Source of the DNA: Escherichia phage vB_EcoM_HZ_ZJUN4
DNA length: 64,000 nt
Strand: one strand, 5' to 3'
Sequence record: PP216085
Below are positions 1-64,000 of the stretch, in pieces. Under the pieces are notes generated by a model. That model was not told the origin of the DNA. It searched no databases and saw only the letters and a list, made by a program, of their open reading frames with translations. How positions within the stretch are numbered: the stretch's first letter is position 1; each line of letters starts with the position of its first letter. The translations under genes were made by a program, and so were the position numbers.

Positions 1-1566
1 AAAGGAATGCTTGAGAACGGGTTTAAGCTTGGTAATGCACAGATTGAAACCCCTAAATCAATCGGCGTTGCTACTGCAATTATGGCACAAATTACTGCAC
101 AGGTTGCTTCCCATCAATACGGTGGAACGACTTTTGCGAATGTAGATAAAGTCCTTTCTCCTTATGTTAAACGCACCTATGCAAAACATATTGAAGACGC
201 GGAAAAATGGCAAATCACTGATGCGTTGAATTATGCCCAATCTAAAACAGAAAAAGATGTATACGATGCGTTCCAAGCTTATGAATATGAAGTAAATACT
301 CTCTTTAGTTCAAACGGACAAACGCCTTTTGTAACAATTACATTTGGTACGGGAACTGACTGGACTGAACGAATGATTCAGAAAGCAATTCTGAAAAATC
401 GTATTAAAGGTCTTGGTCGTGACGGGATAACTCCTATTTTCCCTAAACTTGTTATGTTCGTTGAAGAAGGTGTTAATCTTTATAAAGACGATCCGAACTA
501 TGATATTAAGCAGCTTGCTCTAGAGTGTGCAAGCAAAAGAATGTATCCTGATATTATTTCAGCTAAGAACAATAAAGCTATCACCGGTTCATCTATTCCT
601 GTTTCTCCAATGGGTTGCCGTAGTTTCTTGAGCGTATGGAAAGATTCGACTGGTAATGAAATTCTTGATGGACGTAATAATCTTGGTGTTGTAACACTGA
701 ATCTTCCTCGCATTGCACTAGATTCTTATATTGGAACACAGTTCAATGAACAGAAATTTGCCGAATTGTTCAATGAGAGAATGGATTTATGTTTTGAAGC
801 ATTGATGTGTAGAATTAGTTCCTTAAAAGGAGTTAAAGCTACTGTTGCTCCTATTCTTTACCAAGAAGGTGCATTCGGGGTTCGTCTTAAACCTGATGAC
901 GATATAATTGAGTTATTTAAAAACGGTAGAAGTTCAGTGTCCCTAGGATACATTGGTATTCACGAATTGAATATTCTTGTCGGTCGTGATATTGGACAAG
1001 AAATTTTAACTAAAATGAATACTCATCTTAAGCAGTGGACTGAAAGAACCGGTTTTGCTTTTAGCTTGTATTCTACTCCTGCTGAAAACCTGTGCTATCG
1101 CTTCTGTAAACTTGATACTGAGAAATATGGAAGTGTAAAAGATGTTACTGATAAAGGATGGTACACTAATAGTTTCCATGTTTCAGTAGAAGAAAATATC
1201 ACTCCGTTTGAAAAGATTTCTCGTGAAGCACCATATCATTTCATTGCGACAGGTGGTCACATTTCTTATGTTGAACTTCCTGATATGAAAAATAACTTAA
1301 AAGGTCTTGAGGCTGTATGGGATTATGCTGCGCAACATTTAGATTATTTTGGCGTTAACATGCCAGTAGATAAATGTTTTACGTGTGGAAGTACCCATGA
1401 AATGACTCCTACTGAAAACGGATTTGTTTGTTCTATTTGTGGAGAAACTGATCCTAAAAAGATGAACACAATAAGAAGAACTTGTGGTTATTTGGGAAAT
1501 CCGAATGAACGCGGATTTAATCTTGGCAAAAATAAAGAAATCATGCATAGGGTTAAACACCAATGA
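1..1566 (+). CDS. nrdD: anaerobic ribonucleoside-triphosphate reductase NrdD, C-terminal ~520 codons (5' end upstream of window)
   Basis: ORF runs from window edge; C-terminal glycyl-radical motif RRTCGYLGN and Zn-ribbon CFTCGS..CSICGE; followed by nrdG as in T-even phages; no intron in visible part. Confidence 0.9.
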   Translation, partial: KGMLENGFKLGNAQIETPKSIGVATAIMAQITAQVASHQYGGTTFANVDKVLSPYVKRTYAKHIEDAEKWQITDALNYAQSKTEKDVYDAFQAYEYEVNTLFSSNGQTPFVTITFGTGTDWTERMIQKAILKNRIKGLGRDGITPIFPKLVMFVEEGVNLYKDDPNYDIKQLALECASKRMYPDIISAKNNKAITGSSIPVSPMGCRSFLSVWKDSTGNEILDGRNNLGVVTLNLPRIALDSYIGTQFNEQKFAELFNERMDLCFEALMCRISSLKGVKATVAPILYQEGAFGVRLKPDDDIIELFKNGRSSVSLGYIGIHELNILVGRDIGQEILTKMNTHLKQWTERTGFAFSLYSTPAENLCYRFCKLDTEKYGSVKDVTDKGWYTNSFHVSVEENITPFEKISREAPYHFIATGGHISYVELPDMKNNLKGLEAVWDYAAQHLDYFGVNMPVDKCFTCGSTHEMTPTENGFVCSICGETDPKKMNTIRRTCGYLGNPNERGFNLGKNKEIMHRVKHQ

Positions 1567-2402
1567 ATTACGATAGATTTTATCCCTGTGATTTTGTGAA
1601 TGATAAATTATCTTTAATATTTGAAGAAAATAATGATTTACTATTGTCATATGTTGATTTGATAACAAAAAATTATAATAATCCTAAAATAAAAGGAAAA
1701 ACGGAAGCACATCACGTGCTTCCCAAATCTATATTTCCCGAATATAAAACAGATAAATGGAATATTGTTAATTTGTCATATTATGACCACGCGTTAGCTC
1801 ATTACTATTTAGCTAAAACAAGTAATAGTAAAATGTGTTATGCCTTTCATAGAATGATAAACTCGAATACCGATAGATTTAATACAGATGAATTGGATGA
1901 AATTCTTAAATTGTATTCCAGTGAAAAGGAATTATTTCACCGCTCTATGTCAAAATTATCGAAAAATATATGGAAGGATGACGATTTTAGAAAAAGACAT
2001 AGAGAACTAACTAAGTTAGCAATGCAAAAACCTGAAGTTAGAAATAAAACTTTATTAAATTTGTCAAATGCAATGAAAACTGACGAAGTTAGAAATAAAA
2101 TTTCCAGGCTAACTAAGTTAGCAATGCAAAAACCTGAAGTAAAAGAAAAACATAGAAATTCATTGAGGTTGGCGTATGCAAATCCTGAGGTTATGAAAAG
2201 AAAACATCAACGTCTTCGAGAAAAATATACTCTTAATTTATTTGGCGCATATAAAGATGGTGTTCTTTTAAAAACATTTAATTATATACCAGACGCAGCA
2301 AAATATTTTAATATTTCTAGCAAAGGAAATATTTTAAAATGTTTAAATGGCGAACGTAAAAGTGTTGAAGGCTATAATTGGAAATATATAAATGAATTAT
2401 GA
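1563..2402 (+). CDS. HNH-family homing endonuclease-like protein (Mob-like)
   Basis: 279-aa ORF with HH..N..H core (EAHHVLPKS...NLSYYDHALAHYYL) resembling T4 Mob HNH proteins; ATGA overlap with nrdD stop; first 13 codons near-identical to nrdG start; internal repeated DNA-binding-like motifs. Confidence 0.65.
   Translation: MNYDRFYPCDFVNDKLSLIFEENNDLLLSYVDLITKNYNNPKIKGKTEAHHVLPKSIFPEYKTDKWNIVNLSYYDHALAHYYLAKTSNSKMCYAFHRMINSNTDRFNTDELDEILKLYSSEKELFHRSMSKLSKNIWKDDDFRKRHRELTKLAMQKPEVRNKTLLNLSNAMKTDEVRNKISRLTKLAMQKPEVKEKHRNSLRLAYANPEVMKRKHQRLREKYTLNLFGAYKDGVLLKTFNYIPDAAKYFNISSKGNILKCLNGERKSVEGYNWKYINEL
2007..2143 (+). repeat. direct repeat of ~34 bp (ctaactaagttagcaatgcaaaaacctgaagt) about 100 bp apart inside the HNH gene
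   Basis: Two near-identical copies starting at 2007 and 2109 encoding LTKLAMQKPEV; gaagttagaaataaa also recurs. Confidence 0.8.
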
Positions 2403-2862
2403 CAGAATATACCCGTGCTGCTTTGTGAATGGCCCTGGATGCAGGACCGTTCTTTTCGTTACAGGTTGTTTGCATAAATGTGAAGGGTGTTATAATAAAT
2501 CAACATGGAATGCTAGAAATGGCGTTCCATTCACTGGTGAAACACTGGAACAATTAATTAAATGTTTGAATAATGATTATATAGAAGGATTAACTATAAC
2601 TGGAGGAGACCCTCTTTATCCTGATAACCGAGATGTTGTTCATTGCATTGTTCAAACAGTAAAAAATCTTTATCCAAATAAAAGCATTTGGTTGTGGACA
2701 GGATATAAGTTTGAAGATATTAAACAACTAGAAATGCTTAAATATGTTGATGTTATTATTGATGGGAAGTATGAGAAAAATCTTCCGACCAAAAAGCTGT
2801 GGCGAGGTTCAGATAATCAGCGACTTTGGTCAAATACCGATGGGGTGTGGAAACATGATTAA
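2392..2862 (+). CDS. nrdG: anaerobic ribonucleotide reductase activating protein (radical SAM)
   Basis: 156 aa; radical-SAM cysteine motif CLHKCEGC; position after nrdD. Confidence 0.9.
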   Translation: MNYDRIYPCCFVNGPGCRTVLFVTGCLHKCEGCYNKSTWNARNGVPFTGETLEQLIKCLNNDYIEGLTITGGDPLYPDNRDVVHCIVQTVKNLYPNKSIWLWTGYKFEDIKQLEMLKYVDVIIDGKYEKNLPTKKLWRGSDNQRLWSNTDGVWKHD

Positions 2863-2952
2863 ACTGAATTATATTATTGATACTATAAATGATATGATTT
2901 TTCATTTTGGTCCAGAATTTTATTCGCAGTATAGTTTAGTACTTATCAATGC

Positions 2953-3192
2953 TTGGTTAATCAATTAAGGGTAAATATGTATAAATTTCGTAAAGGTTTA
3001 GCTGATTTTCTTACAACTGTAACGTTCTTTTTGTTTATGGCAGTTGGTGCTATTTTTCTTATTCCTTTTATTGCTATATTTTTCGTGATTAGTTTGATTT
3101 CTCCAGAAAAAGGACTGTCTTCTAGCGAGTTCAATGAACGCCTGGATAAAATTACTAATAAGCTGAATGCTGTTCTTGATAAAAAGGATTAA
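2953..3192 (+). CDS. hypothetical small membrane protein
   Basis: 79-aa ORF with long hydrophobic segment. Confidence 0.5.
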   Translation: MVNQLRVNMYKFRKGLADFLTTVTFFLFMAVGAIFLIPFIAIFFVISLISPEKGLSSSEFNERLDKITNKLNAVLDKKD

Positions 3193-3194
3193 TT

Positions 3195-3506
3195 ATGATT
3201 AGTTTTGAGCGGTATGTGGTAGAGAGTTGGAAAGGTTTTGATATGTTCGGTAATGACTATTATTTTTACGAATGTAATCTAAATCCTAGTTTTTGGGCTG
3301 GACGTGAACGAGATCTCGAAGAAATTAATGCTCGTGCCGAATTGTTAGGTGAACTACCTACGGTTTATTTTACCTTTGATGCATCTGGATTTGTTATCCA
3401 GGTTTATTTTCCTGAAGAAAACTCTGGTGAGGATTCTGTTAACCCGCCATACTGGGCTTATCAAGGAATTATTTCTCGTGGAACAAAACTCGAACTTAAA
3501 GAATAA
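3195..3506 (+). CDS. hypothetical protein
   Basis: 103-aa ORF, protein-like composition, tightly packed with neighbours. Confidence 0.5.
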   Translation: MISFERYVVESWKGFDMFGNDYYFYECNLNPSFWAGRERDLEEINARAELLGELPTVYFTFDASGFVIQVYFPEENSGEDSVNPPYWAYQGIISRGTKLELKE

Positions 3507-3801
3507 GATTGAAGTCTATGGAATTCCAGATGAAGTAGGTCGTTGTCCTGGATGTCAATCAGTTACAAAACTTCTAAAGGAGCTCAATGCTCCTTTTACT
3601 TTCTATAAAGTTCTTACAAATAATGGTAAGATCGAGTATGATCGTCCATTGATTGTATCTCTTGCTAAACGCGCTGGATTCACATCTCTTAACATTCGTT
3701 ATCCAGTCATTTTCATCAATGATTCTAGACAAAAGAACATTAAACACTTCAAAGAAACTCTCATTTCACTTGGATATGATAGAGATATCATAGAAGACTA
3801 A
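3478..3801 (+). CDS. nrdH: glutaredoxin-like protein (NrdH-like); start codon uncertain (GTG 3478 proposed, ATT 3508 possible)
   Basis: IEVYGIPDEVGRCPGCQS thioredoxin-fold CxxC motif; no in-frame ATG upstream of the motif outside the overlapping upstream ORF; AAGGAA 9 nt before GTG 3478. Confidence 0.5.
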   Translation: MEQNSNLKNKIEVYGIPDEVGRCPGCQSVTKLLKELNAPFTFYKVLTNNGKIEYDRPLIVSLAKRAGFTSLNIRYPVIFINDSRQKNIKHFKETLISLGYDRDIIED

Positions 3802-3804
3802 GAC

Positions 3805-3825
3805 GGGCCCTCTGGGCCTTTCTTT
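3805..3825 (+). terminator. putative hairpin terminator (ggccc tct gggcc + U-rich)
   Basis: Short GC stem followed by tttctttc. Confidence 0.35.
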
Positions 3826-3892
3826 CTCGCATTCTGTATATTACCATTCTAAGCTATCGTTCCCTTCTTATCATTCCCTAAAATAATTTCAC

Positions 3893-3930
3893 AAAGTTGT
3901 TTACAAGAAGTTCAAACTGTGGTATTATTA
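3893..3930 (+). promoter_or_regulatory. T4-type early promoter (GTTTAC -35 at 3899-3904, TATTAT -10 at 3923-3928, A-rich upstream)
   Basis: Match to T4 early promoter pattern GTTTAC-N18-TGGTATAAT. Confidence 0.55.
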
Positions 3931-3958
3931 ACATATGAATTGCCTTTGAGGATTTGAT

Positions 3959-4141
3959 ATGGTTGTGGTTGATAAAGAAATTAAAAAGGGACAATATTAT
4001 TTTATTAATGGTAATGTTGTTCGTGTTACTTATGTAAACGGTTTTGAAGTTTATTATCTTATACTCAAGTTACATAAACAGATGATTTGTGATCGTGCTG
4101 TATTTAGTTCAGTTGCTAAGGAAATTAAACTCCATGGGTAA
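3959..4141 (+). CDS. hypothetical protein
   Basis: 60-aa ORF directly downstream of early promoter. Confidence 0.4.
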   Translation: MVVVDKEIKKGQYYFINGNVVRVTYVNGFEVYYLILKLHKQMICDRAVFSSVAKEIKLHG

Positions 4142-4259
4142 AACGTATCGTCGTAAAGATTTAAAAGTACGTGATTATGACTATTTCGGAAAGCGTAAAG
4201 CTCCTGATGGTGTAAGTCATAAAGATATGGTTGAAAACATTTTTCACTCAGATAAATGA
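4134..4259 (+). CDS. hypothetical small basic protein (41 aa)
   Basis: ATG overlapping upstream stop; not in ORF track (below 60 aa). Confidence 0.3.
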   Translation: MGKTYRRKDLKVRDYDYFGKRKAPDGVSHKDMVENIFHSDK

Positions 4260-4350
4260 CGTAGAATGAAAGGCATTGATTCAGAAGTTAAAGATGAGTT
4301 AAATCGTCAATTACGTGGTGAAGTAAGAAAGTTGAAAAAATCAGTTTACA

Positions 4351-4566
4351 TTGACGATGATTTTGATTACAATACTTCTCAACGAGTTGCTAAGCGTAAA
4401 TCAAACGAGTGCTATCGTTACAGCTGAGGAAAATATGAATATCAAACGCATGCTTTTTAAACAGGGATTATATACTTTAAATGTTGCTCCAAAAGGCGAT
4501 ACGACCAAGTGGTCAGTAAATGACTGGATTAAATTTATTGATGAAAACGGTAACTGGAAAATTTAA
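4351..4566 (+). CDS. hypothetical protein
   Basis: 71-aa ORF in 55-proximal small-ORF cluster. Confidence 0.4.
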   Translation: MTMILITILLNELLSVNQTSAIVTAEENMNIKRMLFKQGLYTLNVAPKGDTTKWSVNDWIKFIDENGNWKI

Positions 4567-4767
4567 ATGAATCCTGAATCTAAATTATCGCAACGAATTG
4601 CTGAAGCTCGTCGTCAGTTCTTTGAAAATATGATAGCCCAAGGTATTGATGACGAAGTTTTTCTGAACTGGTTTTGGAATCACAAATATTCAAAATGCGC
4701 AGGAGCAATATTAATATCAGCCGCAATGATGTACGAAGGCTGGAAGGGTGCCAAACAGTTTAGCTAA
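4567..4767 (+). CDS. hypothetical protein
   Basis: 66-aa ORF abutting previous stop, followed by terminator hairpin. Confidence 0.45.
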   Translation: MNPESKLSQRIAEARRQFFENMIAQGIDDEVFLNWFWNHKYSKCAGAILISAAMMYEGWKGAKQFS

Positions 4768-4785
4768 GGGCTTCGGCCCTTTTTG
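4767..4785 (+). terminator. intrinsic terminator hairpin agggcttcggccct + TTTT
   Basis: GC stem with UUCG tetraloop and T run. Confidence 0.6.
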
Positions 4786-4819
4786 GATAATAAAATTTTA
4801 ATGCAATTGAGGATAATGT

Positions 4820-5146
4820 ATGACTATTCAAATTAAAAACGCCATCAATTCTTACGCATATGATAAAGTAGTTTCTTTGCTAGAAAAAGGCGATATTGTA
4901 ACTCCTCAAATTTTGGATAAATGGGAAAAAGAGCTTCATCAGACGATGAAACAGAATGATCAGAAAATTGGACGAAATACTATCCGTGAATTGTTGGTTC
5001 AATATATCTTGTCAGAATTTGATGTTAAAGCTTTTGGCGTAGAATCTAAAGCTTATCAAAAGCATGAAATTTCTGATAAAACTATTCGTCGTATGAAAAA
5101 TCAACGCAAGAAAAAATTTGCTGACCTGAAAATTGCTAAGGTATGA
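4820..5146 (+). CDS. hypothetical protein
   Basis: 108-aa ORF. Confidence 0.45.
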   Translation: MTIQIKNAINSYAYDKVVSLLEKGDIVTPQILDKWEKELHQTMKQNDQKIGRNTIRELLVQYILSEFDVKAFGVESKAYQKHEISDKTIRRMKNQRKKKFADLKIAKV

Positions 5147-5364
5147 ATATGAACGAAGCTCTTATTAACGATTTGCGTCTTGCCGGATATGAAGTAAATA
5201 CAAACGGCATTGGTTTAACTCAAATTGAAGGAAATGGATTCATCCTTGAGTATGAATTTAGCCAATGGTGGTTATACGCTAATTACGGCGAATTGATTGA
5301 ATACGTTGACCAGTTTGATTCACTAGATGCAGCTCTCGAAGCGGCTAAGTTGATGAATGTATGA
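5143..5364 (+). CDS. hypothetical protein
   Basis: 73-aa ORF, ATGA overlap with upstream gene. Confidence 0.45.
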   Translation: MNMNEALINDLRLAGYEVNTNGIGLTQIEGNGFILEYEFSQWWLYANYGELIEYVDQFDSLDAALEAAKLMNV

Positions 5365-5630
5365 AATTTATTAATATTTCTATTACTATTGAAAATTATG
5401 GAATTTTCTATGTTGACCAATACATGAAAATTTCATTTTTCCCAAATAAGACTGGTGTTGGATATTGGGAAAGCCATGTTTCTGAATTAAATGAAAGTGA
5501 ATATGCTAGCACACATGAAAAGTTTTTAGACTTTTTATATCATGCTGATTTAACTAGTCATTACATAGATATTCATGAATTTAAAAAGATGATGGAGAAA
5601 GTGTTCCAAGCATACTGTTTACTTAGATAA
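5361..5630 (+). CDS. hypothetical protein
   Basis: 89-aa ORF, ATGA overlap. Confidence 0.4.
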   Translation: MKFINISITIENYGIFYVDQYMKISFFPNKTGVGYWESHVSELNESEYASTHEKFLDFLYHADLTSHYIDIHEFKKMMEKVFQAYCLLR

Positions 5631-5708
5631 CTGATATCCTCTATGCTTTAAGATAGATCTTCAAATATTATGATATAATAGATCTATGAATTGAGCTAAG
5701 AGGTGAAA

Positions 5709-6266
5709 ATGTCAGAAACTAAGCCTAAATATAATTACGTAAACAATAAAGAGCTTTTACAGGCTATTATTGATTGGAAAACAGAATTAGCAAATAATAA
5801 AGACCCAAATAAAGTAGTTCGTCAGAATGATACTATCGGATTAGCCATTATGCTTATCGCAGAAGGCTTATCTAAACGTTTCAACTTTTCAGGATACACC
5901 CAATCTTGGAAACAAGAAATGATTGCAGATGGTATAGAAGCTTCTATTAAGGGGCTTCATAATTTTGATGAAACGAAATATAAAAACCCACATGCATATA
6001 TAACTCAAGCTTGTTTTAATGCATTCGTCCAACGTATTAAAAAAGAACGTAAGGAAGTTGCAAAGAAATATAGTTACTTCGTTCACAATGTCTATGACAG
6101 TCGTGACGACGATATGGTTGCGTTAGTAGATGAAACTTTTATTCAAGACATCTACGATAAAATGACGCATTACGAAGAATCAACCTATAGAACACCAGGG
6201 GCTGAAAAGAAAAGTGTTGTAGACGATTCTCCTAGTTTGGATTTTTTATATGAGGCTAACGATTAA
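5709..6266 (+). CDS. 55: late-transcription sigma factor gp55
   Basis: [23 protein letters not shown]... recognised as T4 gp55 (185 aa); GAGG SD upstream of ATG 5709. Confidence 0.9.
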
Positions 6267-6468
6267 CCTCTCCGGATTCTTGGAAGAAATACCTGAAGTT
6301 GAAGCTATTCCCTATTTACTTAAAATGTATCTCAGGGAAGTTTTAGCTCTTGACATTGATATTGATCCAGAAAATCCGTATGATACCGCTTTTAAATCTA
6401 ATGGTGTAGAATTAAACTATCGGTATCATTTAACAGATGATGATTTTTATTTTATATTAGAGAAATAA
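6250..6468 (+). CDS. hypothetical protein
   Basis: 72-aa ORF overlapping end of gene 55. Confidence 0.4.
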
Positions 6469-6469
6469 T

Positions 6470-6787
6470 ATGACTGATAAACCCGAAATTAATGATGAAG
6501 TGGAAAAGCTTATTTCTTCTATTGAAGAAAAGAACCGTCTTGAAGCAGAAAGAAAAGCAAATAAGTTATTGTCTAAAAATAAACGCGAACTGAACCGTCT
6601 TTATAAACACGCTCAGATTGCAGCTGAAAACAATAATTTTGCTCAATACGAATATGCTATCAAGAAAAGTCGGGATATTCTAAAACAGCCATATAATGAT
6701 GAACTCATTAGTATTCTTTGGAAGACTACTAGATCGCAGATTGAGGATATGATTGATGCTTACACACGTAAAATTCAAGCGTCTTAA
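6470..6787 (+). CDS. hypothetical protein (coiled-coil-like, charged)
   Basis: 105-aa ORF. Confidence 0.45.
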   Translation: MTDKPEINDEVEKLISSIEEKNRLEAERKANKLLSKNKRELNRLYKHAQIAAENNNFAQYEYAIKKSRDILKQPYNDELISILWKTTRSQIEDMIDAYTRKIQAS

Positions 6788-6959
6788 AATTAATGCAGGA
6801 TTTACTGAATCTTTGAACGGTCATCTTTGTGTGAAAATTTCTGAAAAAGAATACCATGATAGTTCAATTAAAGAAGTTAATCCTCCTATTGTAAGAGCAG
6901 ACCCTAATATGAAAGTGTGGGTTGATTCTTATCAAGTCAAAAAATGGTGGCAACTGTGA
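6753..6959 (+). CDS. hypothetical protein
   Basis: 68-aa ORF. Confidence 0.35.
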   Translation: MMLTHVKFKRLKINAGFTESLNGHLCVKISEKEYHDSSIKEVNPPIVRADPNMKVWVDSYQVKKWWQL

Positions 6960-7152
6960 AAGATGAACACCCAGACTTCTGAAATAGATTATAACAAAAT
7001 TCGTTCCTCTAAAGTAGAAATGATGAGACGCTTTAAAGAGGCTCATGATAAAGCTAAAGCAGAAGGAACTATAACATATAAACGCATAAAATTTAGAAGC
7101 TCTAATGAGCCTCTGTATGGTGTATTATGTGGATAGGAGCTTCGGCTCCTAT

Positions 7153-7178
7153 ATTGCTTTATAAATTTTTGGTAAAAT
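7153..7178 (+). promoter_or_regulatory. candidate MotA-dependent middle promoter (TTGCTTTA box, -10 TAAAAT 12 nt downstream)
   Basis: MotA-box-like sequence with correct spacing upstream of a-gt. Confidence 0.35.
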
Positions 7179-7202
7179 AAACCAAAACAATGAGGATATT
7201 AA

Positions 7203-8405
7203 ATGAAAGTATGTATTTTTATGGCTCGAGGTCTTGAAGGTTGCGGTGTAACTAAATTTTCTCTTGAGCAGCGTGATTGGTTTATTAAAAATGGTCATGA
7301 AGTAACTTTGGTTTATGCTAAAGATAAATCATTTACTCGTAATTGCGCGCATGATTATAAATCATTTTCAATTCCGGTTTTATTGGCAAAAGAATACGAT
7401 AAAACACTTAAGTTGGTAAATGATTGTGATATTCTAATTATCAATTCAGTTCCTGCTACTTCAGTTGAAGAAGACACGATTAATAACTATAAAAAAATTA
7501 TTGATAACATTAAACCTTCGGTTCGTGTTGTAGTTTATCAGCATGACCATTCTTCTCTTTCTTTACGCCGAAATTTGGGATTAGAAGAAACTGTTCGTCG
7601 AGCTGATGTTATTTTTAGCCATTCTGATAATGGCGATTTTAATAAAGTTTTAATGAAAGAATGGTATCCAGAAACTGTTTCACTGTTTGATGATATTGAA
7701 GAAGCACCGACTGTATATAACTTTCAGCCTCCTATGGATATTGCGAAGGTTCGATCAACTTACTGGAAAGATGTTTCTGAAATTAACATGAATATCAACC
7801 GTTGGATTGGTCGTACTACTACATGGAAAGGCTTTTATCAGATGTTTGATTTTCACGAAAAACATCTTAAACCTGCAGGACTAAGTACTATTATGGAAGG
7901 TCTGGAACGTTCTCCAGCGTTCATTCCTATTAAAGAAAAAGGAATTCCATACGAGTATTATCGTCTTCATCAAGTAGACCAAATTAAAATTGCTCCTAAT
8001 TTGCCAACGCAAATTCTCGACCGTTATGTAAATAGCGAAATGCTTGAACGTATGAGTAAATCCGGATTTGGTTATCAGCTGAGTAAATTAGATAAAAAAT
8101 ATCTACAACGTTCTTTAGAATACACTCATCTCGAGCTTGGTGCATGCGGAACAATTCCAGTATTTTGGAAATCTACTGGTGAAAATTTAAAATTCCGTGT
8201 TGATAATACTCCGTTAATTTCTCATGATAGCGGTATCGTTTGGTTTGATGAAAATGACATGAAATCAACATTTGAGCGTATTAAAGAACTGTCATCTGAC
8301 CGAGCTCTTTATGACCGTGAACGTGAAAAAGCTTATGAATTTTTGTATCAGCATCAAGATTCAAGCTTCTGCTTTAAAGAGCAGTTTGACATTATTACAA
8401 AATAA
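7203..8405 (+). CDS. a-gt: DNA alpha-glucosyltransferase
   Basis: 400-aa ORF MKVCIFMARGLEGCGVTKF... recognised as T4 alpha-gt; position upstream of 47. Confidence 0.88.
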   Translation: MKVCIFMARGLEGCGVTKFSLEQRDWFIKNGHEVTLVYAKDKSFTRNCAHDYKSFSIPVLLAKEYDKTLKLVNDCDILIINSVPATSVEEDTINNYKKIIDNIKPSVRVVVYQHDHSSLSLRRNLGLEETVRRADVIFSHSDNGDFNKVLMKEWYPETVSLFDDIEEAPTVYNFQPPMDIAKVRSTYWKDVSEINMNINRWIGRTTTWKGFYQMFDFHEKHLKPAGLSTIMEGLERSPAFIPIKEKGIPYEYYRLHQVDQIKIAPNLPTQILDRYVNSEMLERMSKSGFGYQLSKLDKKYLQRSLEYTHLELGACGTIPVFWKSTGENLKFRVDNTPLISHDSGIVWFDENDMKSTFERIKELSSDRALYDREREKAYEFLYQHQDSSFCFKEQFDIITK

Positions 8406-8420
8406 AGGGCTTCGGCCCTT
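8405..8420 (+). terminator. hairpin aagggcttcggccctt
   Basis: GC stem with UUCG loop directly after a-gt stop. Confidence 0.55.
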
Positions 8421-8446
8421 TAGCTTTATACGGAGTTTGATATAAT
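8421..8446 (+). promoter_or_regulatory. candidate middle promoter (tAGCTTTA box 8421-8428, TATAAT 8441-8446)
   Basis: Same hairpin-box-TATAAT architecture recurs at 39301-39341. Confidence 0.4.
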
Positions 8447-8585
8447 GATATTTCTTGGATATGTGATACTTTTTCTTGCATTTTATCTATTTGCTAGAGC
8501 ATGTTGGATTGGGTTCTTTAGCACTCCAGATGGATTTATTTCAATAATTTTATTTTGCATTTCAATGACGGTTCTTGATATATGA
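8445..8585 (+). CDS. hypothetical small hydrophobic protein (46 aa)
   Basis: GGAG SD before ATG; stop overlaps gene 47 start; not in ORF track. Confidence 0.3.
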   Translation: MIFLGYVILFLAFYLFARACWIGFFSTPDGFISIILFCISMTVLDI

Positions 8586-9601
8586 AAATTTTAAATTTAG
8601 GTGATTGGCATTTAGGCGTTAAAGCTGATGATGAGTGGATTCAATCAATCCAGTTGGATGGAATTAAGCAAGCGATAGAATATTCTAAGAAAAACGGAAT
8701 TACTACATGGATTCAATACGGCGATATTTTTGATGTGCGAAAAGCAATCACACATAAAACTATGGAGTTCGCCCGTGAAATAGTTCAAATGCTTGATGAT
8801 GCTGGTATTACCCTGCATACTGTTGTAGGAAACCATGATATGCACTTTAAAAATACTTTAACTCCAAATGCTTCTACTGAGCTTTTGGCTAAATATCCTA
8901 ATGTTAAAGTATATGATAAGCCTACTACAGTAGATTTTGACGGATGTTTGATTGATTTAATTCCTTGGATGTGTGAAGAAAATACCGGTGAAATTCTTGA
9001 ACACATCAAAACTTCATCTGCTTCTTTTTGTGTTGGTCACTGGGAACTGAATGGATTTTATTTTTATAAAGGAATGAAATCTCACGGTCTTGAACCTGAT
9101 TTCCTTAAGACTTATAAAGAGGTGTGGTCTGGTCACTTCCATACTATCTCTGAGGCTGCTAACGTCAAATATATTGGGACACCATGGACACTAACTGCAG
9201 GTGACGAGAATGACCCTCGCGGGTTCTGGATGTTTGATACAGAAACAGAACGAATGGAATTTATTCCAAACAACACTACCTGGCATCGTCGAATTCAATA
9301 TCCATTTAAGGGAAAAATTGACTACAAAGATTTTACAAATCTATCAGTACGTGTTATAGTAACTGAAGTAGACAAAAATCTAACGAAGTTCGAATCTGAA
9401 CTAGAAAAAGTTGTGCATTCATTACGAGTTGTGTCAAAGATTGATAACTCTGTCGAGTCAGATGATAGCGAAGAAGTTGAAGTTCAATCTCTTCAGACGT
9501 TGATGGAAGAATACATTAATGCAATTCCAGACATCACTGATTCTGATCGCGAAGCACTTATTCAATATGCAAATCAGTTATATGTAGAGGCAACACAATG
9601 A
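8582..9601 (+). CDS. 47: recombination endonuclease subunit gp47 (Mre11-like)
   Basis: 339 aa; calcineurin-like phosphoesterase motifs (GDWHLG, GNHD); T4 order 47-46. Confidence 0.9.
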   Translation: MKILNLGDWHLGVKADDEWIQSIQLDGIKQAIEYSKKNGITTWIQYGDIFDVRKAITHKTMEFAREIVQMLDDAGITLHTVVGNHDMHFKNTLTPNASTELLAKYPNVKVYDKPTTVDFDGCLIDLIPWMCEENTGEILEHIKTSSASFCVGHWELNGFYFYKGMKSHGLEPDFLKTYKEVWSGHFHTISEAANVKYIGTPWTLTAGDENDPRGFWMFDTETERMEFIPNNTTWHRRIQYPFKGKIDYKDFTNLSVRVIVTEVDKNLTKFESELEKVVHSLRVVSKIDNSVESDDSEEVEVQSLQTLMEEYINAIPDITDSDREALIQYANQLYVEATQ

Positions 9602-9861
9602 CTTTTGATGAATTTAAAAATGTTATGATGTGTCAGCATTTTGAATGCGAAGTAAAAGATGATATTGGGCATAAAGAAATTATTGAATATTGGTTTGAAC
9701 CGCTAGAGGTTGAAGATAATTGTATTAAAAAGGTCACGGTCTGCACTGACTGGGCGGTATCTTTTAACTTCAACATTTTAGATAATGACACACCTAAATC
9801 ATTACAAGATATGGCTGTATCTTGTATTAAGGATGCATACTGTGAAGTTTTCGACATTTGA
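9598..9861 (+). CDS. hypothetical protein
   Basis: 87-aa ORF, ATGA overlap with gene 47. Confidence 0.45.
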   Translation: MTFDEFKNVMMCQHFECEVKDDIGHKEIIEYWFEPLEVEDNCIKKVTVCTDWAVSFNFNILDNDTPKSLQDMAVSCIKDAYCEVFDI

Positions 9862-10048
9862 CATTAACGATGAATTCATAGCAAATATTGATTACACCGA
9901 AGAAGATTCTAGATATGTTGGAATAATTTATATCACATCAAAAGCAGCACAAGGTGTTGTTTGCATGGCTGAATTTGATGAATACTTTTTAGATTATGAT
10001 GATATGATAGAATGGTCTAAAAGATACATTAAAAGGAATCTTTTGTGA
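9842..10048 (+). CDS. hypothetical protein; start uncertain (ORF track starts at 9785, GTG 9842 avoids most of the overlap)
   Basis: C-terminal part looks protein-like; stop overlaps gene 46 start. Confidence 0.3.
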   Translation: MKFSTFDINDEFIANIDYTEEDSRYVGIIYITSKAAQGVVCMAEFDEYFLDYDDMIEWSKRYIKRNLL

Positions 10049-11727
10049 AGAATTTTAAACTAAACCGAGTTAGGTATCAAAATATAATGTCAGTAGGTGG
10101 AAATCCTATTGACATTCAACTAGATAAGGTTCAAAAAACTCTTATTACTGGACGAAATGGCGGTGGTAAGTCTACTATGTTAGAAGCCATCACATTTGGG
10201 CTTTTTGGCAAGCCATTCCGTGATGTAAAGAAAGGTCAATTAATAAACAGCACAAATAAGAAAGAACTTTTAGTTGAACTGTGGATGGAATATGATGAGA
10301 AAAAGTACTATATCAAAAGAGGACAAAAACCAAACGTTTTCGAAATCACCGTTAACGGTACACGTCTTAATGAATCTGCCAGCAGTAAAGATTTCCAAGC
10401 AGAATTTGAACAGCTTATCGGAATGTCATATGCCAGTTTCAAGCAGATCGTCGTACTCGGCACGGCTGGATATACCCCTTTCATGGGCCTATCCACTCCT
10501 GCAAGAAGAAAACTCGTCGAAGACCTGCTCGAGGTAGGAACATTAGCTGAAATGGATAAGCTTAATAAAGCACTAATACGTGAATTAAATTCACAAAACC
10601 AAGTGCTTGATGTTAAAAAAGATAGTATTATCCAACAAATTAAAATATATAATGATAACGTTGAACGCCAGAAAAAATTAACCGGTGATAACCTTACTCG
10701 TCTGCAGAATATGTATGATGATTTGGCAAAAGAAGCTAGAACGTTAAAATCGGAAATAGAAGAAGCTAATGAAAGATTAGTTAATATTGTTTTGGATGAA
10801 GACCCGACTGATGCATTTAATAAAATCGGTCAAGAAGCATTTTTAATTAAATCAAAAATTGACTCGTATAATAAAGTCATTAATATGTATCACGAAGGTG
10901 GATTATGTCCAACCTGTTTGTCACAATTAAGTTCCGGTGATAAAGTTGTTTCTAAAATTAAAGATAAAGTTTCTGAATGCACGCATTCGTTTGAACAGCT
11001 TTCAACGCATCGTGATAATTTAAAAGTTCTTGTTGATGAATACCGAGATAATATTAAAACCCAGCAGACGTTGGCGAATGATATTCGCAATAAAAAGCAA
11101 TCCTTAATCACGACGGTAGATAAAGCTAAAAAGGTTAAAGCGGCTATAGAAAAAGCATCATCTGAGTTTATTGACCATGCTGATGAAATAGCACTGCTTC
11201 AAGAAGAACTTGATAAAATTGTTAAGACAAAAACTAATTTGGTAATGGAAAAATACCACAGAGGAATTTTGACTGACATGCTCAAAGATTCTGGTATTAA
11301 AGGTGCTATTATTAAAAAGTACATTCCATTATTTAATAAGCAGATTAACCATTATCTTAAAATAATGGAAGCGGATTATGTGTTTACATTAGATGAAGAA
11401 TTTAATGAGACAATTAAATCACGTGGTCGTGAAGATTTTAGTTATGCTTCATTTAGTGAAGGTGAAAAAGCACGAATCGATATTGCTCTTTTATTTACTT
11501 GGCGTGATATTGCTTCTATCGTATCTGGTGTTAGTATTAGTACATTAATTCTTGATGAAGTGTTTGATGGGTCATTTGATGCCGAAGGTATTAAAGGCGT
11601 AGCTAATATTATAAATTCAATGAAAAATACTAATGTTTTTATAATTTCGCATAAAGACCATGACCCGCAAGAATATGGTCAGCATCTTCAAATGAAGAAA
11701 GTTGGTCGGTTTACTGTAATGGTTTAA
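10045..11727 (+). CDS. 46: recombination endonuclease subunit gp46 (Rad50/SbcC-like ATPase)
   Basis: 560 aa; Walker A GRNGGGKST; central coiled coil with CxxC zinc hook; GTG start. Confidence 0.9.
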   Translation: MKNFKLNRVRYQNIMSVGGNPIDIQLDKVQKTLITGRNGGGKSTMLEAITFGLFGKPFRDVKKGQLINSTNKKELLVELWMEYDEKKYYIKRGQKPNVFEITVNGTRLNESASSKDFQAEFEQLIGMSYASFKQIVVLGTAGYTPFMGLSTPARRKLVEDLLEVGTLAEMDKLNKALIRELNSQNQVLDVKKDSIIQQIKIYNDNVERQKKLTGDNLTRLQNMYDDLAKEARTLKSEIEEANERLVNIVLDEDPTDAFNKIGQEAFLIKSKIDSYNKVINMYHEGGLCPTCLSQLSSGDKVVSKIKDKVSECTHSFEQLSTHRDNLKVLVDEYRDNIKTQQTLANDIRNKKQSLITTVDKAKKVKAAIEKASSEFIDHADEIALLQEELDKIVKTKTNLVMEKYHRGILTDMLKDSGIKGAIIKKYIPLFNKQINHYLKIMEADYVFTLDEEFNETIKSRGREDFSYASFSEGEKARIDIALLFTWRDIASIVSGVSISTLILDEVFDGSFDAEGIKGVANIINSMKNTNVFIISHKDHDPQEYGQHLQMKKVGRFTVMV

Positions 11728-11782
11728 TTTATAAGAGATTATGCTTTAATTTATTAGAGTATAATCTCTATGGAGGAAAAAC

Positions 11783-11971
11783 ATGGAATATTCAACTGGA
11801 CAGCATCTATTAACTATTCCCGAAATAAAACGATATATTCTGAGAAATAATTTTTCTAATGAAGAGCATATAGTTACTGAATCTATGCTTAAGAATGCAT
11901 TTAAATCAGAATATACGAAAATAATGTCCAACAGAAATGAAGCTTGGACTGTTACTGATTATTATGACTAA
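11783..11971 (+). CDS. hypothetical protein (T4 45.2 position)
   Basis: 62-aa ORF between 46 and rpbA. Confidence 0.5.
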   Translation: MEYSTGQHLLTIPEIKRYILRNNFSNEEHIVTESMLKNAFKSEYTKIMSNRNEAWTVTDYYD

Positions 11972-11980
11972 AGGTGTATT

Positions 11981-12370
11981 ATGACTAAAATTACTGTGAA
12001 TTATAGTGTTGATGTAAAAGATATTCAGCCAAAACACGTGCGTTCTGAATCAAATCCACAAAACCAAAATAAAATTCGTCGAGCATGGGTTTTGTCTCTT
12101 TCTGATAACGCGATGGAAGTTATTCAGAGCAAAATTAAATCTGCACCTGCTCGTCATGCGTATTATGAAGCTATCGATCGTGAAGTGAGTGATAAATGGA
12201 TTGAACTGATGCGCAAACATACGGCAGAATCTCTAAACGCTGGTGCCAAATTTATTATGACTTCATGTGGTGAACGCCTTGAAGATGATTATTGCGGTAA
12301 TGCAGATGAACGTCTAATTGTTGCTGCTCAAATTGTTGCGGAAATAATTGCTGCTGATTTTAATCGTTAA
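11981..12370 (+). CDS. rpbA: RNA polymerase-binding protein RpbA
   Basis: 129-aa ORF in the T4 rpbA position upstream of gene 45. Confidence 0.7.
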
Positions 12371-12425
12371 TTGCTTTATTAAATTAGTTATAAAATTAAA
12401 TCTCATTTGAATTGAAGGAAATTAC

Positions 12426-13112
12426 ATGAAACTGTCTAAAGATACTACTGCTCTGCTTAAAAATTTCGCTACTATTAACTCTGGTATTATGCTTAAATCC
12501 GGTCAATTTATTATGACTCGCGCGGTTAATGGTACTACTTATGCGGAAGCAAATATTTCTGACACTATTGATTTTGATGTAGCAATTTACGATTTGAACG
12601 GTTTTCTCGGTATTCTGTCTCTAGTTAATGACGATGCAGAAATTTCCCAGTCAGAAGATGGTAATATTAAAATTGCTGATGCCCGTTCAACAATTTTTTG
12701 GCCAGCAGCCGATCCGAGTACAGTAGTTGCTCCTAATAAACCAATTCCATTCCCGGTAGCATCTGTTGTTACTGAAATTAAAGCTGAAGACCTTCAACAG
12801 CTGTTGCGTGTATCTCGTGGTCTGCAGATTGATACAATTGCTATCACAGTAAAAGAAGGTAAAATCGTAATTAATGGTTTTAATAAAGTGGAAGATTCTG
12901 CTTTGACTCGTGTTAAATATTCTTTGACTCTTGGTGATTATGATGGTGAAAATACATTTAATTTCATTATCAATATGGCAAATATGAAAATGCAACCAGG
13001 AAATTATAAACTTCTGCTCTGGGCAAAAGGTAAACAAGGTGCTGCTAAATTTGAAGGTGAACACGCGAATTATGTAGTAGCTCTTGAAGCTGATTCTACC
13101 CACGATTTTTAA
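12426..13112 (+). CDS. 45: sliding clamp gp45
   Basis: 228 aa, MKLSKDTTALLKNFATINSGIMLKSGQ... recognised as T4 gp45. Confidence 0.93.
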   Translation: MKLSKDTTALLKNFATINSGIMLKSGQFIMTRAVNGTTYAEANISDTIDFDVAIYDLNGFLGILSLVNDDAEISQSEDGNIKIADARSTIFWPAADPSTVVAPNKPIPFPVASVVTEIKAEDLQQLLRVSRGLQIDTIAITVKEGKIVINGFNKVEDSALTRVKYSLTLGDYDGENTFNFIINMANMKMQPGNYKLLLWAKGKQGAAKFEGEHANYVVALEADSTHDF

Positions 13113-13115
13113 TAG

Positions 13116-13132
13116 AGGGCTTCGGCCCTTTA
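13116..13132 (+). terminator. hairpin agggcttcggccct + T-rich
   Basis: GC stem and UUCG loop after gene 45 stop. Confidence 0.5.
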
Positions 13133-13163
13133 TAATTTACATTAAAACTTGAATGAGGAAATT

Positions 13164-14123
13164 ATGATTACTGTAAATGAAAAAGAACACATTCTTGAAC
13201 AGAAATATCGTCCATCTACTATCGATGAATGTATTCTTCCCGCCTTTGATAAAGAAACCTTTAAATCTATTACAAGTAAAGGTAAAATTCCACATATTAT
13301 TCTTCATTCTCCTTCTCCAGGAACAGGTAAAACAACCGTAGCAAAAGCATTATGTCATGATGTAAATGCTGATATGATGTTTGTGAATGGGTCAGATTGT
13401 AAAATTGATTTCGTTCGCGGTCCTTTGACTAATTTTGCTAGTGCAGCTTCATTTGATGGTCGTCAAAAAGTAATTGTTATTGATGAATTTGACCGTTCAG
13501 GGTTAGCAGAGTCTCAGCGACATCTTCGTTCCTTTATGGAAGCTTATAGTTCAAACTGTAGTATTATTATTACTGCTAACAATATTGATGGTATTATTAA
13601 ACCGCTTCAGTCACGCTGCCGAGTTATTACATTCGGTCAACCAACCGATGAAGATAAAATTGAAATGATGAAGCAGATGATTCGTCGATTGACTGAAATC
13701 TGTAAGCATGAAGGAATTGCTATAGCTGATATGAAAGTTGTAGCAGCTTTGGTTAAAAAGAATTTTCCTGATTTTCGTAAAACTATTGGCGAGCTCGATA
13801 GTTATTCGTCTAAAGGTGTTTTGGATGCTGGTATTTTATCACTGGTTACTAACGATCGTGGTGCTATTGATGATGTTCTTGAATCTCTCAAAAATAAAGA
13901 TGTTAAACAGCTCAGAGCTTTAGCACCAAAATATGCAGCTGATTATTCGTGGTTCGTAGGTAAACTTGCCGAAGAAATTTATACACGCGTAACTCCGCAA
14001 AGTATTATTCGTATGTATGAAATTGTTGGTGAAAATAACCAGTATCATGGAATTGCGGCTAATACTGAATTACATTTAGCATATCTTTTCATTCAATTGG
14101 CATGTGAAATGCAGTGGAAGTGA
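13164..14123 (+). CDS. 44: clamp loader large subunit gp44 (AAA+)
   Basis: Walker [11 protein letters not shown]; 319 aa from ATG 13164 (track start 13149 is TTG); GAGGA SD. Confidence 0.9.
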
Positions 14124-14124
14124 T

Positions 14125-14688
14125 ATGAGCTTATTTGAAGATGATATTCAATTAAACGAGCATCAAGTTGCTTGGTATTCAAAAGATTGGACAGCTGTCC
14201 AATCTGCTGCTGATTCTTTTAAAGAAAAAGCTGAAAATGAGTTTTTTGAAATAATTGGGGCTATCAATAATAAAACTAAATGCTCTATTGCTCAAAAAGA
14301 TTATTCAAAATACATGGTTGAAAATGCATTATCACAATTTCCGGAGTGCATGCCAGCTGTATATGCTATGAATTTAATTGGATCAGGTTTAAGCGATGAA
14401 GCCCATTTTAATTATCTGATGGCTGCTGTTCCTCGGGGTAAAAGATACGGTAAATGGGCAAAACTGGTTGAAGATTCTACCGAAGTATTGATTATTAAGT
14501 TACTTGCTAAGAGGTATCAAGTTAATACAAATGATGCAATTAACTATAAATCAATTCTTACTAAAAATGGAAAACTTCCTTTAGTATTAAAAGAACTAAA
14601 AGGTTTAGTCACGGATGATTTTTTGAAAGAAGTGACTAAGAATGTAAAAGAACAGAAACAACTTAAAAAACTAGCATTGGAATGGTAA
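14125..14688 (+). CDS. 62: clamp loader small subunit gp62
   Basis: 187 aa from ATG 14125 ([18 protein letters not shown]...); follows gene 44. Confidence 0.88.
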
Positions 14689-14689
14689 A

Positions 14690-15058
14690 ATGATTGAAAT
14701 TACTCTTAAAAAACCTGAAGATTTTCTGAAAGTAAAAGAAACTTTGACTCGCATGGGAATTGCTAATAATAAAGATAAAGTTCTGTATCAGTCCTGTCAT
14801 ATTCTTCAGAAAAAAGGACTATACTATATCGTTCATTTTAAAGAAATGCTTCGTATGGATGGTCGTCAAGTTGAAATGACAGAAGAAGATGAAGTTCGTC
14901 GTGATTCGATTGCATGGCTGTTAGAAGATTGGGGACTGATTGAAATCGCTCCAGGTCAAAGAACTTTTATGAAAGATTTAACTAATAACTTCCGAGTTAT
15001 TTCTTTTAAGCAAAAACATGAATGGAAACTCGTTCCTAAATATACGATTGGAAATTAA
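14690..15058 (+). CDS. regA: translational repressor RegA
   Basis: 122 aa MIEITLKKPEDFLKVKETLTRMG... recognised as T4 RegA. Confidence 0.9.
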   Translation: MIEITLKKPEDFLKVKETLTRMGIANNKDKVLYQSCHILQKKGLYYIVHFKEMLRMDGRQVEMTEEDEVRRDSIAWLLEDWGLIEIAPGQRTFMKDLTNNFRVISFKQKHEWKLVPKYTIGN

Positions 15059-15060
15059 GC

Positions 15061-15078
15061 AAGGGGCTTCGGCCCCTT
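15061..15078 (+). terminator. hairpin aaggggcttcggcccctt
   Basis: Strong GC stem with UUCG loop after regA. Confidence 0.55.
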
Positions 15079-15136
15079 ATTTGGAGTATAATATATCAAG
15101 AGCCTAATAACTCGGGCTATAAACTAAGGAATATCT

Positions 15137-17833
15137 ATGAAAGAATTTTATATCTCTATTGAAACAGTCGGAAATAACATTGTTGAACGTTATATTGATG
15201 AAAATGGAAAGGAACGTACTCGTGAAGTAGAATATCTTCCGACTATGTTTAGGCATTGTAAGGAAGAGTCAAAATACAAAGACATTTATGGTAAAAATTG
15301 TGCTCCTCAAAAATTTCCATCAATGAAAGATGCCCGAGACTGGATGAAACGAATGGAAGACATCGGTCTCGAAGCTCTCGGTATGAACGATTTTAAACTC
15401 GCTTATATCAGTGATACATATGGTTCAGAAATTGTTTATGACCGAAAATTTGTTCGTGTAGCTAACTGTGACATTGAGGTTACTGGTGATAAATTTCCTG
15501 ACCCAATGAAAGCAGAATATGAAATTGATGCTATCACTCATTATGATTCAATTGACGACCGTTTTTACGTCTTTGATTTGTTGAATTCAATGTACGGTTC
15601 AGTATCAAAATGGGATGCAAAGTTAGCTGCTAAGCTTGACTGTGAAGGTGGTGATGAAGTTCCTCAAGAAATTCTTGACCGAGTAATTTATATGCCATTT
15701 GATAATGAGCGTGATATGCTCATGGAATATATTAATCTCTGGGAACAGAAACGACCTGCTATTTTTACTGGTTGGAATATTGAGGGATTTGACGTTCCGT
15801 ATATCATGAATCGTGTTAAAATGGTTCTCGGCGAACGCAGTATGAAACGCTTCTCTCCAATCGGTCGAGTAAAATCTAAACTAATTCAAAATATGTACGG
15901 TAGCAAAGAAATTTATTCTATTGATGGCGTATCTATTCTTGATTATTTAGATTTGTACAAGAAATTCGCATTTACTAATTTGCCATCATTCTCTTTGGAA
16001 TCAGTTGCTCAGCACGAAACCAAAAAAGGTAAATTACCATACGACGGTCCTATTAATAAACTTCGTGAGACTAATCATCAACGATACATTAGTTATAACA
16101 TCATTGACGTAGAATCAGTTCAAGCAATTGATAAAATTCGCGGGTTTATTGATCTAGTTTTAAGTATGTCTTATTACGCTAAAATGCCTTTTTCTGGTGT
16201 AATGAGTCCTATTAAAACTTGGGATGCTATTATTTTTAACTCATTGAAAGGTGAACATAAGGTTATTCCTCAACAAGGTTCGCACGTTAAACAAAGTTTT
16301 CCAGGTGCATTTGTATTTGAACCTAAAGCGATTGCTCGTCGATACATTATGAGTTTTGACTTGACGTCTCTGTATCCGAGTATTATTCGTCAGGTTAACA
16401 TTAGTCCTGAAACTATTCGTGGTCAGTTTAAAGTTCATCCAATTCATGAATATATCGCAGGAACAGCTCCTAAACCGAGTGATGAATATTCTTGTTCTCC
16501 GAATGGATGGATGTATGATAAGCATCAAGAAGGTATCATTCCAAAGGAAATCGCTAAAGTATTTTTCCAGCGTAAAGATTGGAAAAAGAAAATGTTCGCC
16601 GAAGAAATGAATGCCGAAGCTATTAAAAAGATTATTATGAAAGGTGCAGGGTCTTGTTCAACTAAACCAGAAGTTGAACGATATGTTAAGTTCAATGATG
16701 ATTTCTTAAATGAATTATCGAATTACACCGAATCTGTTCTTAATAGTCTGATCGAAGAATGTGAAAAAGCAGCTACACTTGCTAACACAAATCAGCTGAA
16801 CCGTAAAATTCTTATTAACAGTCTTTATGGTGCTCTTGGTAACATTCATTTCCGCTATTATGATTTGCGAAATGCTACTGCTATCACAATTTTTGGTCAA
16901 GTCGGTATTCAGTGGATTGCTCGTAAAATTAATGAATACCTGAATAAAGTGTGTGGAACTGATGGTGAAGATTTCATTGCAGCGGGTGACACTGATTCTG
17001 TATATGTTTGTGTAGATAAAGTAATTGAAAAAGTAGGTCTTGACCGCTTTAAAGAACAAAATGATTTAGTTGAATTCATGAATCAGTTCGGTAAGAAAAA
17101 GATGGAACCTATGATTGATGTTGCATATCGTGAGTTATGTGATTATATGAATAACCGCGAGCATCTGATGCATATGGACCGTGAAGCTATTTCTTGTCCT
17201 CCGCTTGGTTCAAAGGGTGTCGGTGGATTTTGGAAAGCGAAAAAACGTTATGCTCTAAACGTTTATGATATGGAAGATAAGCGATTTGCTGAACCACATC
17301 TAAAAATCATGGGTATGGAAACTCAGCAGAGTTCAACACCAAAAGCAGTACAAGAAGCTCTCGAAGAAAGTATTCGTCGTATTCTTCAGGAAGGCGAAGA
17401 GTCTGTCCAAGAATACTACAAGAACTTTGAGAAAGAATATCGTCAACTTGACTATAAAGTTATTGCTGAAGTAAAAACTGCGAATGATATAGCGAAATAT
17501 GATGATAAAGGTTGGCCAGGATTTAAATGCCCGTTCCACATTCGCGGGGTGCTAACTTATCGTCGAGCTGTTAGTGGTTTAGGTGTAGCTCCAATTTTGG
17601 ATGGAAATAAGGTAATGGTTCTTCCATTACGTGAGGGAAATCCATTTGGTGACAAGTGCATTGCTTGGCCATCAGGTACGGAACTTCCAAAAGAAATTCG
17701 TTCTGATGTACTGTCTTGGATTGACTACTCAACTTTGTTCCAAAAATCGTTTGTTAAACCGCTTGCGGGCATGTGTGAATCGGCAGGTATGGACTATGAG
17801 GAAAAAGCTTCGTTAGACTTCCTGTTTGGCTGA
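15137..17833 (+). CDS. 43: DNA polymerase gp43 (family B, with 3'-5' exonuclease)
   Basis: 898 aa; exonuclease and polymerase motifs (DIE, YGDTDS-like AGDTDSVYV). Confidence 0.95.
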   Translation: MKEFYISIETVGNNIVERYIDENGKERTREVEYLPTMFRHCKEESKYKDIYGKNCAPQKFPSMKDARDWMKRMEDIGLEALGMNDFKLAYISDTYGSEIVYDRKFVRVANCDIEVTGDKFPDPMKAEYEIDAITHYDSIDDRFYVFDLLNSMYGSVSKWDAKLAAKLDCEGGDEVPQEILDRVIYMPFDNERDMLMEYINLWEQKRPAIFTGWNIEGFDVPYIMNRVKMVLGERSMKRFSPIGRVKSKLIQNMYGSKEIYSIDGVSILDYLDLYKKFAFTNLPSFSLESVAQHETKKGKLPYDGPINKLRETNHQRYISYNIIDVESVQAIDKIRGFIDLVLSMSYYAKMPFSGVMSPIKTWDAIIFNSLKGEHKVIPQQGSHVKQSFPGAFVFEPKAIARRYIMSFDLTSLYPSIIRQVNISPETIRGQFKVHPIHEYIAGTAPKPSDEYSCSPNGWMYDKHQEGIIPKEIAKVFFQRKDWKKKMFAEEMNAEAIKKIIMKGAGSCSTKPEVERYVKFNDDFLNELSNYTESVLNSLIEECEKAATLANTNQLNRKILINSLYGALGNIHFRYYDLRNATAITIFGQVGIQWIARKINEYLNKVCGTDGEDFIAAGDTDSVYVCVDKVIEKVGLDRFKEQNDLVEFMNQFGKKKMEPMIDVAYRELCDYMNNREHLMHMDREAISCPPLGSKGVGGFWKAKKRYALNVYDMEDKRFAEPHLKIMGMETQQSSTPKAVQEALEESIRRILQEGEESVQEYYKNFEKEYRQLDYKVIAEVKTANDIAKYDDKGWPGFKCPFHIRGVLTYRRAVSGLGVAPILDGNKVMVLPLREGNPFGDKCIAWPSGTELPKEIRSDVLSWIDYSTLFQKSFVKPLAGMCESAGMDYEEKASLDFLFG

Positions 17834-17847
17834 TAGAATAAATCTAG

Positions 17848-17868
17848 GGACCTCCGGGTCCCTTTTTC
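17848..17868 (+). terminator. hairpin gggacctccgggtccc + TTTTT
   Basis: Perfect GC stem and T run after gene 43. Confidence 0.65.
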
Positions 17869-17940
17869 ATACAAGTAATATAAATCTATACTTAGGAAAA
17901 ATAGATGATTCTGGGCCCTTTGAATTCATTAAAAATTTTT

Positions 17941-18014
17941 TCACAAAATGGTTTACATCTCTGTTCTTCCGTGGTACTATACAACTATCAACTGATGCGG
18001 ATTTGGAGAATGAA
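17941..18014 (+). promoter_or_regulatory. early promoter/leader cassette copy A (PeSL-like): GTTTACA...TGGTACTATACAACTATCAACTGATGCGGATTTGGAGAATgAAATG
   Basis: About 60 bp shared with copy at 46711-46785; partial matches at 50571-50652, 37481-37563 and 47440-47504. Confidence 0.7.
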
Positions 18015-18395
18015 ATGAAAATCGCTATTTTGGTTATTGCATTGGGTCTTACTGGTTGTGTAGCTCAAGGACCGGTAGTAAATCAATCTGATGTAGGAAA
18101 AATTGTAAACTGTTCAAGCAAATTTTATAATCCTAATGTTAAGTGTTATAAAGAAGCTCCAAAACAGACATTAGAACAAATGCAGGCGAATTTTGATGAA
18201 GCTATTCGTCCAGATGAATCTGCACAAGCATATCGTAATTCAGATGTAATTACACGCGAAGAAAAAATTGAAAACTACTGCGCTGTGCTTTGGGCAAATT
18301 GGGCTAATAATTACCAATGGCGCACAGGTAAAAATGCTCCAATGGAGTATGTAGTGAATTCTTATAATTCATGTGTAAAAAATTTGACTAAGTGA
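18015..18395 (+). CDS. predicted lipoprotein (signal peptide with LTGC lipobox), function unknown
   Basis: MKIAILVIALGLTGC...; track ORF 17826-18395 extends into promoter, true start at ATG 18015 after GGAG. Confidence 0.6.
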   Translation: MKIAILVIALGLTGCVAQGPVVNQSDVGKIVNCSSKFYNPNVKCYKEAPKQTLEQMQANFDEAIRPDESAQAYRNSDVITREEKIENYCAVLWANWANNYQWRTGKNAPMEYVVNSYNSCVKNLTK

Positions 18396-18402
18396 GGAAA
18401 AC

Positions 18403-18654
18403 ATGGAAACTTTAGTAGCAGGTTCAATTTTTATGGTTTTAGTTTCAGGCGTGTTGGCTATTATTATATACATGCTTCCATGGTTCATCGCCTTGATGCG
18501 CGGGTCAAAATCGACAGTAGGAATCTTTTTCACATCTTTACTGTTTAACTGGTCAATTATTGGTTGGTTTATTACATTTATTTGGTCAATTGCTGGTGAA
18601 ACTAAAAAATCTGCGCAGCCAAATCAGGTAATTATCATCAGAGAGAAGGAATGA
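18403..18654 (+). CDS. imm: superinfection immunity membrane protein Imm
   Basis: 83-aa two-helix membrane protein between 43 and 42 as in T4. Confidence 0.75.
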   Translation: METLVAGSIFMVLVSGVLAIIIYMLPWFIALMRGSKSTVGIFFTSLLFNWSIIGWFITFIWSIAGETKKSAQPNQVIIIREKE

Positions 18655-18807
18655 AAAGCAAAATTTTAGCAGTATTGCTTTTAATATTGATGATTATAAT
18701 AAGTATATACTATAGCGTAACAGTTCCTTGTATGATTCCGCCACTTATTATAGGTTGGGGTTTATTACTGTTACAAGTTAAATATGAATGTATCAATTGA
18801 GGTTTAA

Positions 18808-19548
18808 ATGATTAATGACTCTATGACAGTTGAAGAAATTCGTCTTCATTTGGGAATTGCATTAAAGGAAAAAGATTTTGTAATTGACAAAACCGGGGTT
18901 AAAACTATTGAAATTATTGGTGCATCATTTGTAGCAGATGAACCTTTTATTTTTGGCGCTCTTAATGATGAATACATTCAGCGTGAACTTGAATGGTATA
19001 AGTCTCAAAGTTTGTTTGTTAAAGATATTCCAGGTGAAACACCAAAGATTTGGCAGCAGGTAGCATCTTCTAAAGGCGAAATTAACTCGAATTATGGTTG
19101 GGCTATTTGGTCAGAAGATAACTATGCTCAGTATGATATGTGTTTAGCTGAACTTGGTCAAAATCCTGATTCTCGGCGTGGTATCATGATTTATACTCGT
19201 CCATCCATGCAGTTTGACTACAATAAAGATGGTATGTCAGATTTCATGTGTACGAATACAGTACAGTACCTGATTCGTGATAAGAAAGTCAATGCAGTAG
19301 TAAGCATGAGAAGCAATGATTGCTGGGCAGGCTATCGTAATGATTATGCTTGGCAAAAATACGTACTAGATAAATTAGTATCTGACTTGAATGCAGGCGA
19401 CCCATCGCGGCAATATAAAGCAGGTTCTATTATATGGAACGTTGGAAGTCTTCATGTGTACGAAAATCAGTTTTATTTAGTTGACCATTGGTGGAACACC
19501 GGTGAGACTCATATTGCTAAAAAGGATTATACTGGAAAATGGAAGTAA
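18808..19548 (+). CDS. 42: dCMP hydroxymethylase gp42
   Basis: 246 aa; thymidylate-synthase-like fold sequence recognised as T4 gp42. Confidence 0.9.
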   Translation: MINDSMTVEEIRLHLGIALKEKDFVIDKTGVKTIEIIGASFVADEPFIFGALNDEYIQRELEWYKSQSLFVKDIPGETPKIWQQVASSKGEINSNYGWAIWSEDNYAQYDMCLAELGQNPDSRRGIMIYTRPSMQFDYNKDGMSDFMCTNTVQYLIRDKKVNAVVSMRSNDCWAGYRNDYAWQKYVLDKLVSDLNAGDPSRQYKAGSIIWNVGSLHVYENQFYLVDHWWNTGETHIAKKDYTGKWK

Positions 19549-20180
19549 ATGTGCCACATGTTTATAAGTATAAACATCCTAAAACTAAAAAGTGGTATAT
19601 AGGAAGTCATGATGGTCACAACCCGAATTATGATGGTTCGGGTGTAGTTTGGCAACATGCTAAAAAGAAATATGGAATAAAATCCTTTAATAAAGAAATA
19701 TTATATGAAGGACCAATGTTTAGACAGGTTGAAGAAATTATTTTAACTTGTTTAGATGCTGCTAATTGTCCGGATTCATATAATTTAAAGAATGAAGCAT
19801 GGGGAGGAAGTTTTCCAGGCAAATTAAATGGAATGTACGGTAAAAAACTATCTCCAGAAGAAAGATATAAGTGCGGAAATGCCTTTCGTGGAATCAAGCG
19901 TCCTGATCATTCTAAAAGAATGAAAGGCGAAGGTAATCCAATGTATGGTAAAAATGAGCAGGCATATGGAATTATAAATCGAGCCAAGGAAAATTCTGGT
20001 AAAACTTATGAAGAAATTTTTGGCGTAGAAAAAGCTAAAATAATTAAAGAAACGATGTCTAAAAATCGTAAAGGAAAACCTCATAATTTGATAGAAAAAA
20101 TATGTCCGCATTGCGGACTAAAAGGACGTGGGCCAAATATGACAAGATACCATTTTGACAAATGTAAGGCACTTAAATGA
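19539..20180 (+). CDS. GIY-YIG homing endonuclease-like protein (Seg-like)
   Basis: N-terminal VYKYKHPKTKKWYIGS (GIY..YIG variant); C-terminal CPHCG..C zinc finger; overlaps gene 42 stop. Confidence 0.6.
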   Translation: MEVNVPHVYKYKHPKTKKWYIGSHDGHNPNYDGSGVVWQHAKKKYGIKSFNKEILYEGPMFRQVEEIILTCLDAANCPDSYNLKNEAWGGSFPGKLNGMYGKKLSPEERYKCGNAFRGIKRPDHSKRMKGEGNPMYGKNEQAYGIINRAKENSGKTYEEIFGVEKAKIIKETMSKNRKGKPHNLIEKICPHCGLKGRGPNMTRYHFDKCKALK

Positions 20181-21019
20181 TTCAATTCGTAATTCCAAGT
20201 TATCAACGCGTAGGGGCAGTTTCTGCCCTTGATATGTTTCCGACTGATTATGAACCTCATATTGTAGTACGTGAACACGAAGAAAAAGCTTATTATGACG
20301 CTTACGGGTCTAGAGCTAAAATTATAACTATTCCTGATGATGTTAATGGAATTGCTGGAACTCGTAAAGCAATTACTGATATGTATGCAGGTCAACGAAT
20401 CTGGATGATTGACGATGATACTACTATTCGTATGAGTTCAATGCGAAAGAAAGATGATCGTCGCTGCGTAGATAAAATTAACCAGTTAACTCGTGAACAG
20501 TTCTATGAATTGATTCAATACGTTGAAGATGCCATGGATTGCGGGTATTATCATGGTCATGCTCGTTTACCTATTTTTAAAATTACTTCATCTTGGGGTA
20601 ATTATCGTGAAAATTCATATGGATTCACGAATACTTGGTATGACCTCGGAAAACTTGCAACAGAACAAATTGGGTATGGAAAAATTGATTTATGCGAAGA
20701 TATGTATGCATTTCTCAATTTAATTAATCAAGGTTATCCGCATTTGGCCTTGTTCAAATATCTAGTTGTATCTGGAAAAGCACAGGCTCCCGGTGGATGC
20801 AGCTCAATTCGTAGTAATTCAAAACATAATAGAGCGCTTGAGCAAATCAATAGAGAGTTTCCAGAGCAAGCTCGTTGGAAAACTTCTAATATTGAAAAAC
20901 GAAAATCATTGGGTGAAGAAGACGAGCCATTAAAGGTTCTTCGCATGTGTGTTTCACGCAAAGAAAAGTCAGAAGCATTTCATAAGTTTAATGCTATTCA
21001 TCCAATAGCAGTTGATTAA
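20177..21019 (+). CDS. putative glycosyltransferase with DxD motif (WMIDDDTT); candidate T2/T6-type beta-glucosyl-HMC-alpha-glucosyltransferase at the T4 beta-gt locus
   Basis: 280-aa ORF between 42 and uvsX; no resemblance to T4 beta-gt as I recall it; DxD after hydrophobic strand. Confidence 0.4.
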   Translation: MIQFVIPSYQRVGAVSALDMFPTDYEPHIVVREHEEKAYYDAYGSRAKIITIPDDVNGIAGTRKAITDMYAGQRIWMIDDDTTIRMSSMRKKDDRRCVDKINQLTREQFYELIQYVEDAMDCGYYHGHARLPIFKITSSWGNYRENSYGFTNTWYDLGKLATEQIGYGKIDLCEDMYAFLNLINQGYPHLALFKYLVVSGKAQAPGGCSSIRSNSKHNRALEQINREFPEQARWKTSNIEKRKSLGEEDEPLKVLRMCVSRKEKSEAFHKFNAIHPIAVD

Positions 21020-21096
21020 TGCCTAAATTTATTGTGTTATAATTACTTTATCTTTAACCAGTGAGGAAAATATAATGATGCCTATGGAAAAAATGA

Positions 21097-22278
21097 ATGT
21101 CTATTGCAGATTTAAAATCCCGTTTGATTAAAGCTTCCACTTCTAAAATGACTGCTGAACTGACTACATCTAAATTCTTTAATGAAAAGGATGTAATCCG
21201 TACAAAAATCCCAATGCTTAATATCGCTATTTCAGGTGCGATTGACGGTGGTATGCAGTCTGGTTTAACCATTTTTGCAGGTCCTTCTAAACACTTTAAA
21301 TCAAATATGTCTTTGACTATGGTTGCGGCGTATTTGAACAAATATCCTGACGCGGTATGTCTATTTTATGATAGCGAATTTGGTATTACTCCAGCTTATT
21401 TGCGATCCATGGGAGTTGACCCGGAACGAGTAATTCATACACCAATCCAGTCAGTTGAACAACTGAAAATTGATATGGTGAATCAGCTTGAAGCTATTGA
21501 GCGCGGTGAAAAAGTTATTGTATTCATCGACTCAATCGGTAATATGGCTTCTAAGAAAGAAACGGAAGATGCCTTGAATGAAAAATCTGTGGCAGATATG
21601 ACTCGTGCTAAATCACTGAAGTCATTATTCCGTATTGTTACTCCTTATTTTAGCATTAAAAATATTCCATGCGTTGCGGTTAACCATACAATTGAAACAA
21701 TTGAAATGTTTAGTAAAACCGTGATGACAGGTGGTACAGGCGTAATGTATTCGGCTGATACTGTATTCATTATCGGTAAGCGTCAGATTAAAGATGGTTC
21801 TGATCTTCAGGGGTATCAATTTGTTCTAAATGTAGAAAAATCTCGTACCGTTAAAGAAAAAAGTAAATTCTTTATTGATGTTAAATTTGACGGTGGTATC
21901 GATCCTTATTCTGGATTGTTAGATATGGCTCTTGAATTAGGATTTGTGGTAAAACCTAAAAATGGCTGGTATGCTCGTGAATTTCTTGATGAAGAAACCG
22001 GCGAGATGATTCGTGAAGAAAAATCTTGGCGTGCAAAAGATACCAATTGCACTACATTCTGGGGTCCTTTATTTAAGCATCAACCATTCCGAGATGCTAT
22101 TAAACGTGCTTATCAGTTAGGTGCTATTGATAGTAATGAAATTGTTGAAGCTGAAGTTGATGAATTGATTAACTCAAAGGTTGAAAAATTTAAATCTCCA
22201 GAAAGTAAAAGTAAATCAGCAGCTGATTTAGAAACTGACCTAGAACAGTTAAGTGATATGGAAGAATTTAATGAATAA
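21097..22278 (+). CDS. uvsX: recombinase UvsX (RecA-like)
   Basis: 393 aa; MSIADLKSRLIKASTSK... and Walker A GPSKHFKS recognised as UvsX. Confidence 0.93.
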   Translation: MSIADLKSRLIKASTSKMTAELTTSKFFNEKDVIRTKIPMLNIAISGAIDGGMQSGLTIFAGPSKHFKSNMSLTMVAAYLNKYPDAVCLFYDSEFGITPAYLRSMGVDPERVIHTPIQSVEQLKIDMVNQLEAIERGEKVIVFIDSIGNMASKKETEDALNEKSVADMTRAKSLKSLFRIVTPYFSIKNIPCVAVNHTIETIEMFSKTVMTGGTGVMYSADTVFIIGKRQIKDGSDLQGYQFVLNVEKSRTVKEKSKFFIDVKFDGGIDPYSGLLDMALELGFVVKPKNGWYAREFLDEETGEMIREEKSWRAKDTNCTTFWGPLFKHQPFRDAIKRAYQLGAIDSNEIVEAEVDELINSKVEKFKSPESKSKSAADLETDLEQLSDMEEFNE

Positions 22279-22615
22279 AGATGATTTAGATTTAGATCTA
22301 GAAATTATCGACGAATCCCCCTCTTCGGAGGGGGAAGAAGAAAGAAAAGAACGTCTTTTTAATGAATCTCTTAAGATAATTAAATCTGCCATGGAAAATG
22401 TTATCCAGGAGATTGTCATTAAACTAGAAGATGGTTCTACACACATTGTGTATGTGACAAAATTAGATTGGGTTGATGGAAAAGTCGTAATGGACTTTGC
22501 TGTTCTTGACCAAGAAAGAAAAGCTGAGTTAGCTCCTCATGTAGAAAAATGTATTACAATGCAACTACAAGATGCATTTAATAAAAGGTCAAAGAAAAAA
22601 TTTAAATTCTTTTAA
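22271..22615 (+). CDS. 40: head vertex assembly chaperone gp40
   Basis: 114 aa from ATG 22271 overlapping uvsX stop; position between uvsX and 41. Confidence 0.65.
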   Translation: MNKDDLDLDLEIIDESPSSEGEEERKERLFNESLKIIKSAMENVIQEIVIKLEDGSTHIVYVTKLDWVDGKVVMDFAVLDQERKAELAPHVEKCITMQLQDAFNKRSKKKFKFF

Positions 22616-22624
22616 GGAGTAAGT

Positions 22625-24052
22625 GTGGTAGAAATTATTCTTTCTCATCTCATATTTGATCAAGCTTATTTTTCAAAAGTTTGGCCATATATGGATTCAG
22701 AATATTTTGAAAGTGGTCCAGCTAAAAATACATTCAAATTAATTAAATCACATGTTAATGAGTATCATAGCGTTCCATCTATTAATGCGTTAAATGTTGC
22801 ATTAGAAAATAGTTCATTTACTGAAACAGAATATTCTGGTGTAAAAACACTTATTTCAAAACTAACCGATTCTCCGGAAGACCACAGCTGGTTAGTAAAA
22901 GAAACAGAAAAATATGTTCAGCAAAGGGCGATGTTTAACGCCACATCTAAAATAATTGAAATTCAAACCAATGCTGAGCTTCCTCCAGAAAAACGAAATA
23001 AGAAAATGCCGGATGTAGGTGCTATTCCTGACATCATGCGCCAAGCATTATCAATTTCATTTGATAGTTACGTTGGTCATGATTGGATGGATGACTATGA
23101 AGCACGTTGGCTATCTTATATGAATAAAGCTCGTAAGGTTCCATTTAAACTCAAAATTCTAAATAAAATTACTAAAGGCGGAGCTGAGACTGGAACACTG
23201 AACGTTTTAATGGCTGGTGTTAACGTTGGTAAGTCATTAGGTCTATGTTCATTGGCAGCAGATTATTTGCAGCTCGGTCATAATGTTCTTTACATTTCAA
23301 TGGAAATGGCAGAAGAAGTCTGTGCTAAACGTATTGACGCTAATATGCTTGACGTTTCTCTTGATGACATTGATGATGGGCATATTTCTTACGCTGAATA
23401 TAAAGGAAAAATGGAAAAATGGCGTGAGAAATCTACTCTCGGTCGTTTAATCGTTAAACAGTATCCTACTGGTGGTGCAGACGCTAATACATTTCGTTCT
23501 CTTTTGAACGAATTGAAGCTCAAGAAGAATTTTGTTCCAACAATCATTATTGTTGACTATCTAGGTATTTGTAAATCTTGTCGCATCAGAGTTTACTCAG
23601 AAAATAGTTACACAACTGTTAAAGCTATCGCAGAGGAATTGCGTGCTCTGGCTGTTGAAACCGAAACTGTTCTTTGGACTGCAGCACAGGTTGGTAAGCA
23701 GGCTTGGGATTCTTCTGATGTTAACATGAGCGATATTGCAGAATCCGCCGGTCTTCCAGCAACAGCCGATTTTATGCTTGCGGTCATTGAAACCGAGGAG
23801 TTAGCAGCTGCTGAACAACAACTCATTAAGCAAATCAAATCACGATATGGTGATAAGAATAAATGGAATAAGTTTTTGATGGGTGTTCAAAAAGGAAATC
23901 AAAAATGGGTAGAAATTGAGCAAGATTCTACTCCAACCGAAGTGAACGAAGTAGCAGGTTCACAGCAGATTCAGGCTGAGCAGAATCGCTATCAAAGAAA
24001 CGAATCTACTCGAGCCCAGTTAGATGCTTTGGCAAATGAATTAAAATTTTAG
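22625..24052 (+). CDS. 41: replicative DNA helicase gp41 (DnaB-like)
   Basis: 475 aa; Walker A GVNVGKS; GTG start; recognised as T4 gp41. Confidence 0.93.
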   Translation: MVEIILSHLIFDQAYFSKVWPYMDSEYFESGPAKNTFKLIKSHVNEYHSVPSINALNVALENSSFTETEYSGVKTLISKLTDSPEDHSWLVKETEKYVQQRAMFNATSKIIEIQTNAELPPEKRNKKMPDVGAIPDIMRQALSISFDSYVGHDWMDDYEARWLSYMNKARKVPFKLKILNKITKGGAETGTLNVLMAGVNVGKSLGLCSLAADYLQLGHNVLYISMEMAEEVCAKRIDANMLDVSLDDIDDGHISYAEYKGKMEKWREKSTLGRLIVKQYPTGGADANTFRSLLNELKLKKNFVPTIIIVDYLGICKSCRIRVYSENSYTTVKAIAEELRALAVETETVLWTAAQVGKQAWDSSDVNMSDIAESAGLPATADFMLAVIETEELAAAEQQLIKQIKSRYGDKNKWNKFLMGVQKGNQKWVEIEQDSTPTEVNEVAGSQQIQAEQNRYQRNESTRAQLDALANELKF

Positions 24053-24083
24053 TTTACAAGCTGACAGGACTATGGTATAGTAG
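24048..24083 (+). promoter_or_regulatory. T4-type early promoter (GTTTACA 24052-24058, TATAGT -10 24076-24081)
   Basis: Consensus-like -35 GTTTAC and TGGTATAGT. Confidence 0.55.
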
Positions 24084-24110
24084 TCTTGTTGGTTAAATGA
24101 GGAGATTGTT

Positions 24111-24293
24111 ATGGAATTGGTAAAGGTAGTTTTTATGGGGTGGTTTAAGAATGAAAGCATGTTTACTAAAGAAATCACAATGATGAAAGACGACGTTCAA
24201 TGGGCTACTACTCAATATGCTGAAGTTAATAAAGCATTAGTTAAAGCTTTCATTGATGACAAGAAAGTATGCGAAGTGGATTGCCGAGGATAA
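24111..24293 (+). CDS. dmd: Dmd, inhibitor of host RnlA/LsoA mRNA endoribonuclease toxins
   Basis: 60 aa MELVKVVFMGWFKNESMFTKEITMMKDD... recognised as T4 Dmd. Confidence 0.8.
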   Translation: MELVKVVFMGWFKNESMFTKEITMMKDDVQWATTQYAEVNKALVKAFIDDKKVCEVDCRG

Positions 24294-24294
24294 T

Positions 24295-24549
24295 ATGCAC
24301 ATTGTTTTATTTAAACCTACTCCATACAGTGAATCATACTGTGTTAGGAAAAATACAAAATTTAAATTACCTATTTCATCCGCATGGGAATTGGTATTAG
24401 ATATTCCAGCAGAAGAAAGCCCTCCATTCGGTCGAGTGGAATTTATTGAGTTTGTTGTACGTCCTACGAAGCGACAGATTCGCCAATGCAAAAGATACTT
24501 TCGTAAAATAGTCAAGTTAGAGAAACAGTTACTGATGCTAGTAAAATAG
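24295..24549 (+). CDS. hypothetical protein (T4 61.4 position)
   Basis: ORF with GAGGA SD before ATG 24295; track start 24253 overlaps dmd. Confidence 0.45.
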   Translation: MHIVLFKPTPYSESYCVRKNTKFKLPISSAWELVLDIPAEESPPFGRVEFIEFVVRPTKRQIRQCKRYFRKIVKLEKQLLMLVK

Positions 24550-24583
24550 TAGTTTACAAGCTGATAGAGTTGTGTTATAGTAA
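24548..24583 (+). promoter_or_regulatory. T4-type early promoter (GTTTACA 24552-24558, TATAGT 24576-24581)
   Basis: Near duplicate of promoter at 24048. Confidence 0.55.
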
Positions 24584-24612
24584 TTCTATCAGCTAATCGC
24601 GGAGAAAAGAAA

Positions 24613-24867
24613 ATGATGCTAGTTAATAGAGAATATCAGTTTAAATCAGAAGAAGATTTGGAAAAATTCGCAAGTGGTTGTGAACTGAATAGACGCACAG
24701 CTAAAGTCATAGGATTAAAACCCTTTACAGTTCTAGATTGTGAAGTTTCTAAATTCCGCAGAGGGTGTTCTATTAGCGGTCATGCTCTGGTTGATGGGAA
24801 CACATTTTTCTTTGTTTTTAGCGTCAGAGAACTTTTATTGATTAACGAACTTGAGGAAATAAAATAG
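24613..24867 (+). CDS. hypothetical protein
   Basis: 84-aa ORF downstream of early promoter. Confidence 0.5.
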   Translation: MMLVNREYQFKSEEDLEKFASGCELNRRTAKVIGLKPFTVLDCEVSKFRRGCSISGHALVDGNTFFFVFSVRELLLINELEEIK

Positions 24868-24924
24868 TTTACTTTTGTTGGAAATTGAGATACTATATAA
24901 ACATAAACTACTGAGGAGATTATC

Positions 24925-25218
24925 ATGAAAAAATTTGTTTTTGCTGCAATTTTTGCTTTGACTTCTTGTGCTGCTCAGCCTGCTATGGCGGGTTATGATA
25001 AAGATTTGTGCGAATGGTCTATGACTGCAGATCAGACTGAGGTTGAAACTCAAATTGAAGCGGATATTATGAATATCGTTGAGCGTGATCGTCCTGAAAT
25101 GAAAGCTGAAGTACAAAAACAGCTTAAATCTGGTGGTGTAATGCAGTATAATTATGTTCTGTATTGCGATAAAAACTTCAATAATAAAAATATCATCGCT
25201 GAAGTGGTAGGTGAATAA
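24925..25218 (+). CDS. sp: Spackle (Sp), periplasmic superinfection-exclusion / lysozyme-inhibitor protein
   Basis: 97 aa with signal peptide MKKFVFAAIFALTSCAAQPAMA; recognised as T4 Sp. Confidence 0.8.
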   Translation: MKKFVFAAIFALTSCAAQPAMAGYDKDLCEWSMTADQTEVETQIEADIMNIVERDRPEMKAEVQKQLKSGGVMQYNYVLYCDKNFNNKNIIAEVVGE

Positions 25219-25829
25219 TGCTTTATCAAATGCACAAGTGCAAAGACACGTACAAATATAAAGGTGCCCAGTGTTATATCATTAATCGTGAAAACGCAGG
25301 TCCAGGTCATTCGCATCAATCGCGGTTTGTATTCGTTAAAAACAACGAAATTATAGCAGTTGCTAATTACATGCTTGCGACTAGTGATGTTAATCCGGTG
25401 CCTTTCACATATTATAATCTAATGGACTTGGCGTACGATTATAATTGGTTTAATCATGATACTTTGGCTCATATTGAAGGTGTAGGATTTGATATCTCTT
25501 ATTCTAGTTACTCGTTGTGTCCTATGAGCCGAGCTCATAAAGAGCCTGAATATTTTTCATTTCGTCGGCGTGTAGACTTTAAACGCAGCACAGAGTATGT
25601 CGGTGGAATCTTTGTTAAAGATAATCGAATTACTCGCATTATTTATCCTTTGGGCTGTGGTCAAAAAGATATTGATGTTGATTTAGACTTTACTGAAAAC
25701 ATCATTAATCATATTGCTTCTGTGTATTTTGATATTGATCACAAAATTGTAATATGTGGATATGAATTACCATCAGAAAAACAGTCTATTGATGACCAAA
25801 TTTTTAATGCTTTTATGAATAGAGGTTAA
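25218..25829 (+). CDS. hypothetical protein (T4 61.1 position)
   Basis: 203-aa ORF, TAATG overlap with sp. Confidence 0.55.
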   Translation: MLYQMHKCKDTYKYKGAQCYIINRENAGPGHSHQSRFVFVKNNEIIAVANYMLATSDVNPVPFTYYNLMDLAYDYNWFNHDTLAHIEGVGFDISYSSYSLCPMSRAHKEPEYFSFRRRVDFKRSTEYVGGIFVKDNRITRIIYPLGCGQKDIDVDLDFTENIINHIASVYFDIDHKIVICGYELPSEKQSIDDQIFNAFMNRG

Positions 25830-25830
25830 T

Positions 25831-25995
25831 ATGAAAACGTTTAAAGAATTTATCAAAGAAGATATGGTCGCTGGAGATTCAGGTGGTAATCCTGAAAATA
25901 TCTCTACTGGAACAACGTCAGGCGCTGCAGTAAATAAAGGTCCTGAACAGATTCCTAAAAAGAAAAAAGAGGAATCTAAAGAAAAAGAAGAGTAA
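25831..25995 (+). CDS. hypothetical small acidic/lysine-rich protein (54 aa)
   Basis: ATG 25831 after GAGG; not in ORF track. Confidence 0.3.
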   Translation: MKTFKEFIKEDMVAGDSGGNPENISTGTTSGAAVNKGPEQIPKKKKEESKEKEE

Positions 25996-25998
25996 AAA

Positions 25999-27027
25999 AT
26001 GTCATCAATACCTTGGATTGATAATGAGTTTGCATATCGTGCGCTAGCTCATTTACCTAAATTCACACAAGTAAATAATAGTTCAACTTTTAAATTGCGG
26101 TTTAGATGCCCTGTTTGTGGAGATTCAAAAACCGACCAAAATAAAGCCCGTGGATGGTATTACGGCGATAATAATGAAGGAAATATTCATTGTTATAACT
26201 GTAACTATCATGCACCAATCGGAATATATTTAAAGGAGTTTGAACCTGATTTATATCGTGAGTATATCTTTGAAATAAGAAAAGAAAAAGGTAAAAGTCG
26301 TCTAGTAGAAAAACCTAAAGAACTTCCTAAACAACCCGAGAAGAAAATAATTAAATCTCTTCCGTCATGCATTAGATTAGATAAACTGGCGGAAGACCAT
26401 CCAATTATAAAATACGTAAAAGCTCGCTGTATTCCAAAGGATAAATGGAAATATCTTTGGTTTACAACCGAATGGCCTAAATTAGTTAATAGTATAGCAC
26501 CAGGAACATATAAAAAGGAAATACCTGAGCCTCGTCTTGTTATTCCAATTTATAATGCTAATGGAAAAGCTGAGTCTTTTCAAGGACGTGCATTAAAGAA
26601 AGATGCTCCTCAAAAATATATCACCATCAAAGCTTATCCTGAGGCAACAAAAATCTATGGAGTTGAACGAGTTAAAGATGGTGATGTATATGTTCTAGAA
26701 GGACCTATAGATTCACTTTTTATTGAAAATGGTATAGCTATTACGGGTGGTCAATTAGACCTAGAAATTGTTCCATTTAAAGATAGACGTGTATGGGTTT
26801 TAGATAATGAACCTCGTCACCCTGACACTATTAAACGAATGACTAAATTAGTTGATGCAGGAGAAAGGGTTATGTTTTGGGATAAATCTCCCTGGAAATC
26901 AAAAGATGTTAATGATATGATTAGAAAGGAAGGTGCAACCCCTGAACAAATTATGGAATATATGAAAAATAATATTGCCCAAGGGTTGATGGCTAAAATG
27001 CGGCTATCTAAATATGCTAAGATTTAA
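25999..27027 (+). CDS. 61: DNA primase gp61
   Basis: 342 aa; N-terminal zinc ribbon CPVCGDS..CYNCNYH; TOPRIM-like region. Confidence 0.9.
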   Translation: MSSIPWIDNEFAYRALAHLPKFTQVNNSSTFKLRFRCPVCGDSKTDQNKARGWYYGDNNEGNIHCYNCNYHAPIGIYLKEFEPDLYREYIFEIRKEKGKSRLVEKPKELPKQPEKKIIKSLPSCIRLDKLAEDHPIIKYVKARCIPKDKWKYLWFTTEWPKLVNSIAPGTYKKEIPEPRLVIPIYNANGKAESFQGRALKKDAPQKYITIKAYPEATKIYGVERVKDGDVYVLEGPIDSLFIENGIAITGGQLDLEIVPFKDRRVWVLDNEPRHPDTIKRMTKLVDAGERVMFWDKSPWKSKDVNDMIRKEGATPEQIMEYMKNNIAQGLMAKMRLSKYAKI

Positions 27028-27224
27028 ATTAACCCAACCAAAGCAAATGCTAAATCTACGAATGTATCAAGAGTAATTACTGGAATACTAACGCCATGAG
27101 CAATAGCAACTGGCGATAAAACAAAATTCCAAAGTAAAATTCCTATCATAGCAGAAATAGTAAAAGCTATACGTTTTTTATTACCTTTGATGGCATTAAC
27201 AAGTGCCATTAATTTTTGTACCAT
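27024..27224 (-). CDS. hypothetical small membrane protein, antisense to the early gene block
   Basis: 66-aa hydrophobic ORF with strong AGGAGG SD 7 nt before ATG; late-promoter-like GATAAATA just upstream on minus strand; stop overlaps gene 61 stop. Confidence 0.5.
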   Translation of the reverse strand: MVQKLMALVNAIKGNKKRIAFTISAMIGILLWNFVLSPVAIAHGVSIPVITLDTFVDLAFALVGLI

Positions 27225-27269
27225 GCGTCGTCCTCCTTTAAATTAAATATTTATCGCAAATTTTACAAA

Positions 27270-27305
27270 ATTTGTTTACTTTCTCAGCTTGTTGTGGTAT
27301 TATAA
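27270..27305 (+). promoter_or_regulatory. T4-type early promoter (GTTTAC 27274-27279, TATTAT 27298-27303)
   Basis: Consensus-like elements 25 nt upstream of ATG 27329. Confidence 0.55.
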
Positions 27306-27328
27306 AATAAACTGCTGAGGATAATATA

Positions 27329-28668
<1,340 letters not shown>

Positions 28669-28728
28669 CTGCTTATATATTCAAATGATATAATTATTTA
28701 ACTTATTAATGAATTGAAAGGAAAACTA

Positions 28729-29247
28729 ATGGCTCACTTTAATGAATGTGCTCATTTGATCGAAGGTGTTGATAAAGCAAATCGTGCATATGCTGAGAAT
28801 ATTATGCACAATATTGACCCACTGCAGGTTATGCTTGATATGCAGAAATCTTTACAGATTCGCTTGGCTAATGATAAGCCAGAAACAAATCGTCATCCTG
28901 ATTCGCTTGAAACTGCAGGAGAAGTTCTTGCTTGGTTGCGAAACCAAGACGATTATATCGCAGACGAAACTCGCGAGCTATATACTTCTCTTGGCGGTAT
29001 GAGTAATGGCGAAAAAGAAGCTTCTGCTGTATGGAAACCTTGGAAGAAACGTTATTCTGAAATGCAATCCAAGAAAATTCAAGATTTATCTCCTGAAGAT
29101 CAACTTGAAATTAAATTTGAACTAATTGACCAATTTCACTTTTTCATGAATAAATTCATTGCTCTTGGAATGTCAGCTGAAGAAATCTTTAAACTTTATT
29201 ATCTGAAAAATGCCGAAAACTTCGCTCGTCAAGACCGAGGCTATTAA
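28729..29247 (+). CDS. 56: dCTP pyrophosphatase gp56
   Basis: MAHFNECAHLIEGVDKAN... recognised as T4 gp56; AAGGAAAA SD; MazG-like. Confidence 0.85.
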   Translation: MAHFNECAHLIEGVDKANRAYAENIMHNIDPLQVMLDMQKSLQIRLANDKPETNRHPDSLETAGEVLAWLRNQDDYIADETRELYTSLGGMSNGEKEASAVWKPWKKRYSEMQSKKIQDLSPEDQLEIKFELIDQFHFFMNKFIALGMSAEEIFKLYYLKNAENFARQDRGY

Positions 29248-29414
29248 TGGCTCGTTTAAATAAACGTCAGCTTAAGAAAGCCCATAAGAAACGTATTGAC
29301 CAGCTATTTAAAGATTATAACAAAGAGCTCGTGTGTGAGCTCTTAACTAATCAACTTCGTATGGTTGAAATTATAGAAGGTCCTGACGAAATTTTGTCAG
29401 TGAAGAAGCTTTAA
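29247..29414 (+). CDS. hypothetical small basic protein (55 aa)
   Basis: ATG overlaps gene 56 stop (TAATG); not in track. Confidence 0.35.
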   Translation: MARLNKRQLKKAHKKRIDQLFKDYNKELVCELLTNQLRMVEIIEGPDEILSVKKL

Positions 29415-29443
29415 AATTAATTATAGAGCATTCAAAATGAAAT

Positions 29444-29647
29444 TTGATTTTTTATGCATGGCAAAAAGCCGGGAGACCGGCTAGTCGAGCATTTGGTTCC
29501 GATGGATATAATATTAGAGCCCATTGGAAATTTAATGCTCCAGAAGATTATTCTCCGGTAATTATTAACGGCGATGTTGTTATATTAACTAAAATCGGGT
29601 ATTTTAACGTTCCGCGAGAATTTATTATAAATAATCATGTAATTTAA
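29444..29647 (+). CDS. hypothetical protein
   Basis: 67-aa ORF between 56 and soc. Confidence 0.35.
   Translation: MIFYAWQKAGRPASRAFGSDGYNIRAHWKFNAPEDYSPVIINGDVVILTKIGYFNVPREFIINNHVI
29626..29633 (+). promoter_or_regulatory. T4 late promoter TATAAATA upstream of soc
   Basis: Exact TATAAATA about 30 nt upstream of soc ATG. Confidence 0.6.
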
Positions 29648-29663
29648 ATAAAAGGAGAATTAC

Positions 29664-29921
29664 ATGGCTAGTACTCGCGGTTATGTTAATATCAAAACAT
29701 TTGACCAAGCAGTTGATGGTGGTACAATTCAGGGTAAAGAAATTTCTGTAGCTTTCCCTCTTTATTCTGATGTTCACAAAATTTCTGGTGCTCATTATCA
29801 GACATTCCCTTCTGAAAAAGCAGCATATTCTACAGTATATGAAGAAAATCAGCGTACTGAATGGATCACTGCAAATGAAGGTCTTTGGACTGTTACACCT
29901 ACACCTGGTGTAGGTGGTTAA
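29664..29921 (+). CDS. soc: small outer capsid protein Soc
   Basis: MASTRGYVNIKTFDQ...VAFPLYSDVHKISGAHYQTFPSEKAAYSTVYEENQRTEW recognised as Soc. Confidence 0.88.
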   Translation: MASTRGYVNIKTFDQAVDGGTIQGKEISVAFPLYSDVHKISGAHYQTFPSEKAAYSTVYEENQRTEWITANEGLWTVTPTPGVGG

Positions 29922-29930
29922 ATAATTTAA

Positions 29931-29954
29931 GGAATCCTTCGGGGTTCCTTTTTT
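29931..29954 (+). terminator. hairpin ggaatccttcggggttcc + TTTTTT
   Basis: GC stem, UUCG loop, T run after soc. Confidence 0.6.
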
Positions 29955-29961
29955 CGTTTTT

Positions 29962-29996
29962 GCAGTTTACTTTCCAAAACAAGTATGGTATAATAG
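29962..29996 (+). promoter_or_regulatory. T4-type early promoter (GTTTAC 29965-29970, TGGTATAAT -10 29989-29994)
   Basis: Near-consensus early promoter. Confidence 0.6.
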
Positions 29997-30020
29997 AATT
30001 ATCTTATAGAGGAGAGCACT

Positions 30021-30233
30021 ATGTTAAATCGCTGGATTAAACCAAATGAAGACCTCCAGAAGGTTCTTGATAAAGCTATCGCTGATAAATGGGGTATGAA
30101 AAGCTGGGATTGTGATGTCGTCACGCATTCATTCATGATGCATGCAGATGGTTCAGTCGAGTTCAATGCTGAAATGCGATATACTGACTGGGGTGGATTT
30201 CAAAGAGTCGAATTTCAAAGAGGCTTTTTGTAA
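30021..30233 (+). CDS. hypothetical protein
   Basis: 70-aa ORF after early promoter and SD. Confidence 0.5.
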   Translation: MLNRWIKPNEDLQKVLDKAIADKWGMKSWDCDVVTHSFMMHADGSVEFNAEMRYTDWGGFQRVEFQRGFL

Positions 30234-30574
30234 TGTTTATCTTTAATTGGTTTAAAAATTTCTTTATGGATTTTTTCTTTACAGCTCCTGGAGAAGGTGT
30301 AGTTCCTATTTCAAATGACTACCTTCCTTTAACTGTAGTTGAATATGTTTATATGGGAGATGGAACAGTAGAAGCAGTTACTATGACTTATGAAGAAGCC
30401 CAGGAATATTATAAAAATCCTTGGCGCTGGTCAACACCTACTACATCATCTAATACACAGAATACACAGTCTAATTCTGATTCATATGACACTAATGTTC
30501 CTGTTCATGTATGGACGGGCGATTCGTGTGGAAGTTCTTGCGATTCTAGTTGTTCATCTACATCTTGCGATTGA
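30233..30574 (+). CDS. hypothetical protein with Cys/Ser-rich C-terminal tail ([16 protein letters not shown])
   Basis: 113-aa ORF; start may be an internal Met. Confidence 0.45.
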
Positions 30575-30582
30575 GGAAAATT

Positions 30583-31068
30583 ATGGAAGCGATTTTGTTT
30601 GAAATGTATATTAGCAGTGATAGCATGTCGTTTGCTAAAGACGTTCCAATTACTGTAGCAGTAATGATTGATAAGGGTTATTGTGACCCAATGTATCTCG
30701 TAGAAAATTTCGTTTCAATGCCAGTTCCAGAAGATGCTGAAATAAAACTTAAAAAGATTGGTATTATTGAAACTGTACCAAATATTCCATTTAGAGCAAT
30801 TGAAGCATTTACTAAATCCGAATACATTAATGTTAGCGCAGAACAATATAATGATAAACCTTTATCTTTCTATTCGTATGATTCATTATATAGTTGGAAA
30901 ATAGATAAAGGAAATAAATTTATAATTGCAAGTGAAGATGCTTTATCATACTTTATTTCTTCTATATGGAATAGTTTACATCCAAATTTGCTAAAAATTC
31001 ATAAATTCGATGATGCTCCTACTGTTGTTTTAGGTAAAATAAATGAAAGTTCTGAAGAAAATGTTTGA
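30583..31068 (+). CDS. hypothetical protein
   Basis: ATG 30583 after GAGG (track start 30550). Confidence 0.5.
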
Positions 31069-31246
31069 ATGGTTCAATAGACCAAACTCAATGTACATTG
31101 ACGATGGTTGGGTTGAACAAGCAAATAAAGAAATGCAGAACGAATCAGAAGAATGGATGAAATCAATGATTAGTGCTGAGAAAGAAAAGAAATTAGAACG
31201 CTCAGCGCTTAAATTGATGAGAGACATCTATGGGGATAAATCGTGA
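31043..31246 (+). CDS. hypothetical protein (charged, coiled-coil-like)
   Basis: 67-aa ORF. Confidence 0.4.
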
Positions 31247-31399
31247 ACAGAGATATGACGTTAGAAGAGGCCAAGGCTAAAGCAAATGAAGCATTGGATT
31301 TGCTTCTTAAAATTGGCAGTAAAATGATGGAAGAAAATGAGAAATATATCCAGGAAAACAAAATTCCTGACGGCCCGTTAGTAGGCAAGAGGAAATCAC

Positions 31400-31870
31400 A
31401 TGATTGAAGTAGCAAAACATTATTCAATAGAATTTATGTCTAAAGAAGGTAAATCAGTAAATACGCTTGACAAAGATTGCTCATTAATTATTCCTTTAGC
31501 AGAAAATCCGGACCTTTTAATTAAAGATATAAAAGAAAGAAAATATCCAGAAAATGTTATTCTAATTATAAAGCATACTGAAGATATTTTGCAGCATACT
31601 GATTCACCATTTTCTTCTTCTGAGGCTTTAACTATTAAAGGCTATAAAAGAGCTCATGAATATGGTCTTTTTGACCTGTTTGAAGACGATAAAGTTAAAT
31701 TAGCGAGTCAACCTTCTAAAAGTAAAACATTCATTATTGAAGATATTAAAGATATAAATGCATTTGTTAAGATGGTCTGGGCTCATTTTGATGTTGGACT
31801 ACGCTGGAGAATGTCCGAAGAAGAAAGAAAGATTATTGAAGCTAATCGTTATTTTGGTTTTTATCGCTAG
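31400..31870 (+). CDS. hypothetical protein (T4 mrh region)
   Basis: 156-aa ORF upstream of modB. Confidence 0.45.
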
Positions 31871-31878
31871 GAATTAAT

Positions 31879-32061
31879 ATGGATTTATTTGAGATGTTAG
31901 AAGATAATCATTCTACGAATATCCAGAATGATTCTAGTGATTATAAGAAAGAATACCGTATAGTATTACAGAATTATGGAATTGAAGCTCCAGATGCTCT
32001 TCTAGAAGAACTAGCTTCATACCATCTTGACCCTCCGCCCTGGGCTCCCTGGGCAAAATAA
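31879..32061 (+). CDS. hypothetical protein
   Basis: 60-aa ORF. Confidence 0.35.
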   Translation: MDLFEMLEDNHSTNIQNDSSDYKKEYRIVLQNYGIEAPDALLEELASYHLDPPPWAPWAK

Positions 32062-32069
32062 TTCAAAAA

Positions 32070-32104
32070 GTTGTTTACTTTCCTTCCTAACAATGATATG
32101 ATAG
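32070..32104 (+). promoter_or_regulatory. T4-type early promoter (GTTTAC 32073-32078, TATGAT -10 32097-32102)
   Basis: Pattern match upstream of modB. Confidence 0.5.
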
Positions 32105-32128
32105 CTTCTGAAGTATATGGAGGCTATC

Positions 32129-32752
32129 ATGATTATTAATCTTGCAGATGTTGAACAGTTATCTATAAAAGCTGAAAGCGTTGATTTTCAATATGATATG
32201 TATAAAAAGGTCTGTGAAAAATTTACTGACTTTGAACAGTCAGTTCTTTGGCAATGTATGGAAGCCAAAAAGAATGAAGCTCTTCATCGGCAGTTGAATA
32301 AAATCGTTAAAAAGCATTTAACTAAATCACCTTATCAGCTATATCGTGGTATATCAAAATCGACAAAAGAACTCATTAAAGATTTACAAGTCGGAGAAGT
32401 GTTTTCAACGAACAGAGTAGATTCATTTACTACTAGTTTGCATACAGCGTGTTCTTTTTCTTATGCTGAATATTTCACTGAAATAGTACTTCGCTTAAAA
32501 ACTGATAAAGCTTTTAATTATTCTGACCATATCAGTGATATCATACTTTCTTCTCCTAATACTGAGTTTAAGTATACATATGAAGATACTGATGGATTAG
32601 ATTCAGAACGTACTGATAACTTAATGATGATTGTGCGTGAACAAGAATGGATGATTCCAATTGGAAAGTATAAAATAACTTCTATTTCAAAAGAAAAATT
32701 ACACGATTCATTTGGAACATTTAAAGTGTATGATATTGAGGTAGTTGAATGA
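32129..32752 (+). CDS. modB: ADP-ribosyltransferase ModB
   Basis: 207 aa from ATG 32129 (GGAGG SD); R-S-ExE signature (YRGI, STN, EQEWMIP); paired with second ART gene. Confidence 0.7.
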   Translation: MIINLADVEQLSIKAESVDFQYDMYKKVCEKFTDFEQSVLWQCMEAKKNEALHRQLNKIVKKHLTKSPYQLYRGISKSTKELIKDLQVGEVFSTNRVDSFTTSLHTACSFSYAEYFTEIVLRLKTDKAFNYSDHISDIILSSPNTEFKYTYEDTDGLDSERTDNLMMIVREQEWMIPIGKYKITSISKEKLHDSFGTFKVYDIEVVE

Positions 32753-33351
32753 AATATTCAGCAATGCAATTAAAAGATTTTAAAATCAAATCAATGGATG
32801 CATCGGTGCGTGCTTCTATTCGTGAAGAATTACTTTCTGAAGGATTTAATTTATCCGAAATTGAACTTTTAATTCATTGTATTACTAATAAGCCAGACGA
32901 CCACTCTTGGTTAAATGAAATAATCAAATCTCGTTTGGTTCCAAACGATAAACCTCTTTGGAGAGGTGTTCCAGTTGAAACTAAGCAGGTGTTAAATCAA
33001 GGAATTGATATTATTACATTTGATAAAGTAGTATCAGCTTCATATGATAAAAATATAGCTCTACATTTTGCTTCTGGATTAGAATACAACACACAAGTTA
33101 TTTTTGAATTCAAAGCTCCTATGGTATTTAATTTTCAGGAGTATGCTATAAAAGCTCTACGTTGTAAAGAATATAGTCCGAGTTTTAAGTTTCCGGATAG
33201 CCATCGTTATCGTAATATGGAATTAGTTTCAGATGAACAAGAAGTAATGATACCAGCTGGAAGTGTATTTAGAATTGCGGATAGATATGAGTATAAAAAG
33301 CATTCAACATACACTATCTATACTCTTGACTTTGAAGGATTTAATCTATAA
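32749..33351 (+). CDS. modA: ADP-ribosyltransferase ModA
   Basis: 200 aa; R-S-ExE signature (WRGV, SAS, EQEVMIP); ATGA overlap with modB. Confidence 0.7.
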   Translation: MKYSAMQLKDFKIKSMDASVRASIREELLSEGFNLSEIELLIHCITNKPDDHSWLNEIIKSRLVPNDKPLWRGVPVETKQVLNQGIDIITFDKVVSASYDKNIALHFASGLEYNTQVIFEFKAPMVFNFQEYAIKALRCKEYSPSFKFPDSHRYRNMELVSDEQEVMIPAGSVFRIADRYEYKKHSTYTIYTLDFEGFNL

Positions 33352-33403
33352 TGGAAGGACTTAGATTCATTATACCATGAAAGTTTTAAAGCATTTTTCA
33401 TAA

Positions 33404-33440
33404 AGTTGTTTACAAGCTGAAGTAAAAATGTTATAGTATA
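33404..33440 (+). promoter_or_regulatory. T4-type early promoter (GTTTACA 33408-33414, TATAGT 33433-33438)
   Basis: Pattern match. Confidence 0.55.
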
Positions 33441-33466
33441 AGTAGTTAACCGTCCGTGAGAAAAAT

Positions 33467-34213
33467 ATGAAACTGTCTAAAAATCAAATTCGTAAAATTA
33501 CACGTCGTCTAGAGCATACTCAGGCATCTGCTAAAAGACGTTCTAAAGATTTTAACTTAGACTTCAATTACATTAAGAACATTTTAGATCAGAAAGTTTG
33601 CGCTTACTCGGGAGAACCTTTTGATAATCGTATTGAAGGAGAGAAATTATCGTTAGAACGTTTTGATAATAACGTTGGATATATTAAAGGGAATGTTATT
33701 GCAGTAAAGAAAAAGTATAATACATTTCGTTCTGATTATACTTTAGAAGAGTTGATTGAAAAGCGTGATTTATTTGCTTTGCGAATTTGTCGTTCATCTG
33801 CGAAAAAAGTTCATAAACTAAATTTAGATGAAAAGAAATGGGCTAAAATCAAAAAGACTTATAATCAAATTAAAGCTATACAGAAAAAACGTGAAAACCG
33901 AATTGAGCACATTTCTCAGCTTTCTAAATCAAAACAAACCTCTGACATTAAGCTAACGATTATAGCACTTAAAGCTCGTATTGATGGTTCTCGTATAGCA
34001 GAAGGCGCTGAAGTTGTTAAATTGAACGTTCTTCTTAAAGGCTCGGATTGGAAAACTGTGAAAAAGTTGTCAGAAGCAGAAATGCAATATGATATGTGTG
34101 ATAAAATTATTCAAGGTGTAGAGCGGTATCAAAACTTGTCTTTTATTGATAAACTTAAACTGAAAAGAGGATACCCGCTAAATTGTTCAATTTTTAAACT
34201 TATCCGAGGATAA
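33467..34213 (+). CDS. srd: hypothetical protein at T4 srd position (sigma-70-like?)
   Basis: 248-aa basic ORF between modA and dda; assigned by position only. Confidence 0.45.
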   Translation: MKLSKNQIRKITRRLEHTQASAKRRSKDFNLDFNYIKNILDQKVCAYSGEPFDNRIEGEKLSLERFDNNVGYIKGNVIAVKKKYNTFRSDYTLEELIEKRDLFALRICRSSAKKVHKLNLDEKKWAKIKKTYNQIKAIQKKRENRIEHISQLSKSKQTSDIKLTIIALKARIDGSRIAEGAEVVKLNVLLKGSDWKTVKKLSEAEMQYDMCDKIIQGVERYQNLSFIDKLKLKRGYPLNCSIFKLIRG

Positions 34214-34214
34214 T

Positions 34215-34526
34215 ATGTTTTATGTATATGCGATAGTGTATAGAGATAAAGATGGATTTGCGGTGCCTGTTCCTCTTGATGAACATCGTCCTGCTGTATT
34301 TTTTGAAAGGGAGATTGCTGATAAAGTATTTACTACTCTTAAAGAGCAGTATCGACTAGCTTTAAGTATGGGAATTCCGAGATTAGTTGAGACTCCACGC
34401 AAGTTTTGGTTTAATAAAATAGAAGTTAAACATGTTAAGCCTGATGTAGACACACAAAGATTATATCGGCGAATTTTAGATACTGGGCGTATTGTTAGTA
34501 TACCAATTGCAGGGAATTTACGATGA
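34215..34526 (+). CDS. hypothetical protein (T4 dda.1 position)
   Basis: 103-aa ORF, overlaps dda start. Confidence 0.5.
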   Translation: MFYVYAIVYRDKDGFAVPVPLDEHRPAVFFEREIADKVFTTLKEQYRLALSMGIPRLVETPRKFWFNKIEVKHVKPDVDTQRLYRRILDTGRIVSIPIAGNLR

Positions 34527-35842
34527 CATTTGATGATTTGACTGAAGGCCAGAAAAATGCCTTTAACATCGTTATGAGGGCTATTAAAGAAAAGAAACAT
34601 CATGTAACTATTAATGGACCTGCTGGTACTGGTAAGACTACTCTTACTAAGTTCATCATTGAAGCCTTAATATCTACGGGCGAAACTGGCATTATTTTAG
34701 CAGCTCCTACTCATGCAGCTAAAAAGATTCTTTCAAAACTGTCAGGGAAAGAAGCGAGTACTATTCACAGTATTCTCAAAATTAACCCAGTAACATATGA
34801 AGAAAACGTTCTTTTTGAGCAAAAAGAAGTACCGGATTTAGCCAAATGCAGAGTATTAATCTGCGACGAAGTGTCAATGTATGATAGAAAGCTATTTAAA
34901 ATTCTGCTTTCAACTATTCCACCGTGGTGTACTATAATTGGAATAGGCGATAATAAGCAAATTAGACCTGTTGACCCAGGAGAAAACACTGCTTATATCA
35001 GTCCATTCTTTACACACAAAGATTTTTATCAATGTGAACTCACTGAAGTTAAACGCAGTAATGCTCCTATTATTGATGTAGCTACTGATGTTCGTAACGG
35101 TAAGTGGATTTATGATAAAATTGTTGACGGACATGGAGTACGTGGATTTACTGGTGATACTGCTTTACGCGATTTTATGGTAAATTATTTTTCAATCGTC
35201 AAATCGTTAGATGATTTGTTTGAAAATCGCGTAATGGCATTTACGAATAAATCTGTTGATAAGTTAAATAGCATTATTCGTAAAAAGATTTTTGAAACTG
35301 ATAAAGATTTTATTGTCGGTGAAATTATTGTAATGCAGGAACCATTAATTAAAACATATAAAATTGATGGAAAGCCTGTGTCAGAAATTATTTTTAATAA
35401 CGGACAATTAGTTCGTATTATAGAAGCAGAGTATACATCAACATTTGTTAAAGCTCGTGGTGTTCCTGGAGAATATCTAATTCGTCATTGGGATTTAACA
35501 GTAGAAACTTACGGCGATGATGAATATTATCGTGAAAAGATTAAAATAATTTCATCTGATGAAGAGCTGTATAAGTTTAACTTATTTTTAGGTAAAACTG
35601 CAGAAACTTACAAAAATTGGAATAAAGGCGGAAAGGCTCCATGGAGTGATTTTTGGGATGCTAAATCACAATTTAGTAAAGTGAAAGCACTTCCTGCATC
35701 AACATTCCACAAAGCTCAGGGCATGTCTGTAGACCGTGCTTTCATCTATACGCCTTGTATTCATTATGCAGACGCTGAATTGGCTCAGCAGCTTCTTTAT
35801 GTTGGTGTCACTCGTGGTCGTTATGATGTGTTTTACGTATGA
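34523..35842 (+). CDS. dda: Dda DNA helicase (SF1B)
   Basis: 439 aa; Walker A GPAGTGKTT; recognised as T4 Dda. Confidence 0.93.
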   Translation: MTFDDLTEGQKNAFNIVMRAIKEKKHHVTINGPAGTGKTTLTKFIIEALISTGETGIILAAPTHAAKKILSKLSGKEASTIHSILKINPVTYEENVLFEQKEVPDLAKCRVLICDEVSMYDRKLFKILLSTIPPWCTIIGIGDNKQIRPVDPGENTAYISPFFTHKDFYQCELTEVKRSNAPIIDVATDVRNGKWIYDKIVDGHGVRGFTGDTALRDFMVNYFSIVKSLDDLFENRVMAFTNKSVDKLNSIIRKKIFETDKDFIVGEIIVMQEPLIKTYKIDGKPVSEIIFNNGQLVRIIEAEYTSTFVKARGVPGEYLIRHWDLTVETYGDDEYYREKIKIISSDEELYKFNLFLGKTAETYKNWNKGGKAPWSDFWDAKSQFSKVKALPASTFHKAQGMSVDRAFIYTPCIHYADAELAQQLLYVGVTRGRYDVFYV

Positions 35843-35863
35843 TTAAATTTGAGGAAGCTATTC

Positions 35864-36109
35864 GTGGAAATAACTAAAGACCAGTTTTATCTGCTTCAAG
35901 ATAAAGTAAGCGAAATTTATGAAATATCTTATAGTAAAAATTATGAAACTGTGAAAATTGAGTCTAGTAAGTTAATGCTTCAATTGGAAGAAATTGAACG
36001 AGATTTGACTGCGTTAGAATTCTTTTGTGGTAGAGTGAAAACTGTTACAATCAGTGATTATATTTTAGGTGAAATTAGTCATCTTTATAAGGCGATTATT
36101 AATGTTTGA
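35864..36109 (+). CDS. hypothetical protein; start uncertain (track uses TTG 35849, GTG 35864 follows GAGGA)
   Basis: Small ORF between dda and dexA. Confidence 0.35.
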   Translation: MEITKDQFYLLQDKVSEIYEISYSKNYETVKIESSKLMLQLEEIERDLTALEFFCGRVKTVTISDYILGEISHLYKAIINV

Positions 36110-36785
36110 TTTTATTATAGATTTTGAAACAATGGGAAGCGGTGAAAAAGCAGCTGTTATTGATTTGGCTGTTATTGCCTTTGACCCTAATCCAGAAGTA
36201 GTTGAATCATTTGATGAATTAGTTTCACGTGGCATTAAAATCAAGTTTGATTTAAAAAGCCAAAAAGGACATCGTCTTTTTACTAAAAGCACTATCGAAT
36301 GGTGGAAAAATCAGTCTCCTGAAGCTCGAAAAAATATTGCACCATCAGATGAAGATGTAAGCACTATCGATGGTATTGTAAAATTTAATGATTACATCAA
36401 TGCGCATAACATCGATCCTTGGAAATCTCAAGGCTGGTGCCGTGGAATGTCGTTTGATTTTCCAATTTTAGTCGATCTCATTCGCGATATTCAACGTCTT
36501 AATGGCGTTTCTGAGAATGAACTTGACACATTTAAGTTAGAACCATGTAAATTCTGGAATCAGCGTGATATTCGTACAAGAATTGAAGCACTTCTGCTTG
36601 TTCGTGATATGACCACGTGTCCTCTTCCAAAGGGAACTTTAGATGGATTCGTTGCACATGATTCTATTCATGACTGTGCGAAAGACATCCTGATGATGAA
36701 GTATGCTTTGCGATATGCTATGGGTCTTGAAGATGCTCCGTCAGAAGAAGAGTGCGATCCTCTATCTCTTCCAACAAAACGATAA
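36102..36785 (+). CDS. dexA: exonuclease A (DEDDh 3'-5' exonuclease)
   Basis: 227 aa from ATG 36102; Exo I motif IIDFETMG and later H..D motif. Confidence 0.8.
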   Translation: MFDFIIDFETMGSGEKAAVIDLAVIAFDPNPEVVESFDELVSRGIKIKFDLKSQKGHRLFTKSTIEWWKNQSPEARKNIAPSDEDVSTIDGIVKFNDYINAHNIDPWKSQGWCRGMSFDFPILVDLIRDIQRLNGVSENELDTFKLEPCKFWNQRDIRTRIEALLLVRDMTTCPLPKGTLDGFVAHDSIHDCAKDILMMKYALRYAMGLEDAPSEEECDPLSLPTKR

Positions 36786-36787
36786 AA

Positions 36788-36823
36788 AGTTGTTTACTTC
36801 CTCGGTTAGTTGTGGTATTATAA
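36788..36823 (+). promoter_or_regulatory. T4-type early promoter (GTTTAC 36792-36797, TATTAT 36816-36821)
   Basis: Pattern match. Confidence 0.55.
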
Positions 36824-36889
36824 CACCATAGCTACTGAGGATAATAAAATGAAAATTTATCGTGTTGAATCATCGTTTAGTGAATTAAA

Positions 36890-36925
36890 TTAAGTTTACA
36901 AACTCTTGGGACCAGAGTATAATGG
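36890..36925 (+). promoter_or_regulatory. T4-type early promoter (GTTTACA 36894-36900, TATAAT 36918-36923) with -10 embedded in inverted repeat gggacca/tggtccc
   Basis: Second promoter in tandem, upstream of motB. Confidence 0.5.
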
Positions 36926-36967
36926 TCCCGCGGAGTATAAAATCTTTTTAACAAGTGAGAGATAACT

Positions 36968-37465
36968 ATGATTATTAATATTGGTGAAATTGCTCGTGTA
37001 TCTGATAAATCCCGTTCTAAAGCAGCAGGAAAATTGGTCGAAATTGTAAGCATTCAGCTTAAACACGGCGTTAAAGATGAAGATTCTGAAGTAAAAGTGC
37101 GTATCATTCCTAAAGATGGAAAGTCTAAACCCCAGTTTGGCTATGTTCGTGCGAAATTTCTTGAATCTGCGTTTTTGAAAGCTGTTCCTGCTAAAGAAAT
37201 TGAAACGATTGATACTTCGCATGTAGGTGTAGACTTTAAGTGGAAACTCGGTCAGGCTATTAAGTTCATTGCTCCTTATGAATTCGAATTTACCGAAGAT
37301 GAGGAAGGGGTTGTTCAAAAACATCGTACTCGTGCTATGTGTGCATACATTACTGATCAATGGGTAGAAGATGGCGTTAAGCTGTACAACGCGGTATTTT
37401 TAGGAACATACAAAGTCATTCCTGAAAGTTGGATTAAACACTATAGCAAAGCTCGCTGTGCATAA
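36968..37465 (+). CDS. motB: hypothetical protein at T4 motB position
   Basis: 165-aa ORF; assignment by position and size. Confidence 0.5.
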   Translation: MIINIGEIARVSDKSRSKAAGKLVEIVSIQLKHGVKDEDSEVKVRIIPKDGKSKPQFGYVRAKFLESAFLKAVPAKEIETIDTSHVGVDFKWKLGQAIKFIAPYEFEFTEDEEGVVQKHRTRAMCAYITDQWVEDGVKLYNAVFLGTYKVIPESWIKHYSKARCA

Positions 37466-37480
37466 AGTTTAAAATTTTTT

Positions 37481-37563
37481 CATAAAACTATATACATCAG
37501 TAGTTGATTATGGTACTATATCAATATCAACTACTGATACAGAAAAACAACTTGGAGAATAAA
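37481..37563 (+). promoter_or_regulatory. promoter/leader cassette copy D (PeSL-like, diverged)
   Basis: Shares aaaattttttca, tggtactata, tatcaactactgatacag and ggagaataaaatg with copies A-C. Confidence 0.55.
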
Positions 37564-37833
37564 ATGGAAAACTTAATTATCATCGAGCAATCTTTCAACG
37601 ATTATGGTATGGCTTACGGTTATCGTGCGATAATGGAAGATTCTCGTGGATGTGTTATCGATATTGCTGAATGTAAAGATTTACTGCAGCTTTTGAAGAT
37701 TGTTCGCAAAAATTGGGATTGTGAAAACATTAAAGTTCGTGTTGTAACGGAAGAAGAAACTGTTTTTCATGATGTAAAATTTGCCAAAGGTGCTGCTACT
37801 CTTCTGAAACGCATCGCTCCACTGTTCAATTAA
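37564..37833 (+). CDS. hypothetical protein
   Basis: 90 aa from ATG 37564 after cassette leader (track ORF 37504-37833 extends into the leader). Confidence 0.5.
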   Translation: MENLIIIEQSFNDYGMAYGYRAIMEDSRGCVIDIAECKDLLQLLKIVRKNWDCENIKVRVVTEEETVFHDVKFAKGAATLLKRIAPLFN

Positions 37834-37846
37834 TGAGGAAATTGTA

Positions 37847-38062
37847 ATGAAACGTAAAACTGTTCAGAATTGCACTAATGACGAATTTGAAGATGTATTA
37901 TTCGATCCAGATTTGGTAGTAGTTCAAAAAGAACATACCGTTAAGTTTACTCACTTGACTTCGGTTTATGTGTATGAAAAGGTTGGTGATAAACAGCCAA
38001 TTTACGGTGTATTTCGTGAAATTACTGAAGATGGCACAACTTACTGGAAGGAAATTTATTAA
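37847..38062 (+). CDS. hypothetical protein
   Basis: 71-aa ORF. Confidence 0.45.
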
Positions 38063-38481
38063 TGGCTATTAAATTTGAAGTTAATAAATGGTATCAATTT
38101 AAAAATAAACAAGCTCAAGAAAATTTTATTAAAGACCATACTGATAACGGAATCTATGCACGACGTTTAGGTATGGAACCTTTTAAAATTTTAGATGCTG
38201 ATTATCTTGGGCGTCCTACTAAAATTGTGACATCCACAGGTGTACTCAAACGTTGTGCCGGCGCTGATATCCTTGACGAAAACTTTATCTGGCTCTCTAC
38301 TAACGAAGCTGGGTTCTTTGATGAAGTGGAAAATCCATATCAGGCAGCTGGAGAGCAAGAGCAGGAAGAGCAAGAACAAATAGAAGATTTCACAGAATTC
38401 CCGGTAATGAAAGTTACTATTGAAAATAATGAGCAGGCATGGTCCTTGTATCAGATGTTGAAAGCACACTTTAAGGAATAA
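38062..38481 (+). CDS. hypothetical protein with acidic QEQEEQEQ tract (T4 goF/comC-alpha region?)
   Basis: 139-aa ORF, TAATG overlap. Confidence 0.45.
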
Positions 38482-38483
38482 TT

Positions 38484-38660
38484 ATGCCAATGTATGATTA
38501 TAAATGCCAATCTGAAGATTGCGGGCATGAATATGAAAAAATTAAAAAGATTTCTGAACGAGAAAATGATGTTTGCCCTAAATGTCATCGTTTGTCTACT
38601 CGTCGGCCTTCTGCTCCTAAGCATGTGAATGGTGGTTTTTACGACTTACTTAAAGGGTAA
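38484..38660 (+). CDS. FmdB-family zinc-ribbon protein (58 aa)
   Basis: MPMYDYKCQSEDCGHEYE...CPKCH: two CxxC pairs typical of FmdB zinc ribbon; not in ORF track. Confidence 0.5.
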   Translation: MPMYDYKCQSEDCGHEYEKIKKISERENDVCPKCHRLSTRRPSAPKHVNGGFYDLLKG

Positions 38661-38662
38661 TT

Positions 38663-39034
38663 ATGTTTAAAATTGGTAAGAAATATCGCATTCGTGAAGG
38701 TGAAGAACAGAAATATCTACTTTCTGCTAGTAATAGGAATAGTTCTATTAATGCTGTAATATTGACTAGTGAATTTATCGTTGAAGATATGAAAGGTCAT
38801 AATGTTACAATGATTAGTACAGCATCTAGAAATGACGGAAAAATTCTTCATAGTTGTCAGAGTAGTGTTCTAATTTATGATGAAGAATTTGACTTCTTCA
38901 AAGAAGTTTCCGAAGATTTTGATTTTGAATGCACTATCACTATGAAATCTGGCGACCCTCTTTCTTTTACAGTTAAAGATGAAAGAAGCCGCTTGAGAAT
39001 TATTAGTCTCCTTCAAGCCATTAAATTTGAGTGA
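38663..39034 (+). CDS. hypothetical protein
   Basis: 123-aa ORF. Confidence 0.5.
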   Translation: MFKIGKKYRIREGEEQKYLLSASNRNSSINAVILTSEFIVEDMKGHNVTMISTASRNDGKILHSCQSSVLIYDEEFDFFKEVSEDFDFECTITMKSGDPLSFTVKDERSRLRIISLLQAIKFE

Positions 39035-39299
39035 AATTATGAAATATGTTAATCGTTCTATCGCAGCATTAGTATTAGCAGTATCTTTAGTAGGATGTAC
39101 TGATGCTGATAATGCAACCAAAGTTTTGTCTTCAAGCGGTTTTACTAATATTGAAATCACTGGATATAATTGGTTCGGTTGCTCTGAAAATGATTTCCAA
39201 CACACTGGATTTCGTGCTATTGGACCTACCGGGCAGAAAGTAGAAGGAACAGTATGTTCTGGTCTATTCTTCAAGGATTCGACTATCCGTTTTAAATAA
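39027..39299 (+). CDS. predicted lipoprotein (signal peptide, LVGC lipobox)
   Basis: MKYVNRSIAALVLAVSLVGCTD... Confidence 0.5.
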   Translation: MSEIMKYVNRSIAALVLAVSLVGCTDADNATKVLSSSGFTNIEITGYNWFGCSENDFQHTGFRAIGPTGQKVEGTVCSGLFFKDSTIRFK

Positions 39300-39300
39300 A

Positions 39301-39314
39301 AGGCCTTCGGGCCT
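39301..39314 (+). terminator. hairpin aggccttcgggcct
   Basis: GC stem and UUCG loop after lipoprotein gene. Confidence 0.5.
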
Positions 39315-39315
39315 T

Positions 39316-39341
39316 TAGCTTTATGATTACCGGAGTATAAT
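39316..39341 (+). promoter_or_regulatory. candidate MotA-dependent middle promoter (tAGCTTTA 39316-39323, TATAAT 39336-39341, 12-nt spacing)
   Basis: Same module as 8421-8446. Confidence 0.45.
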
Positions 39342-39368
39342 ATTCCCGAAACCAAACGAGGATAAGTG

Positions 39369-40919
39369 ATGATTAAGAATGAAATTAAAATTCTAAGCGA
39401 TATTGAACATATCAAAAAGCGTAGCGGCATGTATATTGGCTCTTCTGCTAATGAAATGCATGAGCGCTTTCTGTTTGGTAAATGGGAAAGTGTTCAGTAT
39501 GTACCTGGTCTTGTTAAGCTTATTGATGAAATTATCGATAACTCAGTAGATGAAGGTATTCGTACTAAGTTTAAATTCGCAAATAAAATTAATGTTACTA
39601 TTAAAAACAATCAAGTAACAGTTGAAGATAACGGTCGTGGTATTCCACAAGCGATGGTTAAAACACCTACCGGTGAAGAAATTCCTGGTCCTGTTGCTGC
39701 ATGGACTATTCCAAAAGCAGGCGGTAACTTTGGTGATGATAAAGAACGCGTCACTGGCGGTATGAACGGTGTTGGTTCTAGTTTAACTAACATTTTTTCT
39801 GTGATGTTTGTCGGTGAAACTGGCGACGGTCAAAATAATATTGTAGTTCGTTGTTCAAATGGCATGGAAAATAAATCATGGGAAACTATTCCTGGAAAAT
39901 GGAAAGGAACTCGCGTTACTTTCATTCCTGATTTTATGTCATTTGAAACTAATGAGCTATCTCAAGTTTATCTTGACATTACACTAGATCGTCTCCAGAC
40001 ACTTGCAGTAGTTTATCCTGATATTCAATTTACCTTTAATGGTAAAAAGGTTCAGGGTAATTTTAAGAAATATGCACGCCAATATGATGAACACGCTATC
40101 GTTCAAGAACAAGAAAATTGTTCTATTGCGGTTGGTCGTTCACCCGATGGTTTTCGTCAATTAACATACGTCAATAACATTCATACTAAGAATGGTGGCC
40201 ATCACATTGACTGCGTTATGGATGATATTTGTGAAGACCTTATTCCACAAATCAAACGTAAGTTCAAAATTGACGTAACTAAAGCACGTGTTAAAGAATG
40301 TTTGACTATCGTTATGTTTGTTCGTGATATGAAAAACATGCGATTTGATTCTCAAACTAAAGAGCGTCTGACTTCTCCATTTGGTGAAATCCGTAGTCAT
40401 ATTCAGCTTGATGCTAAAAAGATTTCACGTGCTATTTTGAATAATGAAGCAATTTTAATGCCAATCATTGAAGCTGCCTTGGCTCGTAAATTGGCGGCAG
40501 AAAAAGCAGCAGAAACTAAAGCAGCTAAAAAGGCTTCTAAAGCTAAGGTTCATAAACATATTAAAGCGAATCTTTGCGGTAAAGATGCTGATACTACTCT
40601 TTTCTTGACTGAGGGTGATTCTGCTATCGGATATCTTATTGATGTTCGTGATAAAGAACTTCATGGTGGTTATCCATTGCGTGGTAAAGTTCTTAACAGT
40701 TGGGGTATGTCATATGCTGATATGCTTAAAAATAAAGAACTGTTTGATATTTGCGCAATCACTGGATTAGTTCTTGGTGAAAAGGCGTTTGAAGAAAAAG
40801 AAGATGGCGAGTGGTTTACTTTCGAACTAAATGGCGATACAATTATCGTAAATGAAAATGATGAAGTACAGATTAATGGTAAATGGATAACAGTAGGTGA
40901 ATTACGAAAAAATCTATAA
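39369..40919 (+). CDS. 39: DNA topoisomerase II large subunit gp39 (GyrB-like ATPase), N-terminal part of split gene
   Basis: 516 aa from ATG 39369; GHKL ATPase motifs (NSVDEG, GRGIP, GGMNGVGSS). Confidence 0.9.
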   Translation: MIKNEIKILSDIEHIKKRSGMYIGSSANEMHERFLFGKWESVQYVPGLVKLIDEIIDNSVDEGIRTKFKFANKINVTIKNNQVTVEDNGRGIPQAMVKTPTGEEIPGPVAAWTIPKAGGNFGDDKERVTGGMNGVGSSLTNIFSVMFVGETGDGQNNIVVRCSNGMENKSWETIPGKWKGTRVTFIPDFMSFETNELSQVYLDITLDRLQTLAVVYPDIQFTFNGKKVQGNFKKYARQYDEHAIVQEQENCSIAVGRSPDGFRQLTYVNNIHTKNGGHHIDCVMDDICEDLIPQIKRKFKIDVTKARVKECLTIVMFVRDMKNMRFDSQTKERLTSPFGEIRSHIQLDAKKISRAILNNEAILMPIIEAALARKLAAEKAAETKAAKKASKAKVHKHIKANLCGKDADTTLFLTEGDSAIGYLIDVRDKELHGGYPLRGKVLNSWGMSYADMLKNKELFDICAITGLVLGEKAFEEKEDGEWFTFELNGDTIIVNENDEVQINGKWITVGELRKNL

Positions 40920-41715
40920 TGACTTAATAGTGCGGGGTAAAACCCGCGTTTCTAAATTTAAGGGTGAAATTCATCATATCCTTCCAAGATCAATGGGAGG
41001 TTCTGATGATAAAGAAAATTTGGTGAAACTGACTTTTCGTGAACATTTTTTAGCACATTTTCTACTATATAAAATTCATCGTAATCGTGAAATGGCATAT
41101 GCGATGAATAGAATGTTAAACACTGAAAAATATTTACGTTCTAGTAAATTATATGAAATTACTAGAATTTACCATCAAAGAGCAGTATCTGAATGGTCAA
41201 AAAACTTTATGAAAGATAAAGTTTTAATGAGAAGTATTAAATCGGGTAAATGCGCCTTATTAATTAAAGGATCATTTAACCCAAAGGAATGGTGCGGTGT
41301 TAATAAAGGTGTTAAGCTTCCTGGAATTAAAGGCATGACATGCTTTAAAAATGAAAAAGGCGAAGTTTTTCGTCTTCATGTTAATGATCCACGCATTAAA
41401 GCTGAAAAATTAGTTGGTATTGGAAATACTGTTGCTGCTACTGCAAAAGCAGCTGAACTTGAAAAAGCGAAACCATGGTATAATAAATCAGCGACAAATC
41501 CAGAGGCTGTAAAATTAATACCAAATTTATATGAATGGTACGTCACGAAATATGACCCCGATCATTATAAACGAACGGGAGTTGCTAAATGGAAATCAGT
41601 TAATAATATAACTGTGAATTCAAAATTATTCGGCCGAGCATTTAATGAATTTAAACGCGGTTGGATTCCTGATGAAAAGTTCTATGAGGTGTATAATGAA
41701 ATTTGTAAAAATTGA
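40897..41715 (+). CDS. mobA: HNH homing endonuclease (MobA-like) between genes 39 and 60
   Basis: 272 aa; EIHHILPRSMGGSDDKENLVKLTFREHFLAHF HNH core; overlaps 39 end and 60 start. Confidence 0.7.
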   Translation: MNYEKIYNDLIVRGKTRVSKFKGEIHHILPRSMGGSDDKENLVKLTFREHFLAHFLLYKIHRNREMAYAMNRMLNTEKYLRSSKLYEITRIYHQRAVSEWSKNFMKDKVLMRSIKSGKCALLIKGSFNPKEWCGVNKGVKLPGIKGMTCFKNEKGEVFRLHVNDPRIKAEKLVGIGNTVAATAKAAELEKAKPWYNKSATNPEAVKLIPNLYEWYVTKYDPDHYKRTGVAKWKSVNNITVNSKLFGRAFNEFKRGWIPDEKFYEVYNEICKN

Positions 41716-41833
41716 TTCTTCTAGCGTTGATATGAAAAAATATAAATTGCAGAACAATGTTCGTCGTTCTATTAAATCCTCTTCAATGAACTATGCGAAT
41801 GTCGCTATTATGACAGACGCAGATCACGATGGA
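41696..41833 (+). CDS. 60: topoisomerase II subunit gp60, codons 1-46 (pre-bypass)
   Basis: MKFVKIDSSSVDMKKYKLQNNVRRSIKSSSMNYANVAIMTDADHDG ends at take-off GGA followed by TAG. Confidence 0.9.
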
Positions 41834-41883
41834 TAGCCTTCGGGCTATCTATAGAAATACCTCATAATTAAGAGATTATTGGA
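41834..41883 (+). promoter_or_regulatory. 60: gene 60 translational bypass coding gap (50 nt): UAG stop plus take-off stem-loop tagccttcgggctatct, ending at landing GGA 41881-41883
   Basis: Sequence GAT GGA TAG CCTTCGGGCTATCTATAGAAATACCTCATAATTAAGAGATTATT GGA TTA GGT matches the T4 gene 60 hop element as I recall it. Confidence 0.9.
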
Positions 41884-42228
41884 TTAGGTTCTATTTATCC
41901 TTCTCTGCTCGGATTTTTTAGTAATTGGCCAGAATTGTTTGAACAAGGAAGAATTCGCTTTGTCAAAACTCCTGTAATCATCGCTCAGGTCGGTAAAAAA
42001 CAAGAATGGTTTTATACAGTCGCTGAATATGAGAGTGCCAAAGATGCTCTACCTAAACATAGCATCCGTTATATTAAAGGACTTGGCTCTTTGGAAAAAT
42101 CTGAATATCGTGAGATGATTCAAAACCCAGTATATGATGTTGTTAAACTTCCTGAGAACTGGAAAGAGCTTTTTGAAATGCTCATGGGAGATAATGCTGA
42201 CCTTCGTAAAGAATGGATGAGCCAGTAG
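41884..42228 (+). CDS. 60: gp60 post-bypass segment (LGSIYPSLLGFFSNW...)
   Basis: In-frame continuation after landing codon; track lists only 41935-42228 from an internal Met. Confidence 0.88.
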   Translation, partial: LGSIYPSLLGFFSNWPELFEQGRIRFVKTPVIIAQVGKKQEWFYTVAEYESAKDALPKHSIRYIKGLGSLEKSEYREMIQNPVYDVVKLPENWKELFEMLMGDNADLRKEWMSQ

Positions 42229-42258
42229 TTTACTTTACCACAAGGACGTGGTATAATT
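42225..42258 (+). promoter_or_regulatory. T4-type early promoter (GTTTAC 42228-42233, TGGTATAAT -10 42252-42257)
   Basis: Near-consensus. Confidence 0.6.
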
Positions 42259-42282
42259 AATTGGGCAAATGAGGATATTGAA

Positions 42283-42486
42283 ATGAAATCATATAAAGTA
42301 AATTTAGAACTTTTTGATAAAGCAGTTCATCGAGAATATAGAATCATTCAACGCTTTTTCGATATGGGAGAAGCCGAAGAGTTTAAAAACCGCTTTAAGA
42401 ATATTAGAGATAAAATTCAATCCGACACCGCAACTAAAGATGAACTACTAGAAGTTGCTGAAGTTATTAAACGCAATATGAATTAA
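42283..42486 (+). CDS. hypothetical protein
   Basis: 67-aa ORF upstream of rIIA. Confidence 0.5.
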
Positions 42487-42496
42487 TGAGGAAATT

Positions 42497-44674
42497 ATGA
42501 TTATCACCACTGAAAAAGAAACTATTCTTGGTAATGGTTCTAAATCAAAAGCATTTAGCATCACAGCATCTCCTAAAGTATTTAAAATTCTGTCATCTGA
42601 TTTGTATACAAACAAGATTCGCGCAGTAGTACGTGAATTGATTACTAATATGATTGATGCCCATGCTCTTAATGGAAATCCTGAAAAATTTATCATACAA
42701 GTTCCAGGACGATTAGACCCACGATTTGTTTGCCGAGATTTTGGTCCGGGTATGAGCGATTTTGATATTCAGGGTGATGATAATTCTCCTGGGTTGTATA
42801 ATTCATACTTTAGTTCATCTAAGGCTGAATCTAACGATTTCATTGGCGGATTTGGTTTAGGTTCTAAATCTCCGTTTAGTTATACTGATACATTTAGTAT
42901 TACTTCATATCATAAAGGTGAAATTCGTGGTTATGTAGCTTACATGGATGGTGACGGTCCGCAGATTAAACCTACATTCGTAAAAGAAATGGGTCCAAAT
43001 GATAAAACTGGTATTGAAATCGTAGTTCCAGTTGAAGAAAAAGACTTTAGAAACTTTGCTTATGAAGTTTCTTATATCATGCGACCATTCAAAGATTTGG
43101 CTATTATTAATGGTCTTGACCGTGAAATTGATTATTTTCCGGATTTTGATGACTATTACGGCGTAAATCCAGAAAGATATTGGCCAGATCGTGGTGGATT
43201 GTATGCTATCTATGGCGGTATTGTTTATCCTATTGATGGTGTTATTAGAGACCGTAACTGGTTAAGCATCCGCAATGAAGTGAATTATATTAAGTTTCCA
43301 ATGGGTTCACTTGATATTGCTCCATCGCGTGAGGCTCTTTCACTAGATGATCGTACTCGTAAAAATATTATTGAGCGTGTTAAAGAGCTCAGTGAGAAGG
43401 CATTTAATGAAGATGTAAAACGATTTAAAGAATCTACATCTCCTCGTCATACATACCGTGAATTGATGAAGATGGGGTATTCTGCTCGAGATTATATGAT
43501 TAGTAATTCAGTCAAATTCACGACTAAAAATCTGTCATATAAGAAGATGCAGAGCATGTTTGAACCTGACAGTAAGTTATGCAATGCAGGGGTTGTGTAT
43601 GAAGTAAATCTTGACCCTCGACTGAAACGCATTAAGCAAAGTCATGAAACTTCAGCCGTTGCATCAAGCTATCGTCTGTTTGGTATTAATACGACAAAAA
43701 TTAATATTGTTATTGATAATACTAAAAATCGTGTTAATATTGTCCGTGGATTAGCACGCGCGTTAGATGATAGTGAATTTAATAACACCTTAAATATTCA
43801 TCACAATGAGCGGCTTCTGTTTATTAATCCGGAAGTAGAATCGCAGATTGATTTGCTTCCTGATATTATGGCAATGTTTGAAAGTGATGAAGTTAACATT
43901 CATTATTTATCAGAAATTGAAGCTTTAGTTAAAAGTTATATTCCAAAGGCAGTAAAAAGTACAGCTCCTCGTCCTAAAGCTGCTACTGCATTTAAGTTTG
44001 AAATTAAAGACGGGCGCTGGGAAAAAGAGGAATTGTTTACGCTCACATCAGAAGCAGATGAAATTACTGGTTATGTAGCATACATGCATCGTTCTGATAT
44101 TTTCTCTATGGATGGTACTACATCGCTTTGTCATCCATCTACGAGTATTTTGACTCGTATGGCTAATCTTATTGGCATTAATGAATTTTATGTTATTCGT
44201 CCGCTTTTGCAGAAAAAGGTAAAAGAACTTGGTCAATGCCAATGTATTTTTGAAACTTTGCGTGATTTATATGTAGATGCTTTTGATGATGTAGATTATG
44301 ATAAGTATGTAGGTTATTCAAGTTCAGCTAAACGATATATTGATAAAATTATCAAGTATCCTGAGTTAGATTTTATGATGAAGTACTTCAGTGTAGATGA
44401 AGTTTCTGAAGAATATACACGACTCGCTAATATGGTTAGTTCATTACAGGGTGTATATTTCAACGGTGGAAAAGATACCATCGGTCATGACATCTGGACA
44501 GTAACTAATCTTTTTGATGTATTATCAAATAATGCTTCAAAAAACAGTGATAAAATGGTTGCTGAGTTTACCAAGAAATTCCGTATTGTTTCCGACTTCA
44601 TCGGTTATCGCAACTCTTTAAGTGATGATGAAGTTTCCCAAATCGCTAAAACTATGAAGGCCCTTGCGGCCTAA
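42497..44674 (+). CDS. rIIA: rIIA membrane-associated protein (lysis inhibition / exclusion phenotype)
   Basis: 725 aa; size and position as T4 rIIA; GHKL-like N-terminal region. Confidence 0.88.
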
Positions 44675-44685
44675 TAAGGAAAATT

Positions 44686-45624
44686 ATGTACAATATTAAA
44701 TGCCTGACCAAAAACGAACAAGCTGAAATTGTTAAACTGTATTCAAGCGGTAATTATACCCAACAGGAATTGGCTTATTGGAAAGATGTATCGGTTGACA
44801 CCATCCGTCGTGTTTTGAAAAATGCTGAAGAAGCTGAACGCTCCAAAGTTACTATTAGCGGTGACATTACAGTTGAAGTTAAGAGTGATGTAGCTATTGC
44901 TCCAGTTGCTAAATCTGACATTATTTGGAATGCATCTAAAAAATTCATTTCAATTACTGTTGACGGCGTAACTTATAACGCAACTCCTAATACTCATTCA
45001 AACTTCCAGGAAATTCTTAACCTGCTTGTTGCAGATAAATTGGAAGAAGCAGCACAAAAAATTAACGTTCGTCGCGCTGTTGAAAAATATATTTCCGGTG
45101 ATGTTCGAATTGAAGGTGGAAGCTTGTTCTATCAAAACATTGAATTGCGGTCTGGTTTAGTTGATCGTATTCTCGATTCGATGGAAAAAGGCGAAAACTT
45201 TGAATTTTATTTTCCGTTCTTGGAAAATCTGCTGGAAAACCCAAGCCAAAAAGCGGTATCTCGACTCTTTGATTTCTTGGTAGCAAACGATATTGAAATT
45301 ACAGAAGACGGTTACTTCTATGCTTGGAAAGTAGTTCGCAGTAATTACTTTGACTGCCATTCAAATACTTTTGATAACAGTCCTGGTAAAGTAGTTAAAA
45401 TGCCACGTACTCGTGTGAATGACGATGATACACAAACTTGTTCTCGTGGTCTGCATGTGTGTTCTAAATCTTATATTCGTCACTTTGGCAGTTCAACCAG
45501 CCGAGTTGTAAAAGTTAAAGTACATCCTCGCGATGTAGTATCAATTCCGATTGATTACAACGATGCTAAAATGCGTACCTGCCAATACGAAGTAGTTGAA
45601 GACGTTACTGAACAATTTAAATAA
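44686..45624 (+). CDS. rIIB: rIIB protein
   Basis: 312 aa directly after rIIA. Confidence 0.88.
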   Translation: MYNIKCLTKNEQAEIVKLYSSGNYTQQELAYWKDVSVDTIRRVLKNAEEAERSKVTISGDITVEVKSDVAIAPVAKSDIIWNASKKFISITVDGVTYNATPNTHSNFQEILNLLVADKLEEAAQKINVRRAVEKYISGDVRIEGGSLFYQNIELRSGLVDRILDSMEKGENFEFYFPFLENLLENPSQKAVSRLFDFLVANDIEITEDGYFYAWKVVRSNYFDCHSNTFDNSPGKVVKMPRTRVNDDDTQTCSRGLHVCSKSYIRHFGSSTSRVVKVKVHPRDVVSIPIDYNDAKMRTCQYEVVEDVTEQFK

Positions 45625-45639
45625 GGGCTTCGGCCCCTT
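45623..45639 (+). other. RNA hairpin aagggcttcggcccctt overlapping rIIB stop (no T run)
   Basis: GC stem with UUCG loop; may be a stability element rather than terminator. Confidence 0.4.
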
Positions 45640-45652
45640 ACTGAGGAAAATT

Positions 45653-45847
45653 ATGTTAGGTTATCAAGCACGAGTAAAAGAAGAATACGATCAATTAATG
45701 CTCAAAATTAATGCGCTGAGCAAATTTTTAGAAAGCACAAAGTTTCTAACGATTAATGAAGTTGAACAAGAATTACTGCTTTCACAGTTCATCTCAATGA
45801 AATCTTACGCAGATTGTTTAGAAAAAAGAATTGCACAATTCAAATAA
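45653..45847 (+). CDS. hypothetical protein (64 aa)
   Basis: ATG 45653 after GAGG; track ORF 45596-45847 reads through the hairpin. Confidence 0.45.
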   Translation: MLGYQARVKEEYDQLMLKINALSKFLESTKFLTINEVEQELLLSQFISMKSYADCLEKRIAQFK

Positions 45848-45850
45848 AAT

Positions 45851-45870
45851 AAGGGGCTTCGGCCCTTTTG
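45851..45870 (+). terminator. hairpin aaggggcttcggccctt + TTGTTTT
   Basis: GC stem, UUCG loop, T-rich tail. Confidence 0.6.
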
Positions 45871-45885
45871 TTTTAAGGAAAAATT

Positions 45886-46215
45886 ATGATTTATTGTATG
45901 AATATCGGTGATTCCGACATAAAAGAGATTAAACTGCACGGAAATCATCACGCTAATATTGTGTACTGCAATAAATTTGAGTTTGGTCACGAAAAACTTG
46001 GGTTTCTTTACTGTAATGATGTTATAGTCATGGATAAAAAGGAACTCGATGATCTCGACCATGAGTCTTTAGATGAAAATGATCGAATTTATTATGGCAC
46101 TCTTAAAGTATATAACGCTTATCTCAGCGGTAAAAAGGAAAGTCTAAATGCAGAAAACGAATCCGGGTTTACAGAGACTATTTCAGATTCCGACATTTAC
46201 CCTATCGAACAATGA
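45886..46215 (+). CDS. hypothetical protein
   Basis: 109-aa ORF. Confidence 0.5.
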   Translation: MIYCMNIGDSDIKEIKLHGNHHANIVYCNKFEFGHEKLGFLYCNDVIVMDKKELDDLDHESLDENDRIYYGTLKVYNAYLSGKKESLNAENESGFTETISDSDIYPIEQ

Positions 46216-46705
46216 TTTGACTAGTGAAATGAAGGTCAAAATTGCTGATACAGCAAGATACTCTTTAAAACAAAATCCAAATCAGGATAAAGCAGAAGTC
46301 ATCGAAAGATGCCGTATCGCTGTGTATGCAGAGTTTTTTGTAGCAGATTGGTTAAGCGGGTATGTTAACAAAGGCCAAGAGGATGTTAATGACCCGTATA
46401 CATACGCATGGGATGTATTGGCGCATCCAAGATACTGCGGGCTTCGTGTAGAAGTTAAGACACATCAAACTGACTCACGTTGGATTTCTGTAACAACAGG
46501 ATGCAGCGGAGAGTATCCATACGGTTCTGGAATAAATCTAGGGCCCATTCTGAATCATCAGGTCGCTGACTGTATAATTATATTCAACACTAAAGAAATT
46601 CACCCAGGTGTCATCCAGTACACTCCGAAGTTCATCGGTGATAGAGAAGACCTTCGTAAAGTTGTAAGAAAAAGCAACTACAACGGATGGTATCTTTCCA
46701 TTTAA
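46148..46705 (+). CDS. denB: hypothetical protein at T4 denB (endonuclease IV) position; start uncertain
   Basis: 185-aa ORF, size matches T4 endo IV; assignment by position. Confidence 0.45.
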   Translation: MQKTNPGLQRLFQIPTFTLSNNDLTSEMKVKIADTARYSLKQNPNQDKAEVIERCRIAVYAEFFVADWLSGYVNKGQEDVNDPYTYAWDVLAHPRYCGLRVEVKTHQTDSRWISVTTGCSGEYPYGSGINLGPILNHQVADCIIIFNTKEIHPGVIQYTPKFIGDREDLRKVVRKSNYNGWYLSI

Positions 46706-46710
46706 AAAAT

Positions 46711-46785
46711 TTCACAAAACGGTTTACATACCACAAGGACTGTGGTACTATACAACTATCAACTGATGCGGATTTGGAGAATAAA
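46711..46785 (+). promoter_or_regulatory. early promoter/leader cassette copy B (PeSL-like)
   Basis: ttcacaaaacggtttaca...tgtggtactatacaactatcaactgatgcggatttggagaataaaatg, near-identical to copy A. Confidence 0.7.
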
Positions 46786-46992
46786 ATGTTTACTACAGCT
46801 GAATTAAAACGAGCAAAAGCTAAGAAAGGGCAAGGAAAATATAAAGCTGAATTAGTTAAAGAACTTCAGTTTGCTGAGGCTGAATTGAATTCAATGATTA
46901 TTCAAAATGCTCCAGAAACTGAAATTGCTCTTAAACGTATTGCGAATAAGTGTCTTCGTGATGCAATTGTCGATCTTTTAGCGGATTATTGA
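46786..46992 (+). CDS. hypothetical protein (68 aa)
   Basis: ATG 46786 directly after cassette leader; track ORF 46687-46992 includes leader. Confidence 0.5.
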   Translation: MFTTAELKRAKAKKGQGKYKAELVKELQFAEAELNSMIIQNAPETEIALKRIANKCLRDAIVDLLADY

Positions 46993-47261
46993 ATAAAATG
47001 AAATTTAAATTTTATTACGCTAAACATAAAATAACTGATGAGTTTGTGTCAGTTGAATATTCTAGCGATGATGAAGGTATGATTTATACTCGCTTGGGAC
47101 TATCGCACTGGGAGTCTGATACGCCTTATTTTTCAACTCCCGAAGAAATTACACGCTTAGTTAATGGTCATATGAATGACCACTGGAATGTAATTCTTTC
47201 AGATAGTCTTAAAGCGGCTATTAATAGTAATGAAATGAAAATCGCTGAGATTGAACTATGA
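46989..47261 (+). CDS. hypothetical protein
   Basis: 90-aa ORF, ATGA overlap. Confidence 0.5.
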   Translation: MNKMKFKFYYAKHKITDEFVSVEYSSDDEGMIYTRLGLSHWESDTPYFSTPEEITRLVNGHMNDHWNVILSDSLKAAINSNEMKIAEIEL

Positions 47262-47439
47262 GTTCATTATGGTGGTGTTTTGTTTGGTTAATTAGTATTC
47301 CATTGATTTGTTTAGTATTTACTTTTGTGATGAGGTTATTATGAAAATTTTGAATTCTGTACTTATTGCTTGTGCATGGTGGGTTGCGCAAGTTTCAGCA
47401 GTAGTAGTTGGTATTCACATTTATTACGAATATTTTTAA

Positions 47440-47504
47440 AAAAGTTATTTACAAGACTGTTCCTCTGTGGTATTATTACCCTATCAACTACGGAGGAACA
47501 GAAA
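47440..47504 (+). promoter_or_regulatory. early promoter/leader, diverged relative of the PeSL-like cassette (ATTTACA...TGGTATTATTACCCTATCAACTACGGAGGAACAGAAAATG)
   Basis: Shares tatcaact and ggag-aaaatg leader. Confidence 0.45.
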
Positions 47505-47618
47505 ATGAAAAAGATTGTTAAAGCTATATGGAATGTAGTTATAATACTAATAGTTTTGAGTATATTCCCAATCGTTTTAATGATTGATGTATTAAACGCT
47601 TACTTTGGATTTATGTGA
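47505..47618 (+). CDS. hypothetical small membrane protein (37 aa)
   Basis: Hydrophobic; ATG after leader. Confidence 0.35.
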   Translation: MKKIVKAIWNVVIILIVLSIFPIVLMIDVLNAYFGFM

Positions 47619-47823
47619 GGAAAATATGAAGCGTAAACGTAGTGCTTTTACATTTATGGAATGGTTTTTCGATAATATTTTTCCAGCTTTATTCATTTTC
47701 ATGCTGATTTTTGCCTTAGGTTCAGTTGTAGTTGGAATCTATTTGATGGCAGTTGTCGGAATGGACATTCATCAAAATGGCTTAAAATCTGTAGTTGAAA
47801 CAATTTGGAATGGTGTAAAATAA
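47605..47823 (+). CDS. hypothetical membrane protein
   Basis: 72-aa ORF with hydrophobic helix. Confidence 0.45.
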   Translation: MDLCEENMKRKRSAFTFMEWFFDNIFPALFIFMLIFALGSVVVGIYLMAVVGMDIHQNGLKSVVETIWNGVK

Positions 47824-47938
47824 TGAATTTACTAAGCATTTGGTTTTATATTCTTATGTTTTACATTGGTGCAAATTTCCCATACTGGATGGGATGGTCA
47901 ACAACTGCATTTGGATTTTATACTCCCTGAGGTGAATT

Positions 47939-48154
47939 ATGAAAATTTTTAAAGATGTAAAGGTCGGTGAAATTTTTTGCTTAGATAATGGTGATCAGTT
48001 AATTCGTATTTCACCTCTTAAGAGCACTAGCGAGAAAATGACAGTTAACGCTACTTTAGCAAATAACAGTAATGAACGTTTCTGTATTGAAAATGATACT
48101 GAAACTTATACTGTAGAAGAATTCTGGGAATTAAGTGTCGACTGCGACGATTAA
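47939..48154 (+). CDS. hypothetical protein
   Basis: 71-aa ORF after GAGG. Confidence 0.45.
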   Translation: MKIFKDVKVGEIFCLDNGDQLIRISPLKSTSEKMTVNATLANNSNERFCIENDTETYTVEEFWELSVDCDD

Positions 48155-48214
48155 TTTATCGGCCGTGTGTATTCATGCGGCCTTGGAGTAGAAAATAATT
48201 TAGAGGAAATTAAT

Positions 48215-48670
48215 ATGAAATACATGACTGTTACTGATCTGAATAATGCAGGCGCAACTGTTATTGGTACAATTAAGGGCGGTGAATGGGTTTTTGGAAC
48301 TCCGCATAAAGACATTTTGTCTAACCCTGGATTTTACTTTTTAGTAAGCAAATTTGGTGGTCCATTTGATAGTCCATGTGTATCTGCACGATTTTATGTA
48401 GGTAATCAGCGTTCTAAACAAGGATTTAGCGCAGTTCTAAGTCATATTCGCCAGCGTCGGTCTCAGCTTGCGCGTACTATTGCAAATAACAATGTTCCAT
48501 ACACGGTATTTTATCTACCTGCTTCTAAGATGAAACCTCTGACGACGGGATTTGGAAAAGGTCAGTTAGCTTTAGCGTTTACTCGTAATCATCATTCTGA
48601 GTATCAAACACTTGAAGAAATGAACCGTATGTTGGCTGATAACTTTAAATTTGTTTTGCAGGCATATTAA
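48215..48670 (+). CDS. ndd: nucleoid disruption protein Ndd
   Basis: 151 aa from ATG 48215 ([25 protein letters not shown]...) recognised as T4 Ndd. Confidence 0.85.
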
Positions 48671-48750
48671 TGAGTAATTTCCATAACGAACATGTAATGC
48701 AGTTCTATCGTAACAATCTTAAAACTAAAGGCGTCTTCGGACGCCAGTGA
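48670..48750 (+). CDS. stp: Stp peptide (26 aa), activator of host PrrC anticodon nuclease / EcoprrI inhibitor
   Basis: [26 protein letters not shown]; ATG overlaps ndd stop; contains hairpin ggcgtcttcggacgcc. Confidence 0.75.
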
Positions 48751-48757
48751 GGAAAAT

Positions 48758-48913
48758 ATGAATATTGCAAAACTATTAGGAGTTATTTCATTTATTTGTT
48801 GGATAGTAGCATGTGTTTTAACTATCTGTATCGATGCTAGCAGTGTGTTTTCGCAAGCTTTAGCTCAGGGTATGTGTGCATATTTAACATTTGCGTTGTT
48901 ATCTAATGATTAA
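48758..48913 (+). CDS. ac: small membrane protein (51 aa), probable ac (acridine sensitivity) gene
   Basis: 51-aa hydrophobic ORF after GAGG, position between stp and 52. Confidence 0.5.
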   Translation: MNIAKLLGVISFICWIVACVLTICIDASSVFSQALAQGMCAYLTFALLSND

Positions 48914-49046
48914 GAAAATCTTGGGCTACTCGGTAGCCCTTGCTGCTTTATTGGTAGCACTATATTATGGAGTAATGTTCGGATTAATTCAAGTCGTGCT
49001 TTTCATTTCTGATGTTATTATGGCACTACATTCACTAGTATGGTAA
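48906..49046 (+). CDS. hypothetical small membrane protein (46 aa)
   Basis: Hydrophobic ORF overlapping previous stop. Confidence 0.35.
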   Translation: MIKKILGYSVALAALLVALYYGVMFGLIQVVLFISDVIMALHSLVW

Positions 49047-49050
49047 ATTT

Positions 49051-50379
49051 ATGCAACTGAATAATCGCGATTTAAAAAGTATCATTGATAATGAAGCATT
49101 GGCTTATGCTATGTACACGGTTGAAAATCGTGCTATTCCAAATATGATTGATGGATTTAAGCCAGTTCAACGATTTGTTATTGCTCGAGCTCTTGATTTG
49201 GCACGGGGAAATAAAGATAAGTTTCACAAACTTGCTTCTATTGCAGGTGGTGTAGCAGACCTTGGATATCATCATGGTGAAAACTCTGCGCAAGACGCGG
49301 GGGCTTTGATGGCTAATACTTGGAATAATAACTTTCCTTTGTTAGATGGTCAAGGAAACTTTGGTTCTCGTACCGTCCAAAAAGCAGCAGCAAGTCGTTA
49401 TATTTTTGCTCGTGTAAGTAAAAATTTCTATAACGTATATAAAGATACTGAATATGCTCCGGTACATCAAGATAAAGAACACATTCCTCCTGCTTTCTAT
49501 CTGCCTATTATTCCTACTGTTCTTCTTAATGGTGTTTCCGGTATTGCAACTGGTTATGCAACTTACATTCTTCCTCATAGTGTTTCTTCTGTCAAGAAAG
49601 CTGTACTACAAGCTCTTCAAGGAAAGAAAGTAACTAAACCAAAGGTAGAATTCCCAGAATTTCGCGGTGAAGTCGTTGAAATTGAAGGTCAATATGAAAT
49701 TCGTGGAACGTACAAGTTTACTTCACGAACTCAAATGAATATCACTGAGATTCCGTATAAGTATGATCGCGAAACTTATGTGAGTAAAATCTTAGACCCG
49801 CTTGAAGATAAAGGCTTCATTACGTGGGATGATGCTTGTGGTGAGCATGGTTTTGGCTTTAAAATTAAATTCCGCAAAGAATACTCTTTGAGCGATAACG
49901 AAGAAGAACGCCATGCAAAAATTATGAAAGACTTCGGGTTGATTGAGCGTCGTTCCCAGAATATTACAGTCATCAACGAGAAAGGAAAACTACAAGTTTA
50001 CGATAACGTAGTTGATTTAATTAAAGACTTCGTTGAAGTTCGTAAAACTTATGTCCAAAAACGAATTGATAACAAAATCAAAGAAACTGAATCAGCATTT
50101 CGTTTAGCCTTTGCCAAGGCACATTTCATTAAGAAAGTGATTTCAGGTGAAATTGTTGTACAAGGTAAAACTCGCAAAGAACTGACTGAAGAACTTTCTA
50201 AAATTGATATGTATTCTTCTTATGTTGATAAACTAGTTGGAATGAACATTTTTCATATGACTTCCGACGAAGCAAAGAAACTTGCTGAAGAAGCTAAAGC
50301 TAAGAAAGAAGAAAACGAATATTGGAAAACTACTGATGTAGTTACAGAATACACCAAAGATTTAGAGGAAATCAAATGA
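49051..50379 (+). CDS. 52: DNA topoisomerase II medium subunit gp52 (GyrA-like)
   Basis: 442 aa; MQLNNRDLKSIIDNEALAYAMYTVENRAIP...; breakage-reunion domain with FKPVQRF. Confidence 0.9.
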   Translation: MQLNNRDLKSIIDNEALAYAMYTVENRAIPNMIDGFKPVQRFVIARALDLARGNKDKFHKLASIAGGVADLGYHHGENSAQDAGALMANTWNNNFPLLDGQGNFGSRTVQKAAASRYIFARVSKNFYNVYKDTEYAPVHQDKEHIPPAFYLPIIPTVLLNGVSGIATGYATYILPHSVSSVKKAVLQALQGKKVTKPKVEFPEFRGEVVEIEGQYEIRGTYKFTSRTQMNITEIPYKYDRETYVSKILDPLEDKGFITWDDACGEHGFGFKIKFRKEYSLSDNEEERHAKIMKDFGLIERRSQNITVINEKGKLQVYDNVVDLIKDFVEVRKTYVQKRIDNKIKETESAFRLAFAKAHFIKKVISGEIVVQGKTRKELTEELSKIDMYSSYVDKLVGMNIFHMTSDEAKKLAEEAKAKKEENEYWKTTDVVTEYTKDLEEIK

Positions 50380-50525
50380 GTCCATTCATAGGTATTACAA
50401 GCGCTGCATTAGTATCCGGTGGCATTTTACTGGCGGGTTTAGGTGTTGTTCCAGCTGTAGCAGGAGGTCTTCTTGCGTTCGGCATTCAACGTGTTATCAT
50501 GACAGTTATCACAGTCATGCAGTAA
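50376..50525 (+). CDS. hypothetical small membrane protein (49 aa)
   Basis: ATGA overlap with gene 52 stop; glycine-rich hydrophobic. Confidence 0.4.
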   Translation: MSPFIGITSAALVSGGILLAGLGVVPAVAGGLLAFGIQRVIMTVITVMQ

Positions 50526-50530
50526 TTTTA

Positions 50531-50558
50531 GGGAGAGCCTCGGCTCTCCCTTTTTTAT
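50531..50558 (+). terminator. intrinsic terminator gggagagcctcggctctccc + TTTTTTATTT
   Basis: 8-bp GC-rich stem plus T run. Confidence 0.7.
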
Positions 50559-50570
50559 TTCAAAATTTTT

Positions 50571-50652
50571 TTCACAAAACGGTTTACAACCAAAGCATAC
50601 TGTGGTACTATACAACTATCAACTACTGATACAGAATTACGGAGATTAGAAA
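50571..50652 (+). promoter_or_regulatory. early promoter/leader cassette copy C (PeSL-like) upstream of motA
   Basis: ttcacaaaacggtttaca...tgtggtactatacaactatcaactactgatacagaattacggagattagaaaatg. Confidence 0.65.
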
Positions 50653-51288
50653 ATGTCTAAAGTAACTTACATCATCAAAGCTTCTAACGATGTTCTGAAT
50701 GAAAAAACTGCTGCGATTTTAATTACCATTGCTAAGAAAGATTTCATTACAGCTGCAGAAGTTCGTGAGGTGCATCTAGATTTAGGTAACGCAGTAGTTA
50801 ATAGTAATATTGGGGTATTGATTAAAAAAGGCCTGGTGGAGAAATCTGGTGATGGATTAATCATTACAGGTGAAGCTCAGGATATTATTTCAAATGCAGC
50901 AACTTTATACGCACAGGAAAATGCTCCTGAACTGTTGAAAAAACGAGCAACACGTAAAGCTCGCGAGATTACTTCCGATATGGAAGAAGATAAAGACTTC
51001 ATGTTAAAACTTTTAGATGAAAATGGATTTGTTCTTAAAAAAGTTGAAACTTATCGTAGTAACTATCTCGCTATTTTAGAAAAACGCACTCACGGAATTC
51101 GCAATTTTGAAATTAACAACAATGGAAATATGCGAATTTTTGGATACAAAATGATGGAACATCATATTCAGAAATTTACTGATATTGGAATGTCATGTAA
51201 AATCGCTAAAAACGGTAATGTGTATCTTGACATTAAACGCTCGGCAGAAAACATTGAAGCTGTAATCACCGTAGCATCTGAACTGTGA
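50653..51288 (+). CDS. motA: middle-transcription activator MotA
   Basis: 211 aa MSKVTYIIKASNDVLNEKTAAILITIAKKDF... recognised as T4 MotA. Confidence 0.9.
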   Translation: MSKVTYIIKASNDVLNEKTAAILITIAKKDFITAAEVREVHLDLGNAVVNSNIGVLIKKGLVEKSGDGLIITGEAQDIISNAATLYAQENAPELLKKRATRKAREITSDMEEDKDFMLKLLDENGFVLKKVETYRSNYLAILEKRTHGIRNFEINNNGNMRIFGYKMMEHHIQKFTDIGMSCKIAKNGNVYLDIKRSAENIEAVITVASEL

Positions 51289-51298
51289 GGAATAAATA

Positions 51299-51628
51299 AT
51301 GAACAAGTTAGAAATTATCAATGAACTTCGTCGCTGTGCAGAACCCACTCAAGAGGGGTGGGACATCTGGTACCATGGAGCTTATCTTGGAACCATCGTA
51401 AAGATTAAGACTGGCAAATACATGATTATTCGTGAAAGTAAAGATGCTCCAGTAGGTATTCGCAATAATTTCATGGCAGCGATAAGTTCCTTTACGGATT
51501 CAGCTTACGAAATTTACCTTGCTGATTATAAAGAATTCCAGGAATCTCAATCAGTTATTCGCTCAATTGGTGTTAACAAAGCTCAACAGAAAACCTTGTG
51601 GCAACGTATTAAAGGATGGTTTAAATGA
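51299..51628 (+). CDS. hypothetical protein
   Basis: 109-aa ORF. Confidence 0.5.
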
Positions 51629-52086
51629 ACCCATTTATTAATCGTTTAAAAATGCTGAATGTTCCTTTATCTCGTGAAACTCCAGAAAGTCTTGTTGAAA
51701 AATTTAAAGCGCATGGTTATAAATGCACAGAAGAAGATATTCTTGCAGAAGTTCCTGAAATCTGTTGGCAGTCTGCATACTGGGATGAAAACCAAAAGTA
51801 TCAACGACGAATTGTTTGCGCAGCCAACCGTTTTAAATTAAAAGATGGACGAACTCTTGTTATTCCAGGTGCTCGTCATTATTCTAAAGACATGGCAGCA
51901 GTTTTAGATGTAGTTAAACCTCAATTAGTTACTCAGCAAGTTTGTGATGATGACCAAGGGTTTATTGACCAATATAGTAATTATTGGACACGTGAAGAAG
52001 CAATGATTATTGCAACTTACGCTGGACAAGTACGCATTGAACGTGGTGGTAGTGAAAAAGAACTTTACTCTGAGGACCTTTACTAA
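51625..52086 (+). CDS. hypothetical protein
   Basis: 153-aa ORF, ATGA overlap. Confidence 0.5.
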
Positions 52087-52382
52087 TGAATATTAAAAAG
52101 TTTCAAATTGACGGAATTATGAATCAAATCCAGGCATTGGAATATGCCAATAAAATGATGTCAACCAAATGGGGAATTTATGCCAATGAACCGGCATTTC
52201 AGTTCTGTAATATGGAATTCACTAAAAAGCTCGTAGGAAAAGATTATGTATGTCCATTTAGTTCTCCAGTAAATGGAATGTTAAAGCCTGCTTTACGCGA
52301 TCTTTATATCGCGATGAACGAAGAGATGATAAAAGAACTAAAACGTCAACTGAAGGTGATTCAATTTGGCCAGGGAAATTAA
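52086..52382 (+). CDS. hypothetical protein
   Basis: 98-aa ORF. Confidence 0.5.
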   Translation: MNIKKFQIDGIMNQIQALEYANKMMSTKWGIYANEPAFQFCNMEFTKKLVGKDYVCPFSSPVNGMLKPALRDLYIAMNEEMIKELKRQLKVIQFGQGN

Positions 52383-52584
52383 TTCAAAATCCGATTATTT
52401 TAATTCTCTTAATGATAAAGATAAAAATCTAATACGGCATTTTATCGTTGAGATGGGATATACTGATACACGTGATTTAAGAGAACATATATTTGAATGT
52501 GGTGTAGCTAAAAAGTTTTCATTCACATGCAAATGTTTAAGAGAGGTAATTCAGCACTATGAACAATTTAGTCGCAAAACATAA
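52366..52584 (+). CDS. hypothetical protein
   Basis: 72-aa ORF. Confidence 0.4.
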   Translation: MAREINSKSDYFNSLNDKDKNLIRHFIVEMGYTDTRDLREHIFECGVAKKFSFTCKCLREVIQHYEQFSRKT

Positions 52585-52667
52585 TTTTAATAAAGCTTCT
52601 GTCCATAAGGATAAGAAGAAAGCGTTTAAAGAATCTAATCGCAAACAGAAACATAAGGGGAAGGTCT

Positions 52668-52946
52668 ATGATTATTGATTCTCAATCTGTGGTTCAATAC
52701 ATAATCAAAATTGACATTCTAGAAAAGCTATATAAGTTTCTACCAAATTTATACCACTCAATTGTCGATGAATTAGTTGAAGAACTACATCTTGAGAATA
52801 ATGATTTCTTGGTTGGAACTTATAAAGATAACTCAAAGGCGGGATATTTTTACGTAATTCCAGCTCCAGGAAAAAGTATTGATGATGTATTAAAAACTAT
52901 AATGATTTATGTCCATGATTACGAAATTGAAGATTATTTCGAATGA
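52668..52946 (+). CDS. arn: probable Arn (anti-restriction nuclease, McrBC inhibitor) by position and size
   Basis: 92-aa acidic ORF immediately upstream of asiA. Confidence 0.45.
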   Translation: MIIDSQSVVQYIIKIDILEKLYKFLPNLYHSIVDELVEELHLENNDFLVGTYKDNSKAGYFYVIPAPGKSIDDVLKTIMIYVHDYEIEDYFE

Positions 52947-53107
52947 GTCATAATCTTGAAATGGTAATCGAGCATAATGTAGCTCAGGAACGTGAGTCGT
53001 TCAAAGAATTCGTAGAAAAAATTTTTGAAGAAAATAACACAGACCAGTTTACAAATCAAGCGTCTGATGATATTATAATAAAGTCAACTAATTGAGTGGT
53101 GTAGTTA

Positions 53108-53380
53108 ATGAATAAAAGCATTGATACAGTTCGTGAAATTATTACTGTTGCATCTATTTTGATTAAATTTTCCAGAGAAGATATTGTTGAGAATCGTGCT
53201 AATTTTATTGCATTTCTGAATGAGATTGGAGTAACGCATGAAGGTAGAAAGTTAAATCAGAATTCATTCCGTAAAATTGTTGCTGAATTAACTCAAGAAG
53301 ATAAGAAAACCCTCATCGACGAATTCAACGAGGGTTTTGAAGGTGTATATCGATATCTAGAGATGTATACAAACAAATAA
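53108..53380 (+). CDS. asiA: anti-sigma-70 factor AsiA
   Basis: 90 aa MNKSIDTVREIITVASILIKFSREDIVENRANFIAFLNEIG... recognised as AsiA. Confidence 0.9.
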   Translation: MNKSIDTVREIITVASILIKFSREDIVENRANFIAFLNEIGVTHEGRKLNQNSFRKIVAELTQEDKKTLIDEFNEGFEGVYRYLEMYTNK

Positions 53381-54037
53381 TTATTTAGCCCTTCCTAATA
53401 TTCTGGCCGCCTGAGAACATATTGATTCAAGGCGGTCATTACTTATATGATCATTTCTATACCAGTACATGGTTATTGTTCCAGCATAGATATTATCCAA
53501 ATTGAAATATGGACAACTGTACATGTAATTTATTTCAGGAGTAGGCTTTTTAGTTGGTAAAAAAGCAAATTTTGAGTCGGAATAATAATGACGTCCATTT
53601 AAATGAACTGTATATTCATCCATAGTTTTATCAACAGGATATCCTCCAAGTGATTTTTCACTTATTGTTGAAGGTAATTTTCCTTCATATGCTATAATAT
53701 CAACAAAATAGTTTAAGTTTTTAGGGCGGAAAGAATACACCGCACTAAAGTCTGCCTCAGATGATATGTGAACTATCTGGAGTTGTTCCAGGGCGACAGA
53801 TTCAAAGCGTGCATTTCTTTCCTTTTCAATAATTTCACTGTATGTTTCATACTTTGATTGCTTATAGTACTCAAAGAAACTATCTCCCCTATACCAAACA
53901 ATCGCCATTATAAACAAAAGAATTACGACAGCTACTCGGGAAGCAAGAACCTTCCCGGTAGCGTTATCTTTGAACAAGCGATCTAGAACACCCAACAGAA
54001 TATCAGAGGGCGAAAATGATATTCTAGGTGCTGCCAT
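53381..54037 (-). CDS. t: holin T
   Basis: 218 aa with single N-terminal TM helix and large periplasmic domain; recognised as T4 holin; convergent with asiA. Confidence 0.88.
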   Translation of the reverse strand: MAAPRISFSPSDILLGVLDRLFKDNATGKVLASRVAVVILLFIMAIVWYRGDSFFEYYKQSKYETYSEIIEKERNARFESVALEQLQIVHISSEADFSAVYSFRPKNLNYFVDIIAYEGKLPSTISEKSLGGYPVDKTMDEYTVHLNGRHYYSDSKFAFLPTKKPTPEINYMYSCPYFNLDNIYAGTITMYWYRNDHISNDRLESICSQAARILGRAK

Positions 54038-54067
54038 AGACCCTCCTTTTAAGGGTATTTATTCAAA

Positions 54068-54844
54068 TTATACTCTTGGACCATATATTGCTCCAACGTT
54101 TTGCCATGTCGGTGTAGACCCTATGACGGCATAACCGGCAGCTCCGCCATCGTATTCATATCCTTGACCACGAATATTACATCTACCTCCCGCTGAACCT
54201 ACTTCACCGCCGTTTCCACCATTATAGATACCATTCACGGATCCTGAGCCAGGTGCAGAAATAGTACCGCCAGTCGCGCCTGATTGCATATCAATAGATC
54301 CGCCTGGCGCACCAAAAGGACGACCGCCACCGCCGCCAAAGGTCAATCTCATTTGTGAAAAAGGAGAATAATATCCGCCGCCACCGCCGCCGCCGCCGCC
54401 TGCAATAGCTCCGCCATTATTAATTCTTAGTCTCCCACCAATATCGTTTTGAATACAATGACCTCCAGCTGAGCCAGGACTATTGCTACCGCCATTACCT
54501 CCACGACCATACATCGTTACGCCATGTATATTTAACTGAACATATTCATTTGGTGTATCTCCGTACATGAAGAATAAAGGAACATCTTTAGAATATGATA
54601 CTAAATCTCCAGTGATATTAAACACTATAGGTGCACTACCTGCCTCAAAACATCTATCTCGGAACCATTGGCCATTGAAGTTATGGTCTGCTCCAAGCGT
54701 GTGAATTATTTCAACAGACCGCCCGTTCATATTACTCATCCAAAACGGAATACCCATTCTCAATCGTTGGGCGGCGCCGCCCATCCAATTTTGTCCTGTA
54801 TTAACTACTGCAGACGATCCTACCCACGGTCCTGTTACTGCCAT
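54068..54844 (-). CDS. 38: tail-fibre adhesin gp38, T2-type (glycine-rich motifs)
   Basis: Poly-Gly blocks ([23 protein letters not shown]) separating variable segments; ATG at 54844 after GGAGG (track start 54856 is TTG). Confidence 0.75.
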
Positions 54845-54856
54845 ATAAACCTCCAA

Positions 54857-54870
54857 GGGGCCGAAGCCCC
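54857..54870 (-). other. RNA hairpin GGGGCUUCGGCCCC between gene 37 stop and gene 38 SD
   Basis: Perfect 5-bp GC stem with UUCG loop on minus strand. Confidence 0.5.
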
Positions 54871-54875
54871 TCTTA

Positions 54876-57800
54876 TTATTTTAACAATGATTTAACTAAT
54901 GCTTTAAGTTCTTCAATTTCTGATTTAAGTTCCGCAATTTCTGCAGTATGCTCATTGATTGCAGCTGTATTTAAACCAATTACGCCGTTATAGTTCAAAC
55001 GAAGTAAAGCTTCACCATCAGGGTCACCTTCAACTAATTCTGGTAAAATAGCTTGAACTTCTTGAGCTATCAAACCGGCGTTAGGTTCCCATTTCTGATT
55101 GCCTTCTTCATCTAGGCCTCGCTTCTGCATATAAGTGTAACCGTTAATTTTAGAAAGCTTCTCAGAAGCATTTTCAAATTTAACAAGGTCTTTTTTAACA
55201 CGAATATCAGAGCGGACATAAACGTCACGAACAAATGTTGAATAGTTGTCATTCGCCTGAATCAAATGACCATGTGAAATAATAGCTTTGTCAACTTCAG
55301 TCCATAAAGCAGCACCAACAGACCACAATCCTGGGTGTTCTTGATGGAAAACCCCCCATGACGCAATATGTTGTCCGTTAGCAAACATGTTAATACGACC
55401 ATCACCGCCATGGACTAAACCAGTATCATTATCACCGATGGCGATAGATGCTCCGCCCCATACCGGAATTGTACCGACACCCAAGTTAACACCAGCGCGA
55501 AGACCAGCCGGAGCTTTAAAATCGCCATTAGCTTGAAACACAAATATTGCATTAGGATGACTGCTATCTCCACTTTCCGCAGAACCAACACGAATTACTG
55601 CATTTCCCCAAGTAGCATCTCCGCCCAATCTAATAATACCAAAATCTGCCTTTGTTGCATATCCTTCGTTAATGATTTGGCTTCTTCCTTTAATTATAGG
55701 CATATAACTATCTTTCGGAACAGATTCACCAAAGTCAACGAAGAATGGGGCTTCTGTTTGCCATTGATTACTATATCCGTGGCCTTGGGTAGCTGTCCAT
55801 TGTCTTCCGTTTAAATATAAACGATAAAAATTTAATGAAGCTGCAGTAGCTTGATTTTTAACATTAAAGTCAATATCGCCTACACTATTAAGAGTAATTC
55901 CTGCCGTAGTCTTAAAATTATAAAATGAAGCAGTGTCATCTGCCCCGCCTTTACCGATGTACCATGAATTCGCTCCACCTGATGTTCCAAGTAAATAACC
56001 AGAATCATTTTCATCGGCAGCAATGTTAATAGCGTCAGAGCCTCTTTTAACGATTAATTTGCCGGTCATCGTATCGCCTTCTTTAGCAACACGGGAGGCA
56101 ATAGCATCATGAAGGTTGGTTATATCACCAGCAGAGCTAAATAATTTCCAAATATCAGAGAAGATATTACCATTTCGAGCAATAGTAGCTTCGCCGCCAC
56201 CGACCTGTACGTTATCCGGGAAGTTAACTGTACCGTCCTGATTAAAACGAGACGTATGGCCTTGTGAACCATCTTCTTTCAGATGATGAATAACGAATGT
56301 ACCCGAATTAATTTCAGTACCTAAAGACCAAACAGCTTTGCCGTTTAAAAACTTCTGTTTAACAATAGGATAATATTTGCTTATAGCATCATCATCAATT
56401 TCCTGGAAAATAGGAGCTGCTTGAACATACTGAATGTCATAACCACCAGCGCCTGCGCCATGACCAGTAAATTTAATATAGCCGTTTGCTGCGAACGTAT
56501 TGTAACTTGATTGTAAATCTGGAATAGTAACTTTACCAGTATCTAAAGCCATACTAAACGGGCGAAGTGGACCGATATCACCATATTTACCTTCACCGTA
56601 AGCAGTTGGAATAATATGAAGACTTCCTTCTGAACGTCTAAAAATGGCTCCATAATCTGCGTTCCAAATACGAAGAGCATTCACTGCTCCAGATGAAATT
56701 TCGCCTGTTGTGTGAACTCCTCTATTTCCAGCAGTAACACCGGATGATTCAAATGAACCATTGACGTTCATTTCTACTTCGCCGGTAGTAAGTCTTTGAA
56801 TATAGCTCATCCAACTAGTTGCGTCAGAAATTTCCATGACATTTTTACGATTACCTACGCTAGGATTAGTAAACGTATTACCCCATACAGAAATTGTCAT
56901 ATTATCAACTGAACTGCTACCAGTTGTGTTACCTCTAAACATCAGCGTAGAAGCATTATTACGACCATCAATATTAACAGAACCACCAATAACGTCAATA
57001 TTACCTGGAGTGACTAACAAACCGCCGTGAGTATTAATGTTTGTGGTACCCTTACCGCGGAAATAATGATGATAATTACCACCTTGGTAATATCCTAAAA
57101 GAGTCTGACCGTCACCATACGCGTTATTATCATGGTAAGTAACAACAGTGGCTAATGCATAGTTTTCAGTTGGAGGAGTCGTTAAATCGGTTCCATTAGT
57201 AGAATATCCAGCTACAAATTTTCTTAGGCTAGTTGTTTCGCTAGGACTAAATAAAAATGTTTTCGTTCCATTATTAACGCTGAAATAATATCCGTCCTGA
57301 TGCCATTTTAGCCCGGTATCATTATCTCCAAGAGCAATTGAAGCAGTCCCTAGTTCAGAGTATCCTTTAGAGCCACCAGGAGTACCAACAGAAATAGAAT
57401 GGCCTGCTTTCAATCCACCGGACCAGGTAAACGACCAAAGATAGGCATCTAACCCGTCACCGGCGTACCAGGTTATCCCGTCGTTATCTTTAACTTCATG
57501 GAATATACCAGATCCTACGGCATTTCGCATAACACGGAGGTGGTTAATAGCCGTTTCGCTTTCTGCCAATGGAGTGTTATTTGCTAATGAAGATATATCA
57601 TAATCGCCCGTCTTCTTCCCATCTGTAATAACTTTATCGGTCAGAATTTGTGGAGACGAAATAGATTTCCACGCTGATACTTCAGGTGAAGTAAATAGTC
57701 CACTGCCTGAAAATGCATAGGTGCTTTCGCTTCCTGCAGCATAATCTTGAACCCTGATATTAAGTACTTGTGTAGTTAATCCATCATTAGCCGGGGCATA

Positions 57801-58202
57801 AATGATTCCGCGTTCGCGGCTATTGCCATCGAAAAAACGAACATGTGATGTACCTGAACTTTTTGTAATAAGTTCTCCGCCCTCAGTCATAATTTGCCCG
57901 GCGGCAATAATATCGCGAGTTACTCGAGCAATACCAGTTAAATTAAAATTACCTGTCTGAGTGAAGGTGCCATTTAAAGTATAATCACCAGTTTGATTAT
58001 AATTTCCTATATGAATAACATTCCCGTCAATACTACCGCCCTTAGCAAAACCCAGATCAATGATATTTCCTTGGTCATCTTTAGTAAAAAGTACGCGGTC
58101 TTTTAAGTTTATAGCCAATTCACCTTCGGCTAATACTGAAGCGGCAGGACGTGCTCCTGCAGTTTTGCTTCTTTTAAATTGTATTTGTTTTAAAGTAGCC
58201 AT
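54876..58202 (-). CDS. 37: long tail fibre distal subunit gp37
   Basis: 1108 aa, Gly/Thr/Ser/Asn-rich fibrous protein; [13 protein letters not shown] start; order 34-35-36-37-38. Confidence 0.88.
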
Positions 58203-58210
58203 AAGTCCTC

Positions 58211-58867
58211 TTAATAATAGCCGAAATCTTGAACAGAATCCTTAATAACAATTTGATCAAATCGTGGAACATGTGAAGGTTGAGATGCAGGATTCTGTGA
58301 AAAAAGGTTTGGCGCAGTTAAATTTCCTGTCATAGTATCTCCAGAGCGTAATACCCTAGAGTTTGCGTTTGCTGTAACAATATTTATTGCTCCATCAACA
58401 TAATCTTTCCGTGTAAGGTCATAATTATTTACTGGTGATAATGAAGTTGCGCGTATTTGTGATGCTTCAATTACACCCTTTGAGCTAATATCTCCATTTC
58501 GCGTGTTAATTACTACAGTTCTACCTGCTGTTCCTTGTGATGATTTAAAACCAATACCATACCACGAAACAATATCCATATTTGTAGTATCAAATGTTGC
58601 TCCATCATCATTACCAGGATATATACCATTTCCAGAATTACTTGCTAATGGAATCGTTATTCCATTATTAAAAATTACTCTATTTAAATAAGTACCACCA
58701 TTAGCTTTAGAAACGAAATCGTTATCAGCAGCTTGTGGTTTATTGTATTCTGAATATATTTTAAATGATTTATAGAGTACATCGTCACCGGCTGGATTCA
58801 ATGGAAAATTTCCTTGATGCCAAATGACAGAGCCTCCAGTTGTTGAACCTACTTTTAAATCAGCCAT
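58211..58867 (-). CDS. 36: long tail fibre subunit gp36
   Basis: 218 aa, position between 35 and 37. Confidence 0.85.
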   Translation of the reverse strand: MADLKVGSTTGGSVIWHQGNFPLNPAGDDVLYKSFKIYSEYNKPQAADNDFVSKANGGTYLNRVIFNNGITIPLASNSGNGIYPGNDDGATFDTTNMDIVSWYGIGFKSSQGTAGRTVVINTRNGDISSKGVIEASQIRATSLSPVNNYDLTRKDYVDGAINIVTANANSRVLRSGDTMTGNLTAPNLFSQNPASQPSHVPRFDQIVIKDSVQDFGYY

Positions 58868-58890
58868 TGTATGCCCCTTTATTTTAATAG

Positions 58891-58898
58891 TATTTATA
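58891..58898 (-). promoter_or_regulatory. T4 late promoter TATAAATA (minus strand) upstream of gene 36
   Basis: Plus-strand tatttata 24 nt upstream of gene 36 start. Confidence 0.6.
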
Positions 58899-58929
58899 AA
58901 GAAAAAGGGAACACGAAGGCTCCCTCAAT

Positions 58930-60045
58930 TTAAACTTCTCTAAATTCTTGCCCAAATACTTTACCAGCTTTAGACGATGCTTGCGTAGGAAGTACCATTA
59001 TATCCGGAGGTGAAGCAGATTCACAGATATAATTAACACGAATGCCGTTGATACCAAATTCAGCAGGTTTCGAAATACTTCCATTTCTTGACACTTCCGA
59101 AAAGCTTAAATTCCTCATGCCACCTTGACCAGCTTGAGCAGTTCTTTGTGCATATATCGTAAATCCTACTGCATTTTCTGGAATAACTACATAATCTTCC
59201 TTTAATTCCCATGACTCAGCTTGTCCAGTAAACTCAGCATGTGTTGAAGAAATATATCCATTCGATTCATCATAAAAACGGATAGATATATTTGTAGTTC
59301 CAAGCGCAAGTAAATCTGCATCAGCATATAGCTGCGCTTTAAGATAAAGAACATCGCCAGGAATTAAATTATAGTCAGATAATTTACTTATTGCGGATGA
59401 AGTTGGTAAACGTGCAATTTCGTTATTAGTTCCACCAACCGCTGACATAAATTGCTCAACGCTTTCATATGTTCTTTTAGGAAATCCTGTAGCTCCAACG
59501 TCTTCTAAACTATCAAATACAACATCTAAAATAGTTTGATAGTCATCTGTGCTTTTTCTATTACTTAGTTTAACATGTTCTAATGCAATAGCTCTTTTAG
59601 AAGAAGTATAAAAGGCAGCATATGATACGTCGAATCTTGACAATATAGAATCAGATGGAAAAGCAGACGTTCCTGCTCCCCTTAACCAAGATACCACTTC
59701 AGGAGGAAAATTAACCTTTCCGCTAGTTAATATAGCAACAAGTCTATTATTCGTCAAAGAGTCCATGAAACTAACAAAAGCAGCTGATGTAGTATCATTT
59801 GAAGTCGAAAAAGCATATGACTTACTATCAACTAATGCTCCTGTAGAAGGGTCAAAAACTCTTAAATGAAGTCCTGCGCTAAATGTTTGACTTCCGATAG
59901 GATTATCCTGAAATTTAACATATGGTCCTGCTGTAGAAAGCGGGCAAGAACCCGCTATACTTATTTTATATCTTACTGAATTGCTTTCCGATAAAAATGG
60001 CGTTTGGACATATCCTTGTCCAAACTCTGCCATAAATTTTTCCAT
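58930..60045 (-). CDS. 35: long tail fibre hinge connector gp35
   Basis: 371 aa, position after gene 34. Confidence 0.85.
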   Translation of the reverse strand: MEKFMAEFGQGYVQTPFLSESNSVRYKISIAGSCPLSTAGPYVKFQDNPIGSQTFSAGLHLRVFDPSTGALVDSKSYAFSTSNDTTSAAFVSFMDSLTNNRLVAILTSGKVNFPPEVVSWLRGAGTSAFPSDSILSRFDVSYAAFYTSSKRAIALEHVKLSNRKSTDDYQTILDVVFDSLEDVGATGFPKRTYESVEQFMSAVGGTNNEIARLPTSSAISKLSDYNLIPGDVLYLKAQLYADADLLALGTTNISIRFYDESNGYISSTHAEFTGQAESWELKEDYVVIPENAVGFTIYAQRTAQAGQGGMRNLSFSEVSRNGSISKPAEFGINGIRVNYICESASPPDIMVLPTQASSKAGKVFGQEFREV

Positions 60046-60053
60046 AATACCTC

Positions 60054-63000
60054 TTATTCAACCCATTCAAATTTAACCGTTTTATTCACTGGGTCAGGAA
60101 TAATGCGAACATTACCAATTCGTAAGAAATCACGAATAGTAAGATTCCCCATTATAGCATTATCAGATGGTAAAGCACCGATATCAGATGGCTGAGGAGG
60201 GTTACCACCATCAAATACCTGAACAAAACTTGACCAAGAGTTTTTGGTTTTCTGCCATGTACGCGTCCAGCGAGTGGTGCGCGCTTCTGGGGTCGTTGGA
60301 TAAGTAATCCAATCTTGGTAAAGCGAATCGAGTGTGTTACCAAACTGAGTTAATGTACCAGGAGATTTAACTTCTTCGCCACGTTCTAAGTATGGAAGTC
60401 CAGTCACTTCATTAGTTTTTTCAACCATTTCAAAATAACCCGGGAACTGGTTATAAGTGGCTGAATCATTAATATCGATTGACCAGAATCCTACAGTATC
60501 AGATGTTGGCGCACGAGTATATAAATCAGAGGTTTTAGTACCCTGAGAACGAATTCTCGAGTTGACAGTTAAACCACCTGAAGTTATAGTAGCACCTTTG
60601 GCAATGATTAAGCTTTCACCAATTGTAACCTGACCAGATTGATTATTAATTGATAATGGACGTAATCCATTAAATCCACCGGTCTGATCACCAGATGCAG
60701 TAAGCATAAAATAGGTGTTAGCAGCATCATTACGAATAAAGAATCCATAATCACCGTTTATTGCTCTAAAAGCATTTGACGATTTACTGATAAATTCGCC
60801 ATTAGCAGTAACTGAACTACCGAATGTTGCAACGCCATTCGCATTCAATGTTCCTGAAGCATTCACATTTATCGGCGTTACTGTACCATTGATATTAAAT
60901 GTTATATTACCAGCTTTATTGCGCTGAGAATAAAAGTGACTAGACGTTTCATCACTAACTTCAAATACAGTAGAACGTGTTGTGTCCGATTCACCGCTGA
61001 ATTGATTTCCCCACACTCTGACTGTCATCGTCTGCGTTGGGTTCGTTCCAGTTTGAGGTCCTTTCTCAAAAATCAGACGAGTCGCTGTTCCAGTATTAGA
61101 AATAGTTAGTGTACTATTTGCTGAAACTGATCCACCGAACGTAGCAGTACTAGATGATACAAGAGGGGCACTCAGATTCGTTTGTTGGGTTAAGGTTAGT
61201 GAACCATTAACTGTCTGTGCAATATCCCTACGAATGAACTGAGATGAATCTAGACCATCCAGTAAATTACTATCTACGGCTTTTGCTTTTAACGGCAAAT
61301 AATTTGCTAATACACGGTTTAATTCATATGGCGATACTGCATAACTATTTTTCTCGTACAAGTCTAATGACTGCGTTGAACCAACTGTATCATTACCAAC
61401 GAATGTAATTGAACCAGATGAAGTTTTAACAAAACCTCTTACCAGAGTAGTAGCTGCCCATGTTGGTTCATTCTGGACAATCCATTTTAAATTTTTTGGA
61501 GATACAGCAGTATTTGCTGACGTTCCAACTACAGTTTCAGACTGAGTTGCAACTTTAATAACACCTTCCTGTGCTTCAGTAGATTTAGTACCTAAAAGCT
61601 TTTTAGGAGTTATTAAAACATTATCTAATGTTCCTGCAGCAGCTTCAACTTGTGTAGCTACACGAAGTGTACCACGCTGTGTCTCATTTGCTTCAAGAAT
61701 ATTAAGGGTATAATGGTCCCAGAGAGTTCCTGATTCAACTAATCCAGATAGAGCAACAACAGAAGTACGATCAGTACTATTAAATCTAGTTTTAATTTTT
61801 AATGGTGTAGAGATACGAGTATCGTCGACGCCTGCGTCGAATTCAACTTGTGTCGCAATTTCAGCTATACCACTTAAACTTTCAGTTGCTCTACGGTCAT
61901 TTAAAGTTTTCGGAGTGACTGCACGAGTATAATCAGTTCCTGTATTAACTTCACTTTGCGTAGCAATTTCAATTAAACCAATTCTTGCATCAGTTGATGT
62001 CTTTTTATGTAACGTTTCTGGCGTTACAACCGCATTTGCCCATCCTTCTTGGCTTTGTCCAGCAATTACTTCACTTTCAACTGCTAAAATTACTGCACCT
62101 TGTTGTGTTGGAGTAGCTTTATACTGGTCCAAAGCTTTAGGCGAAACAACTAAATTATTAGTGTTTTTATTGTAAACATTTGTACCATTTAATTCACGAC
62201 TAGAGGCTGGAGTAGCTCCTGCGGTAGATACAAAGGTTACAATACCAGATAATGATTCAGAACCTTGTCGAGCTTGAAGCTTTTTAGGAGTGATGATTGT
62301 AGTATCATCAGTACCTGCGTTAGTTTCTTGCTGTGTAGCAATTTCAGCAACACCTCTACGAGTTTCTGTAGCAGTTCTTTCATTCAGCTTTTTAGGAGTG
62401 ACGATAATATCATCAGCAAAAGAGAATGTAGTATCCTGGTTCACTTGAGCAGTGGTTGCTATTCTTGCGATACCTCTACGAGTTTCTGTAGCAGTACGGT
62501 TAGCTAATGTTTCTGGTGTAATTGCTAATTCTTTTTGTGGAGAATTTTCTAAATCGACGTTAGCTTGAGCTTGTGTAGCTAAAGCAATTACGCCTAATCT
62601 TGCTCTAGTAGAATCATTTAAAGAATCGACTCTTTCAACTGTTGGAACGTTTTGTTGTACAACCCAGTATTTTCCGTCAGAATCTTCTATATAAGCAAGC
62701 TCTAAAACTGGAACATAATTAGTTTCGCCGTTAAAAACTAATTCTTGAACAGTCACCCATTCAGCTTCAGGCGGATACTCTGAACGTTTTGGGAATTGCA
62801 GCAATTGAACTGAAGAAGCAATTTTATCTTCACCGGCAGCTTTGATTTTAACTGTTTGGCCTTTTCTCATGTAATTCATGGAAATTTTAACAGTATCACC
62901 AACAGAAATATCGGTTGGAAGCTGAAGTTCAATTGTTTGGGTTGTTCCGTTATTCGCTCCAAATACCATAACTTCTTCATTTGGATGAATGTTTGAATTA

Positions 63001-63923
63001 GTCGTTATGATACGTAAACGTGCTTTACTATCCCCGTCAAACAATCTCCACAATTTTTCATTATCATCATACATTAAGAAACCATCAATCGATGTACGGC
63101 CTTCAATGGAATGAGTTCCAACTTCTTGTACTGAAGTTGTTTCATCGTATGTAGTAACAATTGTATGATAAAGTGGATTTAGTTTATCTAAATCGACGAA
63201 ATTAATAATATCGCCATGATTAGCAAATCTCGGAAGTTTAATATTAATCGGCGCAGCGGAAGTAAATCTACGCACGATAAAATCGTTAGATTGCGCCTGA
63301 TAAAGACTTGCCGGTGTTACAATTGCAGCTTCTCTGCTATAATCAGCAACGTACATTTGCCACAGACGATTACTAAAAATTAAAACTATCTGTGATTTTG
63401 GATGAGTCATTAGTACTGATCGTACTTGCTGACCTCTAAAATTTACAATGCTTTGCACCGGAGCTGTAATTAAAACTTGGTTAACTCCAGGTTTTCCTCC
63501 AATGTCTTGGAGAACGATAGTATCTCCATCAATTGGGGAAGATGGTAAAGTAAATGTAATGTCATTACCAGCTGCAGTATCAACTGAAATTGATTCGCCT
63601 GACTTTAATTGATAAGGTCCTGATGAAACAGTTGTCCAATTAGCATCAGTACGTAATGCTCTCCAACGTACGCTATTAAAAGCTCCTGCTGGTTTTGGAA
63701 TATCATTTATAGCAGCCCAAAAGCGGTTATCATAAATGATTACAAAATCTTTTAAATATCCACGAGTTGGATCGTATTGTTGAACTGTGTTTTCTTGAAT
63801 TAGGTAATCAACGTTAACACCGTCAGTTCCTACGGTACGATCAGCTAAAGCTACGTTGATTATTTTATCGCCACCTGCGTCCAGACCGTCTTCTGCTCTG
63901 AACTTTCTTTTAATCTCGGCCAT
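60054..63923 (-). CDS. 34: long tail fibre proximal subunit gp34
   Basis: 1289 aa (same length as T4 gp34 as I recall); MAEIKRKFRAEDGLDAGGDKIINVALADRTVG... Confidence 0.92.
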   Translation of the reverse strand: MAEIKRKFRAEDGLDAGGDKIINVALADRTVGTDGVNVDYLIQENTVQQYDPTRGYLKDFVIIYDNRFWAAINDIPKPAGAFNSVRWRALRTDANWTTVSSGPYQLKSGESISVDTAAGNDITFTLPSSPIDGDTIVLQDIGGKPGVNQVLITAPVQSIVNFRGQQVRSVLMTHPKSQIVLIFSNRLWQMYVADYSREAAIVTPASLYQAQSNDFIVRRFTSAAPINIKLPRFANHGDIINFVDLDKLNPLYHTIVTTYDETTSVQEVGTHSIEGRTSIDGFLMYDDNEKLWRLFDGDSKARLRIITTNSNIHPNEEVMVFGANNGTTQTIELQLPTDISVGDTVKISMNYMRKGQTVKIKAAGEDKIASSVQLLQFPKRSEYPPEAEWVTVQELVFNGETNYVPVLELAYIEDSDGKYWVVQQNVPTVERVDSLNDSTRARLGVIALATQAQANVDLENSPQKELAITPETLANRTATETRRGIARIATTAQVNQDTTFSFADDIIVTPKKLNERTATETRRGVAEIATQQETNAGTDDTTIITPKKLQARQGSESLSGIVTFVSTAGATPASSRELNGTNVYNKNTNNLVVSPKALDQYKATPTQQGAVILAVESEVIAGQSQEGWANAVVTPETLHKKTSTDARIGLIEIATQSEVNTGTDYTRAVTPKTLNDRRATESLSGIAEIATQVEFDAGVDDTRISTPLKIKTRFNSTDRTSVVALSGLVESGTLWDHYTLNILEANETQRGTLRVATQVEAAAGTLDNVLITPKKLLGTKSTEAQEGVIKVATQSETVVGTSANTAVSPKNLKWIVQNEPTWAATTLVRGFVKTSSGSITFVGNDTVGSTQSLDLYEKNSYAVSPYELNRVLANYLPLKAKAVDSNLLDGLDSSQFIRRDIAQTVNGSLTLTQQTNLSAPLVSSSTATFGGSVSANSTLTISNTGTATRLIFEKGPQTGTNPTQTMTVRVWGNQFSGESDTTRSTVFEVSDETSSHFYSQRNKAGNITFNINGTVTPINVNASGTLNANGVATFGSSVTANGEFISKSSNAFRAINGDYGFFIRNDAANTYFMLTASGDQTGGFNGLRPLSINNQSGQVTIGESLIIAKGATITSGGLTVNSRIRSQGTKTSDLYTRAPTSDTVGFWSIDINDSATYNQFPGYFEMVEKTNEVTGLPYLERGEEVKSPGTLTQFGNTLDSLYQDWITYPTTPEARTTRWTRTWQKTKNSWSSFVQVFDGGNPPQPSDIGALPSDNAIMGNLTIRDFLRIGNVRIIPDPVNKTVKFEWVE

Positions 63924-63958
63924 TCTCCCGGGCTCCTATTGTGTTTTCAATAATAAGT

Positions 63959-63966
63959 ATTTATAC
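63959..63966 (-). promoter_or_regulatory. T4 late promoter TATAAATA (minus strand) upstream of gene 34
   Basis: Plus-strand tatttata 36 nt upstream of gene 34 ATG. Confidence 0.65.
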
Positions 63967-63967
63967 T

Positions 63968-63999
63968 TGTTTACTTTAAGATTCGGATGGTATATAATA
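63968..63999 (+). promoter_or_regulatory. T4-type early promoter on plus strand (GTTTAC 63970-63975, TGGTATATAAT -10) diverging from gene 34
   Basis: Consensus-like; presumably drives genes beyond window end. Confidence 0.5.
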
Positions 64000-64000
64000 G

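Follow-up and report, generated by a model that had tools for sequence, protein, structure and literature searches.

Five sites in a 64,000-nt stretch of the genome of Escherichia phage vB_EcoM_HZ_ZJUN4 (sequence record PP216085; the whole stretch is hereafter called the window) carry a closely similar early promoter and leader, the first of them at positions 17941–18014. These sites raise the question of whether their similarity is simply that of a generic promoter consensus or that of related modules at which genes are gained and lost. A sequence-only reading of the window had proposed the latter, describing the sites as a family of modular cassettes that resemble the promoter-early stem-loop cassettes (PeSLs) of T4-type phages and that carry different cargo genes.

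A Distinct Subfamily of Early Promoters

The window belongs to a Tequatrovirus (T4-like coliphage); it is 96–97% identical to the genomes of EP01, BF15, WL-3, and CJY920, and its 36.5–52.5 kb stretch matches CJY920, LH2, and others at 95–97%. Gene order was read from annotated relatives and T4. Along the + strand, in the sense of early transcription, it runs nrdD ... 43, imm.1, imm, 42 ... motB, cef ... 39/60, rIIA, rIIB, denB, the ndd cluster, ac, 52, motA.1, motA, the arn genes, and asiA. The five cassettes, here labeled A to E, are located in the imm (A), denB–ndd (B and E), motA (C), and motB–cef (D) regions, and their orientation agrees with that of the early genes.

By a combination of sequence reading and repeat searches, we recovered the five sites to within 1–2 nt of where the sequence-only reading had placed them. 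The near-identity over some 60 bp that it reported between 17941–18017 and 46711–46788 also proved real: cassettes A (17940–18017) and B (46711–46788) are identical at 66 of 78 positions, and 10 of the 12 mismatches fall within the 13-nt spacer that separates their −35 and −10 elements. Upstream of this spacer, TTCACAAAAYGGTTTACA is identical at 17 of 18 positions, and downstream of it the two copies share 46 of 47 nt, from GTGGTACTAT through the ATG. The 21-mer core GGTACTATACAACTATCAACT has exact copies at 17973, 46744, and 50604 and a copy with three mismatches at 37512 (0.00 occurrences expected, from 100 shuffles), and TTCACAAAAYGGTTTACA has five matches at three mismatches or fewer, against 0.21 expected.

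A multiple alignment of the five cassettes revealed four invariant blocks: an A/T tract, T.TACA, TGGTA.TAT, and TATCAACT. The common architecture is, in order, an A/T-rich tract, TTTACA, a 17-bp spacer, TGn, TAYTAT, a discriminator/start block ending in TATCAACT, a leader, GGAG, and ATG. The tract 5′ of the −35 element is UP-element-like in all five copies (AAAATTTTTTCACAAAA or equivalent), its A/T columns being invariant. The −35 element is TTTACA in A, B, C, and E and TATACA in D; the −10 element, preceded by TGn in every copy, is TACTAT in A, B, C, and D and TATTAT in E. Transcription is predicted to begin 7 nt past the −10, at the A of ATCAACT. A GGAG Shine–Dalgarno (SD) sequence, found 7–11 nt 5′ of the ATG in five of five cases, forms the 3′ end of the element together with the start codon (18015 in A, 46786 in B, 50653 in C, 37564 in D, and 47505 in E). 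At each of the five sites, therefore, a T4 early promoter, a leader, and an SD sequence stand directly 5′ of a different ORF, as the earlier reading had it.

Because many T4 early promoters share these promoter elements, we listed every TTTAC-N17-TAnnAT site in the window. About ten other early promoters were found on the + strand (24053, 24553, 27275, 29966, 32074, 33409, 36793, 36895, 42229, and others); despite their −35, TGn, and −10 elements, the ACAACTATCAACT core and the leader were absent from these promoters across the window. The similarity of the five sites thus exceeds the generic early-promoter consensus, which we reject as its sole source, and includes a conserved leader; we regard these sites as a distinct subfamily. 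Weaker relatives of the family precede sp (24868), asiA (53035), and a 60-aa ORF (3887). The first, the early promoter of sp (spackle; 24868–24925, + strand), has the core GATACTATATAAACATAAACT, with five mismatches, and the leader ACTGAGGAGATTATC. Other early promoters of the window form subfamilies with spacers and leaders of their own (27267–27305 and 36785–36823; 24042–24105, 24542–24605, and 33404–33438), with 87% agreement over 39 nt and a leader of the form ...CTGAGGATAATAnAATG.

Individual Cassettes and Their Genes

All the features described in this section lie on the + strand. Cassette A (17939–18017) is composed of the A/T tract and TTCACAAAATGG, a −35 TTTACA (17952–17957), the 17-bp spacer, TGn (17972–17974), and the −10 TACTAT (17975–17980), with the core at 17973–17993. 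Its leader (17987–18014), whose predicted +1 is A17987, runs into GGAGAATGAAA (18005–18015), which resembles both an SD sequence and a RegB site (see below), and the ATG (18015–18017) opens its cargo, imm.1 (18015–18395; phrog_1754), a 126-aa predicted lipoprotein with the lipobox LTGC. An intrinsic terminator hairpin after gene 43 (17846–17868, stem-loop 17846–17863; AGGGACCTCCGGGTCCCT followed by a T run), about 90 nt 5′ of the −35, is the "stem-loop" partner of this cassette.

Cassette B (46710–46788) is directly 3′ of denB and contains a −35 TTTACA (46723–46728), a −10 TACTAT (46746–46751), the core (46744–46764; predicted +1 at A46758), and an exact RegB/S1 consensus, GGAGAATAAAA (46776–46786), which reaches the ATG at 46786. 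Its orthologue in phage fPS-65 is annotated as "predicted early promoter." The variable cargo of cassette B is a 68-aa ORF (46786–46992; phrog_4535), followed by an 87-aa ORF (46998–47261; phrog_2390). Farther downstream, cassette E (47435–47507) has a −35 TTTACA (47448–47453), TGn, a −10 TATTAT (47471–47476), the variant core GGTATTATTACCCTATCAACT (47469–47489), and the short leader ACGGAGGAACAGAAA, and its ATG at 47505 is that of ndd.4 (47505–47618; phrog_3098), a 37-aa membrane peptide.

Cassette C (50570–50655) is the promoter and leader of motA, with a −35 TTTACA (50583–50588), a −10 TACTAT (50606–50611), the core (50604–50624), a predicted +1 at A50618, and the SD/RegB site GGAGATTAGAA (50641–50651). 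The ATG at 50653 begins the gene for the middle-transcription activator MotA (50653–51288; phrog_1345, E = 1.9e−98). The intrinsic terminator hairpin after motA.1 (50530–50557, stem-loop 50530–50551; AGGGAGAGCCTCGGCTCTCCCT followed by a T run) lies 32 nt 5′ of the −35. Cassette D (37478–37566) is located between motB and an 89-aa ORF (37564–37833; phrog_3720), which is its cargo, and combines a degenerate −35, TATACA (37491–37496), with TGn and a −10 TACTAT (37514–37519), the variant core GGTACTATATCAATATCAACT (37512–37532), a predicted +1 at A37526, and an exact RegB/S1 consensus, GGAGAATAAAA (37554–37564), before the ATG at 37564. The degenerate −35 is kept in every relative examined, and TGn/−10, core, and RegB site are intact; cassette D may rely on its extended −10, or it may be less strong than the other four.

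The five downstream proteins are mutually unrelated and fall into separate PHROG families; four of the five genes are small ORFs whose PHROGs are of unknown function, and the fifth is motA. The sequence-only reading described them correctly as a lipoprotein, a 68-aa protein, motA, and a 37-aa membrane peptide; only its "90-aa" ORF has to be amended, to 89 aa.

The Leader RNA and the Predicted RegB/S1 Site

The leader is roughly 20–40 nt long and is devoid of U-rich or G/C-rich features. Its conservation between unrelated genes, together with a small palindrome (TATCA-N5-TGATA) in the leaders of C and D, is what one would see if it were a structured cis-regulatory RNA of co-regulated genes, such as an attenuator, a riboswitch-like element, or a translational operator hairpin. 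However, the spacing of the palindrome is not kept in A and B, and folding of the five leaders gave z-scores from −0.43 to +1.46, no better than shuffled sequences, the leader of E not folding at all; the leaders are therefore unstructured. Moreover, no Rfam family was matched anywhere in the window, and RegB/S1 needs single-stranded RNA (PMC1702504). We therefore rejected a structured leader as extremely improbable.

What the 3′ end of the leader does match is the published consensus for cleavage by RegB and ribosomal protein S1, GGAGAAUAAAA (GGAGRAYARAA), a single-stranded target that usually overlaps the SD sequence of early genes (PMC1702504; PMC3014915). The sequence-only reading was right about a conserved leader and had overlooked this nuclease site at its conserved end. 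In the 64 kb, GGAGRAYARAA has only two exact matches, those of B (46776) and D (37554); A (18005) and C (50641) each differ from it by one mismatch, and the site of E, GGAGGAACAGA, is a GGAGG variant without the A-rich tail. Given the weak predicted folds of the leaders, these RegB-like sites fall in predicted single-stranded RNA. They share with the RegB/S1 sites of T4 early mRNAs a GGAG within the SD sequence, then an A-rich AAUAAAA, in unstructured RNA (PMC1702504). T4 motA is a good RegB substrate, and its cleavage has been published (Durand et al. 2006, PMC1702504; PMC3014915); the T4 motA leader is the cassette C sequence. For the leaders of A, B, D, and E (imm.1, ORF68, ORF89, and ndd.4), cleavage by RegB is predicted from the resemblance of their sites.

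The cassette thus probably provides strong immediate-early transcription and translation followed by a RegB-mediated shut-off, a course of events that is predicted for all the genes concerned except motA in T4. The host sigma-70 RNA polymerase would use it as a very strong UP/−35/TGn/−10 promoter, and the short unstructured leader, with GGAG 7–11 nt before the ATG, would allow efficient early translation. Because this GGAG lies within the RegB/S1 target, the message could be cut in its ribosome-binding site, and expression would be turned off within minutes.

Distribution among Tequatrovirus

All five cassettes are present in T4 at the same loci, cassette C corresponding almost nucleotide for nucleotide to the promoter and leader of T4 motA; no promoters are annotated at these loci in the T4 records NC_000866 and AF158101. 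The 47-mer was found at 1102 places in 524 phage records, all of the T4-like coliphage group (Tequatrovirus). The complete genome of CJY920 contains about 12 family members, all of them on the early-transcribed strand, and in IMG/VR and the other genomes compared, the exact 21-mer precedes at least ten different ORFs from unrelated PHROG families.

Gene Gain and Loss at Cassette Boundaries

If the cassettes mark cargo insertions, as had been suggested, differences in gene content between related phages should begin or end at them. In a comparison with nine relatives, indels coincided with cassette boundaries at loci A, B, C, and D, four of the five: the ORF that comes first after the cassette has been acquired or deleted there, and the junction lies inside the cassette or at most 8 nt from the ATG.

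At locus A, an inserted 78-aa ORF, flanked by the repeat ATGAAAAT, separates the cassette from imm.1 in five relatives. Locus B exists in three states. In the window, SH-1, SF2-1, and SsoM_113, ORF68 and ORF87 come after the leader, in that order; in the second state, the leader is directly joined to ORF87; and in T4, it is fused at the ATG to the last eight codons of ORF87, annotated as ndd.6. All the junctions are at AAT(A/G)AAATG; in T4, the cassette ATG is where the deletion ends. ORF68 is flanked by direct repeats GAATAAAATG (46779–46788 and 46991–47000) and is missing from AV120, PYps55T, CJY920, TB004, CrRp10, several IMG/VR genomes, and T4. At locus C, AV120, PYps55T, and SsoM_113 carry a unit of 321–344 bp in which a different leader is combined with a 75-aa ORF and a second promoter; the unit is flanked by the 23-nt repeat CTATCAAATAAATGAACTGAAAC, beginning inside the core. 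At locus D, a 200-bp deletion that starts 4–8 nt past the ATG destroys the 89-aa ORF in T4, AV120, PYps55T, and TB004. At A, B, and D, the repeats found at the junctions span no more than 8–10 nt, which points to microhomology-mediated events rather than to homologous exchange from cassette to cassette.

The idea of cargo insertions consequently holds for some of the genes only. The 68-aa ORF of B and the 89-aa ORF of D are variable, and some relatives have extra ORFs that the window phage lacks (78 aa at A, 75 aa at C), but every relative examined retains imm.1, motA, and ndd.4, none of which is a recent insertion.

A further observation concerns the 18-mer AATGAAATGAAAATCGCT, which is present twice, at 18009–18026 and 47229–47246. 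The first copy consists of the end of the cassette A leader and the first four codons of imm.1, and the second lies inside the 3′ end of the 87-aa ORF. The T4 cassette B leader is fused exactly at the internal ATG of this second copy, so that T4 ndd.6 looks like a deletion remnant rather than a gene.

We also took a census of indels of at least 40 bp between 17 and 52 kb against the nine relatives. About 18 loci were found, of which four are at these cassettes and about five more adjoin other early promoters; some 9 of 18 are thus at an early promoter of some kind, compared with about a quarter of gene boundaries that have one. The association is well above a uniform null but not clearly above the gene-boundary null, and we claim no statistical significance for it. 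The latter null is the fair one, because viable indels of whole ORFs must end in intergenic DNA, which in these regions usually bears a promoter. The link between cassettes and indels therefore rests on the junction sequences and not on the census count. Breakpoints relative to the relatives also adjoin the other early-promoter subfamilies (24530–24860, 27254–28673, 36885, and 42219), indicating that such plasticity is not special to the five sites.

Sequence Exchange between Copies

Given that the conserved blocks are functional elements and that the −35/−10 spacers are locus-specific, selection alone could explain much of the similarity between the cassettes. Under this explanation, promoter strength, the start region, and the SD/RegB site would have been maintained in independent copies, and recombination would have no special role in gene gain and loss. 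The blocks that are conserved are indeed exactly the functional ones (UP/−35, TGn/−10 with the start region, and SD/RegB), the spacers are unrelated between loci yet stable across genomes, and matches to the RegB consensus are concentrated in the cassettes. On the other hand, other strong early promoters in the window work without the core or leader of the subfamily, some indel junctions lie inside the blocks, and cassette E and the C-locus spacer of SsoM_113 show clustered changes of multiple nucleotides to the exact sequence of a paralogue.

At locus E, the core is GGTATTATTACCC in the window, CJY920, SF2-1, and SH-1 and GGTACTATACAAC in SsoM_113 and TB004. This switch between TTACCC and ACAAC amounts to five changes in 8 nt, with otherwise near-identical flanks, and from −35 to ATG the TB004 cassette E has exactly the sequence of another cassette in that genome, the one that precedes a 175-aa ORF. 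Similarly, the C-locus spacer of SsoM_113 has been replaced, between identical flanks, by a spacer otherwise found before a 322-aa ORF (phrog_1250) in a distant cassette. When we typed spacer, discriminator, and leader across 90 cassette instances, spacers S0 and S4 were found with leaders L1 and L4 in all four combinations, as in a four-gamete test; other recombinant module combinations were S5 and S6, each with L5, and S3 with L1 or L4b. The locus E switch, the SsoM_113 spacer, and these combinations are hard to explain without gene conversion or crossover in the conserved blocks, and we therefore consider it unlikely that selection on function is the whole explanation.

The leaders of A and B also share variants (GATGCGG in the window, ACTGATACGG in T4), but inconsistently across genomes: in SF2-1, A has GATGCGG and B has GATACAG, and several genomes have a different type of B leader. 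Such data only suggest concerted evolution of these two leaders; exchange is better documented by the switch of the E core and by the SsoM_113 spacer patch. To look for a genome with the deletion expected from B × E recombination, we ran BLAST with a synthetic junction of the B core and the E leader as query; the top hits were all in two pieces, the halves being joined across the normal 500-bp interval.

It is highly probable, in our view, that the five sites are paralogous copies of a T4-type immediate-early expression cassette that is found throughout the genus and that also serves as a recombination linker, in line with the PeSL model. The homologous and microhomology recombination of T4 would act on the conserved blocks (UP/−35, the 23-nt core, and the SD/ATG end), would swap spacer and leader modules between dispersed copies, and would insert, delete, or replace the first downstream ORF. 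Exchange of sequence between copies would account for a resemblance that goes beyond functional need, and module swapping together with ORF exchange would make the cassettes both portable expression signals and recombination linkers.

Would such exchange require a dedicated factor? The module junctions cluster at TATCAA(C/A)T, and Arbiol et al. speculated that a specific factor acts on PeSLs (PMC2839356); the core might then be the recognition site of a recombination or nuclease factor, in an integron-like or homing-like system, instead of a passive homology patch. We find this very improbable: the cassettes are not accompanied by any recombinase or nuclease gene, some junctions fall elsewhere (at the SD/ATG end and in the spacer), general recombination in T4 needs only short homology (PMC2839356), and all copies are in the direction of transcription, as expected of promoters. 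A related proposal, which we put forward as a doubtful speculation, is that the core GTGGTACTATACAACTATCAACT (21–23 nt, from −10 to start) is itself the exchange site, short-patch gene conversion homogenizing about ten sites per genome, possibly with the assistance of a phage factor or of transcription-coupled breaks at the start site. If this were true, promoter–ORF units could be transferred from locus to locus, and from one co-infecting T4-like phage to another, as in an integron that lacks an integrase.

Comparison with PeSLs and Other Known Systems

PeSLs were described as promoter-early stem-loop cassettes acting as recombination linkers for the shuffling of ORFans in RB49 and phi1, with a mention of T-even analogues based on T4 early promoters (Arbiol et al. 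2010, PMC2839356). Like the cassettes described here, the RB49/phi1 PeSLs are promoter-plus-ORF homology linkers for the insertion, deletion, and replacement of ORFans, and the AV120-type insert at locus C, in which 23-nt direct repeats enclose an ORF and a promoter, is built in a way that would yield a mini-circle. The RB49/phi1 elements differ in having near-perfect TTGACA/TATAAT promoters and G/C-rich stem-loops, and their sequences are not homologous to those of the present cassettes. Promoter activity, terminator activity, and mini-circles were shown experimentally in RB49/phi1 (PMC2839356).

A close parallel is with the PST/T4 PeSLs, whose description gives the consensus TTTACW-N17-TAYWAT, SD, and ATG (Comeau, Arbiol & Krisch 2014, PMC4122927). 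These elements have in common with ours the genus, the A/T tract, the promoter, the SD/ATG end, small ORFs, hyperplastic regions, and adjacent indels, and the example in Fig. 6A of that study, an ndd.4/.5 exchange 3′ of denB, is the B/E locus (PMC4122927). By the definition given there, a stem-loop lies just upstream; the stem-loops of T-even phages are stated to be weak and variable (PMC4122927). We looked for a stem-loop upstream of B, D, and E and found none; only A and C have one, which in both is the terminator of the upstream gene. The PeSL-like character proposed by the sequence-only reading is thus supported by the SD/ATG end, the hyperplastic regions with small ORFs, and the indel junctions at the element, and its stem-loop component is restricted to A and C. 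In the accessible portion of the PST/T4 text, the core subfamily (21–23 nt), the leader modules, and junctions at the RegB site are not singled out (PMC4122927).

T4 early promoters are UP/−35/TGn/−10 promoters with additional consensus (Hinton 2010, PMC2988021); the cassettes do not differ from them in kind, and the subfamily adds the discriminator/start block and the leader to the general consensus. Early-promoter repeats that flank variable small genes, and that were proposed to act as shuffling channels, are also reported for the internal-protein loci of T-even phages (Repoila et al. 1994, cited in PMC2839356); these are different loci (ipI–ipIII), outside the window.

The element is therefore of an already described kind, orthologous to T4 elements: T4 early promoters have been known for decades and PeSLs were published in 2010 and 2014, so that our analysis adds detail and not a new principle. 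Incremental additions may be the 21–23 nt core subfamily, the mosaic exchange of modules, and the RegB/SD end as a junction of insertions and deletions. In T4-like phages, such cassettes would provide small genes of recent acquisition with an early burst of expression that is immediate, strong, and self-limiting, and they would account for gene gain and loss in variable regions without the breaking of neighboring genes. For annotation, they show where very small ORFs (ndd.4, ORF68) truly start and where gene content is likely to vary.

Other Features of the Window

Two further segments vary among the relatives. One, of 1106 bp (40786–41893), lies in the topoisomerase gene 39/60 region; it is absent from six of nine relatives and shared with T4, and at its end (about 41819–41898) it reproduces exactly the translational-bypass ("hop") region of T4 gene 60, which indicates that the phage has the T4-type split 39/60 arrangement. 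The other, of 630 bp (19544–20175), is directly 3′ of gene 42, adjoins the glucosyltransferase region, and contains a variable ORF; it is absent from CJY920, CrRp10, PYps55T, SF2-1, and SH-1 and replaced in T4. Near-identical terminator hairpins, GGGCTTCGGCCC, with a UUCG tetraloop, are scattered between genes (4754–4782, 8399–8428, 13109–13138, 15056–15085, 39294–39323, 45611–45639, and 45846–45875). Finally, a 279-aa HNH-like ORF (1563–2402) is located between nrdD (7–1566) and nrdG (2392–2862); it contains three 51-bp tandem repeats (2007–2154) that encode ...LTKLAMQKPEV(R/K)..., and it is probably a homing endonuclease with repeated DNA-binding modules.

Follow-up and report, generated by a model that had tools for sequence, protein, structure and literature searches.

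The window analysed here is a stretch of 64,000 nucleotides from Escherichia phage vB_EcoM_HZ_ZJUN4 (sequence record PP216085). Between genes 43 and 42 it carries imm.1, imm and 42.1 (Table 1). The imm start lies 7 nt past the stop codon of imm.1, and the start of 42.1 overlaps the stop codon of imm (ATGA). imm.1 is the first gene of this early imm.1-imm-42.1 transcription unit. The earlier note had described at this place a 126-aa ORF with an LTGC lipoprotein signal and several cysteines, lying between gene 43 and imm. The sequence is borne out by a match to PROSITE PS00013 and by Cys15 plus four further cysteines, and the location by the ORF map and the Pfam Imm_superinfect match of the downstream gene.

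Table 1. Features of the imm.1 locus and other features of the window (nt, nucleotides; aa, amino acids)
Feature	Position	Strand	Description
gene 43	15137-17833		upstream neighbour of imm.1
terminator-like hairpin	17846-17868	+	AGGGACC-TCCG-GGTCCCT followed by a T-run; directly after the gene 43 stop codon
early promoter	17952-17980	+	TTTACA-N17-TACTAT; TG 5' of the -10 hexamer; imm.1 start 35 nt on
Shine-Dalgarno sequence	18005-18008	+	GGAG, seen in the sequence; 6 nt 5' of the imm.1 ATG
imm.1 CDS	18015-18395	+	381 nt, 126 aa, ATG start; DUF5481 / PHROG 1754
lipobox of imm.1	18048-18059		LTGC, codons 12-15
imm	18403-18654	+	83 aa; Pfam PF14373 Imm_superinfect, 7.7e-16; phrog_1039
42.1	18651-18800	+	gp42.1, 49 aa, hydrophobic; phrog_3610, 1.5e-24
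homing-endonuclease-like ORF	19539-20180	+	213 aa; phrog_314, 2e-31; weak NUMOD3
beta-glucosyl-HMC-alpha-glucosyltransferase gene	20177-21019	+	280 aa; phrog_842, 6e-89; Pfam TAGT
early-promoter match upstream of sp	24868-24896		
sp	24925-25218	+	Spackle
predicted lipoprotein ORF	39039-39299	+	86 aa; phrog_902
small ORF with hydrophobic N-terminus	48758-48913	+	51 aa; phrog_2501; IVAC

The protein is 97.6% identical in amino acids to T4 Imm.1 (T4p046, UniProt P18057) and 98.4% identical to the T2 copy in tblastn. It scores 234.6 bits with PF17578 (DUF5481; cut-off 27, E 1.4e-70), with the full profile covered (positions 1-103 of 103), and matches phrog_1754 at 3.4e-43. The map position is the same in the window and in T4, with imm.1 beside imm between genes 43 and 42, and the 1-kb region that joins the gene 43 end to gene 42 shows about 97% nucleotide identity. 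The two imm.1 genes differ in 12 codons. Since nine of these differences are synonymous, the ORF is coding; the other three give the substitutions T13A (inside the lipobox), L53V and V91E. The earlier note knew of no lipoprotein here in T4, but T4 has imm.1 at the same place, and the two genomes do not differ in this. The ORF is almost certainly both the orthologue of T4 imm.1 and a lipoprotein gene. In itself this is an ordinary result: imm.1 is already known as an annotated, catalogued T4 gene, the T4 record describes the product as a 'hypothetical predicted membrane protein', and some database records label its relatives 'lipoprotein'.

The T4 and window genes are equal in length within one codon. 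In the reference T4 record AF158101 (locus L003, 2134-2514), imm.1 ends one codon earlier, with ...NLT and the stop codon, giving 125 aa and an 11-nt gap to imm. In the window (18384-18395) and in the T4 clone MZ375356 it ends with ...NLTK and the stop codon, giving 126 aa and a 7-nt gap. Apparently the sequences differ by one base near the stop, which may be a true polymorphism or an error in the older sequencing.

T4 imm.1 has been classed as early at both the RNA and the protein level (PMC9697503, supplements 4 and 6). Detection of the protein in infected cells in that study means that Imm.1 is made. In the CRISPRi-ART screen, knock-down of T4 imm.1 was scored 'Not Fit' (score -0.77, p 0.98), with no fitness cost, and the same supplement gives its function as unknown (PMC11879866). 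A comparative paper listed Imm.1 among the differences between the T4 and RB69 groups and speculated on exclusion (PMC5885020). No experimental test of Imm.1 was found in the searchable literature.

The N-terminus of Imm.1, MKIAILVIALGLTGC, fits PS00013 as well as the lipobox pattern [LVI][ASTVI][GAS]C, with the cysteine at residue 15. Lys2 is followed by an 11-residue hydrophobic core (residues 3-13) with a mean Kyte-Doolittle value of 2.87. Cleavage is predicted between MKIAILVIALGLTG and CVAQ, giving a signal peptide of residues 1-14, and Imm.1 is a predicted substrate of signal peptidase II. The earlier note had named a missing signal peptidase II site, or an orthologue with a known unrelated role, as findings that would speak against it; the site is predicted, and the orthologues have no known unrelated role. 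A strict lipoprotein-signal pattern matched only four loci among the 219 six-frame ORFs of at least 50 aa in the window, all four on the coding strand, so the Imm.1 signal is not a chance match.

The lipobox is retained in nine of ten diverged lineages, as LTGC, LVGC, LAGC or LSGC. In the tenth lineage (protein P0005 of locus L006), the sequence reads LAGF, followed by a signal peptidase I-type signal with cleavage between AHA and S. Thus, export of the protein appears to be universal and the lipid anchor nearly so. At position +2 the ten lineages have V, G, A, Q or S and never Asp. By the +2 rule, this predicts Lol-mediated transfer, and from the absence of Asp at +2 alone we infer that Imm.1 would be sorted to the outer membrane.

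Besides the lipobox cysteine, the window protein has Cys33, Cys44, Cys89 and Cys120, and the number of such non-lipid cysteines is always two or four in the ten lineages. Alignment A4 comprises 13 sequences with 22-43% identity to the window protein. Its only invariant columns beyond Met1 are Leu-3 and Gly-1 of the lipobox, Cys89 and Cys120, and the lipobox Cys+1 is present in 12 of the 13 rows. Cys33 and Cys44 either occur together or are both missing among the homologues. Such pairing suggests disulfide bonds and thereby a location in the periplasm.

The 181-nt spacer between gene 43 and imm.1 holds both the terminator-like hairpin and the early promoter. The hairpin (17846-17863) has a predicted energy of -13.9 kcal/mol and a z of -2.8. 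The promoter is an exact match to the PST/T4 PeSL consensus TTTACW-N17-TAYWAT (PMC4122927), which has 15 matches in the window, all on the plus strand, against 0.28 expected. T4 shares this terminator-promoter layout with the window, and its hairpin differs by one loop base. The diverged locus L004 has an analogous hairpin and keeps the architecture of a terminator followed by TTTACA-N17-TACTAT.

The earlier note called this arrangement a PeSL-like cassette, and the description is fair, with two reservations. As in PeSL cassettes, a stem-loop terminator and an exact early promoter precede a non-essential, fast-evolving gene, and L004, where the cassette genes have diverged, retains the layout of the spacer. 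However, published PeSL motifs are composites of about 100 bp with the stem-loop in or beside the promoter, whereas the hairpin here lies 89 nt 5' of the -35 hexamer of the imm.1 promoter, a looser spacing. No second PeSL was found in the window downstream of imm.1-imm-42.1, where the gap between 42.1 and gene 42 is only 7 nt. The imm.1-imm island does, however, diverge sharply between conserved flanks in L004 and has moved in Mosigvirus, as a shuffled cassette might. The imm.1 spacer is not listed among the PeSLs in the searchable text of the PeSL papers.

The next consensus promoter after that of imm.1 is at 24868, and imm apparently has no early-consensus promoter of its own in the consensus scan of the window. 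Together with the start of imm so close behind the imm.1 stop codon, this would suit a gene that is kept only as a promoter and translation feed for imm. It is also conceivable that Imm.1 is not a lipoprotein at all, being N-terminally anchored or secreted instead; the annotation of the T4 protein as a membrane protein and the Phe in place of the lipobox Cys in P0005 would fit. Leu-3, Gly-1 and Cys+1 of the lipobox are, however, invariant or nearly so in A4. As for a mere leader, the protein is detected in T4-infected cells, and purifying selection acts on imm.1, as the synonymous and non-synonymous codon counts against T4 and the two invariant cysteines of A4 show. In phages VR7 and JS98, moreover, the gene is downstream of imm, so it cannot serve there as a leader. 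We regard these two possibilities together as very unlikely.

The close family of Imm.1 is narrow in the collections searched. phmmer against 1.84 billion cluster representatives returned only six matches, which were phage Imm.1 types plus one repetitive chance match, and searches of a 5.8-billion sequence set gave relatives from T4-like phages only. imm.1 was found by tblastn in 656 phage records. Phages isolated on Yersinia and on Salmonella also carry copies with 97.6% identity to the window protein, and the matching records include Citrobacter and Serratia phages. Profile methods link Imm.1 to lipoproteins of 145-167 aa from other enterobacterial T4-like phages, namely Klebsiella Jiaodavirus KP17, Salmonella Gelderlandvirus Melville, Serratia phage WSPA, Gaprivervirus VR7 and Dhakavirus JS98. 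These relatives all match phrog_1754, with E-values from 7e-9 down to 9e-52, and that of Melville is annotated as 'putative conserved lipoprotein'.

P0005 (L006, 718-1086) is the Imm.1 homologue in which Phe replaces the lipobox Cys. Its N-terminal half is T4-like, with about 55% identity over residues 1-84. Its identity to the RB69 type is 46% over the whole length, and by eye the C-terminal half is RB69-like, which suggests a recombinant. In L006, the imm.1 relative comes after a 61.4-like gene that itself directly follows gene 43.

The earlier note had also tied the lipoprotein to imm, and this tie proved robust: Imm.1 relatives were found in the imm cluster in all ten lineages examined (seven named genera), in spite of three different gene arrangements. 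In the first arrangement, the order is gene 43, lipoprotein-imm(-42.1) and gene 42, as in Tequatrovirus, L004, KP17, Melville and L012; WSPA and L006 have the same arrangement with different outer neighbours. In the second, seen in Mosigvirus (JS09, RB69 type), the order is 61.4, lipoprotein-imm and sp, and the pair has thus moved beside the other exclusion gene. In the third, seen in VR7 and JS98, gene 43 is followed by imm-42.1-lipoprotein. The lipoprotein gene is directly 5' of imm in Tequatrovirus, Mosigvirus, Jiaodavirus, Gelderlandvirus, a Serratia Muldoonvirus and three metagenomic lineages. In upstream position it is separated from imm by 6-61 nt.

The numbers of records agree with this linkage. 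The 656 records above (T4 and RB69 types), with 114 of the JS98 type and 145 of the KP15 type, stand nearly one to one against 922 records with imm; the lipoprotein count covers these four types and leaves out the Melville type. T4-type Imm (at least 90% identity) is found in 501 records, and T4-type Imm.1 also in 501. The linkage across T4-like phages suggests that Imm.1 probably acts in the cell envelope with Imm. Adjacency of the genes could instead mean shared regulation or shared membrane targeting, not shared function. Neither the conserved, rearrangement-proof linkage to imm nor the pattern of cysteines and lipobox was found described in the literature searched. An exported, fast-evolving lipoprotein that stayed beside imm through at least three rearrangements in seven genera is a testable lead.

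42.1 is conserved after imm in L004, L006, VR7 and JS98 and is named 42.1 in the RB51 and VR7 records. Its product is probably the third member of the imm module. Residues P26, M28, P30, W36, L39, Q42, C47 and N49 of gp42.1 are invariant, and the protein ends with ...YEC(F/I)N. The gene is unannotated in both the T4 reference AF158101 and the T4 clone MZ375356, and it is absent from the imm-sp interval in JS09.

Among the three proteins compared, the lipoprotein evolves fastest: its mean pairwise identity is 27%, that of Imm 48% and that of the gp43 C-terminus 72%. Between L004 and the window, gp43 and gp42 are 85% and 90% identical, but Imm.1 and Imm only 39% and 37%, and the sharp drop in nucleotide identity spans exactly the interval between the gene 43 end and 42.1. 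In L006, Imm is T4-like (83%), while Imm.1 is 44% identical and has lost the lipid anchor. In a mirror-tree test, the distance matrices of the lipoprotein and Imm correlated weakly and without significance (rho 0.28-0.36, p about 0.06), so we make no claim of co-evolution between Imm.1 and Imm.

AlphaFold2 models of Imm.1 were of moderate confidence, with pLDDT 61 from a 5-row alignment and 63 from a 13-row alignment. The first model leaves the N-terminal part unmodelled as far as about residue 49, the second as far as residue 31. Predicted helices span residues 53-64, 68-75, 81-104 and 110-125, of which the last two are best supported (pLDDT about 80-87) and hold the invariant Cys89 and Cys120. 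The models thus present residues 16 to about 50 as a low-confidence tether and residues 53-125 as a helical domain. A profile search of PDB sequences gave no solved relative of Imm.1, only chance matches with E about 0.6, and no relative with known function was found by fold or by sequence.

Superinfection exclusion in T4 is textbook two-gene biology, the two genes being imm and sp. Imm, an inner-membrane protein, stops genome translocation by binding to gp29, the tape-measure protein (bioRxiv 10.64898/2026.03.06.709160). We consider it a serious possibility, although one short of probable, that Imm.1 serves the superinfection-immunity module of T-even phages as an accessory in the periplasm, a proposal made by guilt by association. 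Lipid-anchored in the outer membrane, Imm.1 would reach into the periplasm with a flexible tether of about 35 residues that carries the helical domain, about 75 residues long. A disulfide between Cys89 and Cys120 would staple the helical domain, and the second pair, Cys33 and Cys44, would be lineage-specific. From the outer-membrane side, Imm.1 could work with Imm, the gp29 blocker, in the inner membrane, either by binding, in a phage that has adsorbed secondarily, part of the tail tip or of the injection machinery, or by positioning or stabilising Imm. The encounter with the secondary tail tip would take place just after it crosses the outer membrane, and the receptor would be left unblocked.

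Dispensability in the knock-down is as expected of a competition gene, and the fast divergence of Imm.1 suits a phage-versus-phage interface. Against the accessory role, Imm from a plasmid, without Imm.1, excludes T4 and binds gp29 (bioRxiv 10.64898/2026.03.06.709160). The loss of the anchor in L006 and the weak distance-matrix correlation also speak against it. A bolder and doubtful extension is that Imm.1 is an overlooked third component of T-even exclusion and would form, with Imm and gp42.1, an envelope-spanning module that intercepts the tail-tip or tape-measure machinery of the secondary phage, with the fast divergence of Imm.1 setting which relatives are excluded, for example T4 versus RB69. 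If Imm.1 adds to exclusion, to its specificity or to a lysis-inhibition signal, it would be a new component of a classic model system and would also bear on the competition between therapeutic T4-like phages.

The earlier note had compared the lipoprotein with Llp and Cor. T5 Llp and Cor of the T1/phi80 type are small, early phage outer-membrane lipoproteins that inactivate FhuA and shield the infected cell from further phage. By analogy, Imm.1 might bind the periplasmic face of the receptor and stop further adsorption, or keep debris from inactivating progeny. Imm.1 is likewise a predicted outer-membrane lipoprotein made early, in the same place and at the same time as Llp, and imm.1 adjoins an exclusion gene. 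However, no homology to Llp or Cor was found: a Pfam scan to E 1 gave only DUF5481 and a weak lipobox motif, NCBIfam and PADLOC scans gave nothing relevant, and no exclusion-lipoprotein family appeared in any of the three. The receptors of T2 and T4 differ. Since the T2 and T4 copies of Imm.1 are nearly identical to the window protein, Imm.1 does not follow receptor specificity, and the copies in Yersinia and Salmonella phages point the same way. In addition, T4 exclusion blocks genome translocation and leaves secondary adsorption intact, on which lysis inhibition depends (PMC6832632). The analogy is therefore disfavoured, and receptor masking by Imm.1 is very unlikely. The block of DNA entry that the earlier note also named is a possible action of Imm.1.

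Another explanation is that Imm.1 has a role in the envelope other than blocking entry. It might relay or produce the periplasmic signal of secondary adsorption that triggers lysis inhibition, harden the cell envelope against lysis from without, or neutralise a host protease, nuclease, stress sensor or other factor in the periplasm or outer membrane. The predicted outer-membrane-tethered periplasmic location and the early timing fit such a role, as does the dispensability of imm.1 in single infections. imm and sp affect lysis inhibition and resistance to lysis from without, and the periplasmic lysis-inhibition signal is still to be identified (PMC6832632). Linkage to imm, and to sp in Mosigvirus, would suit any function connected with secondary adsorption. 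On the other hand, no specific pointer to any such target was found, a mean identity of 27% is more typical of a phage-versus-phage or defence interface than of contact with a conserved host structure, and one lineage works without the lipid anchor. We regard this role as possible but rather unlikely.

For the accessory role in immunity, the nearest functional analogy is a protein that works like Spackle (Sp, gp61.3) but is lipid-tethered. T4 Spackle, a small bundle of helices in the periplasm with a single disulfide, inhibits the gp5 lysozyme of the incoming tail (PMC7677548). Like Imm.1, it is small and early; export to the periplasm and a helical structure with a disulfide are predicted for Imm.1 as well. 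Spackle has its own early promoter, and in Mosigvirus sp directly adjoins the imm.1-imm pair. In the window, residues 12-15 of Spackle read LTSC and resemble a lipobox, and the N-terminus of Spackle aligns with the Imm.1 signal peptide (MKKFVFAAIFALTSCAAQ). The soluble mature Spackle of 75 aa in the literature implies cleavage after AMA at residue 22. Homology between Imm.1 and Spackle was rejected because the signal peptides alone align.

Two-component spanins (Rz/Rz1; T4 PseT.3/PseT.2) offer another comparison, with adjacent genes for an inner-membrane protein and an outer-membrane lipoprotein and with periplasmic cysteines. A spanin-like pair could in principle bridge the envelope, and contact between Imm and Imm.1 is purely hypothetical. 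Spanins show no homology to Imm.1 and are late lysis genes, whereas imm.1 is early.

Elsewhere in the window, the 86-aa ORF at 39039 has a clean lipoprotein signal (MKYVNRSIAALVLAVSLVG before the cysteine) and would encode a second predicted phage lipoprotein. The hydrophobic N-terminus and IVAC of the 51-aa ORF at 48758 fit the lipoprotein-signal pattern, and its product may simply be a small membrane protein. The homing-endonuclease-like ORF comes after gene 42, with which it shares 10 nt, and before the glucosyltransferase gene, unlike T4, where b-gt directly follows gene 42. The alpha-glucosyltransferase gene stands in the place of T4 b-gt, so the phage is not T4 itself but a Tequatrovirus with T2/T6-type DNA glucosylation.

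Follow-up and report, generated by a model that had tools for sequence, protein, structure and literature searches.

What occupies the interval between gene 42 and uvsX in Escherichia phage vB_EcoM_HZ_ZJUN4, and do the genes found there move as one unit? The DNA analysed (the window) is a stretch of 64,000 nucleotides from sequence record PP216085. In phage T4, the interval is made up of beta-gt and the homing endonuclease gene segA (PMC2988022). A first-pass annotation of the window had placed two open reading frames there, of 213 and 280 amino acids, and had taken them for a GIY-YIG endonuclease and a glycosyltransferase that together replace the T4 beta-gt locus, with the endonuclease perhaps promoting the spread of that locus. 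The listing of open reading frames confirms both frames and their positions, together with the overlap of the first with the gene 42 stop, which amounts to 10 nucleotides; the stop of the 213-residue frame in turn shares the letters ATGA with the start of the 280-residue frame. Both are conserved genes and not chance open reading frames, as they are found at 95% identity or more in about 77 (213 residues) and about 471 (280 residues) phage records. They are two independent things: a glucosyltransferase gene of the T2/T6 type, ba-gt, and a free-standing homing endonuclease gene, here called seg. A scan for promoters and terminators around the two frames gave counts at chance level, and the T4 late-promoter TATAAATA is absent from the vicinity, which leaves no basis for claiming that the frames are regulated separately.

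Table 1. Features of the gene 42–uvsX interval and its surroundings (positions in the window).
Feature	Position	Strand	Remarks
Alpha-glucosyltransferase (a-gt)	7203-8405	+	Pfam AGT PF11440, E=1.1e-235
Gene 42 (dCMP hydroxymethylase)	18808-19548	+	Pfam Thymidylat_synt E=1.6e-14; proposed target gene of the endonuclease
Gene 42 3' tract (gene nt 502-741), putative co-conversion tract	19309-19548	+	37 fixed differences between phages with and without seg
Block 1, AGAAGCAATGATTGCTGGGCAGGCTAT (RSND-CWAGY), candidate nuclease-resistant target-site variant	19309-19335	+	fixed differences at 17 of 27 nt
Block 2, VY-ENQ-F replacing VY-SRH-F	19461-19470	+	clustered fixed differences; varies together with block 1 throughout the gp42 family
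213-residue frame (seg), free-standing Seg-type GIY-YIG homing endonuclease gene	19539-20180	+	
GIY-YIG catalytic domain, residues ~7-90 (Y9, Y20, G22, E65, Y81, N82)	19557-19808	+	alignment with I-TevI
NUMOD3-like repeats GxxNGMYGKK and GEGNPMYGK, putative minor-groove DNA-binding linker	19818-19958	+	
C-terminal CCHC zinc knuckle CPHC-x5-GPNMTRYHF-x2-C	20103-20165	+	
280-residue frame, beta-glucosyl-HMC-alpha-glucosyltransferase (ba-gt, TAGT), T2/T6 type	20177-21019	+	
DDD (DxD) motif of ba-gt, D79-D81, within RIWMIDDDTT	20411-20419	+	
uvsX, conserved right flank of the variable locus	21097-22278	+	Pfam T4_UVSX_C E=4.7e-39, RecA

The 280-residue protein is, as judged from its sequence, the known T2/T6 beta-glucosyl-HMC-alpha-glucosyltransferase, encoded by the same gene. 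It matches the Pfam profile TAGT (PF20691) over positions 2–205 of 205 with 39.3 bits (cut-off 27.5, E = 8.6e-10) and PHROG 842 with an E-value of 6e-89. Comparison with the T2 and T6 enzymes (UniProt entries Q06717 and Q06718) gives 98.2% identity to the former over all 280 residues and 97.5% to the latter. The reference proteins also share its length, its place in the gene order 42 – gt – uvsX, the partner a-gt, the GT-A fold and the DxD motif. In T2 and T6, ba-gt starts on the gene 42 stop, while here it starts on the endonuclease stop; otherwise there is no difference of substance. The predicted model has a GT-A fold, and among 60 homologues, down to 19% identity, Asp80 of the DDD motif is invariant, with Asp79 and Asp81 at least 90% conserved. 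The GT-A-like glycosyltransferase that had been read from the peptide RIWMIDDDTT is thus backed by model, motif conservation and T2/T6 identity alike. A direct sequence search with this protein and the 213-residue protein against PDB chains gave no meaningful match.

With a-gt present in the window, as had been noted, gentiobiosyl-hmC of the T2/T6 kind is the expected chemistry. The enzyme would transfer a second glucose from UDP-glucose, in beta-1,6 linkage, onto hmC already alpha-glucosylated by a-gt. Enzyme, fold and product of this type have been described (PMC6024577, PMC13216743, PMC13390438), and gentiobiosyl-hmC has been found in virion DNA of related Tequatroviruses carrying a-gt and TAGT (PMC13390438). 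This part of the earlier proposal stands as an expectation of type but not of degree: the extent of gentiobiosylation is not predictable from sequence, being 5% in T2 and 72% in T6 despite near-identical enzymes. The proposed replacement of the T4 beta-gt locus likewise holds in part. The ba-gt gene does lie in the slot of T4 beta-gt, but T4 has segA there too, and alpha-gt together with ba-gt is the usual combination among T-even-type phages, to which T4 is the exception (PMC2993671). The glucosyltransferase half of the locus was already known and merely confirms textbook T-even biology.

What is new is the other half, an inconsistently annotated homing endonuclease that is added to the T-even catalogue. 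Database labels for the 213-residue frame vary between hypothetical, 'segC-like', 'segD', 'segE' and 'intron-like endonuclease'. A full-text literature search found no paper describing a homing endonuclease gene at the 42/ba-gt junction, nor a published activity, cut site or name for this protein. Alignment and predicted model identify the gene as a free-standing Seg-type GIY-YIG homing endonuclease gene, the product of which would be an active nuclease. The peptide VYKYKHPKTKKWYIGS, quoted in the first-pass annotation, occupies residues 8–23. Residues Tyr9, Tyr20, Gly22, Glu65 and Asn82 align with Tyr6, Tyr17, Gly19, Glu75 and Asn90 of I-TevI, the tyrosines, the glutamate and the asparagine falling on catalytic positions, and the spacing between the tyrosines (V-Y9-K ... 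Y20-I-G22) is 11 residues, like that of Tyr6 and Tyr17 in I-TevI. Among 42 homologues, Tyr20 and Gly22 are invariant, and Tyr9, Glu65 and Asn82 are at least 90% conserved. Cys189, Cys192, His205 and Cys209 are invariant in the same set, in agreement with the C-terminal zinc finger that had been annotated. The family profile matches I-TevI (PDB entry 1LN0) over the whole domain with an E-value of 1.3e-3, and the predicted model has a GIY-YIG alpha/beta fold matching the I-TevI catalytic domain.

Searched on its own against Pfam, the protein matches no GIY-YIG model (PF01541, PF19835) at E ≤ 0.1 and gives only NUMOD3, with an E-value of 0.0027 and below the gathering score; among the 42 homologues, SegE_GIY-YIG is matched by 15, GIY-YIG by seven and NUMOD3 by 30. 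The segment containing Arg27 and His31 of I-TevI falls in a 10-residue gap, with H-x6-Y-x-G-S-G present instead. The absence of Arg27 sets the protein apart from canonical PF01541 members. However, T4 SegA and SegC contain the same YxGSG motif, also without the Arg27 segment, and both are recorded as active nucleases (PMC2988022). Lacking Arg27 is thus characteristic of the Seg subfamily, and the 213-residue protein can still be counted as a member.

Closest among the T4 proteins compared is SegC, with 34% identity in the alignment, followed by SegA with 28%. Like T4 SegA–SegG, the protein has the YxGSG motif in place of the Arg27/His31 helix segment of I-TevI and NUMOD3-type repeats, and its gene is a sporadic insertion between conserved genes, with linked flanking markers fitting co-conversion. 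Unlike in SegA and SegC, a CCHC zinc knuckle is present, and, unlike the T4 segs, the gene is inserted at the 42/ba-gt site and is absent from T4, T2 and T6. T4 segA is also a GIY-YIG gene within the 42–uvsX slot adjoining the second glucosyltransferase gene (PMC2988022; PMC6024577), but it is flanked by beta-gt and uvsX, the latter being the gene that it cuts, while seg is on the opposite side, at the gene 42 flank. A relocated T4 SegA was considered and rejected on account of this position, the low identity and the different carboxy-terminus, SegA being without the zinc knuckle. I-TevI itself (td intron; PDB entries 1LN0 and 1MK0) is intron-encoded and has another DNA-binding end, in addition to the Arg27 segment that is missing here.

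The distribution of seg is that of an optional gene and speaks for its mobility. About 84% of the records carrying this ba-gt are without it. Clean empty sites are present in T2, T6, RB14, RB51, ime09 and wV7; in T2, T6, RB14, RB51 and others, the gene 42 stop overlaps the ba-gt ATG, and seg, where present, is located exactly between the two, with the overlapping start/stop arrangement kept. A distant lineage is also polymorphic, L016 containing seg and L019 an empty site. Decayed copies exist, frameshifted or truncated, and in some the zinc-knuckle part alone remains; among close copies, synonymous changes outnumber non-synonymous ones by about 2.5 to 1. Homologues of seg always follow a thymidylate-synthase-family gene, and those with 45–61% identity do so immediately, in genomes of quite another make-up. 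The gene on the 3' side of the homologues varies: a T4-type beta-gt (MHG19, L104), a helicase (L103), open reading frames of other kinds (L016, L101) or ba-gt. Gain and loss of homing endonuclease genes in the 42–uvsX region has been noted in general (PMC8056088).

The sequence to which seg is linked lies in gene 42, the product of which is 92–98% identical to T4/T2-type gp42. Tequatroviruses made up 5 of 80 in a scan of IMG/VR with gp42, so the comparison was built from GenBank records, and IMG/VR supplied a second lineage. Eight genomes with seg and 11 without it were compared, a sample drawn from about 500 available Tequatrovirus records and not phylogenetically independent. Between the two groups, all 37 fixed differences found in gene 42 are located in nucleotides 502–741, with none in nucleotides 1–501 and none in ba-gt. 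Divergence in this 3' tract is 10–34% between the groups and 1–6% within them, and across the phage collection blastn identity to the tract is bimodal, with 85 records at 90% or more and 410 at 80–90%. The seg-carrying genomes differ little among themselves in seg (diversity 0.9%) and in gene 42 nucleotides 501–741 (1.6%), and more in gene 42 nucleotides 1–500 (3.6%) and in ba-gt (4.4%). By these comparisons, seg is linked to the 3' end of gene 42 and not to ba-gt. In the second, unrelated metagenomic lineage, gene 42 of L016 (with seg) and L041 (without) differ by 0–8% up to about nucleotide 480 and by 12–43% thereafter, the breakpoint starting a few tens of nucleotides upstream of block 1. 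The low diversity of seg and the 3' tract relative to their flanks, on mosaic backgrounds and in two lineages, indicates recent horizontal spread.

Within the tract, block 1 (gene nucleotides 502–528) reads CGCTCAAATGACGTGGTCTTCGGATTC (RSND-VVFGF) in seg-less phages and in T4. Its differences include synonymous switches within six-fold codon families, from CGC or CGT to AGA for arginine and from TCA to AGC for serine. Wherever seg or a remnant of it occurs, gene 42 has the xWAG(Y/F) allele, and no VVFG locus with seg was found among the roughly 100 loci inspected. The xWAGY allele is also present in lineages without seg (L019, L021, L055–L066); the dimorphism is old, and the variant block may thus mark the donor lineage and not resistance. 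The tract is also patchy, nucleotides 529–593 being nearly identical between the groups, which is not the outcome expected had the tract been imported once from a distant donor. Phage ERS-1, a record that is unverified and contains frameshifts, has the variant tract from about nucleotide 500 to 700, the T2-type last 40 nucleotides and no seg. Gene conversion that set in upstream of the insertion point would leave this pattern; equally possibly, ERS-1 is a recombinant of phages with and without seg that has lost the gene.

We regard it as probable that the locus combines the known T2/T6 ba-gt with a seg homing endonuclease that cuts within gene 42 and co-converts its 3' end. In a mixed infection with a seg-less phage, the endonuclease would cut both strands of the partner genome within gene 42, most likely at or near the active-site-coding RSND-VVFGF-RND sequence (about gene nucleotides 500–530, some 210–240 base pairs upstream of the insertion point). 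Repair by UvsX-dependent recombination, with the endonuclease-carrying genome as template, would then copy the resistant form of the gene 42 3' end (RSND-CWAGY, with the recoded arginine and serine codons) into the recipient and, if the tract were long enough, the endonuclease gene itself as well. We infer that the protein acts as a nuclease, where precisely it cuts and that the CWAGY block is the resistance determinant. Cutting at a distance would be in keeping with several T4 Seg and Mob enzymes, which cut inside the neighbouring gene and not at their insertion site (Table 1 of PMC2988022).

That habit of the T4 enzymes speaks against an otherwise similar explanation, in which a mobile endonuclease cuts at or beside its own insertion point, the junction of the gene 42 stop and the ba-gt start, as intron-encoded enzymes do, and the diverged tract is hitch-hiking donor sequence. 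Fixed differences extend to gene 42 nucleotides 711–740, the insertion destroys the ATGA junction of the seg-less phages, and several lineages have the xWAGY allele without seg, all of which would fit. Against it, the left boundary of the tract is similar in two unrelated lineages (about nucleotides 480–500), ERS-1 has the variant tract but neither the variant junction nor seg, and the sequence coding for RSND...RND is conserved among the homologous loci, while the junction and the downstream gene are not. Junction cutting therefore seems unlikely. It is very improbable that the 213-residue frame is a decaying or domesticated remnant, an immobile passenger inherited vertically and lost repeatedly. 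The missing canonical arginine, the lack of a GIY-YIG Pfam match of its own and the frameshifted and truncated copies could be read this way, and distant seg copies are 58–62% identical where the adjacent gp42 proteins are about 60% identical, which fits long co-descent. The frame is intact, however, with catalytic and zinc-binding residues invariant or nearly so across diverse homologues; the excess of synonymous changes, the low diversity of seg and its linked tract in two lineages, and the activity of SegA and SegC with the same motif variant all argue against a remnant.

The first-pass annotation had implied another arrangement, in which endonuclease and glucosyltransferase travel together as a mobile cassette and the former spreads the ba-gt locus at the expense of beta-gt. 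Their genes adjoin, the stop codon of one overlapping the start codon of the other, and an idea of the cassette type has been raised for the 42–uvsX region in general (PMC8056088). In a cross with a T4-type phage, moreover, the maps suggest that uvsX would be the first homologous sequence beyond seg on the right, so that co-conversion of ba-gt would be forced, replacing beta-gt and segA. Among ba-gt-carrying phages, the diversity and fixed-difference data lead us to reject ba-gt riding along with seg: its diversity is on a par with that of the unlinked gene 42 5' portion, and the linked unit is instead the last 240 nucleotides of gene 42 plus seg. The many ba-gt records without seg, and the homologues that adjoin a T4-type beta-gt, a helicase or other frames, also count against a cassette, which we consider decidedly unlikely.

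The endonuclease that best accounts for these data, one cutting within gene 42, has a concrete predicted target inside an essential gene of nucleotide metabolism. Its linkage explains the mosaicism of gene 42, the 3' end of which comes in two markedly distinct forms in phages that are nearly identical elsewhere. This matters for phage typing, for recombination-based engineering at the locus and for marker exclusion in mixed infections. A wider reading is possible, if doubtful: this branch of the Seg endonucleases may have specialised over a long time on pyrimidine hydroxymethylase genes of the thymidylate synthase family, cutting RSND-x5-RND DNA, with gp42 alleles kept by sensitive/resistant dynamics and with seg and segA bracketing the glucosyltransferase slot. 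The VVFGF/Y and xWAGY alleles, with their co-varying RH and NQ blocks, would then be maintained in phage populations by a nuclease, and a selfish gene product would be shaping the sequence of an enzyme beside its active site. In mixed infections of T4-type and T2/T6-type phages, rival endonucleases would decide the hmC sugar pattern of the progeny.

The window is a segment of a T-even-type (Tequatrovirus) genome, in which two open reading frames are located between gene 42 (dCMP hydroxymethylase) and uvsX, as the first-pass annotation had placed them; the ORF listing confirms both and the quoted peptides are found. The 213-aa ORF starts 10 nt ahead of the gene 42 stop and ends on a stop codon that overlaps the ATG of the next, 280-aa ORF. 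The region shares 97–98% DNA identity with many sequenced coliphages, among them EP01, KFS-EC3 and ACG-C40. The same annotation contrasted this pair with beta-gt in T4; beta-gt is indeed there, but not alone, since the homing endonuclease gene segA is also present between T4 gene 42 and uvsX (Table 1 of PMC2988022). Upstream of gene 42, two small ORFs are the counterparts of imm (83 aa) and 42.1 (49 aa) in the annotation of RB14, RB51 and T4, with 42.1 left out of several records. Elsewhere in the window, a 519-aa ORF directly precedes a second homing-endonuclease-like ORF of 279 aa (PHROG 655, E=1.6e-36; HNH-family match, residues 23–103).

Features of the window and, where named, of compared loci
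Feature	Position	Strand	Source or remark
519-aa ORF	7-1566		
279-aa ORF	1563-2402	+	homing-endonuclease-like
a-gt	7203-8405		Pfam AGT
gene 43	15137-17833	+	ORF listing
imm	18403-18654	+	
42.1	18651-18800	+	
gene 42	18808-19548	+	ORF listing
gene 42 nt 502-528	19309-19335		most diverged block
213-aa ORF (seg)	19539-20180	+	ORF listing
280-aa ORF (ba-gt)	20177-21019	+	ORF listing
hairpin	20211-20231	+	
uvsX	21097-22278	+	ORF listing
gene 41	22625-24052	+	ORF listing
ERS-1 (L100, PP337211)	1319-2060		variant tract in gene 42
T6 (L099, MH550421) ggt	2138-2980	-	
Shinka (L002, MZ502379) seg	~3055-3062		frameshift
HY03 (L094, NC_031047)	3459-4439		uvsX and endonuclease CDS
L101/L102 contigs	4743-5390		second NUMOD3 ORF
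Klebsiella phage GF (L005)	2501-2590		seg remnant, zinc-knuckle part
L070-L072 contigs	~3770-3870		seg remnant, zinc-knuckle part

On its own, the 213-aa ORF matches only PHROG 314 'homing endonuclease' (2e-31), plus a sub-threshold NUMOD3 motif. It has 70 homologues in a large protein database, and in an alignment of 42 of these Y9, Y20, G22, Y31-x-G33-S-G35, E65 and N82 are invariant or nearly so, as is a C-terminal C189-x2-C192 ... H205 ... C209. Pfam matches among the 42 are to SegE_GIY-YIG (15), GIY-YIG (7) and NUMOD3 (30). Arg27 is the sole defining residue not found; it falls in a 10-residue segment absent from the family. T4 SegA and SegC share the YxGSG arrangement and this gap, and both are on record as active site-specific nucleases (PMC2988022), so by analogy the missing segment would be a trait of the Seg subfamily, not a sign of inactivity. 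Judged by its sequence, the ORF, here called seg, is a homing endonuclease gene of the Seg GIY-YIG type, apparently free-standing like those of T4; it adds an unnamed new member to a known family. Its labels in the records are inconsistent (hypothetical, segC-like, segD, segE, 'intron-like endonuclease'), and no description of it was found in the searchable literature.

The 280-aa ORF matches PHROG 842 'beta-glucosyl-HMC-alpha-glucosyltransferase' (E=6e-89), passes the Pfam PF20691 (TAGT) cut-off and is 98.2% identical to the T2 enzyme (tblastn) and 97.5% to that of T6. D80 is invariant, and D79 and D81 nearly so, in an alignment of 60 sequences reaching down to 19% identity. By homology it is the known T2/T6 ba-gt enzyme, and the alpha-glucosyltransferase gene a-gt is also present in the window (Pfam AGT, 1e-235). 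The gentiobiosyl-hmC of T2 and T6 is the product of homologous ba-gt enzymes, and a-gt is found together with ba-gt in most 'RB' phages (PMC6024577, PMC2993671); the T6 enzyme, a TAGT, has a predicted GT-A fold (PMC13216743), and HPLC/MS has revealed alpha-5-gentiobiosylmethyl-dC in Tequatroviruses with a-gt and TAGT (PMC13390438). The glucosyltransferase half of the first-pass annotation, which had suggested a T2/T6-like hmC modification given the presence of a-gt, is correct but already known from the literature; the unusual phage is T4, not the window phage. In the T6 record, ba-gt ('ggt') is annotated as 261 aa; as the alignment spans 280 residues and distant homologues retain the N-terminal strand (I6, P7, R11), this start is probably annotated too far downstream. 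Within the first 55 nt of ba-gt lies a hairpin with a 9-bp stem, TAGGGGCAG-TTT-CTGCCCTTG, followed by a T-rich run; its sequence is identical in T2, which lacks seg, and in the window, and in phage fPS-2 it is annotated as a terminator.

ba-gt is at least 95% identical in about 471 phage records, RB14, RB32 and RB51 among them, while seg reaches at least 95% identity in about 77. In T2, T6, RB14, RB51, ime09, wV7 and others, no ORF is present between gene 42 and ba-gt, and the ba-gt start codon overlaps the stop of gene 42 (ATGA). The insertion measures 632 bp and restores an overlapping stop/start at its right end; seg is an optional gene at a precise site.

Eight genomes with seg were compared with 11 Tequatrovirus loci without it, plus T4; these are about 20 of some 500 available genomes and are not independent of one another. 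Over gene 42 nt 1–501 there are no fixed differences, and divergence between the groups equals that within them (1–6%). All 37 fixed differences of gene 42 lie between nt 502 and the stop, where the divergence is 10–34%. No fixed difference between the 8 and the 11 loci is found in ba-gt. In seven of the seg-containing genomes, nucleotide diversity is 3.6% for gene 42 nt 1–500, 1.6% for nt 501–741, 0.9% for seg and 4.4% for ba-gt. The 3' third of gene 42 together with seg therefore makes up the recently spread unit, which ends sharply on the right where seg meets ba-gt: the linkage of seg is with gene 42 rather than with the glucosyltransferase. In the phage collection, identity over the last 259 nt of gene 42 is bimodal (85 records at 90% or above, 410 at 80–90%; blastn). 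The tract is patchy, nt 529–593 being nearly the same in both groups.

The most diverged block, gene 42 nt 502–528, reads CGCTCAAATGACGTGGTCTTCGGATTC (R-S-N-D-V-V-F-G-F) in phages without seg and in T4, and AGAAGCAATGATTGCTGGGCAGGCTAT (R-S-N-D-C-W-A-G-Y) in those with it. Its Arg and Ser codons are swapped between six-fold codon families with the protein unchanged, as would be expected if the DNA sequence itself were selected. The block encodes the stretch that joins two conserved motifs, RSND and RND(Y), in the active-site region of thymidylate-synthase-family enzymes. Among about 100 loci, all those with seg or a seg remnant have the xWAG(Y/F) allele and none with seg has VVFG; both alleles, which are ancient, also occur without seg. 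In phage ERS-1 (unverified record), the seg-linked variant tract covers about nt 500–700 of gene 42, the last 40 nt are T2-type and seg is absent; about 12 records fall in this intermediate class of 90–95% identity (blastn with the gene 42 3' end). An unrelated lineage from metagenomes has a gp42 that shares about 61% identity with that of the window. There, the gene 42 of a contig with seg (L016) differs from that of one without (L041) by 0–8% up to about nt 480 and by 12–43% beyond; members of this lineage have mosaic 5' parts but an almost uniform 3' part, the one linked to seg. Both the ERS-1 tract without seg and the boundary near nt 480 suggest that the break occurs upstream of the insertion site, and the block is likely to be the target.

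To the observed anatomy, linkage and distribution we would add a mechanism: in a mixed infection, the seg product would cut the competitor's VVFG-type gene 42, recombinational repair would copy in the putatively resistant 3' end, and a repair tract reaching the end of the gene, some 210–240 bp, would bring in seg as well. The first-pass proposal of an endonuclease that spreads the glucosyltransferase finds no support among phages with ba-gt, given the absence of fixed differences in that gene and its high diversity. Such spread may occur in crosses with T4-type phages, in which uvsX is the closest homologous sequence on the right of seg, so that seg could enter only together with ba-gt. In T4, segA occupies the opposite side of this slot, and its product cuts uvsX.

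Among more distant homologues, those with 65–71% identity come after gene 42 both in Klebsiella phages, upstream of a ba-gt-like gene, and in Yersinia phage MHG19, upstream of a T4-type beta-gt. In three very dissimilar genomic settings, homologues with 45–61% identity come after a gene of the thymidylate synthase family, with an unknown ORF, a helicase or a T4-type glucosyltransferase downstream. The association with gene 42 is of long standing, whereas the downstream neighbour is free to vary. In the metagenomic contigs L101/L102, a 53%-identical homologue adjoins the 3' side of a thymidylate-synthase-family gene, and a second NUMOD3-containing ORF is located 1 kb further downstream; endonuclease-like genes therefore cluster there. 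In phage HY03, uvsX is annotated as 310 aa only and a 'homing endonuclease' CDS follows 44 nt later, pointing to a further endonuclease insertion, within uvsX or following it, in this phage.

Some copies of seg seem degraded. The one in phage Shinka is frameshifted (+1) by a single additional A within an A-run immediately ahead of the zinc knuckle; either this copy is decaying or the added base is a homopolymer sequencing error. Directly after gene 42 in Klebsiella phage GF, and likewise in three metagenomic contigs, all that is left of seg is its last 30–35 codons. The match to gp42 in GF does not extend past residue 214, and the end of gene 42 may have been lost in the same deletion.

What the first reader, a model, noticed from the sequence alone, without database searches (positions are those of the whole stretch)
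24111..24293. Clustered host-takeover and anti-defence genes on the early strand
The window carries dmd (antitoxin against RnlA/LsoA), imm and sp (superinfection exclusion), modA/modB (ADP-ribosyltransferases), ndd, stp, probable arn, asiA and motA. These are all small genes interleaved with unknown ORFs, so the uncharacterised neighbours (for example 24295-24867, 51299-52584, 30021-32061) are the most likely places for further anti-defence functions.
Basis: partly seen in the sequence, partly recalled or inferred. Interest (0 to 1): 0.4.

Follow-up and report, generated by a model that had tools for sequence, protein, structure and literature searches.

The report
T4-type dmd and anti-toxin gene island
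The flagged interval is the well-known phage T4 antitoxin gene dmd, sitting in an ordinary T4-like early-gene region whose "unknown" neighbours are mostly named or already characterised genes, with one extra small gene left as an untested counter-defence candidate.

Summary
The window is a 64-kb stretch of a T4-like coliphage (Tequatrovirus, about 97% identical to several sequenced phages). Interval 24111-24293 is dmd, 100% identical to T4 Dmd (PDB 5HY3_B).

The "unknown neighbours" are mostly named T4 genes:
- 24295-24549 is tifA (61.4), a published ToxN inhibitor.
- 25218-25829 is adfA (61.2), an anti-DarT factor.
- 30021-32061 is mrh.2, mrh.1, mrh, srh, modA.4, modA.3 and modA.2.
- 51299-52584 is arn.4 to arn.1, whose functions are still unknown.

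The idea that dmd-tifA-adfA form an "anti-TA island" with further candidates was published in 2022.

The one thing T4 lacks here is an 84-aa ORF at 24613-24867:
- It has its own early promoter and stem-loop.
- It is a single-domain relative of the GoF N-terminal (LSm/SH3-like) domain.
- It is under purifying selection and occurs in 83 phage records.
- It lies in the 41-sp island in all four lineages examined.

It is a reasonable but untested counter-defence candidate. Overall the finding is correct, ordinary and already known.

The parts
24053..24081 (+). Early sigma-70-type promoter of the dmd-tifA operon, with a stem-loop spanning the -10 region (PeSL-like)
   Evidence: TTTACA-17-TATAGT, 10/12 matches with an extended TG. 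The stem-loop folds at -19.5 kcal/mol, z -4.0. The sequence is nearly identical (one mismatch over this interval) to the T4 sequence upstream of dmd.
24111..24293 (+). dmd (61.5), antitoxin-like inhibitor of the RnlA/LsoA RNase toxins
   Evidence: 100% identical to T4 Dmd and to PDB 5HY3_B, 60/60 residues, E 1.8e-37.
24295..24549 (+). tifA (61.4), RNA-binding inhibitor of the type III toxin ToxN. This allele has a 4-aa insertion near the N-terminus and a shorter, different C-terminal tail
   Evidence: 81% identical to T4 61.4. Pfam DUF7279 at 73.3 bits against a cut-off of 24.5; phrog_2375. The DNA alignment shows the 12-nt insertion and the divergence from about 24532. Function is taken from PMC9391042 and PMC10853763.
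24553..24594 (+). Second early promoter plus stem-loop (PeSL-like) driving the extra ORF. It is a 72%-identical direct repeat of the dmd promoter region, 500 nt downstream of it
   Evidence: TTTACA-17-TATAGT, 10/12 matches. 64-nt direct repeat D1 and 13-nt inverted repeat I3. Stem-loop at -18 kcal/mol, z -3.6.
24613..24867 (+). Extra 84-aa ORF ('orfX') absent from T4: a single-domain relative of the GoF N-terminal LSm/SH3-like domain, function unknown
   Evidence: Absent from the T4 alignment.
- Sequence: phrog_2980 at E 3.2e-20; paralogue of window GoF at E 4.8e-5.
- Structure: AF2 model with pLDDT 80.3; BFVD match to T4 MotB.1 at E 1.2e-4.
- Distribution: 83 phage records.
- Selection: pN 0.09-0.13 against pS 0.40-0.81.
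24867..24896 (+). Early promoter upstream of sp; also the right-hand junction of the orfX cassette
   Evidence: GTTTAC...TACTAT, shared with the T4 sequence upstream of sp. TAGTTTAC occurs three times, at 24050, 24550 and 24865. PMC9391042 mentions a promoter downstream of tifA.
24925..25218 (+). sp (spackle), superinfection exclusion
   Evidence: 95.9% identical to T4 Sp.
25218..25829 (+). adfA (61.2), anti-DarT factor A
   Evidence: 94.2% identical to T4 61.2. The closely related phage P8 annotates it as anti-DarT factor A. Literature. His is retained in the NIINH motif.
18403..18654 (+). imm, superinfection immunity
   Evidence: 98.8% identical to T4 Imm.
30021..32061 (+). mrh.2, mrh.1, mrh, srh, modA.4, modA.3, modA.2: seven small early genes, two of them annotated as sigma-32 (heat-shock) modulators
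   Evidence: tblastn to T4 gives 58.6-98.5% identity. mrh.1 hits DUF7206 and modA.3 hits T4_MRH. All have PHROG hits.
32129..33351 (+). modB and modA ADP-ribosyltransferases
   Evidence: 97.1% and 97.5% identical to T4.
48215..48750 (+). ndd and stp
   Evidence: 95.4% and 100% identical to T4.
50653..51288 (+). motA
   Evidence: 97.2% identical to T4.
51299..52584 (+). arn.4, arn.3, arn.2, arn.1: upstream genes of the arn transcript, functions unknown
   Evidence: 96-98% identical to T4. PHROG hits only, with no family in the Pfam or NCBIfam scans run here. arn.3 has 155 homologue clusters, those listed carrying a precomputed PF26092 tag. No PDB sequence match. The preprint says the functions are unknown.
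52668..52946 (+). arn, inhibitor of McrBC
   Evidence: 93.5% identical to T4. PDB 3WX4 at E 8.6e-53.
53108..53380 (+). asiA anti-sigma factor
   Evidence: 97.8% identical to T4.

Best explanation
The window is the early/middle-gene half of a T4-like (Tequatrovirus) genome. The flagged interval is dmd, the first gene of the early dmd-tifA operon. This operon lies in the variable island between helicase gene 41 and primase gene 61.

Shown by others for T4:
- Dmd binds and blocks the RnlA/LsoA RNase toxins.
- TifA binds ToxN and RNA and traps the toxin.
- AdfA (shown for phage RB69 and its R164H variant) binds DarT.
- Sp and Imm exclude superinfecting phage.
- ModA/ModB, Ndd, AsiA and MotA redirect the host.
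- Arn blocks McrBC.

All of these are inferred here from 93-100% sequence identity, not tested.

Compared with T4, this phage carries one more cassette in the island: an early promoter with a stem-loop plus an 84-aa ORF (24613-24867). The cassette is inserted between the 3' end of tifA and the sp promoter. [quoted passage not shown]

My inference is that this ORF is a further accessory host-interaction protein of the island. Most likely it acts on an RNA-targeting host factor or toxin, either by direct protein binding (as Dmd does) or through RNA (as TifA does). It was probably gained or lost by recombination between the repeated promoter elements.

The confidence of 0.9 applies to the identity of the locus and of the named genes. 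The functional guess for the extra ORF carries only about 0.2-0.3.
For: Identity of the phage and of all named genes:
- (gene map against T4 and phage P8).
- Dmd equals PDB 5HY3_B.
- Arn equals PDB 3WX4.
- TifA is in Pfam DUF7279.
- published functions and the anti-TA island concept.

Evidence for orfX:
- It is absent from T4, with breakpoints at tifA codon ~77 and at the sp -35 element.
- It has its own promoter and stem-loop.
- It has GoF-family sequence similarity.
- The model is a five-strand barrel with pLDDT 80, matching T4 MotB.1 and many T4-like N-terminal domains.
- It lies in the island next to or near tifA or dmd in four lineages: the window, SP18, L012 and L013/14.
- It is under purifying selection.
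Against: - No functional data exist for orfX or for wild-type GoF. The 2025 GoF study found no RNA effect for wild-type GoF or MotB.1.
- orfX is mildly acidic (pI 5.8), which does not favour RNA binding.
- PDB fold matches are weak (E about 0.1, SH3-like domain of EF-P/eIF5A), and no Hfq/Sm entry is in the top 50.
- The structural model rests on only 7 sequences.
- Guilt by association in a hyperplastic region is weak evidence. Sp, in the same island, is not an anti-TA factor.
Confidence: 0.9

Rival explanations
1. orfX is not a counter-defence protein. It is a modulator of the phage's own mRNA metabolism, like the GoF(D25Y) effect on gene 41 mRNA, tuning expression of neighbouring early genes.
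For: It is homologous to the GoF N-terminal domain. GoF(D25Y) stabilises an RNA carrying the gene 41 5' UTR. orfX lies just downstream of gene 41.
Against: Wild-type GoF and MotB.1 showed no such effect. orfX is dispensable, being absent from T4 and from most of the 717 related records. It is acidic.
Confidence: 0.25
2. orfX is a neutral passenger ORFan that is shuffled by promoter-stem-loop (PeSL) recombination and gives the phage no benefit.
For: It has a patchy distribution (83 records). The family is very small: 5 clusters among 5.8 billion proteins and one clear representative (P0006, E 4e-27) among 1.8 billion proteins; the eight other hits (E 4e-12 to 2e-4) are long proteins of 367-1292 aa matching in several short stretches, which I read as spurious. 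It is flanked by repeated promoter elements.
Against: It shows strong purifying selection (pN/pS about 0.1-0.2). It is retained at 55-57% identity across genera, in the same island. It has a good Shine-Dalgarno site and its own strong promoter.
Confidence: 0.1
3. The remaining small ORFs flagged by the first reader (arn.1-4, mrh.1/2, modA.2-4) act in host takeover or regulation (transcription, heat-shock response, RNA handling) and do not inhibit dedicated defence systems.
For: mrh and srh are annotated as sigma-32 modulators, and modA.3 is an Mrh paralogue. arn.3 is widely conserved across T4-like phages of many hosts (155 clusters); such breadth is more typical of a general function than of a strain-specific counter-defence.
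Against: arn.4 to arn.1 are co-transcribed with the anti-McrBC gene arn, and a preprint's authors consider counter-defence roles conceivable. mrh.2 and mrh are unusually diverged from T4 (58.6% and 77.5%), as expected for arms-race genes.
Confidence: 0.4
4. The small ORFs are conserved structural or metabolic genes.
For: soc (29664-29921), which lies next to the mrh cluster, is a capsid decoration protein. PHROG labels 29247-29414 a 'virion structural protein'.
Against: None of the ORFs in the three flagged intervals hits a structural or metabolic family in Pfam, PHROGs or NCBIfam. All lie in early or middle transcription units.
Confidence: 0.03

Closest known systems
T4 dmd-tifA(61.4)-sp-adfA(61.2) 'anti-TA island' (Srikant, Guegler & Laub 2022, PMC9391042)
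   Same: Same genes in the same order and on the same strand between genes 41 and 61. Dmd is 100%, Sp 96% and AdfA 94% identical. TifA is 81% identical, with the basic PTKRQIRQCKRYFRK cluster and the Phe equivalent to T4 F41 intact.
   Different: - There is an extra promoter+ORF cassette (orfX) between tifA and sp.
- TifA has a 4-aa N-terminal insertion and a different, shorter C-terminal tail.
- The dmd-tifA unit is flanked by a 64-nt direct repeat of the promoter element, with a 15-nt exact core and 500-nt spacing. The repeated copy lies in the inserted segment that T4 lacks.
GoF / MotB.1 / Frd.2 LSm-like fold family of Tevenvirinae (Kim et al. 2025, PMC12152347)
   Same: orfX aligns to the GoF N-terminal domain (36.6% over 41 aa; profile E 2e-6 to 3e-20). 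The predicted five-strand bent sheet matches the T4 MotB.1 model.
   Different: orfX consists of the N-terminal domain only (84 aa, no C-terminal domain). It has conserved Cys23/Cys43/Cys52 and His57 that GoF lacks. It sits in the 41-61 island, not near gene 39 or motB.
PeSL (promoter-early stem-loop) ORFan cassettes of T4-type phages (Arbiol et al. 2010, PMC2839356)
   Same: An AT-rich lead, a strong sigma-70-like promoter, a stem-loop overlapping the -10 region, then a Shine-Dalgarno site and ATG. There is a presence/absence polymorphism with breakpoints in the promoter elements.
   Different: PeSLs were defined in RB49/phi1 and usually have GGGG...CCCC stems; the stems here are A/T-richer. 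Mini-circle formation was not tested.
T4/T2 arn operon (arn.4-arn.3-arn.2-arn.1-arn)
   Same: Same five genes at 93-98% identity, and the same 70-nt gap between arn.2 and arn.1 (52383-52452) as described for T2.
   Different: arn.4 is an intact 109-aa ORF here (full-length match to phrog_1594), against 68 aa in the T4 RefSeq annotation.

Membership tests
Dmd antitoxin (T4 gene 61.5) | Sequence identity to T4 Dmd / solved structure 5HY3_B | tested here: met
   60/60 residues identical, E 1.8e-37; tblastn 100%.
Dmd antitoxin (T4 gene 61.5) | Position directly downstream of gene 41, under an early promoter, co-operonic with 61.4 | tested here: met
   Gene 41 ends at 24052, the promoter lies at 24053-24081, dmd is 24111-24293 and tifA starts at 24295.
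Dmd antitoxin (T4 gene 61.5) | Binds and neutralises RnlA/LsoA | not testable with these tools
   Inferred from identity with the crystallised protein only.
TifA (61.4, Pfam DUF7279) | Profile match above the curated threshold | tested here: met
   DUF7279 at 73.3 bits against a cut-off of 24.5; phrog_2375 at E 9e-34.
TifA (61.4, Pfam DUF7279) | Central cluster of basic residues needed for RNA binding (K55/R56/R59 in the RB69 protein) | tested here: met
   RPTKRQIRQCKRYFRK is identical to T4 TifA. The residue mapping to RB69 is by inspection only.
TifA (61.4, Pfam DUF7279) | Adjacent to dmd | tested here: met
   The start codon lies 1 nt after the dmd stop.
TifA (61.4, Pfam DUF7279) | Inhibits ToxN | not testable with these tools
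   The allele keeps Phe at the F41-equivalent position (F45 here), the weaker variant according to PMC10853763.
GoF/MotB.1/Frd.2 LSm-like fold family (for orfX) | Detectable sequence homology to a family member's N-terminal domain | tested here: met
   phmmer against window GoF gives E 4.8e-5, and jackhmmer recruits only GoF. orfX hits phrog_2980 at E 3e-20, and GoF hits the same profile at E 2.3e-6.
GoF/MotB.1/Frd.2 LSm-like fold family (for orfX) | Bent five-stranded antiparallel beta-sheet | tested here: met
   The AF2 model (pLDDT 80.3, pTM 0.66) has strands at 7-10, 38-48, 51-60, 63-70 and 80-82, with two helices after strand 1. It is a model from a 7-sequence alignment, not a solved structure.
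GoF/MotB.1/Frd.2 LSm-like fold family (for orfX) | Structural match to a named family member | tested here: met
   BFVD P39415 (T4 MotB.1) at E 1.2e-4, TMq 0.66, plus many N-terminal domains of T4-like phage proteins.
GoF/MotB.1/Frd.2 LSm-like fold family (for orfX) | Two-domain architecture (N-terminal barrel, linker, C-terminal domain) | tested here: not met
   orfX is 84 aa and has the barrel only.
GoF/MotB.1/Frd.2 LSm-like fold family (for orfX) | Similarity to solved Sm/Hfq structures | tested here: inconclusive
   The top PDB hits are SH3-like N-domains of EF-P/eIF5A at E about 0.1 and TM 0.36-0.45. No Hfq/Sm entry is in the top 50.
Anti-TA / counter-defence island cargo (for orfX) | Located in the gene 41-sp variable island next to known anti-toxin genes in independent lineages | tested here: met
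   - Window and L006: dmd-tifA-orfX-sp.
- L012: orfX-tifA-sp.
- L013/14: orfX-50aa-tifA-sp.
- SP18: 41-orfX-x-x-dmd-sp.

Anti-TA / counter-defence island cargo (for orfX) | Neutralises a defence system or toxin | not testable with these tools
PeSL cassette | Sigma-70-like early promoter with an adjacent or overlapping stable stem-loop upstream of the ORF | tested here: met
   Promoter with 10/12 matches. Stem of 14 bp at -18 kcal/mol, z -3.6.
PeSL cassette | Insertion/deletion polymorphism bounded by such elements | tested here: met
   T4 lacks 24532-24865, and the junctions fall at AAAATAG(TAG)TTTAC repeats.
PeSL cassette | Forms excised mini-circles | not testable with these tools
   This needs inverse PCR on infected cells.

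The most novel reading that the evidence does not exclude
The 84-aa ORF at 24613-24867 is a previously uncharacterised counter-defence protein. It would be a minimal, single-domain LSm/SH3-like member of the GoF family that neutralises an RNA-targeting toxin or defence nuclease. It is carried on a promoter-stem-loop cassette that moves within the anti-TA island of T-even phages. In addition, the homologous promoter repeats (15-nt exact core, 500-nt spacing) that flank dmd-tifA in this phage would make that unit unusually easy to amplify under toxIN-type selection.
Probability: 0.2. Interest if true: 0.5.

Novelty: already known. Interest (0 to 1): 0.15.

Why it matters
As written, the finding re-describes the textbook T4 early region and the published anti-TA island, so it adds little. 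There are two modest gains:
- A precise map showing which "unknown" ORFs are in fact tifA, adfA, mrh, srh and so on.
- One concrete, cheap-to-test candidate (orfX) for the next member of the anti-TA island. A result for it would also give the first functional handle on the GoF/MotB.1/Frd.2 domain family, whose wild-type function is unknown.

Tried and rejected
- **Family searches.** Pfam, NCBIfam and PDB sequence searches of orfX, arn.1-4, mrh.1/2 and modA.2 gave either no hit or only DUF-type hits.
- **Homologues of orfX.** The 5.8-billion-protein search found only 5 close clusters. The exhaustive profile search of 1.8 billion representatives gave one clear relative (P0006, E 4e-27). The eight other hits (E 4e-12 to 2e-4) are long proteins of 367-1292 aa matching in several short stretches, which I judged spurious. 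The family could therefore not be extended.
- **IMG/VR scans.** The orfX scan gave 1 locus and the Dmd scan 5, too few for a survey of the island.
- **PDB fold search of orfX.** It gave only weak SH3-like barrel matches. I do not claim an Sm/Hfq relationship beyond what the 2025 paper proposes for GoF.
- **Possible zinc site.** I considered a site formed by Cys23/Cys43/Cys52/His57. I could not check the geometry because model coordinates are not exposed, so this is left as a note.
- **Alternative tifA start.** The longer TTG-start ORF at 24253-24549 that overlaps dmd was rejected in favour of the ATG at 24295, which matches the T4 annotation and the 85-aa TifA of the literature.
- **Public annotations.** The labels 'DNA polymerase' and 'goF' on these two ORFs in phage P8 are annotation noise or over-transfer.

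Full report
**What the window is.** A megablast of 22000-27000 finds 717 phage records, 492 of which cover at least 80% of the query. The best are Tequatrovirus (T4-like) coliphages at about 97% identity. I took the T4 RefSeq annotation and ran every T4 protein of the corresponding regions against the window. The + strand from 1 to about 53380 carries the T4 early/middle genes in reverse T4 order: nrdD ... 55, a-gt, 47, 46, 45, 44, 62, regA, 43, imm.1, imm, 42, uvsX, 40, 41, dmd, 61.4, sp, 61.2, 61.1, 61, dam, 56, soc, mrh cluster, modB, modA, srd, dda, dexA, motB, cef, goF, 39, 60, rIIA, rIIB, denB, ndd cluster, stp, ac, 52, motA, arn cluster, asiA. From about 53384 onward the - strand carries the late genes t, 38/37 (T2-type), 36, 35 and 34. 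An early-promoter-like motif occurs 9 times on + and never on -, against 0.5 expected.

**Checking the observation.** The flagged interval 24111-24293 is dmd. Its product is identical at 60/60 residues to T4 Dmd and to PDB 5HY3 chain B, the antitoxin in a solved structure.
- imm: 18403-18651, 98.8%
- sp: 24925-25215, 95.9%
- modB: 32129-32749, 97.1%
- modA: 32749-33348, 97.5%
- ndd: 48215-48667, 95.4%
- stp: 48670-48747, 100%
- motA: 50653-51285, 97.2%
- arn: 52668-52943, 93.5%, which also matches PDB 3WX4 at E 8.6e-53
- asiA: 53108-53377, 97.8%

**The 'uncharacterised neighbours'.**

*24295-24867* is two genes.
- The first, 24295-24549, is the orthologue of T4 61.4. It is 81% identical, hits Pfam DUF7279 at 73 bits, and starts 1 nt after the dmd stop.
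- 61.4 was renamed tifA in 2022. T4 escapes the type III toxin-antitoxin system toxIN by amplifying dmd-tifA, and TifA inhibits ToxN (PMC9391042). TifA binds both ToxN and RNA and traps the toxin in a ribonucleoprotein complex (PMC10853763).
- The allele here keeps the basic cluster and the Phe equivalent to T4 F41, the weaker natural variant. It has a 4-aa insertion near the N-terminus and a different, shorter C-terminal tail.
- Two genes further on, 25218-25829 is 61.2 = adfA, the anti-DarT factor. It keeps the His in the NIINH motif. That this His corresponds to the functional position 164 in RB69 numbering is my inference.
- The 2022 paper already calls this region a possible 'anti-TA island' and says other genes in it are attractive anti-toxin candidates.

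*30021-32061* is mrh.2, mrh.1, mrh, srh, modA.4, modA.3 and modA.2.
- RefSeq annotates mrh as a heat-shock transcription modulator and srh as a postulated decoy of sigma-32. modA.3 is an Mrh paralogue (Pfam T4_MRH).
- The others have only DUF or PHROG memberships.
- mrh.2 (58.6%) and mrh (77.5%) are notably diverged from T4.

- None hits a family in the Pfam or NCBIfam scans run here, or a PDB sequence.
- arn.3 has 155 homologue clusters, those listed carrying a precomputed PF26092 tag, and the ones that carry a source name come from T4-like phages of many hosts.
- A June 2026 preprint on T2 states that the four functions are unknown and that counter-defence roles are conceivable. It places them on one transcript with arn.

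**The one thing T4 does not have here.** Aligning the window, T4 and phage P8 shows that T4 lacks window 24532-24865. The missing piece starts inside the last codons of tifA and ends at the -35 element of the sp promoter.

It contains the following:
- A second early promoter (TTTACA-17-TATAGT, 24553-24581).
- A 14-bp stem-loop over the -10 region (-18 kcal/mol, z -3.6).
- A Shine-Dalgarno site.
- An 84-aa ORF, 24613-24867 ('orfX').

The promoter region is a 64-nt, 72%-identical direct repeat of the dmd promoter region, exactly 500 nt upstream. The repeat has a 15-nt exact core, and the dmd promoter has an equivalent stem-loop (-19.5 kcal/mol, z -4.0). TAGTTTAC occurs at all three promoters (24050, 24550, 24865). 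This is the anatomy of the promoter-early stem-loop (PeSL) cassettes, which shuffle ORFans in T4-type phages by recombination between the elements (PMC2839356).

**What orfX is.**

*Sequence and family.*
- It matches phrog_2980 (E 3.2e-20), a 72-position profile labelled 'goF'.
- Within the window its only paralogue is GoF (38062-38481): phmmer E 4.8e-5, and jackhmmer recruits only GoF.
- GoF hits the same PHROG at E 2.3e-6.
- The alignment covers the GoF N-terminal half.
[quoted passage not shown] It found that only the mutant GoF(D25Y), not wild-type GoF or MotB.1, stabilises an RNA carrying the gene 41 leader (PMC12152347).

*Structure.*
- An AlphaFold2 model of orfX from a 7-sequence alignment has pLDDT 80.3 and pTM 0.66, with five strands and two helices after strand 1.
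- Against predicted viral structures it matches an 82-aa orthologue (E 4e-10), T4 MotB.1 (P39415, E 1.2e-4, TMq 0.66) and dozens of N-terminal domains of unknown T4-like proteins.
- Against the PDB only weak SH3-like barrel matches appear (EF-P/eIF5A N-domain, E about 0.1).
- orfX is therefore a stand-alone copy of the GoF-type domain. It lacks the C-terminal domain the three named members have, so it meets the fold and homology criteria of that family but not its architecture.

*Distribution, context and selection.*
- The family is tiny: 5 clusters among 5.8 billion proteins and one clear representative (P0006, E 4e-27) among 1.8 billion. The other eight hits in that search are long proteins matching in several short stretches, which I judged spurious.
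- It occurs in 83 phage records. About 70 are Tequatroviruses at 95% identity or more (RB3, RB5, RB7, RB10, PP01, ime09, Shfl2 and others). Thirteen are below 60% identity, and the six of those listed all sit at 57.4%, SP18 (Gaprivervirus) among them.
- Every context examined lies in the gene 41-sp island:
  - window and L006: dmd-tifA-orfX-sp
  - L012: 41-253aa-orfX-tifA-sp
  - L013/14: 41-253aa-orfX-50aa-tifA-sp
  - SP18: 41-orfX-x-x-dmd-sp, with a tifA-like ORF further downstream
- Pairwise comparison gives pN 0.09-0.13 against pS 0.40-0.81 among the closer homologues, so it is a real gene under purifying selection.
- It is mildly acidic (pI 5.8), like Dmd (5.2) and unlike TifA (9.95).

**How it most likely works.** For the finding as given, the mechanism is the established T4 one, inferred here from sequence identity only:
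- Early promoters on one strand drive small proteins that disarm host toxins. Dmd acts on RnlA/LsoA, TifA on ToxN and AdfA on DarT.
- Others block restriction (Arn against McrBC, plus the glucosyltransferases), exclude competing phage (Imm, Sp) and re-programme the host (ModA/B, Ndd, AsiA, MotA).

For orfX I commit to the following, as inference at roughly 0.2-0.3 probability. It is an accessory host-interaction protein of the anti-TA island. It acts on an RNA-directed host factor or toxin, more probably by direct protein binding (because of its acidic charge, as for Dmd) than by RNA binding.

The main rival is a GoF-like role in the phage's own mRNA metabolism. A neutral-passenger reading is disfavoured by the selection signal.

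A side inference: the homologous promoter repeats flanking dmd-tifA (15-nt exact core) should allow tandem amplification of that 500-bp unit more readily than the 6-10 bp microhomologies used in T4.

**Novelty and verdict.** The gene cluster, the identity of dmd, the functions of its neighbours tifA and adfA, and the 'island' hypothesis are all in the literature. The finding is correct but already known. The residual novelty is orfX, a new single-domain member of a recently described domain family, sitting in a suggestive place. I rate interest at 0.15.

**Side observations.** These are listed separately. The most notable is a 186-aa PD-(D/E)XK nuclease gene that overlaps the start of dam. T4 has largely deleted it, keeping only about its last 28 codons.

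Noticed in passing
window 27329-27889 (+), overlapping the dam start codon at 27889: A 186-aa ORF directly upstream of dam, overlapping its start codon by 1 nt, looks like a PD-(D/E)XK (restriction-endonuclease-fold) nuclease.
- It has weak sub-threshold Pfam hits to DpnII (a GATC enzyme; E 0.002) and BanI.
- The motif FDIVI...EIKHQ is invariant among its homologues.
- The AF2 model has pLDDT 79.7 and pTM 0.78.
- The leading PDB fold matches with confident probability are PD-(D/E)XK-type nucleases: VC1899, AF1548, the R2 endonuclease domain, Bax1, McrC, XisH and Mus81, from E 6e-4.
- It is present in 163 phage records, including T2.
- T4 keeps only about the last 28 codons.

A nuclease paired with a Dam methylase in a T-even phage resembles a restriction-modification pair. 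Its target and role are unknown.
   Followed up: partly
window 27024-27224 (-): A 66-aa hydrophobic ORF on the opposite strand between gene 61 and the nuclease gene, with a strong GGAGG ribosome-binding site. It is 92% conserved in T4 (record 17738-17935) but is not in the T4 RefSeq feature table I was shown. Phage P8 annotates it as hypothetical.
   Followed up: partly
window 24042-24105 and 24542-24605: dmd-tifA is bracketed by a 64-nt direct repeat of the promoter/stem-loop element (72% identity, 15-nt exact core TAGTTTACAAGCTGA, 500-nt spacing). This could favour tandem amplification or excision of the dmd-tifA unit. A third, similar promoter (GTTTACAAGCTGAAG...) lies at 33408, upstream of srd.
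   Followed up: partly
window 38663-39034 (+): A 123-aa GoF paralogue (phrog_622, E 8.6e-30) lies between 39.2 and 39.1 and is absent from T4. This phage therefore carries three GoF-type domains: GoF, this ORF and orfX.
   Followed up: no
window 41816-41895 (+): The gene 60 translational-bypass ('hop') region is present and 80/80 nt identical to T4. Just upstream, 40993-41715 is a single 240-aa ORF. It covers a mobA-like HNH endonuclease (a defective 37-aa remnant in T4) and the 60.1 region.
   Followed up: partly
window 19539-21019 (+): In place of T4 segA plus beta-glucosyltransferase, the phage has a 213-aa seg-like homing endonuclease (phrog_314). It also has a 280-aa gene that phage P8 annotates as beta-glucosyl-HMC-alpha-glucosyltransferase, pointing to a DNA glucosylation pattern different from T4's. 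On the - strand there is no match to T4 gp38 and only 35% identity to gp37, so the adhesin is not the T4 type; that it is the T2/T6 type is my reading and was not tested.
   Followed up: no
window 1563-2402 (+): A 279-aa HNH mob-like endonuclease ORF lies between nrdD and nrdG. Its first 13 codons duplicate the start of nrdG (MNYDRFYPCDFVN against MNYDRIYPCCFVN), a likely insertion scar.
   Followed up: no
window 52383-52452: The 70-nt gap between arn.2 and arn.1 matches the intergenic region described for T2. [quoted passage not shown] I did not check the pairing site itself.
   Followed up: no
L012 2679-3440; L013 2679-3440: In divergent T4-like contigs, the island position just after gene 41 (where dmd sits here) is occupied by a 253-aa ORF with no recorded Pfam hit and no PHROG hit. 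This is another unknown cargo gene of the same island.
   Followed up: partly
window 45886-46215, 46687-46992, 46998-47261, 37510-37833, 29247-29414 (+): Further small early ORFs with no T4 counterpart: DUF7418, phrog_4535, phrog_2390, phrog_3720 and phrog_5782. They replace or add to the T4 genes around denB, motB.1/motB.2 and segF.
   Followed up: no
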